A stretch of 64,000 nt of DNA. It comes from Macrostomum hystrix. Lineage: Eukaryota; Animalia; Platyhelminthes. Made by a program: the position numbers and the translations under genes. Shown here in pieces: positions 1 through 64,000 of this stretch; within the stretch, counting starts at the first letter, position 1; the number at the start of each line of letters is the position of its first letter. The notes below the pieces were generated by a model. It did no database searches. It saw nothing but the letters and a program-made list of their open reading frames with translations, and was not told where the DNA came from. The stretch covers positions 248,001 to 312,000 of the forward strand of contig CATNEN010000007.1 in the NCBI GenBank assembly GCA_950097015.1. Reading direction: 5' to 3'.

Positions 1-806
1 CGGCCAGTTCATTAACCGGCAGGGTCGACCTGGCAGTGGAACAAGCGGCCCGGCCGGCACCAGGCTTTGATAGGGGCTGGGGCGGGCGTTTGACTATATA
101 ACTGACTATTGCGTTGTGAAGGCGTTGTATCTTTTTCGTTGTATCGTTGTCTTCCTTCTCTTTTCCGTGTTGCTACGCATAGTAATAGATACCGGGACAG
201 GTAAACCGGTCCAACCAGCTAGTCGAAAAAAACCCCACACTCAATCCAACGTCAGTAAGTAGCTTGCGCTGAGCTCGGCACGTCTGGCCAACTGCTGACG
301 GAGTGTTAGACAGGGATTGGCAAGCATGGAAGTACTCTCCATATCGCCGACAATCATCGGTGGGACGTCGTCGAATTGACATTTGGTGTGGCACGATAGA
401 ACTATCGTTGTGCCATAGTGCGGAAGTGCTTGCTGGTCGCCTCGGTTTCAGACTAGGGACTTTGGGTTCTAACTAGGGACTATAACGAGGCCCACGGGTT
501 CGTGTTATTGGGCCTCGTTATTTATCTTGTTTTATAGGGACTATCTGGTTTCTTGTCTAGGAGTTATTTGTGTAAATTGTCGCGTTATTTTCGTGAGTTC
601 TTGTTATTGTCCAGAGCATTATCGAGTAGAGTTCGCGTGTTGTTCTTGTGTTGTGGATATCGAGATTTTGTTAAGTAAATTACCAGTGCGAATTACGAAT
701 TGAATATTAAATTGAATTAAGTACAGTACCTGGCAGGGAATGTAAAGAGCGCTGCCAGGGGAATTAATCATTCATGGCATGGCCTTCTCTTATTAACGAA
801 TTAACA
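1..806 (+). mobile_element. Possible LTR-like fragment (5' end outside window)
   Basis: Non-coding block richer in GC than its flanks, with TATA-like ctatataa near 95, T-rich tracts and an end of ...attaacgaattaaca (LTRs end in CA). No second copy, PBS or PPT seen. Confidence 0.25.
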
Positions 807-1269
807 CTTAAATATCAGCTTGGACTTTTGAATCGCCTTGTCTTCGTTAGTTTCGAGTTACGGCATATAATCTCTCGCAAAGAGTAGGACACCCGACCTC
901 ATTTAGGAATCTCAACGCAAAGAGAGACCTAAGTCAAAATATCACTCAGGGGCCATATGGCCCGCGGGCTGAAAAAAGTTGCCGATCCCTTCTTTTATGA
1001 ACTTTTTAAGTAAATGTAATGCATACGATACGATCCGTATAGTTTAATAATTCGGTGCATTATGACGATTTGGGGAATATAATTTCGGGATTTGCAGTCG
1101 TCTTGATTTGCATCATGCCGACTGCAAATCCTTATGTATACTAATAATTTGTTTACACTCAACTTGTTAAGTTATTATGCTTCGAATGCTTGTTTGGTAT
1201 TTTCTAATTAAATAACAACTATTAACTGCTAACAGTAATAAAAGTGTAGATTTGTAATAACAAAGCACA

Positions 1270-1626
1270 GGGTGTCGTCGGTGGCAGAGCAGTTATCGCG
1301 TTTGCCTCTCGCACCACGGTCATTAAGTTCGGTTCCATGGCAAGGCCACATTTATTTGGGGCGCAGCCGCGGAGATAAGGCTTGAGGGCTTGTCGTGCAA
1401 TTTACGCCCTTGAGGGCAAACCTCGACCACGGCACAATGAAATGTACATTGCCTGACGATGAGAAAGTCAGGGCAGATGTACACACCTGTGTGAGCGTCT
1501 GCCTGCGTACTGTGTGCGTGTGTGCTCAGGAGTCAGTGTCACTACGAGTGTCACTACTGTCAGCTCGTAAATGATGTGCCACCACTGCCCGCAGCACTCC
1601 AGCAATAATTTATTATTTTTATTTTT
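1270..1626 (+). mobile_element. tRNA-derived SINE, copy 1
   Basis: Head has an A-box-like gtggcagagcagtt and B-box-like gttcggttcc; body has cctgacgatgagaaagtcagg; AT-rich tail. 13-bp TSD ataacaaagcaca at 1257-1269 and 1627-1639. Confidence 0.85.
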
Positions 1627-2556
1627 ATAACAAAGCACAACAGTCAATTGTCGCCACAGTCAGTTGTCGTGCAGGCAGATGTCGCGCAGTAAACTGTGCG
1701 AAGGCAATTGTTGTAGAACCCCCTCTGATTCCCCTCGATGTCCTGTGTCAAAAGATTAATCGTTACGATGTCGTTAATCTCACGTGTAAAGATGGCTACT
1801 GTCAACATTTAAAATGATTTTTCGCTGCAATCAGATTGCAACGAAACATATGATTTCGGTCCAGCTTTATATAAAGCAAAGCTAGGGGCCTAAAGCCAAG
1901 AAGTAGGCTAGGTAAAGTAAGCTAGCTAAATTATTAACACAGTTGATTTGTTAATGTAAAATCATGGAAGTAGGGTGTAGTATTTTACTTTCTTTGCCGA
2001 TTTTTAGTTTTTTCCTGTTATCATCAATAGGGCCTACTAATACATAAAGAGTTCCCCATTTCCTAGGCCTACCCAGAACCAATGGGGCATAGGCCTAAGC
2101 ACTATTAAAAGCAGATGCTAAACATAATAATACTTCAGAGTAGGCCTATGTTTACTAAGAGGAGGGGTGCCAAAAATTGCATTGCAGTTCCTATTTTAAG
2201 CTGCCAAATAGGATATATCCCTTTACCCTTTGTAGAGGATCCTAGTCACTTTGTCAAATGCCATTTTGTCAAGTCTCTGACAAAGTGACCAGAATTAAGG
2301 GGTGCCCAAATTAGTATTCGACAAAGTGACCAGAATGGCTGAGGAATTTCCAATGCAACTTTTAATTATCAAGAAGTTTTTTGGAACTTTAATTTTTTCT
2401 TTGTGATCTTTGTGATCTCTTTTTAGCCATAATACTACTAGTTAGTAAAACTAGCAGTAACTCTACCATTGTCTGGTCTCAAGCCCAGAATGAGAAAGGA
2501 GGAGGGCTGCAGCACATGACAGACAATATAGCATAGAGTTAAACGTATTTAGAATC

Positions 2557-3290
2557 GGTACCTGGACACGTCGTCATCTTACAACTTCGTCATCCAGATG
2601 ATAATGTGTCCAATATCTCAGAGGGTGGATGACGAAGAGACTTAGACTTGTGGACACTTCATCATCTATAAAACAAAAGTTTTCAAAGTTACAACAGAAC
2701 CACCCCTCCCCACCTCCTCACATTGTGTTGGCACCTAGGCCTATCTTTCAACTCTTATAATGAAATCAGTTTTGACACCTCTTTTTGACAATTTAGAGTG
2801 TGAATTGTGTTCACACCTCTGCGCCACCACCCCACCATACATGTGCAACCTCCCAAATCTTAGCCGGCCGTGCGACTTAGTTTTTGCTTTATTTACAACT
2901 TAGTTTGCTCTCATTTGCAACTTAGTTCGTTTCATTGCTCTATTTACTTAGTTTGCTCTCATTTGCTCTCTTTTTCTCTCCCCTTTTTCCTTTTCTTCAC
3001 GCCTTCCTTTTTTGTCCCTTGGTCCCCCCTTTGATTTTTTTGCACTTGGTTGATTGGTTTTTGCGATTTACCTTGTTTCGACCTCGTTTCACCTGGCTGG
3101 TTCGGCCAGGTTGGCTGGGTGTTGCGCATGTATGCACCCACCCTCACTTTATTGATGATGAATTTGATTGCTTGTTATTAGTAGATGATGAACTGACCAA
3201 ACTTTAAAGCATGCCAATTGGCTGGATGACGAAGTGTCCTACCTTCCAAGTGGATGACGAAGTTGTAAGATGACAAAGTGTCTAGGATCC
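2557..3290. mobile_element. Non-autonomous DNA transposon with ~40-bp TIRs
   Basis: Left end ggtacctggacacgtcgtcatcttacaacttcgtcatcca nearly matches the reverse complement of the right end. 8-bp TSD ttagaatc at 2549-2556 and 3291-3298. Confidence 0.8.
2836..3134. mobile_element. hAT-type MITE (CATACATG TIR family), nested copy
   Basis: TIRs catacatgtgcaac / gttgcgcatgtatg. The body is the reverse complement of 8817-9066. Flanks caccccac / cacccacc form an imperfect 8-bp TSD. Confidence 0.75.
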
Positions 3291-4242
3291 TTAGAATCAA
3301 TCTGTTATGTGGGCATTGTAAATGTGATCACTTTGATAATCAATTAAACAAAAGCATATATATGTAACTCTTTTATGCCTATACATTTTGGCTCTTGACT
3401 ACAAAACCACAGCCTTTGACCTATCAGGGCACCCATTAATAGAGCTCAGTTTGTCATTCAATAATACTAGGGGTTGAATAAAATTTAAACCAGAGGACCA
3501 TGTCCATACCTTTGCATTTTTGCTTTTCAGATTTTTTGCAATTCAAGTGAAATATAATTTTTTAAGCTGTCAACATGAGAATGTTCTTCAGTTTTATCTA
3601 TAAAAGGTAAGTAATTATATATTAACTTTTTAAAGTTCTTATTTGACAAGTAACAAGTTTTAAACATTTTGTGATGACTTAGTAAAAGGTCTGAGTTTGG
3701 CACTAGACACAGTGGCACAGTGTGCAAACAATATGCTAAGTCTTTAATAATGAAACATCTGTCTGATAGTTTCTAGAAGCCAGAATGTTTCTTTCTCTGA
3801 AATTTAATTTAAGCATTTATTTCAGAGACAAGGTGTGGCTATAACATATTTTTACCAAAGTATTTAACATTGAGTTGTGAAGAGAACATAAGCATATAAG
3901 TCCACTTTGCTTGTGTCCATACAAGCAGCTCAAACAGTATATAATATAGCCCATTTCCTAGCATACATTTTGTGTGCATGTGTTGCTGCTGTCAATGTGT
4001 CAAATGCATCTGACGTGAAAGCAAATCTGATTAAACTAGATTAGATAGCAACTGATAACGTGCTTTTCTTTTTAATGTATTTTTAAAACTTATTTTAGTA
4101 TTAATTCAACTATTATAGATTCTGGACTTTTGTATTGTCGTCATCCATTCATCATTGGCTAGAGGTGATTTGTGAGTAAACTTTCTAATTTTTCATGATA
4201 ATAGATGTTACTGATAATACCTGGCTCTTGATCAATCAACCA

Positions 4243-4684
4243 ATAACACCTGCCTTTCTTAATCAGTCCTCTGATAACACCTGCCTTTCTTAATCAGTCC
4301 TCAGATAACACCTGCATTTCTTAATCAGTCCTCAGATAACACATGCATTTCTTAATCAGTCCTCAGATAACACCTGCCTTTCTTAATCAGTCCTCAGATA
4401 ACACCTGCATTTCTTAATCAGTCCTCAGATAACACATGCATTTCTTAATCAGTCCTCAGATAACACCTGCCTTTCTTAATCAGTCATCAGATAACACCTA
4501 CCTTTCATCAGTCCACTGGTAACACCTGCCTCTCATCAGTCCACAGTTAACACTTGCCTTTTATCAGTTACAGATAACACCTGCCTGTCATCAGTCCGCA
4601 GTTAACACTTGCCTTTTATCAGTCACAGATAACACTTGCCTTTTATCAGTCACAGATAACACCTGCCTGTCATCAGTCACAGAT
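4243..4684. repeat. 31-bp minisatellite, degenerating 3'
   Basis: Unit ataacacctgc(c/a)tttcttaatcagtcctcag, about 8 clean copies followed by shorter variants. Confidence 0.9.
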
Positions 4685-5935
4685 ATCAAAAGTGAAATAG
4701 CTTTGCATGCAGAACGACTGTGTTTTCTTGTTTGTACAGAAAAATGAACAATTAAATTAATGGGAGCTATGTATCTGGAATCCAGGATTTCTGCCACCAA
4801 GTTTTCTGTTACTAGTTAAATTATATTAATAGGTACACGAGCATCTCTTCAGTGCCTCAAAGTTAGTGCTTTGCGCATATTTTGAGCTGTTTTTTATAGC
4901 GAATATCTCATGGGCGGGCCATTTTTATGTGCAAAAGTATGAGTTCTTGGGCTTCACTCACTGCAAGCTGAATTTGACGTAGTCTAGAATTATCTCGTCA
5001 TATTTTCATCACTCCTATTCCTATTGTTCGCTCCACTCCGCCCACTCGTTTGCAGAGTTGGCGGAATCGAAATGCGAAATGTGCATTTGGCTCAAATCCT
5101 CGTCGTTTGGCTGAATCGCGGCGAGACGGACCCGATGCAATGCCAAAATCCTGGAGATGGCAGTGCCTATATAGCACGCAAAGAAGCATGTAGATCGCCC
5201 ATAAGAGACCCAAGAACACCCGGCTTTGATGCTTAGGTCTATAAAGCTTAGCCGTTTATAGCTAGCGATTGAATACAATGAAGACGCTAATATCTTCAAG
5301 ATTCACACCTCTGCTGCTGCTGCTGATGTACGCGGTTTGCTGTCAGACTCGCTCGATACCAGACTTTGAGCAGCTCTACGATTCTGACTTCGGCTCGGAT
5401 GCTCAAATGTCCGACTCGGAACGCGTAGATCAAGCCGACGCTGAAGAGGTAGGAGCTCGCAAACGCACTACTAAAAGTAATGCGCTAATATTATATCCAC
5501 TACCTATCAAACACAACAGGCTATTGCAGCCCTAGCGGCCCAACGGAAGTGGTTCGTAGACCGGAAACTTTTACTAACCGGTGACTCCAAAACTAAGTCT
5601 AGGCGTTGACGCTAAATGGACGAGTTCAAGAATTTTTATTCACTGCTCAATGTTCGATATTTGCGCGTTGAAGTGAACTGTTTTTCTAGTGTACTTTGTG
5701 GGCCTAAACCAGAATGAATTTACTGAAATTATTTTTTAATAGAAGCAGATACTTTAATAAAATTAACTATTTACGCACAAAATGATTACGAGATAAATTA
5801 ACGAGCACTGCTTAGAAAATCGTATCTATATTGGAAGGTTAAGCTGCGTAGTGCAAGCAACGTTTTGCAACTTGAAATTTAAATCGCCGCTTGGTATCGT
5901 GTTTTTCTGTTTGTAAATTTTGTCAAAGTACTTAA

Positions 5936-6658
5936 TATAGGTTTTTCCGGTCAAGTAGCAGACTAGCCTACTCAAGTGCAAATAACGCAGTTCAAATGCG
6001 ACATATTCAAGTCAAGTGGCAACAAGCCAAATCAAGTTGCAAATTGTCTATTCAGAGTTACCAAAAGAGCAAGTCAAGTGCAACATAGTCAATTCAAGAA
6101 GCAACTCATTCGTTTCTATGTGCATTTCTCTTCTGCCCTCTTCTCTTCTCATTTCTCTTCTCTACTGTAACGAACAGAAGGGTGCGAATCGGTCACCATC
6201 ACATCAAAATATCGTCACCACGGATGCAAGCCGGCATGTAGCGCTGGACGCGCTGAAACCAACGTGGTGCCATTTGAGGCTGAATCGCAGCAGTGGCCAC
6301 CTCGGCGAAACCTGCCAGCTGCGCCATTCGCTCTGGATGAGGCATCTGCAGCACTTGTCCGCTTTATGCCCAGCTGCCCTGCCAAGTGCAAGTAGTCTTC
6401 TCCTCGCTCAAATGATTCTATCAGTCGCTGCTTGTCCCCAGCGGATATTCTGGCTCGTGCTGCAGCCATTTGATGTTGAGTTGGCTTTGTCGCACTTGGT
6501 TTGGCCTTTTCTCTCTGTCGTCGTCATTGCGCAACAGTGGGGTATATAGAGAAGCGCTCTGATTTGCTATTTTGGCATATAATCTGACTTTCGTGCACTT
6601 GAGATGACTATGTGGCACTTGAGTAGGCTAGTCTGCTACTTGACCGGAAAAACCTATA
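5936..6658 (-). mobile_element. Tc1/IS630-like deletion derivative with transposase HTH remnant
   Basis: 44-bp perfect inverted repeat tataggtttttccggtcaagtagcagactagcctactcaagtgc including the flanking TA. Internal minus ORF 6215-6469 RISAGDKQRLIESFERGEDYLHLAGQLGIKRTS...RRGG resembles the N-terminal HTH of Tc1-like transposases. No DDE domain. Confidence 0.75.
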
Positions 6659-8816
6659 AAATTCGCTTTTACTTTCTACTTAGATTAAAAAACGAAGGTT
6701 TTTTCAACAATAAACTGGAAGACATAAAAATATGCAGATAAATCCTAACTTTAATTGTATACTATAATATGTTGTGGCATTTGTTTGTCAAATTTACCTG
6801 TCCCACTGTTGGCTTCCACCTCCTTGGTAACCGGCTATATATGTTAGATGGATCTGTCGTCTGGAAACAATCGTATAGAGTCTGGCTCCTCTAATTAATT
6901 ATATTTTACTGACTTGCTTCAGTCAGAGTTGCTCTGCAGTTTCTGTATTTGGTAGCAACAGCCACTACGCGCTTTACACAGATCGCAAAGCTATTGTGCG
7001 CAAACGACCGTTATAAATTTGGTGGGGCAGGTCAGAGGATTGGCTATTAAGTAATAGGACTACAAAAGTAGAAGGCAACACGATTGAAATCTAGAAAGCA
7101 CTTTTCTAAATTATTTTACTTTTGAACAATGCACCTAGAAAACTATTGTGCGCACTGTGCTTCCAAGGCTTCAAGGTAGGACTGGGTATTGGCCGGCTGG
7201 GCATATTAAATGTAGTTAAATAAATAAATCGTTACAAGTTACAACTATGTTCAATAATATGTTCAATAAAATGTAAAATGTTCATTAATTCAATAAAACT
7301 GCATACGATATACACTACAAAAATACAATCTGTATTCAACCATTTTAAGTAATGTATGTAGTAAAATTCAGGAGATTTGGATTCGATTTTTTTTCGGAAG
7401 ACAGCCCATTAGCATTTTTCTTTCTTTTAAACACGATCGTTGCGTCTGCATGCGTACTGTACTCGTCCTATATAATTTGTTGTAATGCCTACATTTGTAT
7501 GCATTATATCATATTATGTCCAAGTGAATCGTTGCGTGTGATAGGCAAAATTAGACTTTAGTCTGAATAAACAGTCATTAACAAAATTTCGGTTGTATTA
7601 GCGTCATAGCTCATTATCTATTCCTTTCAAAGATAAAAAAGAAGGACAAGGTGTTAGAAGTAAAATTGAACTGATTACGCTTTTTTTATTCATCATATTC
7701 ATGTAATTCATGTAATGTTTTTTATCTAGGTGGTCGCCAAAGTATTGAAAGGTGAAATGGCAGGCCGCGATTTGAACGATAATCAACTAGAGTGCTGAAT
7801 CAGCGCACGAACTCTTACGACTCGTTCTGTTCGATTTATTATATATAAAAGTATTCTTCATTATAACAAACAGTATCAATAAAGGTACACATATTGGTAA
7901 ACAAAAAAAAATAATTGCATAGTGAATGCACAGTAATATGCATATAATCTGAATACATGTAACAGCCAAAAAAACAAATACAACTAAAATACAAAAGTGC
8001 TCATATATTTGAAATAGATAGGCAAATACATTATATTGATTTCTATACGGTGCGAGCATGCCGCCTCCTTTTCACTATTATTTCCTTTTAGCTGTCTAGA
8101 AAGAAAGAGGTGATATCTAATATAAGCATTTTGTCTATCTTGAAACCTACCGACAAACAATCCTACACAATAAACCTAAGATCTAGTAAAAACTGCATGG
8201 CATAATTTTTATCTGAAATGAGCAAAGTCTGACTTTTAAATCAACTTTTATATCATGTTGATGCCTATGTGCTTGTAGTTTTAGTCTCAAAGTATCGAAA
8301 ATCAAATTATTACAAAAATAAAAGCATTTCTAAGTCTTGAAACTAAGTCCAAATTCTAAGACTCTAGGTTCACCTGGAAAGAATTATTTTGCTAATGAAA
8401 CTAAAAAGATAAATATAAAAATGCTGCTTGTGCTGTTAAATTACAAGATATGTAGCTAATCAAAATACACATTTTTAGGACAATGCCTAGGCAGTATATC
8501 ACAATTATTATAATTCATTATTATAGGAAAATGTATTTAGATCATTGACCTTTTCTGTCCCAGTTATCAAATTCAGTTAGGCCAATTTTTTGAAATGTTT
8601 TTGTGTTTATTATAAGTTGTATTCTATTTGTAGCTTATTTGTGTATATGTATATTAATATTTGCTTTTAGGACAAGTATAAGATAGGATTTCAACCAATA
8701 GTTTATTTTTGTTGCTTTAGTGTGTAGTTACTTTTTAGTATTTATACTTTTTATAGTTAGCAGTTTATTTATAGTTTTTTGTAGATTTTGTCTAGACTAG
8801 GATTATTGCTAGTATA

Positions 8817-9066
8817 CATACATGCATAACACCCGGCCGACCCGGCTGAACCGGCCGGGTGAAACGAGGGCCAAGCAAGGTAAGTTGCAAAAACCAATCA
8901 ACCAAGCGCAAAAAAATCAAAGGGGGACCAAGGGACAAAAAATGAAGGCGTGAAGAAAAAGAAAGAAGGGAGAGAAAAAGAGAGCAAATGAGAGCAAACT
9001 AAGTTGTAATTAGAGCAAAAACTAAGTCGCACGGCCGGCTATGATTTGGGAGGTTACGCATGTATG
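8817..9066. mobile_element. hAT-type MITE (CATACATG TIR family)
   Basis: 14-bp TIR catacatgc(a/g)taac and a perfect 8-bp TSD ctagtata at 8809-8816 and 9067-9074. Confidence 0.85.
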
Positions 9067-9639
9067 CTAGTATATTTTAGTCAGCCCTTCTATATAAAAT
9101 CTAGAACATTTGTTCTGGCTCCTTTCTTAAATGGGACTGATAAACTTTGGCTATGACATATCACATATGGCATGAGCCTGTCTAAGTACTCCATTGTTTG
9201 TAGTAGGTGAGCAGTGTCATAGTGTCTTTGCCATACTTCTGTGTGATTGTGGCCAGAAGGTCAGGTGGAACAGTGAGGACTTCTTTTTCTTGCAGTTGAT
9301 CTGCAGCCCAATGCTAGAGGCTGCAGAAATAAATGACTATAGTGCTTTAAAGCACTTATCTCTAGCATACAATTCAATCTACCAATACCCTGCATTTTGT
9401 CATAGTAAAAGCAGTTTATTCAAAAACAGGAATTGGGTTATAATCTATGAGCTAAAATATACCTTAGTTAAATAAATCAAAAGCTAATTTGTTTTGTTAT
9501 TTTGATTTTAACTTATGCGAATTTCAGATCTAGTATTATAATTCCTGGTTAAAGAGTAAAAAAAATTGAATGTTTCACTAACAATAGCGAGAATTGCTAT
9601 TCAGACTCCCAACAGTAAGTATCATCGAATCAACAAATA

Positions 9640-10858
9640 ATGAGCGAAGAATTAACAGGTATCATTGTGGCGACAGTGATTGATGGCGCATTCTGGCTAC
9701 TATTTCGCAGTTTGAGTCACAGCAGTCATGCAGAGTTGTCTCGCCTAGAACAATGCCAAGTTGTGCCAGAGGGTCAGCCAGTGGCTAGTCTAGTGCCAGC
9801 CGCAGCTGGATTGGTCAAGGAACTACCGAATCTGGTGGCATTCAGCGGTACACTGACGCCGCAGTCAGCTGAAGATGTGACTTCCAGAGATGGCCTGCGT
9901 TGCATTGCTTTCAGCGAGAAGCACGTTCAGGTGCGAAGCTGTGGCTTATATTTTTAGTAAACTGGTCAGTCATGTTCGATCTTACTAAGTCTTTCTAGGC
10001 AAAAGATAAAAGACTGCCTGTTTTTGCCACAAAATTTTTGCATCTAGGAGAGTCGCGATGGCACGGTTCGTCGCCTACTTTACTCCGAGAGTCGGGTGCC
10101 TCGCATGGTGGCTGTTCGAATGATAAACGCAACTAATTCTAGCTGGAATTTTCTGGCACCTAGCACCGCCACATCGGAAACTATTCATCTCAGGTATGCA
10201 ACTTTTAAACGATTTTTTCTTGCGTTTAAATATTATTTGGATTCTTTCCTATGGTTCCTTCACAAATTTGTCGGTTAGTCCTTTTTCTTCCGTTTGCATA
10301 CTTTTTTGCATAAAATTTCCGGGTTTCACCAAGTTTTCGTGACTTAAACGTGGGCTTTCCGGAATGGATGCATTTTTTAAGTTTATGTTTTAAATTTTAA
10401 GTTTTTTCTGGTCTTAGAAATACTTCTCTAATTGTTCTATTTTTTGGGTTTTTCATTTTACCTTCATATCTTCTGTAAAAATTATTCTCGGCACTTACTA
10501 AAAGTCTATTTTCCTAGGACATGTGACCTGCACGTGACCAGCAGTCTAATTGAATGATTTCATTCCGCTACCACAGAGAAGCTCAATCTGCCAACGGCTT
10601 CAGCAATCTTTTTCAACGCCGCCGCGACCACCGCGTCCCACTAGCCGACAGCCTCTCCGGCGACTATTTCCACATAACCGAGAGTATCATACCTGCCGGC
10701 TTGACGCTCAACTTCATGGGCGCCCTGTCCTACGATCCGCTGTCCAGGCAGCTCAATCTTCGACTGCTGGAGGTTGGCTTCACAGACATGGCCGAACTCA
10801 TCGATTCCGTTAAGAGCAGCTTCTCCGTTTATAGGTTTGTGGGCTTTGCACTTTTGCC

Positions 10859-10899
<41 letters not shown>

Positions 10900-11078
10900 G
10901 GCTGTCTGTCTGTCTGGCTGTCTGTCTGTCTGTCTGGCTGTCTGTCTGTCTGTCTGGTTGTCTGTCTGTCTGGCTGTCTGGTTGTCTGTCTGTCTGGCTG
11001 TCTGTCTGGCTGTCTGGTTGTCTGTCTGTCTGGCTGTCTGTCTGGTTGTCTGTCTGGCTGTCTGTCTGTCTGTCTGGC

Positions 11079-11127
<49 letters not shown>

Positions 11128-11254
11128 GGCTGTCTGTCTGTCTGGCTTTCTGTCCGTCTGTCTGGTTGTCTGTCTGTCTGGCTGTCTGTCTGGTTGTCTG
11201 TCTGTCTGGTTGTCTGTCTGTCTGTCTGTCTGTCTGGCTGTCTGTCTGGCTGGC

Positions 11255-11302
<48 letters not shown>

Positions 11303-11604
11303 ACATATCTCATATGCCGCCCACGCCGCCATTCGCCAGATTCCTCAGCAGGGCTTGCCTAGTGACAACATTGGGCCTGCTGGCTCTGGCTGTTCGTCGG
11401 GGCATCCTGATCTACATCGAGCGCAAGAGCCAGACACCGCCGCCGCCGCCGCCTCCTTCTTTCACTGGAGATGCTCCACAGGCTCAGCAGCCACAACAGC
11501 CGCCTCCGTACAATCTATCCACCCCTTTTCATGTCTATTCAGGACCCGTTCAGCAGCAGCAGCCGACGCAACCACCGCCTCCTTATGGTCACGGCAACCC
11601 TTAA
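9640..11604 (+). CDS. MUL1/MAPL-like GIDE-domain two-TM protein lacking RING, with PPxY tail (315 aa)
   Basis: Exons 9640-9930, 10048-10193, 10577-10834, 11352-11604, all GT-AG, phases 0/2/2 consistent, 948 nt. N-terminal TM GIIVATVIDGAFWLLF; GIDE-like LSGDYFHITESIIPAGLTLNFMGALSYD; second TM ACLVTTLGLLALAVRRGILIYI; tail with PPPYN and PPPPYG. Confidence 0.7.
10857..11301. repeat. (CTGT)n-derived microsatellite in intron 3 of the GIDE gene
   Basis: Runs of ctgt with ctgg and ggtt variants; source of the CLSV and RQTD ORFs. Confidence 0.95.
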
Positions 11605-11820
11605 CACCCTTTGTAGCCCCTGACAGCTTAGTTCTCCGTTTCCATATAATGGCTGCCCATTTGACTTGTAAATATATCGTTTGACTCCAAACATCAACAC
11701 ATCACTGAATCTTTATTGCGATTAGTTTTTACAGTTTATATTCAGACTCATTGGTAGCTGCTTGGCACTCAAATGTATATTTTTGGAACTCGGGGTAACT
11801 AGCCGGAACTCGGAGTAACT

Positions 11821-12600
11821 GATTGGGACCCAGGGTAGCAGATTGGGACTCAGGGTAGCAGATTGGGACTCAGGGTTACTGGTTGGGACTCAGGGTAGCT
11901 GATTGGGACACAGGGTAGCTGATTGGGACTCAGGGTAGCTGATTGGGACTCAGGGTAGCTGATTGGGACTCAGGGTAGCTGATTGGGACTCAGGGTAGCT
12001 GGTTGGGACTCAGGGTAGCTGATTGGGACTCAGGGTAGCTGGTTGGGACACAGGGTAGCTGATTGGGACTCAGGGTAGCTGATTGGGACACAGGGTAGCT
12101 GATTGGGACTCAGGGTAGCTGATTGGGACTCAGGGTTACTGGTTGGGACTCAGGGTAGCTGGTTGGGACACAGGGTAGCTGATTGGGACTCAGGGTAGCT
12201 GATTGGGACTCAGGGTAGCTGATTGGGACTCAGGGTAGCTGATTGGGACTCAGGGTTACTGGTTGGGACTCAGGGTTACTGGTTGCGACTCAGGGTAGCA
12301 GATTGGGACTCAGGGTAGCTGATTGGGACTCAGGGTAGCTGATTGGGACACAGGGTAGCTGATTGGGACTCAGGGTAGCTGATTGGGACTCAGGGTTACT
12401 GGTTGGGACTCAGGGTTACTGGTTGCGACTCAGGGTAGCAGATTGGGACTCAGGGTAGCTGATTGGGACTCAGGGTAGCTGATTGGGACTCAGGGTAGCT
12501 GATTGGGACTCAGGGTTACTGGTTGGGACACAGGGTAGCTGATTGGGACTCAGGGTAGCTGATTGGGACTCAGGGTAGCTGGTTGGGACTCAGGGTAGCT
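11821..12600. repeat. 20-bp minisatellite
   Basis: Unit gattgggactcagggtagct, about 39 copies with recurring variants. Confidence 0.95.
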
Positions 12601-13075
12601 TTATATTCTGTCGGGGTTTTGAAATGCTTAAAATAGAAAGCTTTATAGAAGTTTATATTTTAGCCCAAGCGTTCATCTATCTCTGAGATTAGTTAGGACC
12701 AGTTTCTTAATTGCTGCGTGTCTTTTTTTGGTACCTAGGGCTAATTTGTTTTTTTTTACTTCATGCCACTTATTCAGATATTGCCAGCTTTACCTTGTCT
12801 AGCTCTCAGCTGTGTTTGAACTGAATTCTATTAATGAGAATTATATAAAATAGGCAATTTAATTTCTAGTTCATCATTTCTAAATATATAGAGCATCGGG
12901 TGGTGCTTTTTAGTGCTAGTCGGCTCGATGAAAATGCTTATTTTTATTTCTTTTTAATTAACTTAAGTTAATTATTAGAAGATAATTGACGAGGCCTGTA
13001 AGAGCCCTGAGCTCGAATCCAGATTTATTTAGGCGCAGCCGAGGAGAGAAGGCCTGACATTTAATGCCTGACATG

Positions 13076-13838
13076 TTCATTCAGAATCCAGTTCATTCAG
13101 AATCCAGTTCATTCAGAATCCAGTTCGTTCAGAATCCAGTTCATTCAGAATCCAGTTCATTCAGAATCCAGTTCATTCAGAATCCAGTTCATTTAGAGTC
13201 CAGTTCATTTAGAATCCAGTTCATTCAGAATCCAGTTCATTCAGAATCCAGTTCATTCAGAATCCAGTTCATTCAGAATCCAGTTCATTCAGAATCCAGT
13301 TCGTTCAGAATCCAGTTCATTCAGAATCCAGTTCATTCAGAATCCAGTTCATTCAGAATCCAGTTCATTCAGAATCCAGTTCATTCATTGTCAAGTTCAT
13401 TCAGAGTCCAGTTCGTTTAGAATCCAGTTCATTCAGAATTCAGTTCATTCAGAATCCAGTTCGTTCAGAATCCAGTTCATTCAGAATCCAGTTCATTCAT
13501 TGTCAAGTTCATTCATTGTCAAGTTCATTCATTGTCAAGTTCATTCAGAATCCAGTTCATTCAAAATCCAGCTCATTCAGAATCCAGTTCATTCAGAATC
13601 CAGTTCATTCATTGTCAAGTTCATTCAGAGTCCAGTTCGTTTAGAATCCAGTTCATTTAGAATCCAGTTCATTCAGAATCCAGTTCATTCAGAATCCAGT
13701 TCATTCAGAATCCAGTTTATTCAGAATCCAGTTCATTCAGAATCCAGTTCATTCATTGTCAAGTTCATTCATTGTCAATTTCATTCAGAGTCCAGTTCGT
13801 TTAGAATCCAGTTCATTCAGAATTCAGTTCATTCAGAA
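13076..13838. repeat. 16-bp minisatellite upstream of Speedy
   Basis: Unit gttcattcagaatcca, about 47 copies with variant gttcattcattgtcaa. Confidence 0.95.
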
Positions 13839-13968
13839 CCAACGTCATTGAGAAAAAAGTTCATCAGATCTGAATTAGTATCTTTCGAATTCCCTTCTAG
13901 ACGAAGTCTCACTGTGCCTGCCTGTCCGATTTCAGTGGCCTTCGCTCTCCTGCTCCTATTTAACCGGC

Positions 13969-16426
13969 ATGCTGGCCAACGCAACGCATCGGGTCGCCTC
14001 ATTTGTGCGCGAATTCTTTGGCGACGATGACGGCGACAGCGACGGCGACCGCGCCAGCCGGCTGCGGCAGCTGGATGATGATGATGTGATCATCAGCTGC
14101 ACTACAACGGCGACAGCAACTACCGAGGCGTCCACTCTACCGAAGAATCCGCCCGCCGAGAATCGACGCGGCAACGGCTACGAAAGCGGCTGCACTAGCA
14201 GCGGTGGCAGCCTTGCGAAGCCGCAGCGACACCAGACTGTTGGTTTGGAATTCGTTGAAGAATCAGACGACGACGACGATAGCGACATCGCCAGCGAGTC
14301 CGAATTGTCGCTGGCCGAATTGATCCGGCGTCTGCGTCACTATGGCAACCTGCTGGCCAAAGACGAAGTTATTAGCCGCTTCCTAAGCGAAGACACCTGC
14401 CTGCGGCTGGCGGACAAGACCCTGCTGGCCATCGCCTTCGTGTACTTTGTCCGCAGCCGTCTGCGCCTGAGCGAGTACACTCGCTCCAATTTCTTCGCCT
14501 GCCTTTGGCTGGCCCACGAGACCGAGGAGGAGTATGACAACCTGCGCCTGTCCCTGCTGCCCGCCTGGCTGGGCACCCGTTGGAAGCGATTGCTCAAGCA
14601 CGCTGGCAAGGCCAGGACTGCGTGAGTCCTTGGCTGGAATATGAGCACATGGACTCTGGGCATCCTTGCTGGGAATGGGGATTGAGTTCTGAACATCTAG
14701 GATGGGATAAAGAACTAAGTGGGAATGGGAATCTAGCTGGGATTGAGTTCTGAACATCTAGGATGGGATAAAGAACTAAGTGGGAATGGGAATCTAGCTG
14801 GGATTGAGTTCTGAACATCTAGGATGGGATAAAGAACTAAGTGGGAATGGGAATCTAGCTGGGATTGAGTTCTGAACATCTAGGATGGGATAAAGAACTA
14901 AGTGGGAATGGGAATCTAGCTGGGATTGAGTTCTGAACATCTAGGATGGGATAAAGAACTAAGTGGGAATGGGAATCTAGCTGGGATTGAGTTCTGAACA
15001 TCTAGGATGGGATAAAGAACTAAGTGGGAATGGGAATCTAGCTGGGATTGAGTTCTGAACATCTAGGATGGGATAAAGAACTAAGTGGGAATGGGAATCT
15101 AGCTGGGATTGAGTTCTGAACATCTAGGATGGGATAAAGAACTAAGTGGGAATGGGAATCTAGCTGGGATTGAGTTCTGAACATCTAGGATGGGATAAAG
15201 AACTAAGTGGGAATGGGAATCTAGCTGGGATTGAGTTCTGAACATCTAGGATGGGATAAAGAACTAAGTGGGAATGGGAATCTAGCTGGGATTGAGTTCT
15301 GAACATCTAGGATGGGATAAAGAACTAAGTGGGAATGGGAATCTAGCTGGGATTGAGTTCTGAACATCTAGGATGGGATAAAGAACTAAGTGGGAATGGG
15401 AATCTAGCTGGGATTGAGTTCTGAACATCTAGGATGGGATAAAGAACTAAGTGGGAATGGGAATCTAGCTGGGATTGAGTTCTGAACATCTAGGATGGGA
15501 TAAAGAACTAAGTGGGAATGGGAATCTAGCTGGGATTGAGTTCTGAACATCTAGGATGGGATAAAGAACTAAGTGGGAATGGGAATCTAGGTTTAGATAA
15601 GAATCGTTTTGAAATGAGGACTTATGTGTGGAAGGGTTCTACATGTAAGTATAAATAGGGATCTTGGATGGTTGGGATCGGGGATCTAGTTGGGATTGGG
15701 GATCTAGTTGGGATTGGGGATCTAGTTGGGATCGGGGATCTAGCTGAGATCGGGATCTAGCGGGGATCTTGATGGTCTGGATGTAGATAGGGATTTCGGT
15801 TAGGAAGGAAATTTAGGAAGGAATAGAGATCTAGTTTAGGAAAATTATCCTGTCTGATCATGTGCAGCTAATGTAATTATTTGAGTGGGAATGGAGATTG
15901 ATTTCCGAAATCCTCTCTCCTAAATGGCAGTCTGTGGCGCCGCATGAACTACCGCACTGTGGTCACGGACACCCAGCTGGCTCCCATTGTTTCGCGCCTG
16001 AATCGGCACCTGCCACACCTGGCCTGCCGCGAGCGACCGTCGGCTGGGCCGCACCCGACAGCCCTGCGGCACAGCCTGCAGCCGGCCTTCAGCCCCGGAG
16101 CCGAGTCCGGCCCGGCCTGCGTCTGGTGCCGCTCCGCCAATAGTCGGCGAGATCAAAAGAATCCCGACGCGTTTGACAGGCAGCAGCAACTGCAAAGCAA
16201 TATTCGCTTAAGACCTTTGCGTTATCGATCGATTATCGATCTGTCTCCGGAGCAGGGGAGCGGTCAAAAGTGCACTCATGAGCCAGGTCATATGGATACT
16301 CATAAGCGCACTCATGAGCCAACTCATGAGCCAGGTCATACGGACGATCATAAGCGCACTCGTGAGCCAGGTCCGCCTCCCGCTAAGCGCCCTAGACAAA
16401 AATTGATCAAGGACTCGCAACTATAA
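13969..16426 (+). CDS. SPDYA: Speedy/RINGO family CDK activator (382 aa, 2 exons)
   Basis: Exons 13969-14621 and 15931-16426, phase-2 intron gtgagt...ggcag. The Speedy box ISRFLSEDTCLRLADKTLLAIAFVYFVRS...YTRSNFFACLWLAHETEEE continues across the intron into ALWRRMNYRTVV...RER, matching the DKYLLAMV..YF.RA / FFLALYLANDMEED / W.RMxYRA.V pattern. Confidence 0.9.
14677..15589. repeat. 61-bp minisatellite filling the Speedy intron
   Basis: Unit gggattgagttctgaacatctaggatgggataaagaactaagtgggaatgggaatctagct, about 15 essentially identical copies. Confidence 0.95.
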
Positions 16427-17590
16427 TATATTTTAATTGAGTATAGACCACCTGACAGTTCTATCGCCAATTTATCAGTTTTGCATAGAATGTTTATCTC
16501 CGTTATCAATCGGAGGAAGTGTTTCACGTTTTCGTTATTTGTTTTGCTTTTTTATACTTCTGTTAGTGCATTTCCGGAATTGTTTTCCAATTCCCAAGTA
16601 GAATTGATAAGTTTTCATAGTGAGAACAATTGTGGCTTTCTGATGCTCTCTATATAGGCACTGGCTAGATTTTCCGTGCCGCATCGTTTAACCTTTTGGC
16701 TGCTAATTTCAAACTGTTTTTTGTATTGTTTTTAGTTGTTGCTTTTTGATGATTTTAAAGCTGTTAAATGTGCAGTTACTCACTCCAAGTCTGTCCTAGA
16801 AATAGAGAAACAGTTTCTCCGTTGTTTGTCACATTTTTTTGAAAAATATAATTGAATTAACCAGATTTTACACTTAGTTTATACCTGTATATATTTTGGT
16901 TATCCAACAATTGTTTGCTCCCTAACCGGCCTTCAAATTGGCGAGTTATTTTTCTAAGTAAGTCATTTAATCGTAACTTTCAGACATACATGCAGGCATT
17001 GGTTAAATGTTAGTTAAGTAGCTTGTCATGCAAGACAAACTCGAATTCTGGAAGTCTCGGGTAAGATACTGGTTGTGTTAGAATATTCGGGTGGATTGGA
17101 ATATTTTTTATTTAACTACTTTTATTTAAATACAAAAAGACTATTAATAAAAATACATCATAATTCAGAAAACTCGATTATGAGTTGCAATCCTTTTAAG
17201 AACTTAATTTGAACGTGTAAAACTTCTGAAGTTTGCTCATGCAACTCTGCAATTGAAATATGTGGCAGCTTTAATAAATTAAATATTAAACGGACAGTTC
17301 CACGCCTGAGCGTCCAGCTAAAAGCCATCAATCACAAGAAAATTTTGGCATGCTGAACCTAAGGAGGAAGAACCTAGAAGAAGACCAATTCTTTTTGTGA
17401 TCCTTGGCTGAACCAATCATGTGCGCAGCGGGTTAACATAGTCACTAAAACTTTTTGCTCTGATTCGGGAAGACGCGCAATCAGCTTTAGCATCTTTTTC
17501 TTGGTACACTTTAAGCGCCTTGCGAAAACGCGACGATCTTCGTATATGGTTGTACGCTGCACCCGTGTTGACAGAGATAGGGTCTAAGAA

Positions 17591-18003
17591 ACGGTAATCG
17601 AACATGCGCGACGGTTGCCTAATGGGCAAATCAGAACATGTTCTTTGTTCCGAGAACATGCAGTTCTTTTTAATTTATAAGGCTTCGTAATGTAAAAATA
17701 TATTAAAATATAAAAAAATAAAAAATCTAAAAAAAAGTTGAGAGAAAACTATATGGCTGACTAATATGTACGTTAAGTGCTGGTGAACTAGGATATTACT
17801 AGACATATTATGGCCGTTTAACTCTGTCTTGTTTGTTGACCTCATGCCAAGGAAGGCATAGTTTTTTCTTCATTATTTTTTCTTCACCTAGCGGTATTTA
17901 ATATACATTAAGTAGCCTTATTAATTTTAAAGAACATGTTCTCGGAACAAAGAACATGTTCGGAGTTGCCTATTAGGCGACCGTCGCGCATGTTCGATGT
18001 AGC
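17591..18003. mobile_element. MITE with ~90-bp imperfect TIRs
   Basis: tcgaacatgcgcgacgg...gttccgagaacatg...ataaggct near 17598-17685 is inverted at about 17913-17998. ctaagaa flanks both sides (17584-17590, 18004-18010). Confidence 0.7.
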
Positions 18004-19001
18004 CTAAGAATCGTCAACACGGCTGGTCAGCTGTACATAGTTTGAACATACTGTATAACAAATTCTAATACAGCATAGCGCTTTACATGTAATAGACAAA
18101 TAAAGTATATAAATTCCTACTTTTTTGAATGAAATCGTGATTAAAAAATAAGAAATAGAAAAATAAGGAGACGGAGTGGGTGGATACAGTGCGATAACTT
18201 AAACGCAGTCAAAAACGAAAATTCAATACATTAAGACACAATCTGGCTTATGACTAGCCCGCTATAAAAACAGTTTGATAATGTGTAATTGAAGCCGTCT
18301 AATCGGGGACGAGACACAAGTTTTAAATGGCTTCTTTATGTATAATCCTATCACAGTAGATTATGGAGAAAGATAATCATTTTAGTTTAAGCTTGCAGTT
18401 TTGCTTGAGTAAGTTATTTTCCATTTTTAATCCTCTTTGTCTTTGTTTGATTATTTTCTTGAGAATTTCCATTAATATATATGTTTTAGGAGCTTGTTTA
18501 TTTTTTACAATTAATTTTTTCTTAGACCTAGTCAATACTCAATATCCTATCTACTACATCCAATTGTCTATTGCCATTTCATGTATTGCCTCTTAACTAT
18601 TATATATTGGCCAATATCACATTTAGCTACATGTAGTTATTGAGACGTCAGTTACTTTTAAAGGTTTGGAAACTATATTTTAAAACATATTTCAGTTAGG
18701 ATTTATTAAAAAAGTGGCATATTCTTAGCTACTAGAAATCTATTATCTATAATATATGCTAAAACTAGCTTTTTTTGCCCGTTGTTTTTGGGGCGGAAAT
18801 TTAAAGCAAAGCAGTAAGCAATTCACGTCTCTGTATTAACTTTATAGTGAAGGTCACCATTTATTTATTTACTGCATTAATGAAAAGTGAAGAGTTTGTT
18901 TAAGGGCGTTTTAAGTAAAAAATAAGTGAAAAGTTTGTCCAAACAGCCCCCTCTTGATTACTTCTTTAGAAACATGTCTCTTAGCCACTCCTCTATACAG
19001 T

Positions 19002-19262
19002 CAGTGCCAGTGGCAGAGCCAGGAATTTTGTTTTGGGGCAGTCTGTCAGGGTAGTGCCATGAGAATCACAGAGGGGGTGCCAGCGGCCGAAAAAGGGCGC
19101 CAGGAGCAAAGAAAGGGCGCCAGCGGCTGAAAATCGGGAGCCAGCGGCTGAAAAAGGGGCGCCAGCGGCTGGTGGGGGCATCTTATTCCCATGATTAAAA
19201 TTTAGGGGGGCGACTGCCCCCCCGCCCCCCCCCCCCCCCCCCCCCCCCTAAATCTGCCTCTG
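19002..19262. mobile_element. hAT-type MITE nested in the Helitron
   Basis: 8-bp TSD tatacagt at 18994-19001 and 19263-19270; imperfect TIR cagtggcagagcc / aaatctgcctctg; internal ggggggcgactgcccccc palindrome and poly-C. Confidence 0.7.
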
Positions 19263-19414
19263 TATACAGTATGCATGTACACGCGTATACATAAGGAAAA
19301 TAGCCATGGCATAACAATAACAATGTCAAAGAAACAAAATTAAACTGTTTCAGAGTTCAGAGTTAGACAGGTCAAGGTCAATTCGTGACTACTTTTCTAT
19401 TAATTGCTTGCGAG

Positions 19415-20110
19415 TCACCTCAAGGCCTGGGGATACACCACATTCTTCGTTCTTCCCCTTGGTGCGAAAATGAATAGGCCAGCTGGAGTTCCAACACGGG
19501 AGCAGGCGACATAAAGCTGCCCATGCAAGAAGCAAGGAGTCTCCAGGTTGATGCCAGCCACCTTCAGCGACTGTCCCTGAGCCTTATTAATAGTCATCGC
19601 AAAGCACACTCTCACAGGGAACTGCAGTCGCTTGAACTGAAATGGCAGGTCCGTGGGGATAATTGGAATCCAGGGAACGAACACAGACTCTCCTCTGCCA
19701 GATCCAGTCATTATCGTGGCCTCAATCACGTGTGGGAAGAGCCGCCTGACTATCAGTCTGGTGCCGTTACACAGCCTTGGCGCATTCAGGTTGCGGAGGA
19801 GCATAATTGGTGCCCCAACTTTCAGCTGCAAGTTGTGCGATGGAGTTCCAGGAGGATCTAGAGAGTTCAGAAACTCAACAGGATACTCCACAGCGGTGTC
19901 ATCAGTCAACGTTGTATCAATTGACTTGTAGGTGAAAACTGCACCTGGCAACTCCTGAAGCAGTTGGTAGTTAATTTCGTTGGTGGCATCATTTCTAGGA
20001 CACAGAATTGCCCTCTCTGACAGCCAGTCAACGTCAGCATATCGAGAGAAATAGGCTGGCTGGAGAGAAATATCGACCGGAGAGCCCTGCGCACTGGGAC
20101 GCCACCGCAC
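19415..20110 (-). pseudogene. Helitron Pif1-family helicase C-terminal fragment
   Basis: RAILCPRN, LQLKVGAPIMLLRNLNAPRLCNGTRL, FKRLQFPVRVCFAMTINKAQGQSL, HGQLYVACSRV, TKNVVY. The Rep domain and Walker A are absent. Confidence 0.9.
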
Positions 20111-21160
20111 TCACCGCACTCAGTCTCAGTGCTGCTTGGGGGCCAGTAGACAGTCTAGGGGTTTGGGCTGTGTACATTCACGGCTTGAAATACAATGTAC
20201 AGTCTGGGGCTTCGGCGCCCAGGGAAGGGAGGGGGTGGCTGTAATAAAATTTGGCCCGCAGAGTGGCGGAGGGGAGTTGGGGTGGCTGTCCTCGGAAAAC
20301 AAAAAGTGACTCACTTTGAGATGATGCAGCTTTGCTCTGGATTGAGTAGAGATGTTCAAAATTGACAGCATTGTTGGAAAACATGTAAAGTGTAAGTGGA
20401 TCAAATTTGGAGAAAATCTGACAAAGTGGGGCGACAATATGTTGAATTGAGTGATTTTTTGACGATTTTTGAGCAGTTTTTTGCTTTTTTGAGCAGGAAG
20501 GAAATGATTTTTCGGGAATTTGAGTAGCCTATTGCACTCAGCGTAGGTGGTTTTAGGTATGTGCAAAGTTTGGTGCGATTTGGTTGAGCGGTTTCGGTGT
20601 CTATAAAGACAAAAGGTTGCACACACACAGACAGACAGACAGAGTTTTCACTTTTATATATATAGATTATTGGTTAAATGAAGCAATCAATCATCTCTCT
20701 GTCTTTGCCTGTAATTGCTAAGTTTCAGCATTCAGCAGTCACTAGGCAGCTGATCTATTTTATAAAATTTCTAGCTTCAGTTAGCAGCTAGCTAATGCTT
20801 ATATATCTAAGTAAAAATACTTAGTTTGCTTTTGCTTTTAAAATTGTACAATTAAGTGATTGTTAGCAAATTTTTTTTGCATCAAAGCAAAAACAACTAT
20901 CACTCTCAAATGTTGCTAGCTAGCTAGTAGAACACATTTATTACTTGATAATAGCAAATATTGATCAGCTAATATATCATATTGATCAAAATATCCTATA
21001 TATCACAATATCATAATTTTGTGGCTTCAATTGAAGTAGGGCCTGATAAAGCACTTAAGCACAAAAGGCAAAGCTACATAATAGATAAGTGCATATTATT
21101 ATGACAGCAAAGCAATAGTATATTGTGTATAATATGTTCTTTCTAGATAGCTGCTACTAT

Positions 21161-21519
21161 AATAATAATAATTGCAGGAGTGCTGCCAGCAACACTTGGC
21201 ACATCATTTAGTGACCCGCAGCCAGCGAGGAGGCAATTCTGCCCAGTTTGCTGACTCATGAGCATATGTGCACACAGATGATGTACACAGGCATACACTC
21301 ACACAGGTGTGTACATCTGCCCTGACTTTCTCATCGTTAGGCAGTGTACACTTCACTGTGCCTTGGAGGTTGGCACTCAAGGGCGTAAATTGCACAACAA
21401 GCCCTCAAGCCTTCTCTCCGTGGCTGCGCCCCAAATAAATGTGGCCTCGCCATGGAATCGAACTTAATGACCGTGGTGCGAGAGGCAAATGCGATAACCT
21501 CTCTGCCACTGACCCCCTT
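21161..21519 (-). mobile_element. tRNA-derived SINE, copy 2
   Basis: Reverse complement of copy 1, with B box gttcgattcc and (TTA)n tail. TSD tagctgcta(c/t)tat at 21148-21160 and 21520-21532. Confidence 0.85.
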
Positions 21520-21845
21520 TAGCTGCTATTATCTAGCTAGTAAGCATAAAACATAATTATACTCAAGTACAGACTAGTCTAGTAGTTATTACAAACTAGT
21601 TTAAGGAGCCATCAGAAACCTAAACTCAATTGATAACTTTGTTATATTGATAAATATATTCACAAATGGCAGTTTTTGCATTAAAAAAGACTCTTCACCA
21701 CCTGGTCGTTCACTTTAACTCAGTAACTAAGTATTTCAAGACTAATAACTACCATCTTCTAGAAAATAATCTCATGTAGTTTTCTACAAATTTTTTAACG
21801 TAATAATTTTAAATAATGAATTTTTCATTCCCTTGTCTCAATTAG

Positions 21846-22544
21846 TTCCATTTGAAGAGACTGCTGGGGTGAAGTACAACGCCAGCTCCAAGGTCCTGAA
21901 GCGACTGCACCGATACCTGCAGCAGCATCAGGATGAGCTGTCCAGCCTGCTTTCATTCGCTGGTAGGCTCGCGACCATACAAATTCAAATTGCGTCTACA
22001 TCGGATGGCAGTACCTGCAGTAGCAGCAGCAGCGGTGGCGGAAGCGACGACTCAGACAGCGATGAGAACAGGGAGCTGGGCAGACTGTCTCGACTGGTCA
22101 TCAGCATTGAAGTAAGCGCCAGCCAGCAGGTGGTTCAGCTGAAACAGTTTCTGCAGTCTGGTCAACTGGACGCCTGGCTCACCGACCTGCTGCCCAAGGT
22201 GAAGGGACTCAAGTTTTTCCGTGTAATTCTGGGCAAGGCCTACTACTCGGCTGTGCTCAGAAGGCTCAGAAAGGAGGAGTAAGCCAATTATTTATTATTA
22301 TAATTATTAAAACTGAGTTATTTGCATAGATAGTCTAGTTAATAATACTGCTTTTGCAACTTCAATTTTCAGAAAGCGACTCAAAAAACAGGCTTCGAGA
22401 AAGCGTCAGCAGTCACCGGGCAGCCCTGTTCCTAAGGCTGCAGGTGTGGATGCCGGCCAACCACAGTGTCGACTCAGGCTACCGAAGCCTCCGCCATCGA
22501 CTGGTGCTTTGGATTTGGAATCATCTGATGAAACTGATGGTCCT
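21846..22544 (+). CDS. Exons with a TRADD-like N-terminal domain and basic/Pro linker
   Basis: VISIEVSASQQVVQLKQFLQSGQLDAWLTDLL...VILGKAYYSAVLRRL fits the invertebrate TRADD-like-N pattern (SI.V...l..L...SG.L...L...Y). A phase-2 intron joins it to KRLKKQASRKR...ETDGP, which ends at a phase-0 donor. Confidence 0.5.
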
Positions 22545-25500
22545 GTAAGCCATGGTTGAGGAAATCGACATGGACAGGTTTACTGCATTTTAATAGCATT
22601 GCACTTTAGAGGTATAAAAACAGTCCTGAAATAAGTTTGGGCTTCAATCCACAATTTTATGGCATTGCTTTATCGATCAAAAGCAAGAGAAGATAAAGTA
22701 GTGAGTGAAAACAGATATTTTAAACTGTTATATTACACAGTTTCACCGTCTTGAAATTTCTGGCGTCGTAAACAATAGACAGCTTGCACTCTTGCAGCCC
22801 CACTTGTGCTGAGGCAGGGTGGCCAAATGAAAACGGAGTAGTAATAATTGAGAAGTTGAAAAGGAACGCAAGGATTGAAAAGTCTGCTCGCACTATTATG
22901 TGGAGAGCAACCGTTTACAATCTATTTTGACTGTCAAGACTGCCACATCAACAACCAACCCCCACCCCCGGCTTAGACCTGGTTTGGGCAGACAGTAAAA
23001 TCCCCCCAGCCAATCACCACGCGTCACGCGCTTGCACTCTAGGCGGCATACAAGCTGCATACACTACACCACTCAAGCCTGACAGGCTTGTATTATTAAA
23101 TCCATACGTCGATGTTATTGCAGCATTGTCGTTTAATATAAGTACAAGCGTATACATATATCTTGACTATATTTTGTAACAACTTTTCTTTACTGCTTTT
23201 TAGTGTTTTAAATTCGTTGCACATTTGTTGATTATTTTTTATTTACTACTTGTGGAACAAAAGCAACTTATAACTGTCATTTCACAACTTTGACCGTATT
23301 TGTAATCACACAAATAAAAATCGTAGCTAAAGGAATCTTCTTTACTCATGTTTCAGAGTTGGTTGCTGGAAGAAGAATATGCCAAGCTTTCACAGACTGC
23401 TCAGTCCAGCTATGTGAGTTCGGCTGTTAAATGACGGTTGAATTGTGCGAGCATATTTTGGGGCATTAAGATCCGAGTGCTGTTCTTAGCTGTATTATAA
23501 TTTGATATGGTTTTAGTATTATTGCACTGTGCTTAGAAAATCCGTAAGATATCCGTGAAAAAAAATTTTTAGGTGGCCTTCGAATTTCGCCTCTTCTGTG
23601 CTGACATTGTCAAACATTTCACTGAGCTTGCACCAAAGCAGTCCAGTCTAACTCAAGATCTAGAGCGGAGACTCGTCAAAACTGTACTGGATGCAACTTG
23701 TAGTGTAAAAGTGTCATTAAATCTAACCAATACAAAGAGAAGGAAATCTTCTTCGATTGAAATTAAAACCAACGCTTTAATTGACCTTTGTTACAACCTT
23801 CCCACTTGGCGTGTGTTCGTTTCTGTCAATGACATTGCCAGCATTGAGTACAGCTATGAGTTGAGCAACTGCAATTCGACTCCGCAGTTTAGAAGTGCGC
23901 AGCAACTTGAGGCTCTTTGTGAGTCCTCAGAGCTTATTGAGTCTCTAAAAGCGACTCGAGTTTCAGACGTGATTATTGATGGCTGCAAAAACACAATGGC
24001 CGTTCGCCTCATCGGCGGTGGGCTGAGAGAGTTTGAAACTCGTCCTCTCAGGGATGGCCAACGTGTCTGTTTTGACGCTCTGTTCCAGCCGTACATCAGC
24101 TGCGTTGCAGGAGAGGCGACTTTGTTCTGGAGAATCTTCGAGTCACACGCTGTTTCATTGGCCCTCACAGGAAGCCAATCGATTCCTGACCACGCGGAAG
24201 CTGCCATTGCCACAGATCTGTGTTGCACCGCGTTACTAGAAGGATGGCTGAAGACTGTGTCTAAAAATGCCAGCGGCAGTAGAATAGATTTAAGCGCCTG
24301 TGAATTCACGTCTGCTATAAAATATTTTCTCCTAGCTGCTGCCTGTTCACTAAAGCCATGCGGAATGACTTTGCTTTTCCGAATTTCGTTGGCTATTCAT
24401 CAACAATTCAGCGATACCAAAGAGCCCTTCTGGACTACAGAAGAGGCACATTTGCTGCTGCAATGTTTTCATCCGTCAGCTTTAGGTGATGCCGATTTGA
24501 AGGTCTTCGGCTTTCTGAATTCTTTTCTACCATCGTTTCTGCACATGTGCCATTGTGCCCAGCTGCTACACCCATCTTCGCAACCAGAGTTATTTCTGAG
24601 TTTGATAGAAAAAATGGGTCTTTGCGAGCGTGGCGCGGATAATTTTAGATCTGCATTCACCCGATACCTATTGAAGTCAGGCCTGATCAGGGACTTCACC
24701 GCAAAAAGTTTTATGATACTTATTTCTTCGATATTTAAACACTCAGTGGACTCAGGAGATCTGAGTGTTCTGTTGAATGAGTATCTAACAGTCAATGAGT
24801 TAGTGCAGACCCTCAATGATTTCAAATCTTGTGAAAATCTAACTTCTCCGCTACTGCAGATTGTGACTAATTGTAGTATCAAAGTTTCATTTAGAAAGCA
24901 ACTTAAAGAACTTCAGGCCAAGGAATTCTACCAGATATGCGATGTTATGACAAAGGTAAAAAGTTTACCGCGAGTTGATGAGCCCACCTGGCACTCTGAA
25001 GGAATTCCAGTTATCCGAGCTGTCGTTCTTGCCTCCGCCGCGTTAGGAAATGAAAATGAAAACTCATTGTCCAACCGACGGGCTCTCGCTGAGCTGCTGA
25101 GTTTGAGTGGTCTGCTTGACGAGCAGTTCACTCTGAACTTCATGGCCTCTGTGTTCCAGTCGAACTGCCAGTGGCTAGTTAAATCAGTTCTTGACAATTT
25201 TGATTCCACGCTGCTGCAGCATATTGACGCTTCAGAGTGTTGCGAGTTGGCGCCAGCTGTGACTCAACTCATTCGCCTGAGCTGTGAATACTATTACAAG
25301 TCTCCGTGTTTAGTGGCATCAGCTCTACGTGAAAAGTCCAGCAATGACCACTTCAGGACTGTTTGCCTGCAATGTGCGGTAGAGCTGCTCGCAGAGCAAC
25401 CGTTTACAAAGGCTTCTATCGAGATTAATTCTAGAGATGCAATTCATTCAACTGAACTCATAAGAGCGATTCTCCAAAGCTTTCACCAAAGACTGCTCAT

Positions 25501-28500
25501 TGCATCTTGCAGCGCCTCTGAGAAGGACATCATTCTGGACTATTTGGAGAAAAATGTTTCAAACATTTTAAAGAAAATTGAGCCGATGTAAGTTTCATAT
25601 TTGGCATGTTTAGATTCTTAGTAGTAAATATAGGAATTATGTTTTGTAGTTGTATCTCATACATGTCATATCGGGGCCGAATTTCCAAAGGATTCAAAAG
25701 TAAAGTCAGGCTGTTTGGTCAGCTCTGTGCTCTTATTCCTAGGTATCAGCTGCTGGTGGTTGTCTTCAAGGTTGTTTTTCAAGCACATACGAGTTGTTAT
25801 ACAATTAAACTCGGAGCTCTCATATCGTTGCTGCTTCATCCAGAATTACTGATTCCTTTTAAAATATTTTTAAGTCTTGTTACTGGGGTATTGTTAACTT
25901 TTTCCCAAGCTTTCTCTTTTGCGTAGCGTGTCTTTAAAAAGTTGAATTCGCTTAAAAACTTTATATTTATCATTGCAGATTTGTTTACAAAATTTTCGCC
26001 ATCTGCTTGGAAAAGTTGGTTTCTGAAGTAACTTGTGATCCATCGGCTGTATTTGATTTGCTGCCTGCGCTTCTAGAAAATCAAAGCCTCTGGATTTGGA
26101 TGACCAGCGATTGGCACCAGGATGTTTTGTCCCTCGCAGAGAATCTTCGTCAGCGAATATTTAGCAAAGTTCAGTGCTTGTTAGAACTCAGCAAAATGCT
26201 TTTTTGTGATGAACAGCAGGACGGCCTTTGTCTAGAGGAATTCAATAGATTCCTTTTCATCATGGCAAAGCCGGACAAAGCTCGTACATTGACAAACGAC
26301 AGTCCTGGAAGCTGCTTGTACGACACTTTCGATTTGTTGTTGCTTGCATTATTCGGCCGTAATTATGTTTCCTTGCAAGGTTCAGCAGATAGAGTGAAGT
26401 TACTTGAAGCCAATGTCCATGCCTTGAAGGAGCAGTCAAATATTGTTGAGGATACTTTAAGCTTTCTAGCCTTTGTCGCTCATGATGAAAAGAAAACGAA
26501 CATGCACCTGCCAGATTTCCTAGAGAAGCAATCAGTTTTTTCTTCTCTCAAGGAGCAGTTTGGTAAATCCGTTGGTTCGTTTAGGGGCGACACCTTGGTC
26601 TTTCAGATCTTCGGAAATATAGACTTGTCTCATATTATTGCTGTGAGGTCGCTTACGGGATCCTTGGTCTTCAAAAGAGTGCTCATCCGATGTAACTTAA
26701 AGCTATGTTCCCCAGAGCACCAGAAATCGGAAGTCGACTTTGACAAATATGTCGTCTGCGTTCCATGCCATTATTTAATTGATAAACTGCTTCCTGCTGC
26801 ACTTACCGCTTACAAGGAGATCATAACGTCACTTGAGACTGGCGCCATCACTATCAGCCAGGCGAAATTGAATCTTGGTATTGATGATGAAACGATATTT
26901 AATGACGATATCGAACGAAGAGCTGCAACGTCACTTGGAGTTTCTGAAGGTATCTTCCAGTTATTATTTCCCGTGAGTATTTTTTGTAAATTCTAAAGCA
27001 CACTTGCATTAACTATAGCTAATGCAAATAGTAGTGATTCTCTATCGGTACCGTATTGTCAATAACCTAGTCTATTAACCCACACAGTTACACACAGTTA
27101 CTTCTGCTTTTAGCTTGATTGACAGAAACATATTTTTACGTAAAAATAGACAAATTAATCTAGAAAAAATTGTAATATTTTATTTGCTTGGCTCTAAGAG
27201 AAACATTTTTATGATTACGCTCGTACACATGTAAATCTGCGTGTGTCGCACAAAACCTACTGCTCCTTTTGTGCACAATTCAGGTATCCTGGTTGACGAT
27301 GGAGGACTACCTAAAGCTGGATGAGCGTTGTAAATCTCTCTATGTAAGTGCAATAAAAGTAAATTCATATTTTGTCTGCACCGATTGCCGGAAATAACTA
27401 AACTTTCTTCTACTTCGAGCTTATGTGTCTATCTAATGAAGGTTCATTCACACCAACTTCAAACACGTCAAATACACGATTTTTATTCTTCTTGACTTTA
27501 ACTCTAAGTGATTTTAATTAAAAAAGCAAGTAAATGAACACAAAAACAAGTTCTTTGATGGCAGCGTGAACGAGCCTTAATGTTATAATATACAAAAATA
27601 CAAAATAGTAAAGTAACATACTGGGGTTGACAGTTTGCAGTGTCATATTGCAAATTTCAACCCAAGCAGTTAGCAGTGTGCGCTGTAATGTATTCTTTAA
27701 AGTTTACGTGCTCCTGTAATTCATTAAAATGATTAAACTAATCTTGCAACACTTCAATTAATCAATTATCTTTCTGTTATGAAAAAGTTGCATTTGTATT
27801 TGCAATCCAAAATAATTCTAAAAACTGTATTTTCCCACATCCTTACTATTGATAGCGGAATGAACTAAATACTTCGTATAATCCAATAAACACAATCTTT
27901 TCAGATCCCATTTGACTTCCGTCTGTTCATCGCAGACATCGTCAAGTTCATTGTGGAACAGGTTTCTTCTGGAAGAAAAGGCATTGCTGATGACCAGCCC
28001 TTCATCAAAGATCTTACAAACTCATTGCTTGAAGCCAAAATCGACACAACAGTTTCACTCATGTTGGCAAACCAAATTTTAAGCATAACTTACAAAATCA
28101 GACGCAAGATAAATTCATTAAAAGAGTTCTACACACTTTCATCGTGGAATCTGTTTGTCCTCAAGAATAAGATTGGAAACTTCCATTACAGCTATCAGTT
28201 GGAATGCCGACATCAATTGCTGCAAGTGGCAAGTATCAAAGAAATACAAGATCACCTGAGGCGATTTGGTCCAGCTGTTTCTTCACAAATAGAGAGAGCT
28301 CTGGCCAGTTGCTCTCGAATATCCGACACCATAGTTAAGTGTTGTTCGAAAAAGAACAGCGCGCCCCCAGATGGAACTGTGTGTGAGCTGCAGACTCGCA
28401 CTCTAAGCAAAGACCGCCTCGTGTGTTTTGACGCTCTGATGGAGCCGTACATCGATTCAGTAGTCGGAAAGTCTCAATTCTTCTGGCGAATTTTCGCTTC

Positions 28501-31500
28501 TCATGCTGTCTCTTTGGCTCTGGCTGACTCATCTGCGATTACTAGCAGCCGTGATGTGGCCGAATTCATTGATCAGTACTGTTCACTAGTTACAAAATGG
28601 CTCAAGGCTGTCACAGAAAATGATTCCAAAAAGACACTCGAAGCAAACGCTTCGGAGTTCAATTTTGTCGTGAAGCAAATGCTGAGCTCTCCATTTGCAG
28701 AGAAATTCTCTTTGAAGGCAGGCGGTGGCATACTTATGTGCCGCCTCTCACTCTTCGTTCAACGCAGATTCGCTCCTGAAAACAAGTCATTTTGGAAACC
28801 CGAAGAGGCCACTCTGCTTCTGAGCTTCCTACAGAAACCGGCATTGAAAGGCGTCAGTTCTCAAGCTCTCCGCTTCCTGGACTCATCACTGCCTTCCTTC
28901 TTGTGTCTCTGCTACTGCGCCAAAGTGCTGCATCCTTCAAATTCAGCAAATGATTTTGCAAAACTGGTGAAGGATCTCGGTTTTGTTGAGCGAGGAGGTG
29001 ACAAGTTCAGGACTGAGTTTTCTACAGCTCTTCTCAACTCCGGCTTGCTGCGAAGTATCAGCTGCAGCAACTTCGCAAGCACTGTATCCGCTGTGTTCAA
29101 CGATGCAGAGGATTTCAATGATGCACACATATTATTGGAAGAATTTATTACTATTAAGGAGGATGCGGTTGAAATCCTGAGTTCATTTGACTCGTGTGAA
29201 ATTGTGAGTCCTGCACTGAAGCAGTTCATTCATAGATTTGGAGCATCAATACTTTACAAGAAGCACCTGAGTGATTTGCAGACGGAGAGCTGGCAGCGGT
29301 TCTGTGACATCATGCAGAAGGCAAAGAAGTTGCAGTGTGTGGATGAGTCTGTCTGGCACGATGAGGTGCTCCCTGTCATTCGAAGGGCCATTATTGCATC
29401 TGTAAGCAACAGTAAGTTTGAGAATGACAGCTCTGTTCCCAATCGGCAGGCTCTCTGCGATCTGTTAGGTGTAAAGGGTTTCCTTGACCCGACACTTGCT
29501 GTAGACTTCTTGAGTATCATATTTTCTTCAAAGACTCATTGGCTAATTAAATTTTGCCTTGAAAAATTTGCTGGCACTTTTCTTAATTCTTTACTAAATG
29601 CTAAACATGATTGTAAGATAAATATTATGTGTCAGTTTATTCGACTAAGCTGTGACTACTTTCACAAGTCTGTGTGTGCCACAATCGCACCACTGGTTCA
29701 AGATTCTTCATGCGATTCTTTCAAAGCACTTTGCAAAGAGTCTGCGCATCTTGTCCTAAATGAAAAGCCATTGACTAGAAGTATTATTGAGACCAACGTG
29801 GAAGACGGAATGGCTGCAGGTCTCAGTGATATTGTGTTTGAAGTGTGTTTGGTTAAGCTTCGCGACAATGAAGGCAACGAAAAGCAAAAGGAAGACATTT
29901 TGAAGTTTTTGCAACACCCGAACAGTTCGTTTAGTAAAGATAATCATTCAAGGTATGTTTCGAAACTATATTGCCTCATACCTCATTTAACAATTTAACG
30001 TAATTATTTTTTGTTTTTGACTGTTAATAAAATACATATTGACATTTACATTTGAGTTAAAAAGGCAAAATTGATTTACCAAGTTTTTTTAATGGCAGGT
30101 CTCTTTGCCGGCTGCTCGGTCTCAGCCTCGACAATTTCCTATCTGTGCAGTTTCGGCAGCGCCAGCCAAACGTCTTTGAGCTCCTACCAGCATTGCTAGA
30201 GAAGCATTTCATGTGGATGTGGATGACCAACCACTCCGATCAAGCCACTGAAGATCTTGCAGAGGACGTCCGTCAACGCATGTTTTCAAAATTAAAGTGC
30301 GTCGTTGACTTTGCCCGAATGCTGTTCGGTTTTGAGGCTGGAAAGGCTTTGTCTTTGACTGAATTGCATGAATTCGTCTCCATCTTCGATAAGCTTGATA
30401 AAAGCCGAAAATTGTCGCGTGAAAACTTCGAGTCAAATCTATTCGACTACTTCGATCTGCTTCTTGAAGCCTTCTTTGTGAACTTTCACCGTAATTCGCA
30501 GACCAAAGTGGTCGTTCAAATCATGCAGGAAAGTGAAAAGAAGTGGATTGAGCAGTCGGCAGTCGTGGATCAAATTTTTGAGTTTCTGTCTTTAATTTCT
30601 GGCAGCAACTCACCGCTGAATCTGAAGCTGCTGGATCTGGATGAAAAGCAGACTCGATACCGGTCCTTACAAAAGCAGTTTAATGATGCCGTCAGTTCTG
30701 TTGGACGCGACGATTTAGTGTTCCAGATTTTTGAGATCAGAAGCGTGCGGAACCTGGAGTTGATGAAGTCGCTGGTCAAATCTGAGTTGTTCAGAAGAGT
30801 GTTTGTCCGATGCAACCCTTCTTCTGGAGCCTCGAGAAATTCATTAGAGACTAAAAATGCTCGAGCCACAGTACAGACTACACCAGTAGCTCTGATGAGT
30901 GTTCAATGCAATTACTTTCTGGGCAAAATGATGCCAGAAGCATTTTCCGCGTACAAAGAGCTCCTTAAGTCAGGACTTACATTCGAGGAAGTTCTTGCGC
31001 TGTTTGGCTTTGGTTGCAGTACCATCTATGATCTCGAGGCCGAAAGAAACGCGACGGCATATGCAAAGTTGGCAGCTGAAGATATTTCGCGACTTTTCAG
31101 GGTAATTGTTTGATTATTTGCTTTTCCTGGCTCCATCGTTATTATTTTGCATGGTGGTTATTTTTTCGAACGTGCAGTTACTGAGACGAGAGTCGATGTA
31201 CTCTGCTGAAACTAAGTTGGGCACGTAATTGGAAGGATATAGTGTTTGCATACGAATGTATTCATGCCTGAGCACTATATTTATTTATAGGGCTACGCAA
31301 TGAAAATGCGATGAATGTACGCATCCTAAAAAGAAAAAAGCCTTTGGATTGGGTCAGTGTTCAAGACAAGAGTAGAACCATGAATTATAAACAATTTAGC
31401 TTTCTCTTCAAATTAATTGTTGAATTAGAGAATAAATATATCAACCACCTACGTCTATCCTCATAAAGCCACATTTGCCTACGCCATTGTCCACCTGGCA

Positions 31501-34500
31501 TGCCGATTTATAAATTTCTGACTGGATCCAGGTTGCTAACTTAAAAGTACTATTTCGCAAATGATCATGACCATTGGCAAATGATACGGCACTGGGCATG
31601 AGCGATAGTTCGATCTTAGCAGTTTAAAAAAGTCTAGAGGGTTTGAATGTTAGCAATAAGTTATGCAGTTTTGAATGATACTCACAGACAAATTAAATTG
31701 TAGAGCTATATGGAAGTAAGTTATGTGGTTTTTACACGGTTAGTGTGGCGAATTTTTTACCTCGTACAGTAAGATGATGAGTTGTCTTTAGAAACTCTAT
31801 AACACAATCGAGCATTATTCGAAATAATTTTTAATCTAGCCATTTAGATCTGTCCCTCTTGTCTTCGTGGTTAGTATCCACTTGATAATTCCAAACTGAG
31901 AAAAGTAGAAACAGGCGAATTCGAGCGAGGCACAATGTCTAATTTACCGTTTACAATGAAGTATTGCTATAGCGCAAAGTAATGAAATTGCAATCCGGAA
32001 AGACTTAGGCTATGTGTTCCAAGCAGCCAAAAGCATTCAAAACCCAGCTGATCGTGTTGACGATCAAAAACTAGTTTTTGCAATAGTGACCACGAATATT
32101 ATGTACAACATAAAATTATGACTTTGATCTACAGTAATTCATTGTTTTAACTTTTGAGTTGCATCACATTTTTAGGATTCATGGTTGACGCTAGACCAAT
32201 TTGTTGCTCTTGATAAGGACAATCAGCGTCTATACGTGAGTATATAAATCGAAATGTGTGTGGTATAATGCTATACTTAAATGTTATAACTTTACGCATC
32301 TACCTAATTAGTGCTTTAGACTAATATTTTGATGTCGCCCTTCTTCAGCCTAACGCTCCTGAGGGCGGTACCGGCTCCCAATGGATAGAACTGGGGAGAA
32401 CCGGGTTTCATCCCTCTGCACTACTCCACCTCTGAGGACATTGGTAGCTCTAGATGTGACATAGTGGTCACGATCATAGGGACCAATTAGGGGGAAAAGA
32501 CCAGGGTCGTGAGAAGGTAGGACCTGCTAGGCAGGGCTGCCACCAGCCACTTACGGGACAGCACAACCAACTGACCCTGACGAAACGGGGCTTCAGTTCT
32601 AAAAGAGAAGTGCTTTTGGCTCACCCCAAGGCCTATGGCCTGAAATAGGGATCCGATGTGTTAGACATGTGTTCACAGGGAGTTGACGTTCCAACAAGAG
32701 AGAGGACTTCTTAGGGATGCAGCTAAGAAAGAGGGCCCGACCCAAGGTTAAGAATGCCCGGATAGAGACAGCCTATAAGCTCTTACTAGGATTCAGTATT
32801 TACTCCTAAACACCAGTCTCCAGCAATGCAAGAGCAGGTTCAGGATCGGCTTCTATGTATCCTCGTGTGCAGGGACTACCTAACCCTAAGAATACATTAG
32901 AATTTCATTAGCATTACATTAGGCTCACATTAGGACATACTGTATTAATATGATGTACATTCGCGCTTGGATCTCAAGGCGACCAAGCCATCTATATATT
33001 ATCGATGGACTGATTAGTTCATGCTCTCATTCTTCGGCTCTGTGTGTTAGATTTGACTCATTCTGATCAGTTCATGCTCTCATTCTTCGGCTCTGTGTGT
33101 TAGATTTGACTCATTCTGGTCAGTTTATGCTCTCATTCTTCGGCTCTGTGTGTTAGATTTGACTCATTCTGATCAGTTCATGCTCTCATTCTTCGGCTCT
33201 GTGTGTTAGATTTGACTCATTCTGGTCAGTTTATGCTCTCATTCTTCGGCTCTGTGTGTTAGATTTGACTCATTCTGATCAGTTTATGCTCTCATTCTTC
33301 GGCTCTGTGTGTTAGATTTGACTCATTCTGGTCAGTTTATGCTCTCATTCTTCGGCTCTGTGTGTTAGATTTGACTCATTCTGGTCAGTTCATGCTCTCA
33401 TTCTTCGGCTCTGTGTGTTAGATTTGACTCATTTGAAACCTGTACCCCCTTAGGTGGCCTTCGAATTCCGTCTGTTCATCGCAGACATCGTCAAGTACAT
33501 TGTGGAACAGGTTTCTTCTGGAAGAAAAGGCATTGCTGATGACCAGCCCTTCATCAAAGATCTTACAAACTCATTGCTTGAAGCCAAAATCGACACAACA
33601 GTTTCACTCATGTTGGCAAACCAAATTTTAAGCATAACTTACAAAATCAGACGCAAGATAAATTCATTAAAAGAGTTCTACACACTTCCATCGTGGAATC
33701 TGTTTATCCCAAAGGAAAAAGTTGGAACCTTCCATTACAGCTATCAGTTGGAATGCCGACATCAATTGCTGCAAGTGGCAAGTATCAAACAAATACAAGA
33801 TCACATGAGGCGATTTGGTCCAGCTGTTTCTTCACAAATAGAGAGAGCTCTAAATAGTAGCTCTCGAATATCCGACACCATAGTTAAGTGTTGTTCGAAA
33901 AAGAACAGCGCGCCCCCAGATGGAACTGTGTGTGAGCTGCAGACTCGCACTCTAAGCAAAGACCGCCTCGTGTGTTTTGACGCTCTGATGGAGCCGTACA
34001 TCGATTCAGTAGTCGGAAAGTCTCAATTCTTCTGGCGAATTTTCGCTTCTCATGCTGTCTCTTTGGCTCTGGCTGACTCATCTGCGATTACTAGCAGCCG
34101 TGATGTGGCCGAATTCATTGATCAGTGCTACTGTTCGCTAGTTACAAAATGGCTCAAGGCTGTCACAGAAAATGATTCCAAAAATACACTCGAAGCAAAC
34201 GCTTCGGAGTTCAATTTTGTCGTGAAGCGAATTCTGAGCTCTCCATTCGCAGAGAAATTCTCTGCGAAGGCAGGCGGTGGCATACTTATGTGCCGCCTCT
34301 CACTCTTCGTTCAACGCAGATTCGCTCCTGAAAACAAGTCATTTTGGAAACCCGAAGAGGCCACTCTGCTTCTGAGCTTCCTACAGAAACCGGCATTGAA
34401 AGGCGTCAGTTCTCAAGCTCTCCGCTTCCTGGACTCATCACTGCCTTCCTTCTTGTGTCTCTGCTACTGCGCCAAAGTGCTGCATCCTTCAAATTCAGCA

Positions 34501-37385
34501 AATGATTTTGCAAAACTGGTGAAGGATCTCGGTTTTGTTGAGCGAGGAGGTGACAAGTTCAGGACTGAGTTTTCTACAGCTCTTCTCAACTCCGGCTTGC
34601 TGCGAAGTATCAGCTGCAGCAACTTCGCAAGCACTGTATCCGCTGTGTTCAACGATGCCGCCGTTTTCACTGATGCACAAAAATTGATTGAAGAATTTAT
34701 TACTATCAAGAAGGATGCGGTCGAAATCCTGAGCTCATTTGACTCGTGTGAAATTGTGAGTCCTTCACTAAAGCAATTCGTCCATAGCTTTGGAGCATCG
34801 ATACTTTACAAGAAGCACCTGAGTGATTTGCAGACGGAGTGCTGGCAGCGGTTCTGCGACATCATGCCGAAGGCAAAGAAGTTGCAGTGTGTGGATGAGT
34901 CTGTCTGGCACGATGAGGTGCTCCCTGTCATTCGAAGGGCCATAATTGCACCTGTAAGCAACAGTAAGTTTGAGAATGACAGCTCTGTTCCCAATCGGGA
35001 GGCTCTCTGCGATCTGTTAAATTTAAGGGGTTTGCTTGATACGAAACTTGCTGTAGACTTCTTGAGTATCATATTTTCTTCAAAGACTCATTGGCTAATT
35101 AAGTTTTGCCTTGAAAAATTTGCTGGCACCTTCCTTAATTCTTTACTAAATGCTAAAGATGATTGTAAGATGAATATATTCTGTCAGTTTATTCGACTAA
35201 GCTGTGACTACTTTCACAAGTCTGTGTGTTCCACAATCGCACCACTGGTTCAAGATTCTTCATGCGATTCTTTCAAAGCACTTTGCAAAGAATCTGCGCA
35301 TCTTGTCCTAAATGAAAAGCCATTGACTAGAAGTATTATTGAGACCAACGTGGAAGACGGAATGGCTGCAGGTCTCAGTGATATTGTGTTTGAAGTGTGT
35401 TTGGTTAAGCTTCGCGACAATGAAGGCAACGAAAAGCAAAAGGAAGACATTTTGAAGTTTTTGCAACACCCGAACAGTTCGTTTAGTAAAGATAATCATT
35501 CAAGGTATGTTTCGAAACTATATTGCCTCATACCTCATTTAACAATTTAACGTAATTATTTTTTGTTTTTGACTGTTAATAAAATACATATTGACATTTA
35601 CATTTGAGTTAAAAAGGCAAAATTGATTTACCAAGTTTTTTTAATGGCAGGTCTCTTTGCCAGCTGCTCGGTCTCAGCCTCGACAATTTCCTATCTGTGC
35701 AGTTTCGGCAGCGCCAGCCAAACGTCTTTGAGCTCCTACCAGCATTGCTAGAGAAGCATTTCATGTGGATGTGGATGACTAACCACTCAGATCCTGCCAC
35801 TGAAGCTCTTGCAGAGGACGTCCGTCAACGCATGTTTTCAAAATTAAAGTGCATTGTTGACTTTGCCCGAATGCTGTTCGGTTTTGAGGCTGGAAAGGCT
35901 TTGTCTTTGACTGAATTGCATGAATTCGTCTCCATCTTCGATAAGCTTGATAAAAGCCGAAAATTGTCGCGTGAAAACTTCGAGTCAAATCTATTCGACT
36001 ACTTCGATCTGCTTCTTGAAGCCTTCTTTGTTAACTTTCACCGTAATTCGCAGACCAAAGTGGTCGTTAAAATCATGCAGGAAAATGAAAAGAAGTGGAT
36101 TGAGCAGTCAGCAGTCGTGGATCAAATTTTTGAGTTTCTGTCTTTAATTTCTGGCAGCAACTCACCGTTGAATCTGAAGCTGCTGGATCTGGAAGAAAAG
36201 CAGGCTCGATACCGGTCCTTACAAAATCAGTTTAATGATGCCGTCAGTTCTGTCGGAACCGACGATTTAGTGTTCCAGATTTTTGAGATCAGAAACGTGC
36301 GGAACCTTGAGTTGATGAAGTCATTGGTAAAGTCTGAGTTGTTCAGAAGAGTTTTTGTCCGATTCAATCCGTCTACTGGTGGCTCGAGAAATTTATTTGA
36401 TACTGAAGTCCATCAATCTGCTGTACAAAAGAGACCTGGAGCTCTTATCAGTATTCAGTGCAACTATGTGCTTGACAAAATGTTGCCTGACGCTTGCGCC
36501 GCGTACAAAGAATTTTGGATTGCAGTGGAAGAAGGGAGCTTACAGTTAGAAAAGATTAAAGTATATATTTCAGACGAGTCAAAAATAGACTTATCACTGG
36601 AGCACGAAATTTTGTCCAACTTAGCCATATCTAGCACCGTTGTTGCAAAACTTTACAGTGTCCAGTTACATAAAATGTGGCGTAGCCGGGTCGAAGTGCT
36701 TCAGTTCTTTCTCACTGAGTTCTTTGATCTCAATGCAGCTTCGACCAACTCGCCTGAAAACTCATATGCCTCAGCTGATGATACCGTGTCTGATGACGAA
36801 AATACAGAGAAAGCGTCAGGTTTCTGTACTGAAGCTCTTACAAACCACGAGGATGCAACTGCATTAATCGAAGAGTTTTTGAGTCTCTGCGAGCGCACAA
36901 CCCTACTCAGCGAATACCTGGAAGTTTTTAACGATGTGTCTGGTGCTTTTGGTTGTGTAGATTCGAATGTATGGGAAGTGCTGGCCATTATGTATGAGAG
37001 TAGACAGGAGACTCTACCTTTTCTGAGAGAGCAGCAGTCATCAGACTTTCAACAGTTGCTTGATAACACGGACGATACGATTGCACAAGATCTAAGCCTA
37101 TCTGTAATCAATTCATTGATTTCGCTACAACAAGCCCTTCGAAGCTTTTTGTCATCAGGACCGAAAGTTTCTGTAAAAGAAATAGAAGAATCAGTTCTGC
37201 TGTCACTGAAGTACTTCGTGGCTGCGGATGGAGAAGTTAATATTCAAAATGAAGTCGGCGAGCGACAGAAAGCTGCTAAGAACCTGATTGATCGTATTAA
37301 GGAATGTAGCAGTCACATAAACTCGATCAAGACTCTTCATGCTAGTATGGGTTCTCGTGGTGAGACATCTAAAATTCTTACGTAG
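21846..37385 (+). CDS. Giant multi-exon RNF213-like N-terminal/stalk protein with triplicated module (~3,540 codons, 5' incomplete)
   Basis: Exons 21846-22278, 22373-22544, 23357-23413, 23573-25587, 25979-26972, 27284-27343, 27905-29952, 30099-31101, 32176-32235, 33454-35504, 35651-37385. All GT-AG with compatible phases, 10,628 nt plus 1 upstream base. Stalk-like motifs AYKEFWIAVEEGSLQLEKIKVYI, LETGAITISQAK and INSIKTLHASMGSRGETSK. Start exon not found. Confidence 0.65.
23357..26972 (+). CDS. Module A (57-nt micro-exon + 2015-nt + 994-nt exons)
   Basis: SWLLEEEYAKLSQTAQSSY | VAFEFRLFCADIV... | ...FVYKIFAICLEKLV...LLFP; a diverged paralog of modules B and C. Confidence 0.8.
27284..31101 (+). 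CDS. Module B (60-nt + 2048-nt + 1003-nt exons)
   Basis: VSWLTMEDYLKLDERCKSLY | IPFDFRLFIADIV... | ...SLCRLLGLSLDNF...RLFR; phases 0/2/0. Confidence 0.85.
32176..37385 (+). CDS. Module C (60-nt + 2051-nt + 1735-nt exons)
   Basis: DSWLTLDQFVALDKDNQRLY | VAFEFRLFIADIV... | extended last exon ending GETSKILT*. Near-identical to B over the large exon, the 146-nt intron and the start of the last exon. Confidence 0.85.
33012..33433. repeat. 53-bp minisatellite abutting the module C acceptor
   Basis: Unit gatcagttcatgctctcattcttcggctctgtgtgttagatttgactcattct, about 8 copies. Confidence 0.95.
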
Positions 37386-39518
37386 CCTGAATTTAACTTT
37401 CTCTTAACTGGATTACGCCTGAAATCGACACAACAATCATTTGCTGCTGCAATTGTTGGGCTTATGTTGTTTACGGGAATGTGAATATTCATGCTCTTTC
37501 CATCTACCATCAAATGATTATTTGTTGTGTAAATTTTTTCGATGTACCCTCGTACAAGTGGTCTTCAAAAGAGTATGTATAATCGTGTGTGTTCTGGCCT
37601 CGTTTGAAGCCATTTTGAACGAGCCTTTGTAGGATTTGCAGTTTATGGAATGTTTTGGGAATGTGCAGCGTTACAAAGTTTAAATTTTGTAATCAATATC
37701 CATATAATATTGTGTACTTGCACATCAAGTAGTTTCGTGTGCATCGGCATCGCTTTTTAATATGTTCCTGATCCTGTATCACAATATTCCGAAATGTAAT
37801 TCCTTTTTAGCTCTTACCATGTGCTATTTACTTAACTAGTGCTTGTTGTTCGTGTTATTTTAAGTCCACTAAAGAGGTCGAAGCCATTCTCTCTTATCAT
37901 ATTAATAGTTCTGTTATTTCTGTTGTCTTTTGAATTAAACAGCAAACGCTTAGCTGGCCAAATTAATGAAATAAAGTTTATTTCTACAATATTTTTACTC
38001 GTACTTACACTCGATTTAATATTACTACGAGCTACTGAATTATTAGCTGTGTTTTATTAAATAAAAAATCTTATCATGTCATGATGGTTCAGTAAAAGTT
38101 TTTGCAAAAAATCCTAATGAAATCCTAATTTCATTTTCCAAATGAAAAATTTCCTTCGATTTTTTGTTGATCAGACAAACATTCAGGGTCTACTGGAACT
38201 GGAAGTATACTAGAATTGTGGACAGCACGACACATTTAATATTCACTTTGATAACCAGCTAGAGATTGTAGTACAGTGCGTTTTGCTTGGACTAGCTACT
38301 TAGCTACTTAGCTTCTTTCCGTTTAGGAAATAATGTAAGATTTCCGTTAAGGAAAGAATGTTTCTTGTTATTTATGCTGTGGTTGAATCATGAGACGTAA
38401 GTCTGAGAAAGATCTTTGCTTAGTATATTTAAGTGTAGCTAGAACGATGGAGGGTACAGTACGGGGTGTCTATGGGAGGAGCGAATGCTGAGAGAAGTAC
38501 GAACGTAAAATTAAAGTGATATTACACTGCGGTGTGGAATTCTATGGGAATCAGAATGCTAAGTGAGGTGGAGTGCAGCATTGCGGGAACAAACAAATGT
38601 AGAATAAATCTGGGTGAGGAACTGAAAATTAAGACATAAATTATAAATATTATGGAGAGATGTTTATCTCGACAGCTTCGAACTCCAGGGGTCTGGAGTT
38701 CGTCCTCAGAGGACTCGTCTATGCGACCTACCGGTCGGTACGCGCCGTCTTCCAGCCCAAAGCGCTGTCATAGAACACCAAAACGCGGACACTGACTAAG
38801 CTAGAGTGGCAGCTGGACTTTAGGCTGCTCGGTGCGGCCTTCCAGGCTGACGATAGCGTCGGGAACGAGGCCCACCCCAGTTGCTTCAGCGCATGCGGGC
38901 GAAGTGATCTACTGCCCTCAGGCTGTTCAGGAAGTCTTGCTGCACACCTAGCAGGGTCCGCTCGCACTCGCACTTGGGCAATAATCATCCAGATCGACGA
39001 CATAGCGCTAGACATATTTCCAACAGGATGAACCATGCACACCTGGGACTGAAGCTTTTCTGGGGTTAGTCCAGCTACTCGTATCTACTAGAATAACAAA
39101 CTATTAAAGGTTTCTTTCCTAAAGACGATCAGTTTAAGCCATAACTGCTGTATCATAATTATCATTATTAGAATAAAGTAAACGAGATCATAAAGCAGCG
39201 CTTACTGATTCTGGATAGTTAAGATGGCGCCTTAACAATGTCACAGTTTTAAAAAGTTTTCTTATATTTTATTATATTTTATTTTATTTATTATCTGTCT
39301 AAAACAATAAACACGCTAACTAGCTGACTTATTTAGTAGGTTTGAATCGATCACGCACATATGCCGATACCTTGGGCTCTAGTGCAGCAGTAATGAAAGT
39401 AAAAATAGGAATTATTATTTAGACTGCCTGATGACACTCCAAAGCCAAGTGATAAAGTCCTTCTATGCGTATTCGAACCCCAGACCTACTCTAGTTAACC
39501 TAGTTGGTTGAAAACAAA

Positions 39519-41122
39519 TCAAGCTGTCCTTTGGTCATCGATAATGTTGGCGCAGACATCCACCACCGACTTGTAGCTCCGGATGCTGCCCTCGGCGAGC
39601 GGCTGTCCAACGTCTGTCACCTGCCAGCCCCCTCTGCGACTCGGCCGACTGAGTAGACAGACAACCAGGCCTTTGGCGCGCGGGTGCAGATTGGTGCTGC
39701 ACAATGGCTCATGTGGATTCCGCTGGTCGAATACCTTGATGGGTTGAAATATTAGGGCGATTGTGTTGGACATAGCAAGTGATGAGTACAAAGTAGGCAA
39801 GGCAAAATACTACTTAACTATCGATTACATCGAATTACAATACAAATTACTCGTATAGCCAGACATAAATCATCCGATCACTAGCGAGATCCCAACAATA
39901 CATCCCATCTAATCACAAGCGAGATCCCAACAATACATCCCATCCAATCACGAGCGAGAACCCAACAATACATCCCATCCAATCACGAGCGAGAACCCAA
40001 TAATACATTCCATCCAATCACGAGCGAGATCCCGAAAATTCGTTAATTCAATTAAATCAATCAATAAACAAAAACTGACCTGCAGTTGAGGGTTGCGAAA
40101 TCTGGCAATATCGGTGTCGCGAAACGTGAAGATAACAAAGAACAGGTGAGTCACCGGCACCAAGGGTCCTCTAGGTCCTCTAATTTTGCCAGCCGGGGCT
40201 TTCAACCCGTCCAGCTTCTGCGGCCACACGGTGAAGGACGACTCCGAGGTCCTTGTAGACATTGACTTCCTAGCATCTCCGTCGTGCCTGACAACCTCGT
40301 CGTAGATGCGGCTGATGGCGGCTCCGATCTCGTGGCGGCCCTGCTGACGCTGGGTGCGGAAGTCGATGCAGTGCAGAAACTGCGGCGGCCCGACTCCGCC
40401 AGCGTGGAAGGTGAAGCAGGCCGTGTCCAGGTAGTCGGTGTGGTCCTTGCCACCTGGCCAGCCCCAGGACATGCACATGCGCACCTCGGTGAGATCCGGA
40501 GTCAGCTCCTGCAGCACGAACAGCACCTGCACCCGGCAACCGTTGCTAAGGCCTGCCGATTGAAGACGCTGGCTGTCCTGGAGCATTCAAGAAATTTGGC
40601 TTCACTCACAACTGAGAGTTAGCCCTCCTATTCACATTGCTAGTCAATTGTGGGGTTCTACCATAGACAGGAACACTGTAGATTGGTTATTACACTATTT
40701 ATAAAATAAAGAAATGCTAATGCTGGCACTCAATTCTCAATGCTGCTAGTGAACTGAAGCGACGGCAAATCAAGTGTCTTGCTCAATGGTACAATTGTTT
40801 TTTATTCGAGCTCCGGACCTCCGGTTGAGAAATCGAAAGCTCAAACCACTGGACTAAAACTCACCACCAGCTCCTCGCCATTGAAGAGCAGTTTAATCTT
40901 ATTCCTGCTGTGATCTTTCCAGTGCTGCAGGACCTGATCCTTCAGCTTGTCCACTGTGTCTGAACAGACCAACTCAACGCTGACAGTCTCACCCAGCAAG
41001 GTGGTGAGGTTCAACTTCACCTTTCCGTTGGAAGCTGTGGAAAGACGAAGTGAAAATATTGAAGCCTCAGGTGTTAATGGTTTGAGCAGTTGCTAACAGA
41101 TGATAAAGAGTTTCGGCCTCAC

Positions 41123-41153
<31 letters not shown>

Positions 41154-43019
41154 GCTAGCCTTCTCACGCTCCGAGTAGTCAAAGGTGAGCTGCTTCAGTT
41201 TGGCCTTGCATTCCCACAGACCCACACAGGTGGCTGGATCTATCATGATGCTGCAGTCAGTAACCGGACATTTGTAATTGTTCTCAACTTCTCTGATGAC
41301 ACACTGCAGACCAGGAGTGATATACAATTGTAAGGTAACAGTGATTTGCTCACTTTCTACAACTGCATTTGCACAACTTAGGTATCAACTGAACCTTCTG
41401 CACTTCAATGGGCTAACCCTGACTTTAACAGACTAACCCAGAAAATGCAGTTGGCAGTTGCAAAACCACAGAATACACCAGAATGCTAAATCAAGCTCCC
41501 TGCGAAATTTTTTTAGGCAAAAACTATTCGCTAGCTACGCTACTTCTAAGGTGAAGTGATTTGTGAGTAGTGCTGTCTGTTTTACATCAACCCGAGTGTA
41601 TTGAGATCGATTTTGCCATAGACGATGTTTTTCGCTTGTCCTCCCGTCCATCTATCTTATCTATTTGATGCCTAGTGTGTAATAACTCAGTTTAGTTGCC
41701 TGTGAGTATCATGGTCTCAGCTTTCACAAAGGTTGGCAGTTCAGTTTGAGATCACTAAAGGCTGTGTCTATGCAAATGCTTTCCAGTGGAGACTGCAAAT
41801 CCGTGTTGTCCAGAAATCTTACTCAAGGTCACGTTGAAAATGGCTTTGCGTGCATCCGACGACGAGGCGGCTTCAATGACTGTCCTGAGTACAAAGAAGC
41901 TGCTGCGGCATTCCGCTCACTGGCTGTCAACCAGTTACTTGGCTGCCCATCGTTTGCTAACAACTGCAAACCCGACAGTTCAGTTCCCATGTTAACCGAT
42001 CTCATTCAGCCAATCACCGATGAAATCAAAGCGGATTGTGAGAAGTTCCCTATCAGTTCCGTTGACGAGAATGCGTGTCTGGCATTGACACAAGCCTGTC
42101 TAGGAATATTTGGAGAAAAGTGTGCCTCTGTTGGAGGTTGGATGCTTCATTGCTTGTTGCGGTTGCGCACCGGACTGCAAAATTGGTCTTCTGATTCGCG
42201 ATGGTTGCAATGAGGGCATGCGTTTACTGGAAAAGAATATGCGAAACACTGAAGATGGCGGTCTGCACGTACCAAGTGAAGCGGTCTTGAAATCAGTGCC
42301 AACGATGGAGATGGTTTTCGACCAGATTTGCAATGTGCAGGACTCGATTAGTGTATGGAAGGGAATCGATATCAGTGCCCGAGTCCAGCCTGCAGCACAA
42401 ACAGCTGCTACAACTGAGCTACATCTACACAACAGAGAGCACACAAAGGAATGGCTTTCATCTCTCATCTTTGAGCACACGCCTGCGTTTACATCACTGG
42501 TGCAAAGCTCAACAGATATTACTTCGAGCTGCCAGGAAGCGCCGAGCTCACAGTACGAGTACAGATTCAGCAGAACAACGAAAGCTGCGACGCCTGTCAT
42601 CCGCTAAAGTATAGGATGCCTGTTGTTTGAGGCTTAAACTGCTGCTCATACTGCTGCTTTAAAAACGGTTCTAGTTTTCAATTTTCGCTACAGCTGCAAA
42701 TATACAATCGGGACCTTCTGTCCATAAAAATGTGACTACTTCTCAAATTTCAGTACTGCTTATCACTTCTTCACCTCAGATACACCATGCATCATTGGCT
42801 ACCAGGAGTAGTGTCTATGGTTTTATATTCGGCTTTTGATTTGGAAGCTGATTGAGCATTCTGGTGTATTCTGTGTGCAAAAGCTAAAAGTTTGGCTTCA
42901 AAAGAGTCGGAACTCACACGGAGGCAAACGAGCAGGTGGTGATGTTCGCAAGCCTCATCGAGCGGATTAGACGGGTACTCTGAGGTGAGCTTCTTCTTGT
43001 GGCACAATTTACACTCCAT
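39519..43019 (-). CDS. RING (C3HC4) - ubiquitin-like - TerD-like protein, copy 1
   Basis: Exons 43019-42918, 41303-41123, 41034-40865, 40577-40080, 39734-39519; phases 0/1/0/0. RING is CKLC...CEH...VCLRC...KCPVTDC; UBL is KVKLNLTTLLGETVSVELVCSDTVDKLKDQV...KLLFNGEELVDSQRLQSAGL; TerD-like is MSWGWP..DYLDTACF..RHDGD..VTHLFFVIF..VVCLLSR..WQVTDVG. The last acceptor is a less common AAG. Confidence 0.8.
39885..40035. repeat. 35-bp minisatellite in the last intron of copy 1
   Basis: Unit gcgagatcccaacaatacatcccatccaatcacga, about 4 copies. Confidence 0.85.
41467..42875 (+). mobile_element. P-element/THAP9-like transposon remnant
   Basis: Perfect 21-bp TIR cacagaatacaccagaatgct; TSD tgcaaaac / tgcaaaag. 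Frameshifted transposase C-terminus: LTQGHVENGFACIRRRGGFNDCP, GGLHVPS, RLRLHHWCK. Absent from the paralogous intron near 49557-49580. Confidence 0.9.
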
Positions 43020-43049
43020 GCTGATGAGAACAGCTGGAAAAGTACAGTG

Positions 43050-44300
43050 AGAGATTCTTGGCTGCAATTTTTTTCAGATTCTTGGCTACCAAGGGGTGAG
43101 ATTCTTGGCTACCAAGGGGGTGAGATTCTTGGCTACCAAGGGTGAGATTCTTGGCTACCAAGGGGGTGAGATTCTTGGCTACGAAAGGTAAGATTCTTGG
43201 CTACCAAGGGGGTGAGATTCTTGTCTACCAAGGGGGTGAGATTCTTGGCTACCAAGGGTGAGATTCTTGGCTACCAAGGGGGTGAGATTCTTGGCTACGA
43301 AAGGTAAGATTCTTGGCTACCAAGGGGGTGAGATTCTTGGCTACCAAGGGGGTGAGATTCTTGGCTACCAAGGGGGTGAGATTCTTGGCTACCAAGGGGG
43401 TGAGATTCTTGGCTACCAAGGGTGAGATTCTTGGCTACCAAGGGGGTGAGATTCTTGGCTACGAAAGGTGAGATTCTTGGCTACCAAGGGTGAGATTCTT
43501 GGCTACCAAAGGTGAGATTCTTGGCTACCAAGGGGGTGAGATTCTTGGCTACCAAGGGGGTGAGATTCTTGGCTACGAAAGGTAAGATTCTTGGCTACCA
43601 AGGGGGTGAGATTCTTGGCTACCAAGGGGGTGAGATTCTTGGCTACGAAAGGTAAGATTCTTGGCTACCAAGGGGGTGAGATTCTTGGCTACCAAGGGGG
43701 TGAGATTCTTGGCTACGAAAGGTAAGATTCTTGGCTACCAAGGGGGTGAGATTCTTGGCTACCAAGGGGGTGAGATTCTTGGCTACGAAAGGTAAGATTC
43801 TTGGCTACCAAGGGGGTGAGATTCTTGGCTACCAAGGGGGTGAGATTCTTGGCTACGAAAGGTAAGATTCTTGGCTACCAAGGGGGTGAGATTCTTGGCT
43901 ACCAAGGGGGTGAGATTCTTGGCTACCAAGGGTGAGATTCTTGGCTACCAAGGGTGAGATTCTTGGCTACCAAGGGTGAGATTCTTGGCTACGAAAGGTG
44001 AGATTCTTGGCTACCAAGGGTGAGATTCTTGGCTACCAAGGGGGTAAGATTCTTGGCTAACAAGGTTGAGATTCTTGGCTACCAAGGGTGAGATTCTTGG
44101 CTACCAAGGGTGAGATTCTTGGCTACCAAGGGGGAGAGATTCTTGGCTACCAAGGGTGAGATTCTTGGCTACCAAGGGTGAGATTCTTGGCTACCAAGGG
44201 TGAGATTCTTGGCTACCAAGGGTGAGATTCTTGGCTACCAAGGGGGTGAGATTCTTGGCTACCAATGGGGTGAGATTCTTGGCTACGAAAGGTGAGATTG
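43050..44300. repeat. 21-23-bp minisatellite upstream of RING-UBL-TerD copy 1
   Basis: Unit ggtgagattcttggctaccaa(gg)g with variant ctacgaaaggtaag. Confidence 0.95.
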
Positions 44301-44717
44301 TAGAGGAAAAAAAGAGTGTCGTAATTCAATAATATTAAATATTTTAGTTTATTTGCAAATTATCAAAATTCATTTAATTCTGTAATATCGTAATCCTGTG
44401 TTGAAACGAATCCATGGCGAAACAATAAAGTTGATTTTAGAGCAGGAATCATTGAAGTCATCATCTTATTGACATCTATTGACAGTCGAGAAAGAAATTG
44501 AAATGATATACATCTAGCTTGTAAGCAAAACACCGGTAATCAAGAATCCATGAAGATAACTGAAAATGTTTTATCAATAACAAGAGTATAAATAATAAAT
44601 CCTAGGGTGACAAACGTTTAAATGTCAAATTATTATTCTGAGCAAGACAAGTTGGTTTGGGATCAAATTAAATATGCGCTAATATGTGAATAATTAACAA
44701 AAACCTACGACGTCGAA

Positions 44718-46615
44718 AAAGTAACTAGTCTATCATCAGAAATGGCAACTAGTCTATCATCAGAAATGGCAACTAGTCTATCATCAGAAATGGCAACTAG
44801 TCTATCATCAGAAATGGCAACTAGTCTATCATCAGAAATGGCAACTAGTCTATCATCAGAAATGGCAACTAGTCTATCATCAGACATGGCAACTAGTCTA
44901 TCATCAGAAATGGCAACTAGTCTATCATCAGAAATGGCAACTAGTCTATCATCAGAAATGGCAACTAGTCTATCATCAGACATGGCAACTAGTCTATCAT
45001 CAGAAATGGCAACTAGTCTATCATCAGAAATGGCAACTAGTCTATCATCAGAAATGGCAACTAGTCTATCATCAGAAATGGCAACTAGTCTATCATCAGA
45101 CATGGCAACTAGTCTATCATCAGAAATGGCAACTAGTCTATCATCAGAAATGGCAACTAGTCTATCATCAGAAATGGCAACTAGTCTATCATCAGACATG
45201 GCAACTAGTCTATCATCAGAAATGGCAACTAGTCTATCATCAGAAATGGCAACTAGTCTATCATCAGACATGGCAACTAGTCTATCATCAGAAATGGCAA
45301 CTAGTCTATCATCAGACATGGCAACTAGTCTATCATCAGAAATGGCAACTAGTCTATCATCAGAAATGGCAACTAGTCTATCATCAGAAATGGCAACTAG
45401 TCTATCATCAGAAATGGCAACTAGTCTATCATCAGAAATGGCAACTAGTCTATCATCAGAAATGGCAACTAGTCTATCATCAGACATGGCAACTAGTCTA
45501 TCATCAGAAATGGCAACTAGTCTATCATCAGAAATGGCAACTAGTCTATCATCAGAAATGGCAACTAGTCTATCATCAGAAATGGCAACTAGTCTATCAT
45601 CAGACATGGCAACTAGTCTATCATCAGAAATGGCAACTAGTCTATCATCAGACATGGCAACTAGTCTATCATCAGAAATGGCAACTAGTCTATCATCAGA
45701 AATGGCAACTAGTCTATCATCAGACATGGCAACTAGTCTATCATCAGAAATGGCAACTAGTCTATCATCAGACATGGCAACTAGTCTATCATCAGAAATG
45801 GCAACTAGTCTATCATCAGAAATGGCAACTAGTCTATCATCAGACATGGCAACTAGTCTATCATCAGAAATGGCAACTAGTCTATCATCAGAAATGGCAA
45901 CTAGTCTATCATCAGAAATGGCAACTAGTCTATCATCAGAAATGGCAACTAGTCTATCATCAGAAATGGCAACTAGTCTATCATCAGACATGGCAACTAG
46001 TCTATCATCAGAAATGGCAACTAGTCTATCATCAGAAATGGCAACTAGTCTATCATCAGACATGGCAACTAGTCTATCATCAGAAATGGCAACTAGTCTA
46101 TCATCAGAAATGGCAACTAGTCTATCATCAGAAATGGCAACTAGTCTATCATCAGACATGGCAACTAGTCTATCATCAGAAATGGCAACTAGTCTATCAT
46201 CAGAAATGGCAACTAGTCTATCATCAGACATGGCAACTAGTCTATCATCAGAAATGGCAACTAGTCTATCATCAGAAATGGCAACTAGTCTATCATCAGA
46301 AATGGCAACTAGTCTATCATCAGAAATGGCAACTAGTCTATCATCAGACATGGCAACTAGTCTATCATCAGAAATGGCAACTAGTCTATCAACAGAAATG
46401 GCAACTAGTCTATCATCAGAAATGGCAACTAGTCTATCACCAGAAATGGCAACTAGTCTATCATCAGAAATGGCAACTAGTCTATCATCAGAAATGGCAA
46501 CTAGTCTATCATCAGAAATGGCAACTAGTCTATCATCAGAAATGGCAACTAGTCTATCATCAGAAATGGCAACTAGTCTATCATCAGAAATGGCAACTAG
46601 TCTATCATCAGAAAC
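44718..46615. repeat. 24-bp minisatellite
   Basis: Unit aactagtctatcatcaga(a/c)atggc, about 79 copies. Confidence 0.97.
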
Positions 46616-46699
46616 GGCTGCTATTTAACACTAAGAGTAGGAGATTGTAAAAAATAACAGGCCACACACAGGCGCTGCTATATGAAGGTACATGTCAGT

Positions 46700-48685
46700 T
46701 CAAGAACGCCTAGCAACGTCGATAATGTTGCGGCAAATCTGCACCACCGATGCGTAGTTGCGAATGCTGCCAGTTGCCAGCGGCTTGCCGACGTCAGTGA
46801 CCTGCCAGGTGTCGCGCCTACCCGGCCGGCTCAGCAGGCAGACAATGAGACCCTTGGCTTGCGAATGCAGGGCGGTGCTGCAGAGCGGAGTTTGCGGGTC
46901 CCGCTGGTCAAATACCTGCATTGGAACGGCATTAGCGATTGCGCAATCTATAAGCACAAGGAAATAGAATGCCGATATGCGACCAAAAGGGCCGAAATGG
47001 CGTGCAAATAAATAGCTATAAATAAAGCAGATTTTATTTATCGCGAGACTATGGAGTGGAATTCGAGGACATTGGAGCCGATTTCATAAATCATGGAGCC
47101 GATTTCATAAATCATGGAGCCGGTTTCATAAATCATGGAGCCGATTTCATAAATCATGGAGCCGATTTCATAAATCATGGAGCCGATTTCATAAATCATG
47201 GAGCCGATTTCATAAATCATGGAGCGGATAGTATACATAATGGAACGAATTCGATATGTTATGGAGCAGATATGATATGTCATGGAGCAGATATGATATG
47301 TCATGGAGCAGATATGATATGTCATGGAGCAGATATGATATGTCATGGAGCAGATATGATTTTTTATGGAGCAGATATGATATGTCACGGAGCAGATATG
47401 ATATGTCACGGAGCAGATATGATATGTCATGGAGCAGATATGATATGGTATGATGTAGATTCAATTTATTACTCGGTGGACTTGAGCTCCAATGAAGTAC
47501 TCGTATTTAAAAAAAATAATTGAAAAGTTTTGTGACTTTTGTGACGATAAGAATTTTTGGCATTACAGATTTTAAAGCCCATGGGAACACGCACTGGGAT
47601 AGATAAATTATTTCAGAGAAACTATGAGACTAAACAAACTCACGTGCAGCTGTGGCTTTTTAAATATAGCAATATTTGTGTCCCGATAAGTGAAGACAAC
47701 AAAGAATAGGTGGGTGACCGGCAGCATACAGCCAGGTGTTTCTTCTCTTCGGCGAGCCGGAGCCGCCCGCAAACTGCCCAGATTCTGCGGCCACACGGTG
47801 AAGGACGACTCCGAGGTTCTGGTTGCCGCGCACTTTCTAGCGCCGCCGTCGTGCCTCACAACATTTTTATAGGTCTGGCAGATCTCGGCGCTGATGGCAT
47901 TTTGGCGTTGGCTGCTGCGGAAGTCGATGCAGTGCAGAAACTCCACACCACCAGTCTGGTCGGCGTGGAAGGTGAAGCAGGCCGTGTCCAGGTAGTCGGT
48001 GTGGTCCTTGCCACCTGGCCAGCCCCAGGACATGCACATGCGCACCTCGGTGAGATCCGGAGTCAGCTCCTGCAGCACGAACAGCACCTGCACCCGGCAA
48101 CCGTTGCTAAGGCCCGCCGATTGAAGACGCTGGCTGTCCTGGAGCATTCAAGAAATTTGGCTTCACTCACAACTGAGAGTTAGCCCTCCTATTCACATTG
48201 CTAGTCAATTGTGGGGTTCTACCATAGACAGGAACACTGTAGATTGGTTATTACACTATTTATAAAATAAAGAAATGCTAATGCTGGCACTCAATTCTCA
48301 ATGCTGCTAGTGAACTGAAGCGACGGCAAATCAAGTGTTTTGCTCAATGGTACAATTGTTTTTGATTCGAGCTCCGGACCTCCGGTTGAGAAATCGAAAG
48401 CTCAAACCACACTGGACTAAAACTCACCACCAGCTCCTCGCCATTGAAGAGCAGTTTAATCTTATTCCTGCTGTGATCTTTCCAGTGCAGCAGCACCTGA
48501 TCCTTCAGCTTGTCCACTGTGTCTGAACAGACCAACTCAACGCTGACAGTCTCACCCAGCAAGGTGGTGAGGTTCACCTTCACCTTTCCGTTGGAAGCTG
48601 TGGAAAGACGAAGTGAAAATATTGAAGCCTCAGGTGTTAATGGTTTGAGCAGTTGCTAACAGATGATAAAGAGTTTCGGCCTCAC

Positions 48686-48716
<31 letters not shown>

Positions 48717-49698
48717 GTTAGCCTTCTCACGATCCGAGTAGTCAAAGGTGAGCTGCTTCAGTTTGGCCTTGCATTCCCACAGACCCACACAGGTGGCTGG
48801 ATCTATCATGATGCTGCAGTCAGTAACCGGACATTTGTAATTGTTCTCAACTTCTCTGATGACACACTGCAGACCAGGAGTGGTATACAATTGTAAGGTA
48901 ACAGTGATTTGCTCACTTTCTACAACTGCATTTGCACAACTTAGGTATCAACTGAACCTTCTGCACTTCAGTTGGCGAACTCTTTGTTCTATAGTGCGCT
49001 AACTCTCTGTACATCAGTGGGCTAACTCTCTGTACATCAGTGGGCTAACTCTCTGTACATCAGTGGGCTAACTCTCTGTACATCAGTGGCCTAACCCTGA
49101 AACTTTAGTGGCGAACACTGAAAGGCTGAAACTTAAACGGACTAACCCTAAAAATGAAAGGCGGTCTGTGGCAGAGCGGTTATCGCGTTTGCCTCTCGCA
49201 CCAAGGTCCCTAAGTTCGATTCCACGGCGAGGCCACATTTATTTGGGGCGCAGCCGCGGAGAGAAGGCTTGAGGGCTTGTCGTGCAATTTACGCCCTTGT
49301 GGACCAACCTCCAAGGCACAGTGAAATTTACACTGCGTGACGATGAGAAAGTCAGGGCAGATGTACACACCTGTGTGAGCGTATGCCTGCGTACAGTATC
49401 TGTGTGCATGTGTGTTCAGGAGTCAGCGAAATGGGCAGAATTGCCTCCTCGCTGGCTGCGGGTCTAGAGTCACTAAATGATGTGCCATTGCCCGCAGCCT
49501 CCTGCAATTATTAATTATTATTGTTATTAATAACCCTAAAAATGCAGTTCGCAGTTGCAAAACCTATAACTTTGGCTTCAAAGAGTCGGAACTCACACGG
49601 AGGCAAACGAGCAGGTGGTGATGTTCGCAAGCCTCAACGAGCGGATTAGACGGGTACTCTGAGGTGAGCTTCTTCTTGTGGCACAATTTACACTCCAT
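46700..49698 (-). CDS. RING (C3HC4) - ubiquitin-like - TerD-like protein, copy 2
   Basis: Exons 49698-49597, 48866-48686, 48597-48428, 48138-47644, 46915-46700. Same intron positions and phases as copy 1, all canonical GT-AG. Confidence 0.82.
47062..47450. repeat. Two related 21-bp minisatellites in the last intron of copy 2
   Basis: atcatggagccgatttcataa repeats followed by gatatgtcatggagcagatat repeats. Confidence 0.9.
48995..49095. repeat. 23-bp short tandem array
   Basis: gggctaactctctgtacatcagt, about 4 copies; absent from the paralogous intron of copy 1. Confidence 0.85.
49157..49530 (+). mobile_element. tRNA-derived SINE, copy 3
   Basis: Perfect 14-bp TSD taaccctaaaaatg at 49143-49156 and 49531-49544; A and B boxes; TTA-rich tail. 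Confidence 0.9.
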
Positions 49699-49769
49699 GT
49701 TGATGAGAACAGCTGGAAAAATACAGTGAGAGATTCTTTAATAAAGGAGTGAAATCCTTGGACACCGTG

Positions 49770-50545
49770 GGGGTGAGATTCGTGGCTATCGTCGGGATGA
49801 GAGTCGTGGCTACCATGGGGGGTGAGATTCGTGGCTATCGTTGGGATGAGAGTCGTGGCTACCATGGGGGGTGAGATTCGTGGCTATCGTTGGGATGAGA
49901 GTCGTGGCTATCATGGGGGTGAGATTCGTGGCTATCGTTGGGGTGAGAGTCATGGCTATCATGGGGGTGAGATTCGTGGCTATCGTTGGGGTGAGATTCG
50001 TGGCTATCGTTGGGGTGAGAGTCGTGGCTATCATGGGGGTGAGATTCGTGGCTATCGTTGGGGTGAGAGTCGTGGCTATCATGGGGGTGAGATTCGTGGC
50101 TATCGTTGGGGTGAGAGTCGTGGCTATCATGGGGGTGAGATTCGTGGCTATCGTTGGGGTGAGAGTCGTGGCTATCATGGGGGTGAGATTCGTGGCTATC
50201 GTTGGGGTGAGAGTCATGGCTATCATGGGGGTGAGATTCGTGGCTATCGTTGGGGTGAGATTCGTGGCTATCGTTGGGGTGAGAGTCGTGGCTATCATGG
50301 GGGTGAGATTCGTGGCTATCATTGGGGTGAGAGTCGTGGCTATCATGGGGGTGAGATTCGTGGCTATCATTGGGGTGAGAGTCGTGGCTATAATGGGGGT
50401 GAGATTCGTGGCTATCATTGGGGTGAGAGTCGTGGCTATAATGGGGGTGAGATTCGTGGCTATCATTGGGGTGAGAGAGATTCGTGGCTATCATAGGGGT
50501 GAGATTCGTGGCTATCATGGGGTGAGATTCGTGGCTATCATGTGA
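49770..50545. repeat. 24/25-bp minisatellite with ~49-bp alternation, upstream of copy 2
   Basis: ggtgagattcgtggctatcgttgg alternates with ggtgagagtcgtggctatcatggg. Confidence 0.95.
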
Positions 50546-51029
50546 TGAGATTCTCGGCTAATAAGGGGTCAGTTTCGTGATTTCATTTTATTTAAATTTA
50601 ATATTTTGAAAACGATTAGTCTTTAACAAGCAGTAAACCTTACTTAAATAATAAACTTAAAAACGAGAAAATACACAAATACTGTATTTCTGCTTGCAAG
50701 CGTCAGTCAAGTGCTCTAGCGTATATACAATTTATTATCAACTTATTGAAATCTAACATCTAATGACGGTCGAGAGAAAAAAGAATCATCCGCAATGAGC
50801 TTAAGCAAAACACAGGTAACAAAAACAGATGGAGACAGCCGATATAAAAGTTAACAATAATATAAAAACTGGGTAACAGAATGACAACCAAAACCTAATA
50901 GAGTGATAGCGATTATATAAAAAAACTTGTCATGTTGTAGTGCTTAAATTTTATCGCTTGAAAATCCGCCTTTCTTAAAATTTGCTCAGTGCGGAAGATT
51001 AAGCAGGCCGCGTCAAATGTGATTGACAC

Positions 51030-51120
51030 CTGACATGCACATGCGCACCTCGGTGATATCCAGCAGAGTAAGCTTCAGCAGCACTAACAACACTGGCACT
51101 CGGCCACCGTTGCTAAGGGC
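51030..51120 (-). pseudogene. Degenerate fragment of the UBL/TerD exon
   Basis: gacatgcacatgcgcacctcggtga...ccgttgctaagg matches 40468-40552 with substitutions and indels. Confidence 0.7.
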
Positions 51121-51175
51121 CACCAATGAAAGATGCCAAGTGTCCTTGAAAATAAAAAAGCTGGGTGCACGTGCT

Positions 51176-51390
51176 CAAGCTGAGGACTGAGGGCAGCCGA
51201 GCTGAGGACTGAGGGGAGCCAAGCTGAGTACCGAGGGGAGCCAAGCTGAGTACCGAGGGGAGCCGAGCTGAGGACCGAGGGGAGCCAAGCTGAGGACTGA
51301 GGGGAGCCAAGCTGAGGACTGAGGGGAGCCAAGCTGAGGACTGAGGGGAGCCGAGCTGAGGACTGAGGGGAGCCAAGCTGAGGACTGAGG
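51176..51390. repeat. 22-bp minisatellite
   Basis: Unit aagctgaggactgaggggagcc, about 9-10 copies. Confidence 0.9.
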
Positions 51391-52034
51391 AGTGTCATTA
51401 GGAACTAGCAGCTCGACTGCTACAGTTTCGCCTAGCAGATTCGAGACAGAACCTTACAGTACAGAGGCAATCTTTAAGGAACGCGTGCAAGAGAACTAGT
51501 TTCAAATCATTAGGCAATAAACCACTTGCATATCAATCTTTAGGAGCCTTCTTCGGCCTTTAGTTAGCCAGTCAAATTGTTACTTCGCAATTCGCAGCAC
51601 CAGTACCTGCGAACCAAAGCTATTTATAGCTACTATTTATGTTTTAGTAGATGCATATATCAACGTACAATTTGTTATTAAGCATCTCAGTTCACATAGG
51701 AATTCGAGGATACAGAAATAGAAAATAGTGATCGCTAAGATTATTTTTATAAATTACTAATTCTATTACTTCCTCGTAACGTCACAAAAAGCATCCGCGG
51801 GATTTCCATCGGTTGGTGGTACCTTATGCAAATGCGCCGGCACAAGCCACAATTTCCTAATTTGTACAATTCACCAGCATTGGTGTGAGAACTCCTCGGC
51901 CTTTCCGGAGCTTAGCCGTGGAATTTATTGAAACTTTCTGGTCAAAAAGCCATGTCTGGAAATCTTATTTTCCTTAAGTCGCAGAGGAGTAACAAGAGTT
52001 CTTGAATCTTGCATTAAATATATAATTCACCAAG

Positions 52035-53160
52035 ATGTCAAGCCAGGCCAAGCTGAAAGTTCGTCTCACAGCTGACGACCAAGAAAATCAGCAGCTGAGG
52101 ATAGAGCTGGAGCCGATTCCGAGTCAAAGAGGATGCAAGCACTGTCTTGTCACATCCTTCTCGCGCAACAGGTGTCTGTTGACAACAACGGTCTGCACTG
52201 CGACCACTCTCTTGGTGGCAGCAGTTGTCCTACTGGCCACACTGCACCTGCACCCGAATCAGATGGGCAACGCATTGGCAGCTCATGAAACAGCTCCAAC
52301 CAGCATGCCGACGGTAAGCATTGAGCACAAATGAAATCAGTTGCTGACTTATTGCCAACTACATAGCAAAGTCCACATACGAGTAATAGTTACTGACAAT
52401 GTTTGCAAAAAAAATAGCTAAATTATAGACCTGGATGTGTGGCAAGGTACGAATAAGTTGGACATAAAAGGCGCAGTTAAGCACACGTTTGCGCTTTGTA
52501 TAGAAGAAGTTCCTTATAATATAGCCCTGAATGGTACACAGTAGTCTAAAAATATGCGCACGGCTGCACAATGGGACTGAAAGAACATGGTCTGTGCAAA
52601 CTGTCACCCGCCTGTATGTGTATTGTAGAGGCAGTACGGGATTGACATGGCTGCAGTGCCGTCATGCGCAGGTCATATAAAGTCCAACTGCCGCGAAAGT
52701 CCGACGGAGTACGTCACCAAGGGTGAGTAGAAAGAAATTGAAATCCTGCAAACAAAAACTCTCTTATGTTTAGTCTCGCATAGTTCGAGCTGCCAACCCC
52801 GCAGGCACCATGGCCCTGTCGCCGCTTCGCTGCATCGGGCCCGACTGCTCCGAGCCGTCGCCAATCAATCTCTCCTCGCCGGGCGGCAAAGTTCGCGTCG
52901 AGAAGTTCGGCACCTACCTGGTCACAGTCCAGGTCGCGGTGGACCAGCAGCCGGGTTCAGCAAAGTCAGTACCCATCAGCCTGATTGTGAATGGAAGTAC
53001 TGTAGTCAAATGCAAGGCATACTCGGACTGCTCGGCAACTCTAGTGCTTCGCCTGAGAGCCGGTGATTGGCTGTCAGTGGCCGTGCCCTTCCGTGGGCAG
53101 GTACGGATCAACGCCGTCACTAGCGCTACCGCTCTGCAGGTGACTCGAATCGGGGATTAA
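52035..53160 (+). CDS. Type II membrane TNF-superfamily-like ligand (249 aa, 3 exons)
   Basis: Exons 52035-52313, 52629-52722, 52784-53160; phases 0/1; 750 nt. Single TM TTVCTATTLLVAAVVLLATL near the N-terminus. C-terminal jelly-roll motifs GKVRVEKFGTYLVTVQV and LRLRAGDWLSV. A C1q-type fold cannot be excluded. Confidence 0.65.
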
Positions 53161-53296
53161 TCCAGCTGCGAACAATGACCGCTTCTCCTTATTCGATGAG
53201 TTAATTAAGCGCGAAGAAGTCATCATTTTCAGAACTTCTTAACGTTTCTGGGAGCGTTCAGCTCAGTGTCCGAGCTTCGGAGTTCTAATCGAGGTC

Positions 53297-53625
53297 GGGG
53301 GGAGGGGTGAGTGGCAGCTCATGCCACTCAGCGGTTAACGCGTTTGCCTCTCGCGCCTATGCCCCTGAGCTCGGTGATTCCGCGGTGAGGTCACATTCAT
53401 TTGGAGAGAAGGCTTGGGGGCTTGTCGTGCAATTTACGCCCTTATGAACCAACCTCCAATTCGCAGTGAAAGTGTACACTGCCTGACGATGAGAAAGTCA
53501 GGGTAGATGTACACACCTGCGTACGGTATGTGTGCGTGTGTGCACTTAGGAGTCAGCGCAATGGGTAGCGGGTCTGTCACCAAATGACGTGCTATTGTCC
53601 GCAGCCCTCCTGCATTTATTTTTAT
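53297..53625 (+). mobile_element. tRNA-derived SINE, copy 4 (degenerate)
   Basis: Same body with internal deletions; candidate TSD taa(t/c)cgaggtc at 53286-53296 and 53626-53636. Confidence 0.75.
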
Positions 53626-54329
53626 TAACCGAGGTCAGGAGTTCAAATCTCAGCTTAAGGGAAGAAATTCTGAAACTCCAGCAAGATACAAAACTCCAGA
53701 TTGCTTCAGTACACTGTACACTTAACAGTAAAATTGATAATGGCATCTAGTTGGGTGGGTGTTAACCCAGTCCACTAATGCGCCACTGGCAATAAATCAG
53801 GTCCAATTGCACTGAACGAAGCCTTTCTAGTTATATTGTTTAAAAACTTCCACCATTGGGCAATAATATTTGAGATATTTCCTTAGTCCCGAAAATGAAT
53901 TCATTCCTAAACGCTTGATCAAAATGCGAAAACATTCAGAACCTGGATTTATCGAGCGCCGAAAAGTCTAGTTAGTTTTTATAAAAGCGCGCAAGGAACT
54001 CTGTTGTTCCTTGTTCTATAACAATGCACTTTCATGCCAATTTAGCCTCTGTTTTCTAAGACAATCGAGAACAAAAAGTGGTATGTCTCTAGCGGCAATC
54101 CAAAGTATATTCTGTTCAACAAATGCATGTACTATTACTATAACATTTGGTTTACATATTCTAATCTGTTATTGAAATCATACCTTAATGTTGTTCTAAG
54201 CCACATACTCATGCTGTACTCGTATCTAGCCAAAGCAGCTATTTTCTACTCGCCAATAAACTAAGTATTCAGACATAAAATCTGAAAAGTGTTTGGTTTG
54301 CAATGACATTTTTTAAACTTAATTGGTTC

Positions 54330-54782
54330 CACTCACCACAGCTGGATGCGGAAGCAGGGATAGTCTCTGCCACCGTGAGTAGTCAAAGGTGAGCTGCTTA
54401 AGCTTAACCATTTTCACAGGCTAAGCCTGACACTCGGGTCGATCTTGACGCCCCCAGTCGTCCATTGGTTTTAAAAAGACTTGATGAAACCCTGAAAAGA
54501 AATATAGATAAAAAATATCTTTCTCCATTTACGACTCTTATCCTGCGACATAAAAGCCGCAGGCCTCTTCAAGCTTCCTTTTCTTCCCGAGATTTTTAAT
54601 TTCGATACATATAGGCTATTATTCAACCATAAGCTTACACGCAAGCAGACTAGCAGACGATGATGATGCTCGAACAGGTCTGAAACCAGATTGGACGAAT
54701 ACTCAGATCTCAGCTTCCTTCGGTAACACAGTTGATCAAGCGGATCAGAATGCCGCTCTGATGGACAGCAGTTAATGGTCAT
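54330..54782 (-). pseudogene. Third, degenerate RING-UBL-TerD paralog (first two exons)
   Basis: LDQLCYRRKLRSEYSSNL...FEHHHRLLVCLR|gt matches exon 1 with two Cys lost. KIDP...KLKQLTFDYSR matches exon 2 but is split by a frameshift or stop. Confidence 0.65.
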
Positions 54783-54879
54783 TAGTTCACAGCTAGTGGA
54801 AACACAGAAAGGATGAAAGTTTTTAAAAACTATTTTCTGGTCTGGATTACACCATGCCTAAGAAGATCCTAATCGTAAT

Positions 54880-55195
54880 ATCTGCAAGAGGGCTGCGGGC
54901 AAAGGCACATCATTTGGTGACACTAGACCCGCTACCAGAGAAGTGGCAATTCTGTCTATTCCGCTGACTACTGAGCACACAGATACCGTATGCAGGAACA
55001 TACTCACACGTTTGTACACATACCTGACTTTTCCTTTTCAGGTAGTGTATGTACAGTGCCTTGGAGGTTGGCCTTTAGAGTGAAAATTACAGGACAAGCC
55101 TTCTTTGCGCGGCTGCGCCCAAAAGGCTGGCCTCGCGGCGGAATCGAGCTCATGACCTTTGGTGCCATATTGGCAAACGCGTTAGCCGCCCTGCT
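54880..55195 (-). mobile_element. tRNA-derived SINE, copy 5 (old)
   Basis: Reverse-complement matches to ggcacatcattt, cagtgccttggaggttgg, gcggctgcgccc and ggaatcga. No clear TSD. Confidence 0.7.
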
Positions 55196-55436
55196 AATTA
55201 CTCACTCACTGATCCCCAAGCTTACTAAAGGGAAAAAATATCTAACCCTTATTAGGAAGACTGATCATGCATTTGGCAATAAGAAAATATATGAGAAAAC
55301 TTCAGAACACGAGAAAGACGATGAGATTTTAAAAGGCCCAGATGTTTACAAGACCCGGAGCCTTTCGGAACAGAGGCAAGAGAGACCCAACCAGAGAAAT
55401 GATACTAGATTGACTAGATAGAAGATTACGTATAAG

Positions 55437-57065
55437 GATAGACAGGAGAGACTATACAGAAGAGACTAGACAGGACAGATCAGACAGGAGAGACTAGACA
55501 GGAGAGATCAGACAGGAGAGATCAGACAAAATAGACTAGACAGAAGAGATCAGACAGAAGAGACTAGACAGGAGAGATCAGACAGGAGAGATCAGACAGG
55601 AGAGATCAGACAGAAGAGACTAGACAGGAGAGATCAGACAGAAGAGACTAGACAGGAGAGATCAGACAAAAGAGACTAGACAGGAGAGATCAGACAAAAG
55701 AGACTAGACAGGAGAGATCAGACAGAAGAGACTAGACAGGAGAGATCAGACAGAAGAGACTAGACAGGAGAGATCATACAGAAGAGACTAGACAGGAGAG
55801 ATCAGACAAAAGAGACTAGACAGGAGAGATCAGACAGGAGAGATCAGACAGAAGAGACTAGACAGGAGAGATCAGACAAAAGAGACTAGACAGGAGAGAT
55901 CAGACAAAAGAGACTAGACAGGAGAGATCGGACGGAAGAGACTAGACAGGAGAGATCAGACAGAAGAGACTAGACAGGAGAGATCAGACGGAAGAGACTA
56001 GACAGGAGAGATCAGACAGAAGAGACTAGACAGAAGAGATCAGACAGGAGAGATCAGACAGGAGAGATCAGACCAAATATACTAGACAGAAGAGATCAGA
56101 CAGGAGAGATCAGACAGAAGAGACTAGACAGGAGAGATCAGACAGGAGAGATCAGACAGGAGAGATCAGACAAAAGAGACTAGACAGGAGAGATCAGACA
56201 GAAGAGACTAGACAGGAGAGATCAGACAGGAGAGATCAGACAAAAGAGACTAGACAGGAGAGATCAGACAGGACAGATCAGACGGAAGAGACTAGACAGG
56301 AGAGATCAGACAGAAGAGACTAGACAGGAGAGATCAGACAGGAGAGATCAGACAGAAGAGACTAGACAGGAGAGATCAGACAAAAGAGACTAGACAGGAG
56401 AGATCAGACAAAAGAGACTAGACAGGAGAGATCGGACGGAAGAGACTAGACAGGAGAGATCAGACAGAAGAGACTAGACAGGAGAGATCAGACGGAAGAG
56501 ACTAGACAGGAGAGATCAGACAGAAGAGACTAGACAGAAGAGATCAGACAGGAGAGATCAGACAGGAGAGATCAGACCAAATATACTAGACAGAAGAGAT
56601 CAGACAGGAGAGATCAGACAGAAGAGACTAGACAGGAGAGATCAGACAGGAGAGATCAGACAGGAGAGATCAGACAAAAGAGACTAGACAGGAGAGATCA
56701 GACAGAAGAGACTAGACAGGAGAGATCAGACAGGAGAGATCAGACAAAAGAGACTAGACAGGAGAGATCAGACAGGACAGATCAGACGGAAGAGACTAGA
56801 CAGGAGAGATCAGACAGAAGAGACTAGACAGAAGAGACTAGACAGAAGAGACTAGACAAAAGAGACTAGACAGGAGAGATCAGACAGAAGAGACTAGACA
56901 GGAGAGATCAGACAGAAGAGACTAGACAGGAGAGATCAGACAAAAGAGACTAGACAGGAGAGATCAGACAGAAGAGACTAGACAGGAGAGATCAGACAGG
57001 AGAGATCAGACAGAAGAGACTAGACAGGAGAGATTAGACATGGGATTTCAGACAGGAGAGATCAG
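55437..57065. repeat. 14-bp purine-rich minisatellite
   Basis: agacaggagagatc and agacagaagagact units, often alternating. Confidence 0.95.
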
Positions 57066-59175
57066 ACAAGAAAGAGGCGAGTGACTAGACATGTGAGATG
57101 AGAAAGGGGAGAGATGAGGATAGGGAGAAATCAGACAGGAAAGAGATGAGACGGGATATATTAAACAGGGAAGATATGAGGCGGGATAGATGAGACAAAG
57201 AAGATATGAGTCAGGAAGAGACAAAGTGGTGAGAGATATCTGTATCGTGGGCCTGAGTTTGCTGAACCCTGTTGCTATTCAATTAAAAGCGCTTTCAAAA
57301 ACGATTCCTTAAAACAGCCTACAGACTAGAAAAGCAAAATAAGTAAGACAAAACAAAAAATGCTTTAAATTTTAGCTTTTATTAAAGATAACAAAACATG
57401 ACAACTAAGATTAATAGATCTCGAACATATTTTCCAGTTTGAAAGCTTTATTCAGAAACTTTTAATTAGAAGAGTGAGACAATTTGCTGTGCTTTTTAAG
57501 GACACAAAAATAATTTTCTGATTTAAATTAAAAATTTGGTTTACTGAATTTTCACTTTCAAAGCTGGACTGTTTCAATGGCGAGATAGGCGCGCTTGAGT
57601 AAAAATGTTTAATTAAGTGTATTTTTGCTGGGCTTGGAAAATAACTCTAAAGCTAAGAATGTCATTCTATTTATAGTTTAAGTAAATATTAGATGTAAGT
57701 GTGTAATATAAATAATCAATTAGTTAGTTATTAATTAGTTAATCATTTAACTATTAGTAGGTGCAACAGTGAAACTATTATAATTTCTGCATTTAGCCAG
57801 AATTTCTCCTATTACTTCCGTAACAGCTTTACAGCTTTCAAACGATATATCAACTATATAGGATTGTTCTGAGAAATATGGGGATGATGATAAAAGTACT
57901 ATAAGCCTTTAAATTAGGTTATAATTCTGGCCGATGCAGAGCTATGTCTAGCAGAACAGCACACATACATACGATGATAGTACAAATTATTATATATTAG
58001 CGCAAATGATTATTTTCAGACAAACAAAAAAATGAATAAAACAAAATAACTTGTGCTTACACCAGAATAGAGGCAATAAAAACAGGAGTAAATAATGGTG
58101 CGATTTTGTTTTCTTAATTGATAGGGGATATTAATTAAACAAGTAACAAGTAGTTAATAAAATAGGGTTTGTGCTTAATCAAGAAAAACAGCAACAGAGG
58201 CAGGCAGCGAGAATGCAGGTAGCTAAAAATTCATTTCGTTCCGTAGCATAAGTGCTTTAAAGTGCTCGAAAAATGACCTACAGTATCTTATCTAAAAGTA
58301 CCTGCCTTCATTGCATACCTGTGATGAAAAAAACTGCACAAGTCAAACAATTTGTGCTCAAAACACATTAGTTATAGTTATAGCTTACAGCTAACCGAGC
58401 CTCATTCAGCGGTAAACTTATCATCAGAGTCTGTTCATCAGCTTCTGGAACTTGCGCTGTCCTTTGGTCTTGTTTTGCTCCTGGCGATGTGGAGGGCAGG
58501 TAACATTATTGAATTTGCAGCTTCTGTTTTACACTGAGATGGAGTGATGACAGTTTATAAATCTGAGCGGATTCTAGGATTTGAACTGACTGATGGGGAT
58601 CAAAAGGATATTTTGCTCTGGACAATGAAGCGGTTTTGTTCGGACGGTACTGGGCGAACAAAAATTATACAGATTAATAGATTTAGAAGTCGCCTATGAG
58701 ATAAGATCCATATATTTTGTGCTTATCAAGTGCCATGACCATTAGAAGACGTTGGAGTCTGAGGCAATAGAACAAACTGCACTCAAAAGACAGACTTGAG
58801 TCTAAGTCTTGACAAACATTCTGCGAAAACAGTTGCTTAAGCACATTTTTTAAATGGCACAAATTCTTTAAATTATTAATAAATTAAATAGCGATTCCTC
58901 TGAACTGCACATTCTCAACCTCTGCAATTACCTGCAACTTCTTATCCGAAAATTTGACAACATGCCAGGTATTTCATTCTCACTCTCAGAATTTAAAGGA
59001 ATGTGCAGTTAAGGTGAAGTGAAGCCCCTGGAAAATGCGCTAATCAAATAGTCCTCTAGGCATTCCAGTATTTGTATTTCGAAGCAGTTTTGCCAACCTG
59101 ATTCTAAGGCTGTCAATCGTCTGAGGTGTAATAGTGTGTCCTAATTAAAATTCCGATATAGTTTTTAAGCAAGAA

Positions 59176-62100
59176 TCAGACCTTGAAAGATCGTCGGCTT
59201 GCAAAAACTGAAATTAAACCAGAGGGCAAAAATGGGTCCTTTAAACTCACGCTTTTGTACAGGCAGTGGGTCAACGGGAAGAGCAGCTCCACAGCCGGCT
59301 TGTCCAGTACCGGGTCGCTGCGCACCCGAATAGGAGATGCACCCACCGGCAATAGCGAGGCGTCGCCCAGAAGATCCGCCATGGTAAGGCCGCACTGAGC
59401 GCTGTCGGCCATCAGCAGCCGAACGCAGGCACTCTTCAGCATGGCCAGCAGTGTCGGCTTGTCTCCCTCAGGCACGGAGTTCGTCAGCCGCTCAGCCGTC
59501 TCCTCGTGACCTCCAAAGCGTCTCTGCAGGTCCGTGCAGACGACACTGAACTGTTCCTGCTCAGATGCCTCGAGCAGAGCCGGCACCTTCGACAGGGCGA
59601 GGCCGCCAGCGCCCTCCGCCTCCGCTTCAGCCAGGGCGGCGCCACCGGCAAGCGATCCGGCATGCTGCCGCAGGAAGTCGGCCACGGTGCAGCCTCCGTC
59701 TGGAACGCCAAGTCGATGACAGAAACCCAGCAGAGTGCGGCATAGAGACGAAATACGGGCAGCACGAGTCGAGTCCTCTTTCTGGCGTCTTTGAAAAGCC
59801 GCAAGCTCCGCCTCGGACAGCCGCTCGCACTGACACATCTGCTTGAAGACTGAAACCAGAGTGCCGAGGTCGCGTTCAGTCGCGCCTGTCAGACGACCCT
59901 CCCATGGCTCCACACAGCCGAATCCCTTGCCGGCAAGCAGACGCTTGGCCAGTGTGGCCTCCAACAGCTCCCAGTGCACACTGGGGTCGCCTCCACCAGG
60001 ACAGCTGGCAAGGACTCGAACAAGCTCGTCCAGCTCCTCCATCGAGCAGCTCGGAACACTATCTGGTCGAGAAACGACATCACATAGAGGCAGTACACAC
60101 GAATTATCATCGAACAGCAGCTCAGGCAGCCGCTTTTCTTCAATGCACAACACAGCTACATGCTCCAAAAATTCGTTTACACCGGCCACAGATTCTCTTA
60201 GAGCCTTAGTTACTTCCGCTCTTTCGGTCAGCAGACTGTTCAGCAGTGATCGAGTTCTATCGAATGGGTTGTCAGCTCCAGAAACTCCTGTGGGTCTCAG
60301 GGCTCTCCAAGCGACAGAAGCCGAGTCCAGAATATCAGAGCCTCGAAACCGCCTCAAGAAGTCGTCGATTCGCATCGCTTCAAGCTCCTCTTGGGTCAAA
60401 GAATTCTCTGACTTTCGAAGAACCATCTGGTGCCAGAGAACCAGCTTTGATGCATGCTGCATTCGCACAAGCTTGTCAGAAAATCTTAGGATCAAATGCA
60501 TCATCGAATGACGCTCGCCTTCTGCTAAGTGACAGTCAAACAGCATACACGCGTCACTGAATGAGACTAGGCGCTTCGGGAAGAAAAGCGGGTTCGTAGC
60601 GATCGCCTTTACATCCTCTTTTGTTCTGTTGGATGGAACCAGCTCATTTGGCAGCTGGTCATCTGACAGATCAACGTTATCGACAAGACATGCAAGAGCA
60701 AAGTTCTCCACCACCCCCCGCTCACTTAATCGACGGCGTTTAAATTCACGAATGCTTTGCATTGACTTCAGCACATGTTTACCAACAAAGAAAGCCAAAT
60801 TTTCATACGGGTCGGAGCTATCTGATTGTTGTTTGCAAAAGAATAGCTCATCCTTGTTCTCTAGAATCGAATGCAGCAACCAGGTTGTTTCTTCACAGGA
60901 CAGATGGAGAGTACATTGTAGTACCCTAAACTTTTCGTCAATCTTCAGATCGTAATGAGCGGCAGTAGTAGAGTTTAAACGTTTTATGTCGATCAGTACA
61001 GCTTTCATTAATACACAGATAAATTCGGATACTAGTGGCACAGCTTCTGTCAAAAATTCTTCAGAAAACTCAACCATCTTTGAAGACAAATCTTGAGTCC
61101 AGTCGGAATGGCAAAACTGACAGGGATAGCTTGCATTCGGATCGTCAACGTTTTCTGAGCAAATAGTCACATTATAACACGAACACACACGAACCTGAAT
61201 CGCAATCTGTTGACTGTCTTTGCGGCGCGAAAAAACGATTTTGGATATCTCACGTCCATCAGAAATTTGAATATTAGATAATGTTTGCAATAGACCTCCT
61301 GCCTGCAAATCGGTTGACAGGCACACAAAAAGACCTGCGTAATACAGGGTTGCTAAGCAAACACCTTCGATGTTACACTGGGCCGTGAGATTGAAACAGT
61401 TAAAAATGCTCTCTTTTTCTCCACAAATTAGTCGGATGATGGCAGAACTACATGTGGAAGCTGGCACAATGTCGGCAAGGCTCAAAACCTCACGTGTCAC
61501 TTGCTTTTCTTGCACTTTGAAGTTGCTGATTGATTTTCTTAGCACAACCATCTCGACATAGGCGCTAATGCAATCAGATTGAAAACTTCGAAAGGCAGCA
61601 TCGTCTCCAACTAAGCTTTTTAACTGTTGCTTTAATTTTCCGAATTCATTAAAGTCCTTAATAATCATTGCCTGCTGATACGCAAACAAAGCTTGCTTAA
61701 ATACGGCTGGATCCTGACAAACAGCGAATGGATATCGAAGAGAATAAGCAGCAATAAAATCTGAGCCTCGACCAAGCTTCAGAAAATCTTCTCTGAAAAG
61801 GCTGCTGACAACTGAGGTGACACGATCGAACTTCAGGAATGTCTCGATCTCAGCTAAAGAGTAGCGACGCCTCAGAAATCTTAAGAAAGATAACCAGAGA
61901 GGATGTACAACATTAGTCTGAATCAGCTTGTTGACTTTTGCGAGCATATCATCTCTGTGCTCACCGAAGCACAATAAGTCGTTATGAGAAACCGTGGAGG
62001 TCTTGACTGAAGCATCAAAGTAAGCCAGAATATCGGACACATCAACCATTTCAGATAACCCGATAGCTAAAGATTTGTTTAACAGAGAACGGATATTCTC

Positions 62101-64000
62101 AAGAGTCTCCATCAAGCTTTCGATATCGATGGAATCTTCACAAGACAGGAAAGTAGCTATAATGGAATATATACTACACCGCTTTTCCAGAGACTTGCAG
62201 CTTTCCATAAGTTCCCCGAAAAATGGAACCAGATCTTTTGACTCGCTCCTTAACTTATTCCAAAGAATGGCAATGAAGCCTACAGGCAAGATGCCATCAA
62301 ATATCTTCTTCACCACTTCCTCCAACAGGTTTTCGTTTAGTTTCGCACCACTCAAAACTGAGTGATAAAAACTTATTTCCGCTGAAATCAATCTGTCACC
62401 ATACTCATTATCGTTGCTTAATGAGCTAGCAAGGGCTCTCCACTGCAGAAGCTGTACTGAGACATCTGGTGAGGTAAGAAGACCGCGGTCCTTCAATTTC
62501 GAAAAAACTACTGACATTTCAACATCGGCGTCGTGATCCGTAAAGAAGTCACAGAATTTTAGCATTCCTTCTAATTCTGCGACACAGTCCAGGCCTTCGC
62601 TTCGTGCTCTAAGCATGCCAAGGAAGCTACCTGTCACTCTGCGCCATTCGTTGAACTCGCATATATTCAAGTTTCGCAAATTATCTTCAGTCGGAAGCAG
62701 CAAACTGAGCAGGTTATTTAAAGTAACTGAAAACTCAACTCCATCAACAAAGCTTTCTTTGACAACTTCATCAGCCGCGCGATCAGCAAACGAATGCAAA
62801 TGATGATGCACATTGAGTAAGTCAACGAGATCCTTTTCGCTCTTTCTGAAGTATGAAAGCACACCGAAAACAGCCTCCATCAGTTGAGAACTCTGATCAA
62901 TTTGCTTTTGAAGCACAATTCGTAAGCTTTCATGACGATCGCGTCCACAGAACGCAGTTGTGATTAATCTCCAAAAATCAGAACCTAGCCGACTGTCTGA
63001 AGACGTCAACTCAGATTCGTCCAGAAATTGTCGCAGTAGAGTCTCGATCTCCGTTACAAATGTGTTTCTGTCATCTACATGGCGGCAAAAAGTATCGTAT
63101 GTGATACCAAACAGGAAGGTGCTGAATGGGTACGCCAAATTTCGAAGACCTCTTACACGAGAGAAACGGTCTGATGAAGCTTTCTGTAGCACATAACCTA
63201 GAATAGCTGGAAGAGCCTTAATGATTGTTTGACTGCTGTCCGAGTTGTCCGTGAATATACAGAAGTCGCCCATTACTTTCAAAATCTTGATTAGATTCTC
63301 TTTGTAACTCACAGTCAAGCCATGCACGACAAATGATGAAAAAGACGAAAAATTGGCGAGTTGAGTTGTCTCAAGAGCCAGCTTTACAAGCCAATGGTCT
63401 GATGTGAATGGTTGCAGGTTTTTTGAACTTTTGGCTAAAATTTCAGTCACGATGAAGCCACGAATCTGCTCTTCAAGGACAGCGTGCCGTCCGAAAAAAT
63501 GGATAGCTTGATTCATAAGTTCAGGACTACGAATAGCCTCGGCTAAGGCGCTTGTAATCACACTTTTGTGCAGTCTCTCCATCAACTCGCTGTTTTCATA
63601 AATCGGGCTTAGACAATCGCTAGACACTAGATCATTTAGATTGACACCCGACTCTGGGTTTAATGACTCCACAAAAAAAACATCCCAGTCCATTAAAGGA
63701 CTCCAGTTCCACGAATGGTTTTGAACATCAAGATCCTCATTCTGACGATGAATTATGAGTACAACACTTTTACGAACTGATATCTCTTCGCTGTACCTTT
63801 GGCACAATCCGTCGATTAGACAACGCACATGCAGTATGTAGCGCTCGTCAATTGATGGCTTGATGCGAATTAACAAAATACCATTAGATGCACGTTCCTT
63901 GAAAAAAGGAACTATACAATCGAGAAGGTCGATCTCCCTACTGAAATCCATTAGCCGAATTTCTTTTACTGAGAATGATTCCTCAAGACCTGGCAACGGC
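59176..64000 (-). CDS. RNF213-like protein, E3 module and C-terminal domain (terminal exon, 5' outside window)
   Basis: Uninterrupted 1606-codon frame open to the window edge. KSVVLIIH...DWDVFFVESL resembles the RNF213 post-AAA segment; VCSC...CQFC is RZ-finger-like; HLILRFSDKLVRMQHASKLVLWHQMV...IDDFL...VAWRALR resembles the RNF213 C-terminal region. Confidence 0.7.
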   Translation of the reverse strand, partial: PLPGLEESFSVKEIRLMDFSREIDLLDCIVPFFKERASNGILLIRIKPSIDERYILHVRCLIDGLCQRYSEEISVRKSVVLIIHRQNEDLDVQNHSWNWSPLMDWDVFFVESLNPESGVNLNDLVSSDCLSPIYENSELMERLHKSVITSALAEAIRSPELMNQAIHFFGRHAVLEEQIRGFIVTEILAKSSKNLQPFTSDHWLVKLALETTQLANFSSFSSFVVHGLTVSYKENLIKILKVMGDFCIFTDNSDSSQTIIKALPAILGYVLQKASSDRFSRVRGLRNLAYPFSTFLFGITYDTFCRHVDDRNTFVTEIETLLRQFLDESELTSSDSRLGSDFWRLITTAFCGRDRHESLRIVLQKQIDQSSQLMEAVFGVLSYFRKSEKDLVDLLNVHHHLHSFADRAADEVVKESFVDGVEFSVTLNNLLSLLLPTEDNLRNLNICEFNEWRRVTGSFLGMLRARSEGLDCVAELEGMLKFCDFFTDHDADVEMSVVFSKLKDRGLLTSPDVSVQLLQWRALASSLSNDNEYGDRLISAEISFYHSVLSGAKLNENLLEEVVKKIFDGILPVGFIAILWNKLRSESKDLVPFFGELMESCKSLEKRCSIYSIIATFLSCEDSIDIESLMETLENIRSLLNKSLAIGLSEMVDVSDILAYFDASVKTSTVSHNDLLCFGEHRDDMLAKVNKLIQTNVVHPLWLSFLRFLRRRYSLAEIETFLKFDRVTSVVSSLFREDFLKLGRGSDFIAAYSLRYPFAVCQDPAVFKQALFAYQQAMIIKDFNEFGKLKQQLKSLVGDDAAFRSFQSDCISAYVEMVVLRKSISNFKVQEKQVTREVLSLADIVPASTCSSAIIRLICGEKESIFNCFNLTAQCNIEGVCLATLYYAGLFVCLSTDLQAGGLLQTLSNIQISDGREISKIVFSRRKDSQQIAIQVRVCSCYNVTICSENVDDPNASYPCQFCHSDWTQDLSSKMVEFSEEFLTEAVPLVSEFICVLMKAVLIDIKRLNSTTAAHYDLKIDEKFRVLQCTLHLSCEETTWLLHSILENKDELFFCKQQSDSSDPYENLAFFVGKHVLKSMQSIREFKRRRLSERGVVENFALACLVDNVDLSDDQLPNELVPSNRTKEDVKAIATNPLFFPKRLVSFSDACMLFDCHLAEGERHSMMHLILRFSDKLVRMQHASKLVLWHQMVLRKSENSLTQEELEAMRIDDFLRRFRGSDILDSASVAWRALRPTGVSGADNPFDRTRSLLNSLLTERAEVTKALRESVAGVNEFLEHVAVLCIEEKRLPELLFDDNSCVLPLCDVVSRPDSVPSCSMEELDELVRVLASCPGGGDPSVHWELLEATLAKRLLAGKGFGCVEPWEGRLTGATERDLGTLVSVFKQMCQCERLSEAELAAFQRRQKEDSTRAARISSLCRTLLGFCHRLGVPDGGCTVADFLRQHAGSLAGGAALAEAEAEGAGGLALSKVPALLEASEQEQFSVVCTDLQRRFGGHEETAERLTNSVPEGDKPTLLAMLKSACVRLLMADSAQCGLTMADLLGDASLLPVGASPIRVRSDPVLDKPAVELLFPLTHCLYKSVSLKDPFLPSGLISVFASRRSFKV

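What the first reader, a model, noticed from the sequence alone, without database searches (positions are those of the whole stretch)
23357..37385. One giant gene built from three in-frame copies of a ~1,000-aa, three-exon RNF213-stalk-like cassette
The ORF track shows six separate ORFs, but each pair is preceded by a homologous micro-exon and every junction is phase-compatible (0-0, 0-2, 2-0). The cassettes can therefore chain A-B-C into one reading frame. Because each cassette is phase-symmetric, any can be skipped or used alternatively, giving length and sequence isoforms of a helical scaffold. I know of no described RNF213-like gene with this modular stalk expansion.
Basis: partly seen in the sequence, partly recalled or inferred. 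Interest (0 to 1): 0.8.

Follow-up and report, generated by a model that had tools for sequence, protein, structure and literature searches.

The report
Triplicated RNF213-arm-only flatworm gene
A Macrostomum flatworm gene appears to string three in-frame copies of the N-terminal arm of a neighbouring giant RNF213-like ATPase into one roughly 3,570-residue protein that has no ATPase or ligase part, and its second and third copies are kept nearly identical to the neighbour by gene conversion.

Summary
Three homologous 57-60-nt micro-exons each precede a ~2-kb and a ~1-kb exon. All introns are GT-AG.

Adding three upstream exons (ATG at 21452) gives a 12-exon model, 21452-37385. It has 3,571 codons and no internal stop.

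The cassette is the N-terminal region of a full-length RNF213-like gene (D). D lies on the minus strand, starts beyond the window's end and runs into its last 5 kb. D's AAA core matches human RNF213 at E 6e-73.

The plus-strand gene has no AAA or E3 part. No direct sequence or fold match to the mammalian N-arm was found, so "stalk-like" rests on paralogy and position only.

B, C and D are 92-95% identical in mosaic blocks. Their micro-exons, introns and B's tail are anciently diverged, which points to gene conversion rather than a fresh or artefactual duplication.

Changes private to B and to C show purifying selection. A Macrostomum lignano protein model (A0A1I8GWE3) chains the same cassette types in one frame.

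No transcript of this species could be examined, so chaining is the best-supported reading, not a proven one. Cassette skipping is untested. The contig is not human. I rate it a new variant of a known kind, of moderate interest.

The parts
21452..21539 (+). Exon E0: putative start codon (ATG at 21452), 88 nt, ends in phase 1, donor GTAAGC
   Evidence: The peptide begins MESN..., like the M. lignano D-ortholog P0002 (MESD...). Its phase fits the E1 acceptor.
21846..22278 (+). Exon E1: N-terminal exon shared with gene D and with the M. lignano models; phase 1 to 2
   Evidence: 64% identical to P0003 residues 16-153 and 34% identical (tblastx, best 56-residue stretch) to D's E1 exon. Donor GA|GTAAGC is at the same position as D's GA|GTGAGT.
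22373..22544 (+). Exon E2: short low-complexity exon, phase 2 to 0
   Evidence: Acceptor ttttcag, donor GTAAGC. It corresponds to 'KRARKQDSLRARQQ...RRLRIPK' in P0003.
23357..23413 (+). Micro-exon A (19 codons, phase 0-0)
23573..25587 (+). Cassette A, large exon 1 (671 codons + 2 nt, phase 0-2)
   Evidence: 48% identical to P0003 residues 197-835 and groups with it in the tree (100/99). 36% identical to C1.
25979..26972 (+). Cassette A, large exon 2 (phase 2-0), ending at donor CCC|GTGAGT
27284..27343 (+). Micro-exon B (20 codons, phase 0-0), 311 nt after the A2 donor
   Evidence: 81% identical in protein to D's micro-exon, while the flanking introns are at shuffled-sequence level.
27905..29952 (+). 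Cassette B, large exon 1 (phase 0-2)
30099..31101 (+). Cassette B, large exon 2 (phase 2-0). Similarity to C and D ends at 30959. The old tail 30960-31101 ends at donor AGG|GTAATT.
32176..32235 (+). Micro-exon C (20 codons, phase 0-0, no ATG)
   Evidence: 50% identical in protein to D's micro-exon, with no residual similarity in the flanks.
32904..33450 (.). 53-bp minisatellite inside the micro-exon C to C1 intron, abutting the acceptor
33454..35504 (+). Cassette C, large exon 1 (phase 0-2). The first 15 nt are A-like; the rest is B/D-like.
35651..37385 (+). Cassette C, large exon 2 (577 codons + TAG at 37383-37385). Similarity to D stops at 37379. This is the last coding exon.
59179..64000 (-). 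3' large exon of the full-length RNF213-like gene D. It continues beyond the window to about 76,000 in window-extended coordinates. D is the conversion partner of B and C.

Best explanation
Window 21452-37385 (+) is one 12-exon protein-coding gene of about 3,571 residues. It is an old paralog of the adjacent RNF213-like giant ATPase gene D, which lies on the minus strand with its 5' end beyond the window. The paralog has kept only the N-terminal arm.

Inferred history and function:
- Origin of the array: the arm module is a 60-nt micro-exon, a ~2-kb exon and the first ~1 kb of the next exon. It was duplicated twice in tandem between two phase-0 introns, so the three modules A, B and C read through in frame.
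- Age of the array: it predates the split from Macrostomum lignano.
- Homogenisation: the bodies of B and C are repeatedly overwritten by, or exchanged with, the arm exons of D through gene conversion. The micro-exons, introns and B's tail keep their old divergence.
- Function: the product is a long, mostly helical scaffold with no ATPase or ubiquitin-ligase part. It probably acts through whatever the arm of the full-length enzyme binds, as partner, competitor or adaptor.

Shown here: exon anatomy, phases, open frame, paralogy, the mosaic identity pattern, constraint, and an orthologous chained model.

Inferred, not shown: that the exons are actually spliced together in this species, and the function.
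For: - The frame check of 12 exons gives 10,716 nt, all introns GT-AG, no internal stop, and the phases close.
- The A2 and B2 donors sit at the same aligned codon in phase 0, just before the first stop. C and D have no donor there and read on.
- Only 311 nt separate the A2 donor from micro-exon B, and no E1/E2-like exon lies upstream of B or C.
- The micro-exons keep 45-65% nucleotide identity and a shared peptide, while their flanks are at shuffled-sequence level.
- B/C/D identity of 92-95% comes in mosaic blocks: B=C at 100% in some windows, B closest to D at 98% in others, C=D at 98-100% in others.
- The first 15 nt of C1 are A-like.
- Private changes: B omega 0.38 (p 1e-5), C 0.56 (p 0.04), D 0.40. 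The chance that random substitutions leave no stop is 0.025 for B and 0.12 for C.
- The profile search of 1.84 billion proteins found only four, all from M. lignano. P0003 reads E1, an A-type cassette, a micro-exon, a second cassette, then the start of a third, in one frame. The join between its second and third cassettes lies at the boundary homologous to the A2 and B2 donors.
- In the trees A1 pairs with cassette 1 of P0003 (100/99), and B, C and D cluster by species.
- D's AAA region matches RNF213 at E 6e-73.
- No AAA or E3 relic lies on the plus strand in window 1-58000.
Against: - No transcript or peptide of this species was available. Word searches with C1, A2 and P0003 found no protein of this species, within the length limits each search applies.
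- P0003 is a gene prediction of unknown evidence level. It is truncated and lacks the first micro-exon and most of the second cassette's exon 1.
- Gene conversion from the constrained gene D could import part of the apparent constraint into B and C.
- Spliced-leader trans-splicing occurs in Macrostomum (from my own knowledge). It could use the micro-exon acceptors to make separate mRNAs.
- The function is pure inference. The fold search gave only generic HEAT/TOG-like solenoid matches, and the model of exon 2 was too poor to use.
Confidence: 0.65

Rival explanations
1. There are three separate mRNAs, or two. A, B and C are transcribed together or apart. Micro-exons B and C receive a spliced leader by trans-splicing or have their own small 5' exons. 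This would yield three arm-only proteins of about 1,000-1,300 residues instead of one chain.
For: - Each of A2 and B2 runs into a stop within 3-7 codons after the putative donor.
- Micro-exon B contains an in-frame ATG.
- An AATAAA lies at 31431 in the B2 to micro-exon C intron.
- Trans-splicing is known in Macrostomum (my own knowledge, not tested).
Against: - Micro-exon C has no ATG, yet it is conserved as coding.
- The first in-frame ATG of cassette C is the Met at residue 53 of C1, which would cut off the invariant FxFRLFxADI start of the domain.
- The donors of A2 and B2 are conserved in position and phase between anciently diverged tails.
- No AATAAA or ATTAAA lies in the 311-nt A2 to micro-exon B gap.
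- The M. lignano model reads across the cassette boundaries.
Confidence: 0.17
2. Only the A part (E0 to A2) is a working gene. B and C are promoterless partial copies of gene D's 5' region, not expressed as protein. They look intact only because gene conversion from D keeps refreshing them.
For: - The bodies of B and C are 92-95% identical to D and start within about 35 nt of the exon-1 acceptor.
- Similarity to D ends abruptly at 30959 and at 37379.
- There is no AAA or E3 continuation.
Against: - The parts conversion has not touched (micro-exons B and C, B's tail) keep open frames, conserved peptides and both splice sites, while neighbouring intron sequence is randomised.
- B's private changes have omega 0.38, like D's.
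- All indels in the exons are multiples of three.
- M. lignano has the same multi-cassette order, so the copies are old and should have decayed if they were unused.
Confidence: 0.13
3. It is an assembly artefact: B, C or both are haplotype or collapsed-repeat duplicates wrongly placed in tandem.
For: B and C are highly similar over 3 kb at a constant 5.55-kb offset.
Against: - B and C differ by 4.7%, in a mosaic shared partly with D.
- They have unalignable flanks and very different micro-exons, 48% identical in protein.
- Their 3' ends differ (30959 against 37379).
- C's upstream intron holds a minisatellite that B's lacks.
- A haplotype duplicate would share its flanks.
Confidence: 0.03

Closest known systems
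RNF213 / mysterin (human, mouse; cryo-EM structure in PMC7311170)
   Same: The cassette is paralogous to the N-terminal region of the neighbouring gene D, whose AAA units match human RNF213 residues 2431-2937 at E 6e-73. Counting back from that match, the cassette falls roughly where the mammalian N-arm (residues 1-1290, a string of helical bundles) and the start of the linker lie. The model of large exon 1 is largely helical.
   Different: The plus-strand gene has no AAA core, hinge, E3 module or RING. The arm is present three times. No sequence, profile or fold similarity to the mammalian N-arm was detected. Even in D, Pfam and the PDB sequence search recognised nothing RNF213-like in the last 1,606 residues.
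Macrostomum lignano A0A1I8GWE3 (P0003, 1,492 aa, named 'C2H2-type domain-containing protein' in UniRef)
   Same: It is the likely ortholog. E1 is 64% identical and the A-type exon 1 is 48% identical. It is followed in one frame by a micro-exon, a second D-type cassette and the start of a third. The join between its second and third cassettes falls at the boundary homologous to the A2 and B2 donors.
   Different: It is a truncated prediction. It lacks the first micro-exon and most of the second cassette's exon 1. Its 3' end is unknown, and its evidence level was not checked.
Macrostomum lignano PAA67123.1 (P0002, 3,411 aa, AAA+ ATPase domain-containing protein)
   Same: It is the ortholog of gene D, with the same order of E1, low-complexity exon, micro-exon, exon 1 and exon 2 (60-76% identity).
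   Different: It has a single cassette that runs on into the AAA core. That is the ordinary architecture, also seen in the paralogs on contig C38.
Nebulin triplicate region (eight exons repeated three times in frame within a giant scaffold gene; PMC9109913)
   Same: It is a block of exons repeated three times in tandem inside one reading frame of a long structural protein. The copies are highly alike and the block is prone to copy-number change.
   Different: It belongs to an unrelated protein family. There the repeat lengthens a working filament ruler. Here the repeated unit is a truncated paralog's whole remaining body, and the similarity is maintained with a separate neighbouring gene.

Membership tests
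RNF213 / mysterin family (AAA-E3 giant ligases) | Dynein-like core of six AAA units with the conserved AAA3/AAA4 region | tested here: not met
   For the plus-strand gene, tblastn of D's AAA and C-terminal exons against window 1-58000 found only the arm parts, and Pfam found no AAA in any of the six ORFs. The neighbouring gene D does meet it (E 6e-73 to RNF213, Pfam AAA_5 and AAA).
RNF213 / mysterin family (AAA-E3 giant ligases) | E3 module with RING and RZ finger | tested here: not met
   Pfam found no zinc-finger or RING domain in the plus-strand ORFs. C2 ends at a stop 4 nt after similarity to D ends. For D's last 1,606 residues Pfam and the PDB sequence search also found nothing, so D's E3 status stays open.
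RNF213 / mysterin family (AAA-E3 giant ligases) | N-arm: helical-bundle stalk N-terminal to the AAA core | tested here: inconclusive
   The cassette is position-equivalent through paralogy to D. The AlphaFold model of exon 1 (pLDDT 73) is helical from about residue 175 onward. Foldseek and VIA-align gave only generic solenoid hits (Z up to 8.2), with no RNF213 among the listed hits. Profile searches against PDB sequences were blank. The exon 2 model had pLDDT 49 and was unusable.
Macrostomum RNF213-like arm family (exon-1 domain starting FxFRLFxADI) | Significant full-length similarity of the ~680-residue exon-1 domain | tested here: met
   A1, B1 and C1 align end to end with D1 and with the C38 paralog. 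The identities to C1 are 36% (A1), 94% (B1), 90% (D1) and 30% (C38 paralog). M. lignano P0002 and P0003 match at E 5e-256 and 1e-213.
Macrostomum RNF213-like arm family (exon-1 domain starting FxFRLFxADI) | Conserved exon structure: phase-0 micro-exon, exon 1 ending in phase 2, exon 2 | tested here: met
   The boundaries and phases are the same in A, B, C and D. The exon 1/2 join is confirmed by M. lignano P0001 and P0002.

The most novel reading that the evidence does not exclude
The arm-only, triplicated protein is a dedicated partner or decoy of the neighbouring RNF213-like enzyme. By gene conversion its second and third arms track the enzyme's own arm sequence, so it competes for, or presents, the same ligands (pathogen or lipid surfaces, or the enzyme's own AAA/E3 docking surface). 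Cassette number or skipping would tune its reach. That would be a previously unknown way of regulating an RNF213-type immune ATPase, and the first hint of what the N-arm binds.
Probability: 0.12. Interest if true: 0.75.

Novelty: new variant of a known kind. Interest (0 to 1): 0.55.

Why it matters
The function of the RNF213 N-arm is poorly understood. A gene that keeps only that arm, multiplies it three times, is held under purifying selection, and exchanges sequence with the full-length enzyme next door argues that the arm can work on its own. It offers a natural separation-of-function construct in an animal that can be manipulated in the laboratory (its relative M. lignano is transgenic-capable, from my own knowledge).

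It is also a clean example of two things. One is in-frame exon-block triplication between phase-0 introns. The other is concerted evolution whose tract edges can be read to the base: 27877/27911 and 33460 at the 5' side, 30959 and 37379 at the 3' side.

For annotation, ab initio callers are likely to split this locus or miss the micro-exons.

Tried and rejected
- Direct similarity of the cassette ORFs to the 1,606-aa minus-strand ORF in the window: none. That ORF is D's C-terminal exon, not its arm.
- Pfam on all six ORFs: only sub-threshold noise such as FlaF and Katanin_con80.
- PDB sequence searches with C1, C2 and profiles A4 and A5: no RNF213 hit.
- Fold search of the C1 model by Foldseek and VIA-align wide: generic HEAT/TOG solenoids only.
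- ESM Atlas: generic helical scaffolds, with recognition below the useful level.
- AlphaFold of C2: pLDDT 49, so it was not searched.
- Bridging through a more canonical paralog on C38: its match to RNF213 also starts only at AAA3, and its exon 1 gives no PDB hit.
- Transcript-derived proteins of this species: word searches with C1, A2 and P0003 found none.
- Looking for the rest of an RNF213-like gene on the plus strand: nothing.
- Pfam on small ORFs downstream, 41.7-48.2 kb: nothing.
- The sigma-70 promoter and terminator scan is irrelevant for a eukaryote.
- The joined (spliced) protein model was deliberately neither built for nor sent to any search or fold tool. Exons were searched one by one by reference, and the frame was checked exon by exon.
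Full report
**What is there.** The window is eukaryotic and comes from a flatworm, not from a human. The only proteins related to the finding, in a library of 1.84 billion, are four Macrostomum lignano entries at 48-76% identity. The window is therefore a Macrostomum-type species other than M. lignano. Another agent's note names it M. hystrix; I did not verify that.

They form three pairs. A (23573-25591 and 26007-26996) is 34-36% identical in protein to B and C. B (27953-29998, 30145-31113) and C (33454-35550, 35697-37385) are 95.3% identical in DNA over 3,052 nt.

**Exon anatomy.** Each pair is preceded by a micro-exon: 23357-23413, 27284-27343 and 32176-32235. Each has a pyrimidine-rich AG acceptor and a GTRAGT donor, and all read in phase 0-0.

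- Large exon 1 begins in phase 0 right after ...ttag/...tcag and ends AT|GTAAGT (A) or AG|GTATGT (B, C) in phase 2.
- Large exon 2 begins after ...gcag with one base that completes the split codon.
- The exon 1/exon 2 join is independently seen in the M. lignano proteins P0001 and P0002.
- A2 ends at CCC|GTGAGT (donor at 26973) and B2 at AGG|GTAATT (donor at 31102).
- Both donors are in phase 0, at the same aligned codon, 7 and 3 codons before the first stop. At that site C has no donor and reads on.

**The gene is longer at its 5' end.** Upstream of micro-exon A lie three more exons. E1 and E2 are homologous to the 5' exons of the relatives; E0 is a candidate first exon.

| Exon | Coordinates | Notes |
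|---|---|---|
| E0 | 21452-21539 | ATG; peptide MESN..., compare MESD... in P0002 |
| E1 | 21846-22278 | 64% identical to P0003 residues 16-153 |
| E2 | 22373-22544 | short low-complexity exon |

These rest. Checked exon by exon, the 12 exons sum to 10,716 nt, which is 3,571 codons plus TAG. All introns are GT-AG, the phases close, and there is no internal stop.

I did not build or search the joined protein. All searches were made exon by exon, by reference.

**What the cassette is.** A genome search with C1 found five copies: A, B, C, one on contig C38, and one 6.7 kb beyond the window's end on the minus strand. I call that last copy D.

- Reading that region shows a full-length gene D. In window-extended coordinates its exons run from about 76,000 down to 59,179 on the minus strand.
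- D has the same E1, low-complexity exon, micro-exon and exon 1, but its exon 2 has about 1,790 codons and is followed by an exon of 1,978 codons.
- Residues 1325-1803 of the 1,812-aa open frame that holds D's exon 2 match human RNF213 residues 2431-2937 at E 6e-73. Pfam finds AAA_5 and AAA domains there.
- Counting back from that match, the cassette occupies roughly the place of the mammalian N-arm (residues 1-1290) and the beginning of the linker (1291-1774), as defined in PMC7311170.

This positional, paralogy-based link is the only support for 'RNF213-stalk-like'.

- Single-sequence and profile searches of the cassette against PDB sequences were blank.
- An AlphaFold model of C1 (pLDDT 73, helical from about residue 175) hit only generic HEAT/TOG-type solenoids. 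Foldseek TM-scores were at most 0.31, VIA-align Z at most 8.2, and RNF213 was not among the hits listed.
- The C2 model was too poor to use (pLDDT 49).
- A more canonical paralog on C38 also matches RNF213 only from AAA3 onward.

**The plus-strand gene has no enzyme part.** tblastn of D's exons 2 and 3 against window 1-58000 finds only A2, B2 and C2. Similarity of C to D stops at 37379 and the TAG follows at 37383. Polyadenylation-type hexamers follow from 37934. All full-length relatives carry a single cassette that runs into the AAA core: D, the two C38 paralogs, and M. lignano P0002. Only this gene and its M. lignano counterpart have several cassettes.

**The cassettes are old, and they are homogenised by gene conversion.**

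- C 33460-37379 is 94.8% identical to D, and B 27877-30959 is 92.0% identical to D. Both stretches include the intron between large exons 1 and 2.
- The identity is mosaic. In some 200-nt windows B=C at 100% with D at 93%; in others B and D are 98% alike; in others C=D at 98-100%.
- Outside these tracts the copies are ancient. The micro-exons share only 45-65% of nucleotides, and 150 nt on either side are at the level of shuffled sequence.
- B's tail (30960-31101) is related to C and D only at protein level.
- The first 15 nt of C1 are A-like, before the sequence switches to the B/D type.
- In trees, A1 pairs with cassette 1 of M. lignano P0003 (support 100/99). B, C and D cluster together, and the M. 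lignano D-type sequences cluster together.
- Within-species identity is 86-97%, against 54-70% across species.

The multi-cassette order is shared by both species, so concerted evolution is a simpler account than parallel fresh duplications. It also disposes of the assembly-artefact worry, because B and C differ in flanks, micro-exons, 3' ends and 4.7% of aligned bases.

**Are B and C used?**

- Changes private to one copy give omega 0.38 for B (37 synonymous, 50 non-synonymous; p 1e-5 against neutrality), 0.56 for C (p 0.04) and 0.40 for D.
- With as many random substitutions, the chance of staying free of stops is 0.025 for B and 0.12 for C.
- Exon length differences are multiples of three.
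- Micro-exon C has no ATG. No E1- or E2-like exon precedes B or C, and only 311 nt separate the A2 donor from micro-exon B.

These points fit internal exons of one transcript better than separate genes or dead copies. The caveat is that conversion from D may import some of the apparent constraint.

**Independent support from another species.** M. lignano A0A1I8GWE3 (P0003, 1,492 aa) reads, in one frame: M..., then E1, E2, an A-type exon 1 and an A-type exon 2, then a micro-exon (PWLMCQEFLRLDESSKKAY) and the start of a second exon 1. A second exon 2 follows, ending ...LLEVFNFFE at the site homologous to the A2 and B2 donors. Then comes the start of a third exon 1 (TPFEFRLY...), where the model breaks off.

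It is a prediction whose evidence I could not check. It skips some parts, and no longer version exists in the searched collections.

**What remains open.** No transcript of this species could be examined.

- Trans-splicing at the micro-exon acceptors would give separate arm-only proteins. This is the main rival.
- Cassette skipping is possible in principle, because every cassette is phase-symmetric. The odd joins in P0003 and P0004 could be isoforms or model errors.
- Function is inferred only: a long helical scaffold lacking ATPase and ligase, perhaps a partner, competitor or decoy for whatever the enzyme's arm binds.

**Verdict.** No paper mentions RNF213 together with Macrostomum. The nearest formal analogue is the in-frame triplicate exon block of nebulin (PMC9109913). 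I rate it a new variant of a known kind, interest 0.55.

Noticed in passing
window 32904-33450: A 53-bp minisatellite, about 10 copies at 97-98% identity, fills the 3' part of the intron before C1 and runs up to a few bases from the acceptor. The equivalent B intron has none.
   Followed up: partly
window 33460-37379 (+) and window-extended 72799-68875 (-) = G000:C7:316875-320799: C and D form a 3.9-kb inverted repeat of 94.8% identity. It brackets about 31 kb that contains the RING-UBL-TerD genes, so it is a ready substrate for inversion of that segment.
   Followed up: no
window 19415-20626 (-): ORFs with a Pif1 2B helicase domain (E 2e-19). This is probably a Helitron-type remnant, within 1 kb of the putative first exon of the arm-only gene.
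   Followed up: no
window 13969-14625 (+): An ORF with a Spy1/Speedy cell-cycle regulator domain (E 2e-21), likely an exon of an unrelated upstream gene.
   Followed up: no
window 44705-46628, both strands: Long ORFs open on both strands over a low-complexity repeat. Their Pfam hits (DUF3432, LepB_GAP_C and others, with 0 stretches) look like compositional artefacts.
   Followed up: no
L011:7720-9735 (-) = G000:C38:2093720-2095735: A more distant RNF213-like paralog also has a 672-aa exon beginning ILKEFRLCLPDI, the same exon-1 type. The genome search at E 1e-5 did not report it, so the arm family is wider than the five copies listed.
   Followed up: partly
P0004 (M. lignano A0A1I8GHJ8, 265 aa): This protein fragment joins the middle of an A-type exon 1 (90% identical to P0003 residues 562-763) straight to a D-type exon 2. 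It is either a model error or a splice that crosses cassettes.
   Followed up: no
G000, several contigs (C38, C15, C3, C11, C41, C1): At least seven further loci match D's AAA region at E below 1e-10, so RNF213-like genes are a multi-copy family in this genome.
   Followed up: no

Follow-up and report, generated by a model that had tools for sequence, protein, structure and literature searches.

TerD is among the most widespread domains of bacterial stress response and phage defence. In bacteria, the domain stands alone as TerD, TerZ or TerE, encoded in operons with TerB, TerC and TelA, and the wider Ter context also includes vWA and biosynthetic genes. The solved structures, which include Klebsiella TerD (2kxt/2kxv), 3ibz and Streptomyces SCO6318 (2qz7), adopt a beta-sandwich fold, and a proposal of the Aravind group holds that TerD senses nucleoside or nucleotide derivatives by binding them as ligands (PMC7159879, PMC7824862). 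An association between TerD and the ubiquitin-transfer machinery of eukaryotes is already found in Ascomycota, known here as an ESM Atlas cluster in which TerD is joined to a UBC (E2) core domain and an F-box. Single chains that combine a RING-type finger with an integral ubiquitin-like domain are familiar from Parkin and HOIL-1, and in Parkin the ubiquitin-like domain regulates the ligase in cis.

The window analysed here, a whole stretch of 64,000 nucleotides of Macrostomum hystrix DNA, holds two genes in which these elements meet. Each encodes a soluble three-domain protein composed of a RING finger, a helical Ala-rich linker, a ubiquitin-like domain and TerD. In contrast to the bacterial Ter operons, the flatworm genes are eukaryotic, intron-bearing and spliced-leader (SL) trans-spliced, their TerD is the C-terminal module of a multidomain protein, and the neighbours at the locus are not those of a bacterial Ter operon. 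Like Parkin and HOIL-1, the flatworm proteins unite a RING-type finger with an integral ubiquitin-like domain in one chain, but they lack the IBR, RING2 and catalytic Cys module, the order of the two domains is reversed (RING first), and TerD stands where Parkin and HOIL-1 have substrate- or ubiquitin-binding modules. Structural matches to Parkin are confined to the ubiquitin-like domain. Identity with an RBR RING1, which had been prompted by the C-P-x3-C ending of the finger, was dropped because a single zinc finger is followed by a helix and the ubiquitin-like domain, with no IBR or RING2. With respect to the Ascomycota cluster, the flatworm family likewise joins TerD to ubiquitin-transfer machinery, although its partners are a RING and a ubiquitin-like domain instead of an E2 core and an F-box.

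Structure and expression of the tandem genes

The tandem pair lies on the minus strand, with copy A at 39519-43019 and copy B at 46700-49698, and each copy has five exons. All eight introns are bounded by GT..AG and both reading frames are intact, encoding 388 (copy A) and 387 (copy B) amino acids:

43020..43035, minus strand: copy A 5' UTR of about 14 nt, with the trans-splice acceptor AG (43035-43034), upstream of which contigs run on into the spliced leader
42918..43019, minus strand: copy A exon 1, with the start codon and RING ligands 1 to 5 (C3, C6, C24, H26, C32)
41123..41303, minus strand: copy A exon 2, with RING ligands 6 to 8 (C35, C46, C51), long helix and poly-Ala run
40865..41034, minus strand: copy A exon 3, first two thirds of the ubiquitin-like domain
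40080..40577, minus strand: copy A exon 4, about 26 codons that complete the ubiquitin-like domain, followed by two thirds of TerD from its start
39519..39734, minus strand: copy A exon 5, C-terminal third of TerD, terminal helix and stop codon (39519-39521)
49597..49698, minus strand: copy B exon 1, 99% nucleotide identity with copy A exon 1
48686..48866, minus strand: copy B exon 2, 98.9% nucleotide identity with copy A
48428..48597, minus strand: copy B exon 3, 98.2% nucleotide identity with copy A
47644..48138, minus strand: copy B exon 4, shorter by one codon than its copy A counterpart
46700..46915, minus strand: copy B exon 5 including the stop codon, 69% nucleotide identity with copy A

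These models agree with an earlier note on this DNA, which had proposed a five-exon protein of roughly 390 amino acids, not visible as one ORF, with a RING divided between exons 1 and 2, a poly-Ala linker, a ubiquitin-like domain and a TerD-like domain. No single long ORF is present, the RING is split as five plus three ligands, and a run of eight Ala lies between the RING and the ubiquitin-like domain, which precedes TerD. Both gene models align collinearly, at 72-78% identity, with P0002 (388 aa) and P0003 (389 aa) of M. lignano, which excludes a chance chain of exons.

Splicing of copy A was supported by contigs from public runs. The exons on either side of introns 1, 3 and 4 are joined to the base (41303|42918, 40577|40865 and 39734|40080), the first of these joints being present in contigs from runs X1, X2 and X5, and a loose contig end at 41035 that runs into the end of exon 2 fits intron 2. 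At the 5' end, the contigs extend into the Macrostomum spliced leader, since the loose end at 43034 (X1, X2 and X5) corresponds, in reverse complement, to the final 21-22 nt of the M. lignano leader, whose sequence has been published (PMC8629364). Expression of copy B was gauged by word share: 35-46% of the words sampled from 46700-48138 were found in runs of the study that yielded the spliced copy A contigs. Thus, the co-splicing that had been predicted holds, and co-spliced exons in a trans-spliced mRNA show that the genes are resident and not contamination, as the earlier note had argued from the introns. Copies A and B are a pair of expressed paralogues that reside in a flatworm genome of the Macrostomum type.

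The three domains

The eight C3HC4 zinc ligands (C4, C7, C25, H27, C33, C36, C47 and C52 in P0003 numbering) are invariant in 16 of 16 family members, with a His-to-Cys spacing of 5 (usually 2-3) and, in Macrostomum, x4 within the last pair. A family profile of this region found RING E3s in all of its top 14 PDB matches; RNF4 (3.3e-5 for the tandem construct, 0.009 for the single RING) was followed by BMI1, COP1 and PCGF, these being weak matches. The predicted C3HC4 RING is therefore upheld by the invariant ligands and by a weak profile similarity to known RINGs. Individual Pfam RING families match at most 6 of the 16 family N-termini (zf-RING_2 reaches 6; the best E-value of zf-C3HC4 is 4.4e-6). 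For the Macrostomum N-terminus alone, no significant RING match was found in Pfam, and phmmer against PDB sequences returned only PHD and YY1 at E 0.5-1. The hydrophobic residue between Cys 1 and Cys 2 and the basic "linchpin" past the last Cys vary across the family alignment, so that canonical E2 engagement is not assured. Downstream of the finger, the AF2 model (pLDDT 89.1, pTM 0.71) places a helix at residues 61-94.

Residues 99-175 of the model form the ubiquitin fold, with Foldseek and VIA matches to ubiquitin, ISG15 and SUMO over about 75 residues (Z 13-14, rmsd 1.0-1.5 Å). Consistently, PF00240 is annotated on P0002 and P0003 (precomputed), and the copy A exon 3 ORF matches Pfam ubiquitin at E 2e-5, slightly below the gathering score. 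There is no exposed C-terminal Gly-Gly, and the domain continues straight into TerD (...VLFVLQELTPDL...). It is non-cleavable and not of the conjugatable modifier type. At the positions of the ubiquitin L8/I44/V70 patch, as read by eye, hydrophobic residues are found; this is a lead which, together with the lack of Gly-Gly, suggests an integral, docking-type ubiquitin-like domain.

Pfam TerD (PF02342) gave no match up to E 10 with exons 4 and 5 or with P0001, and phmmer of the TerD part against PDB sequences gave chance matches only (thiolase, E 0.018). Identification of the domain came from relatives and from structure. A phmmer search with P0003:170-389 against 1.84 billion representatives yielded 44 matches, down to E 8e-11; outside the query's own group, Pfam TerD is present in 39 of 43 and Pfam ubiquitin in 20 of 43. 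The family profile matches 3ibz (E 1.4e-9) and 2kxt (E 6e-9) over nearly the whole TerD domain, and the top match of model residues 176-383 among 48,161 chains was 2qz7_B, the TerD homologue SCO6318 (Z 14.8, 163 of 169 residues aligned), with 2kxt at Z 12.6. Transitive homology, profile and fold thus converge on the TerD-like domain that had been predicted. Homology with bacterial TerD extends over the whole domain, including shared W, LD, H-x-G and W..G landmarks. The HMM check put forward in the earlier note gave a divided answer, positive for both TerD and RING with the family profile and relatives, but negative for both with Pfam on the Macrostomum proteins; the Pfam nulls reflect the divergence of this clade and do not mean that it lacks the domains.

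The acidic loop typical of bacterial TerD is not conserved. In the family consensus, the acidic loop of the GDN-x-TGEGDGDDE type pairs with "sgdvmdsankrGHH" and the acidic run GEGDGDDE of the solved proteins with "nkrGHH", and one Asp of the D-x-D-L-D motif is deleted in the family profile alignment. Macrostomum carries at this position RHDG-x-(S/A)RK..., a Ser/Thr/Arg-rich stretch with no acidic run, together with a 16-residue insertion. D203, D224 and H250 (P0003 numbering) show no or almost no variation within the family. Replacement of the acidic run implies that the bacterial TerD ligand site is not preserved. In the TerD tree, sequences group in taxon-wise clades and Macrostomum sits on a very long stem; bacterial sequences in it are too few to root the tree or date a transfer. 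The Macrostomum TerD thus lacks the acidic loop and evolves fast, an observation that is new in this analysis.

A family of RING–ubiquitin-like–TerD proteins

The family is not peculiar to the M. hystrix genome. Copies A and B are orthologues of the two M. lignano genes, which lie in the same tandem order, with the B-type gene upstream and the A-type downstream. Word-based homologue searches retrieved only M. lignano proteins and one Mytilus protein, and an exhaustive HMMER search was required to go further. Beyond M. lignano, the family includes Mytilus, Haliotis, Potamilus, six genera of Glomeromycota and one protist transcriptome of EukProt. Examples are M. lignano BOX15_Mlig002613g1 and Mlig001571g3, Haliotis LOC124258731, Rhizophagus clarus RclHR1_02740004 and a VWA-RING-UBL-TerD protein of Potamilus, this mussel homologue being the only one with a fused VWA domain. 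In addition, a mollusc "TerD/Ubiquitin" cluster matches the entire model (TM 0.59/0.66). These relatives share with copies A and B the domain order, the invariant ligands and a "KLSxEFP" motif between ligands 2 and 3. Molluscan and fungal members retain a HSGD...GHH signature that is missing from the Macrostomum clade.

Similar fusions, whose existence in databases the earlier note had allowed for, were thus found, all of them unnamed. That note knew of no functional study, and the literature search found none, no paper on the RING–ubiquitin-like–TerD family and no mention in papers of the M. lignano gene ids. The survey of Ter systems by Anantharaman, Iyer and Aravind (2012) may list the architecture.

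Homogenised N-terminal halves and diverged TerD halves

The two copies differ in an uneven manner along their length. Their RING and ubiquitin-like halves are 98-100% identical at the nucleotide level, and identity reaches 100% in intron 2 and 99.3% in intron 3. The first 180 nt of exon 4 are about 98% identical and the remainder about 70%, and at the protein level identity falls from 97% in the N-terminal half to 63% over most of TerD. Further features of the locus are as follows:

40398..41420, minus strand: gene-conversion tract in copy A (copy B counterpart about 47960-48983)
43076..44299, no strand: minisatellite of 23/24 bp, immediately upstream of copy A
54639..54734, minus strand: degenerate exon-1-like relic (tblastn E 2e-6 to 6e-6)

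Together with the introns, the tract takes in the second half of the RING, the linker, the ubiquitin-like domain and 35 residues at the start of TerD. Gene conversion thus keeps the RING and ubiquitin-like halves of the two copies alike, a point of difference from the unnamed eukaryotic relatives, while the TerD halves are two old, diverged lineages. Such a pattern would be expected were TerD the part in which the paralogues differ in function.

A related minisatellite array lies upstream of copy B (49770-50560), so that the array belonged to the duplicated unit. The relic at 54639..54734 has no ATG and has lost two of the five ligands, but keeps the GT donor; no further exons were found near it, and it is probably what remains of a third copy in the tandem. 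Copies A and B have repeats and large RNF213-like genes as neighbours, and so cluster with genes of the immune-type ATPase/E3 kind.

Proposed function

The family probably links a signal to protein ubiquitination. We infer, with somewhat better than even confidence, that each protein is a single-chain RING E3 ubiquitin ligase whose TerD serves as specificity or sensor module. The RING would recruit a charged E2, TerD would bind a ligand or a target protein and so decide when or on what ubiquitin is placed, and the ubiquitin-like domain would either anchor the ligase at a ubiquitin receptor, for example the proteasome, or regulate the RING in cis. The earlier note had envisaged a ligand- or membrane-sensing E3; the proteins show no sign of membrane association.

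The strongest competitor, to which we give about one chance in four, is a non-catalytic adaptor of the ubiquilin or BAG shuttle type. Its zinc finger would serve for protein interaction only, its ubiquitin-like domain would bind a ubiquitin receptor (the proteasome or some other), and TerD would deliver a bound cargo or ligand. Variable E2-contact and linchpin positions, the missing Pfam RING match of the Macrostomum N-terminus, the hydrophobic patch residues and the lack of Gly-Gly would suit such a shuttle; nevertheless, the conservation of all eight zinc ligands over flatworms, molluscs and fungi, the active RING E3s among the best profile matches and the company of E2 and F-box kept by TerD in Ascomycota point to ubiquitin transfer over mere shuttling.

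As for what TerD may sense, it is conceivable, though improbable, that the domain is a receptor for a small nucleoside- or nucleotide-derived signal or a metal, along the lines proposed for Ter conflict systems of bacteria, and that binding switches on RING-dependent ubiquitination. If so, animals and fungi would possess an innate-defence or stress sensor built from a bacterial sensor module, and each of the two diverged TerD lineages would be retained for a ligand of its own. Slightly less probable still is a ligase switched on or off by calcium, with TerD keeping the calcium-binding function described for Klebsiella TerD. The fold match to 2kxt, an entry titled calcium-binding TerD, and the conserved D203, D224 and H250 are in its favour, but the acidic loop, reported in the TerD structure paper to make the Ca2+ site, has given way to other sequence across the family and is gone in Macrostomum, so that calcium sensing as in bacteria is doubtful; the Asp deleted from D-x-D-L-D also speaks against it. 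Finally, an artefact, be it pseudogenes, exons chained by chance, or bacterial DNA present through contamination or a recent transfer, might have been suggested by the mostly bacterial membership of Pfam TerD and the lack of one long ORF. It is refuted here by the intact frames of both copies, the exact spliced contigs with their leader, and the synteny and architecture conserved in M. lignano, and the taxon-wise clades of the TerD tree also speak against it.

Significance

Two observations are new here, namely the loss of the acidic loop in a fast-evolving Macrostomum TerD, and the homogenisation of the N-terminal halves set against TerD divergence; the latter, with a putatively catalytic half kept uniform, points to TerD as the carrier of specificity. 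With TerD wired to a RING and a ubiquitin-like domain, ubiquitination would be a readable output for whatever TerD senses, and the family is present in the genetically tractable flatworm M. lignano, in which RNAi and transgenesis are established. Moreover, its patchy range across Macrostomum, molluscs, Glomeromycota and a protist bears on how domains of bacterial conflict systems entered eukaryotic ubiquitin signalling.

Tandem five-exon genes and their transcripts

Both tandem genes were rebuilt from the sequence on the minus strand, with five exons each, GT..AG ends at all eight introns (8/8) and both frames open. The observation of tandem genes is confirmed and, as the earlier note had claimed, a protein of about 390 residues is spread over five exons (388 aa in copy A, 387 aa in copy B), with a C3HC4 finger split over exons 1 and 2, followed by a poly-Ala stretch, a ubiquitin-like domain and a TerD-like domain in that order, and with no single ORF spanning it.

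Exons of the rebuilt gene models
42918-43019, minus strand, copy A exon 1
41123-41303, minus strand, copy A exon 2
40865-41034, minus strand, copy A exon 3
40080-40577, minus strand, copy A exon 4
39519-39734, minus strand, copy A exon 5 with stop
49597-49698, minus strand, copy B exon 1
48686-48866, minus strand, copy B exon 2
48428-48597, minus strand, copy B exon 3
47644-48138, minus strand, copy B exon 4
46700-46915, minus strand, copy B exon 5 with stop

Splicing of copy A was assessed by aligning contigs from four public runs. The joint 41303|42918 was present in three runs from two studies, and the joints 40577|40865 and 39734|40080 were likewise present, all with CT..AC ends on the plus strand, that is, GT..AG on the strand of the gene. 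Intron 2 adjoins a GCT repeat, where contigs break, and a loose end at 41035 enters the terminal bases of exon 2 directly, which fits the expected 41034|41123 joint. In three runs, contigs extend beyond 43034 at the 5' end by 21-22 letters, the reverse complement of which is the 3' part of the published M. lignano spliced leader (35 nt; PMC8629364). Therefore, the mRNA receives the leader by trans-splicing some 14 nt before the start codon, and the contigs are RNA-derived, the run type itself being off record. The trans-splice acceptor lies at 43033-43035 (minus strand); the leader ends in an ATG, 14 nt upstream of copy A's own ATG and out of frame with it, so that a short upstream reading frame overlapping that of the gene would start there in the copy A mRNA. 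For the diverged 3' part of copy B (46700-48138, 49% exonic), 35-46% of the sampled words were found in runs of the same study, a share consistent with expression, short of proof. An artefact is excluded.

A mosaic of homogenised and diverged halves

The two copies are 98-100% identical in their first three exons, in introns 2 and 3 and in the initial 180 nt of exon 4, and approximately 70% identical in the remainder of exon 4 and in exon 5. At the protein level, the N-terminal halves are 97% identical and most of the TerD domain 63%, the TerD of copy A being nearest to P0003 (78%) and that of copy B to P0002 (68%), two M. lignano proteins collinear with both models. This mosaic indicates that the half with the RING and ubiquitin-like domains is homogenised between the copies by gene conversion, with two old TerD lineages surviving beside it, a pattern that would be expected if TerD carries the functional difference.

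The duplicated unit took in the upstream 23/24-bp minisatellite. Large minisatellites occupy the spaces between and upstream of both genes and part of intron 4 of copy A, where they are the source of long repeat 'ORFs', and the arrays upstream of copies A and B have related repeat units.

Minisatellites in and around the gene pair
43076-44299, period 23/24 bp, upstream of copy A
44723-46618, period 24 bp
47073-47447, period 21 bp
49770-50560, period 24 bp, upstream of copy B
39871-40033, period 35 bp, part of copy A intron 4

The sole close proteins are those of M. lignano, namely P0002 (388 aa), P0003 (389 aa) and P0001, with 72-78% identity between the proteins of the window and those of M. 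lignano, which assigns the window to a related Macrostomum lineage. P0001, a gene model in UniRef which skips the helical linker and reads exon 4 partly in the wrong frame (residues ~115-150), represents a P0002-like gene modelled with wrong splicing. The same tandem pair is found in M. lignano contig NIVC01000475, with the P0002-type gene upstream and the P0003-type gene downstream, matching the order B then A in the window; thus, the duplication is older than the split of the two Macrostomum lineages. In the window, a decayed exon-1-like relic of the same gene family lies 5 kb further upstream (54639-54734, minus strand), lacking a start codon, one Cys of the first pair and the third ligand Cys (changed to Phe), and retaining the GT donor. 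No further exons were found near it, and it probably represents what is left of a third tandem copy, now lost.

Domain assignment

Eight RING ligands are invariant in 16 family members (C-x2-C-x17-C-x-H-x5-C-x2-C-x(9-20)-C-x(2-4)-C), with a conserved 'KLSxEFP' motif between ligands 2 and 3. All 14 top PDB matches of the RING profile are RING E3s (RNF4, BMI1, COP1, PCGF), the lowest E-values being 3.3e-5 (a tandem RNF4 construct) and 0.009 (a single RING). Pfam RING models match at most 6 of the 16 family N-termini and none from Macrostomum. An AlphaFold model of P0003 (48-sequence alignment; pLDDT 89.1, pTM 0.71) gives the RING region a pLDDT of 86-96, with short strands and a helix after ligands 5 and 6. 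In the same model, the ubiquitin-like domain (residues 99-175) aligns structurally with ubiquitin, ISG15 and SUMO (Z 13-14, rmsd 1.0-1.5 Å); the domain has no Gly-Gly end and is thus integral to the protein rather than a modifier.

Pfam returned no TerD match in the Macrostomum proteins. An exhaustive phmmer search with P0003:170-389 retrieved 44 proteins at E <= 1e-3, and outside the query's own group Pfam TerD was present in 39 of 43 and a ubiquitin domain in 20. Among solved structures, the profile of the family C-terminal domain (A3) matched the TerD-like 3ibz (E 1.4e-9) and Klebsiella TerD 2kxt (E 6e-9), with alignments spanning almost the entire domain. The best match of the P0003 model among 48,161 PDB representatives was the TerD homologue SCO6318 (2qz7_B; Z 14.8; 163 of 169 residues aligned, model residues 176-383), and 2kxt gave Z 12.6. 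All three domains proposed in the earlier note are borne out by these results, and its interpretation is supported as far as in silico tests reach.

Range of the family

The architecture is not unique to this genome: it recurs within M. lignano (a third paralogue group, P0004), in molluscs (Mytilus edulis, Haliotis rubra, H. asinina and Potamilus streckersoni), in six genera of Glomeromycota, and in a EukProt transcriptome and transcriptome/metagenome contigs, every entry being labelled 'hypothetical' or 'ubiquitin-like domain-containing'. The earlier note had allowed that similar fusions might exist in databases and named no functional study; our literature search, the 2012 Ter-system survey, which might list the architecture, lying outside its scope, found no paper describing the architecture or any member. 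Already visible in databases under no name, RING-UBL-TerD is an unstudied, new form of RING E3 architecture. The whole model is matched (TM 0.59/0.66) by a 'TerD/Ubiquitin' cluster of the ESM Atlas with 81 members, most of them molluscan. Other fusions of TerD with the ubiquitin system are the VWA-RING-UBL-TerD protein of the freshwater mussel P. streckersoni (P0006), in which VWA precedes the RING, and an Ascomycota cluster of the ESM Atlas combining a UBC E2 core, TerD and F-box. In a quick TerD tree, the Macrostomum sequences make up a single clade with a very long stem branch, and Glomeromycota and molluscs each group together, a topology compatible both with old vertical descent plus losses and with transfers.

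Neighbouring features

Intron 1 measures 1.6 kb in copy A and 730 nt in copy B. In copy A it holds, on the opposite strand, a 155-aa ORF (41746-42213, plus strand; region 41704-42242) without a Pfam match, covered by a separate contig of public run X5 at a depth of ~40; it is probably an inserted, transcribed mobile-element fragment. At 19415-20110 (minus strand), an ORF with a Pfam match to the Pif1 helicase 2B domain (E 2e-19) may belong either to a Helitron-like element or to a Pif1 gene. Very long ORFs flank the pair (23357-37385, plus strand; 59176-63996, minus strand), and Pfam gave no match for three of them.

Proposed function

On balance, the protein is probably a single-chain RING E3 ligase, in which TerD would be the sensor or target-binding module and the ubiquitin-like domain a docking or cis-regulatory element. 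This reading is favoured because the RING ligands are invariant over a very wide taxonomic span, because TerD has been paired repeatedly and independently with ubiquitin-transfer domains in eukaryotes, and because, for bacterial conflict systems, TerD has been proposed to bind signals of nucleoside or nucleotide type (PMC7159879; PMC7824862). A link between TerD and vWA proteins is also drawn in these papers, and the fused VWA domain of Potamilus recalls this link and the vWA proteins of bacterial ter operons. In the family alignment, neither the sites that normally contact the E2 nor the linchpin is constant, which is the ground for the main rival to the ligase reading, a non-catalytic adaptor, a possibility to which we give limited credence.

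As regards the signal sensed, the acidic run of bacterial TerD (…GDN-x-TGEGDGDDE…), the loop that reportedly binds Ca2+, is replaced by 'sgd…nkrGHH' in the family consensus and, in Macrostomum, by RHDG…, a Ser/Thr/Arg-rich stretch and an insertion of 16 residues. Only D203, D224 and H250 (P0003 numbering) are still invariant or almost invariant, and an HSGD...GHH signature is retained in a mollusc member. It is therefore probable that the Ca2+ site of the bacterial proteins has been lost, and control by Ca2+ as in bacteria is improbable. RING-UBL-TerD makes the question of what TerD senses approachable in a tractable eukaryotic setting.
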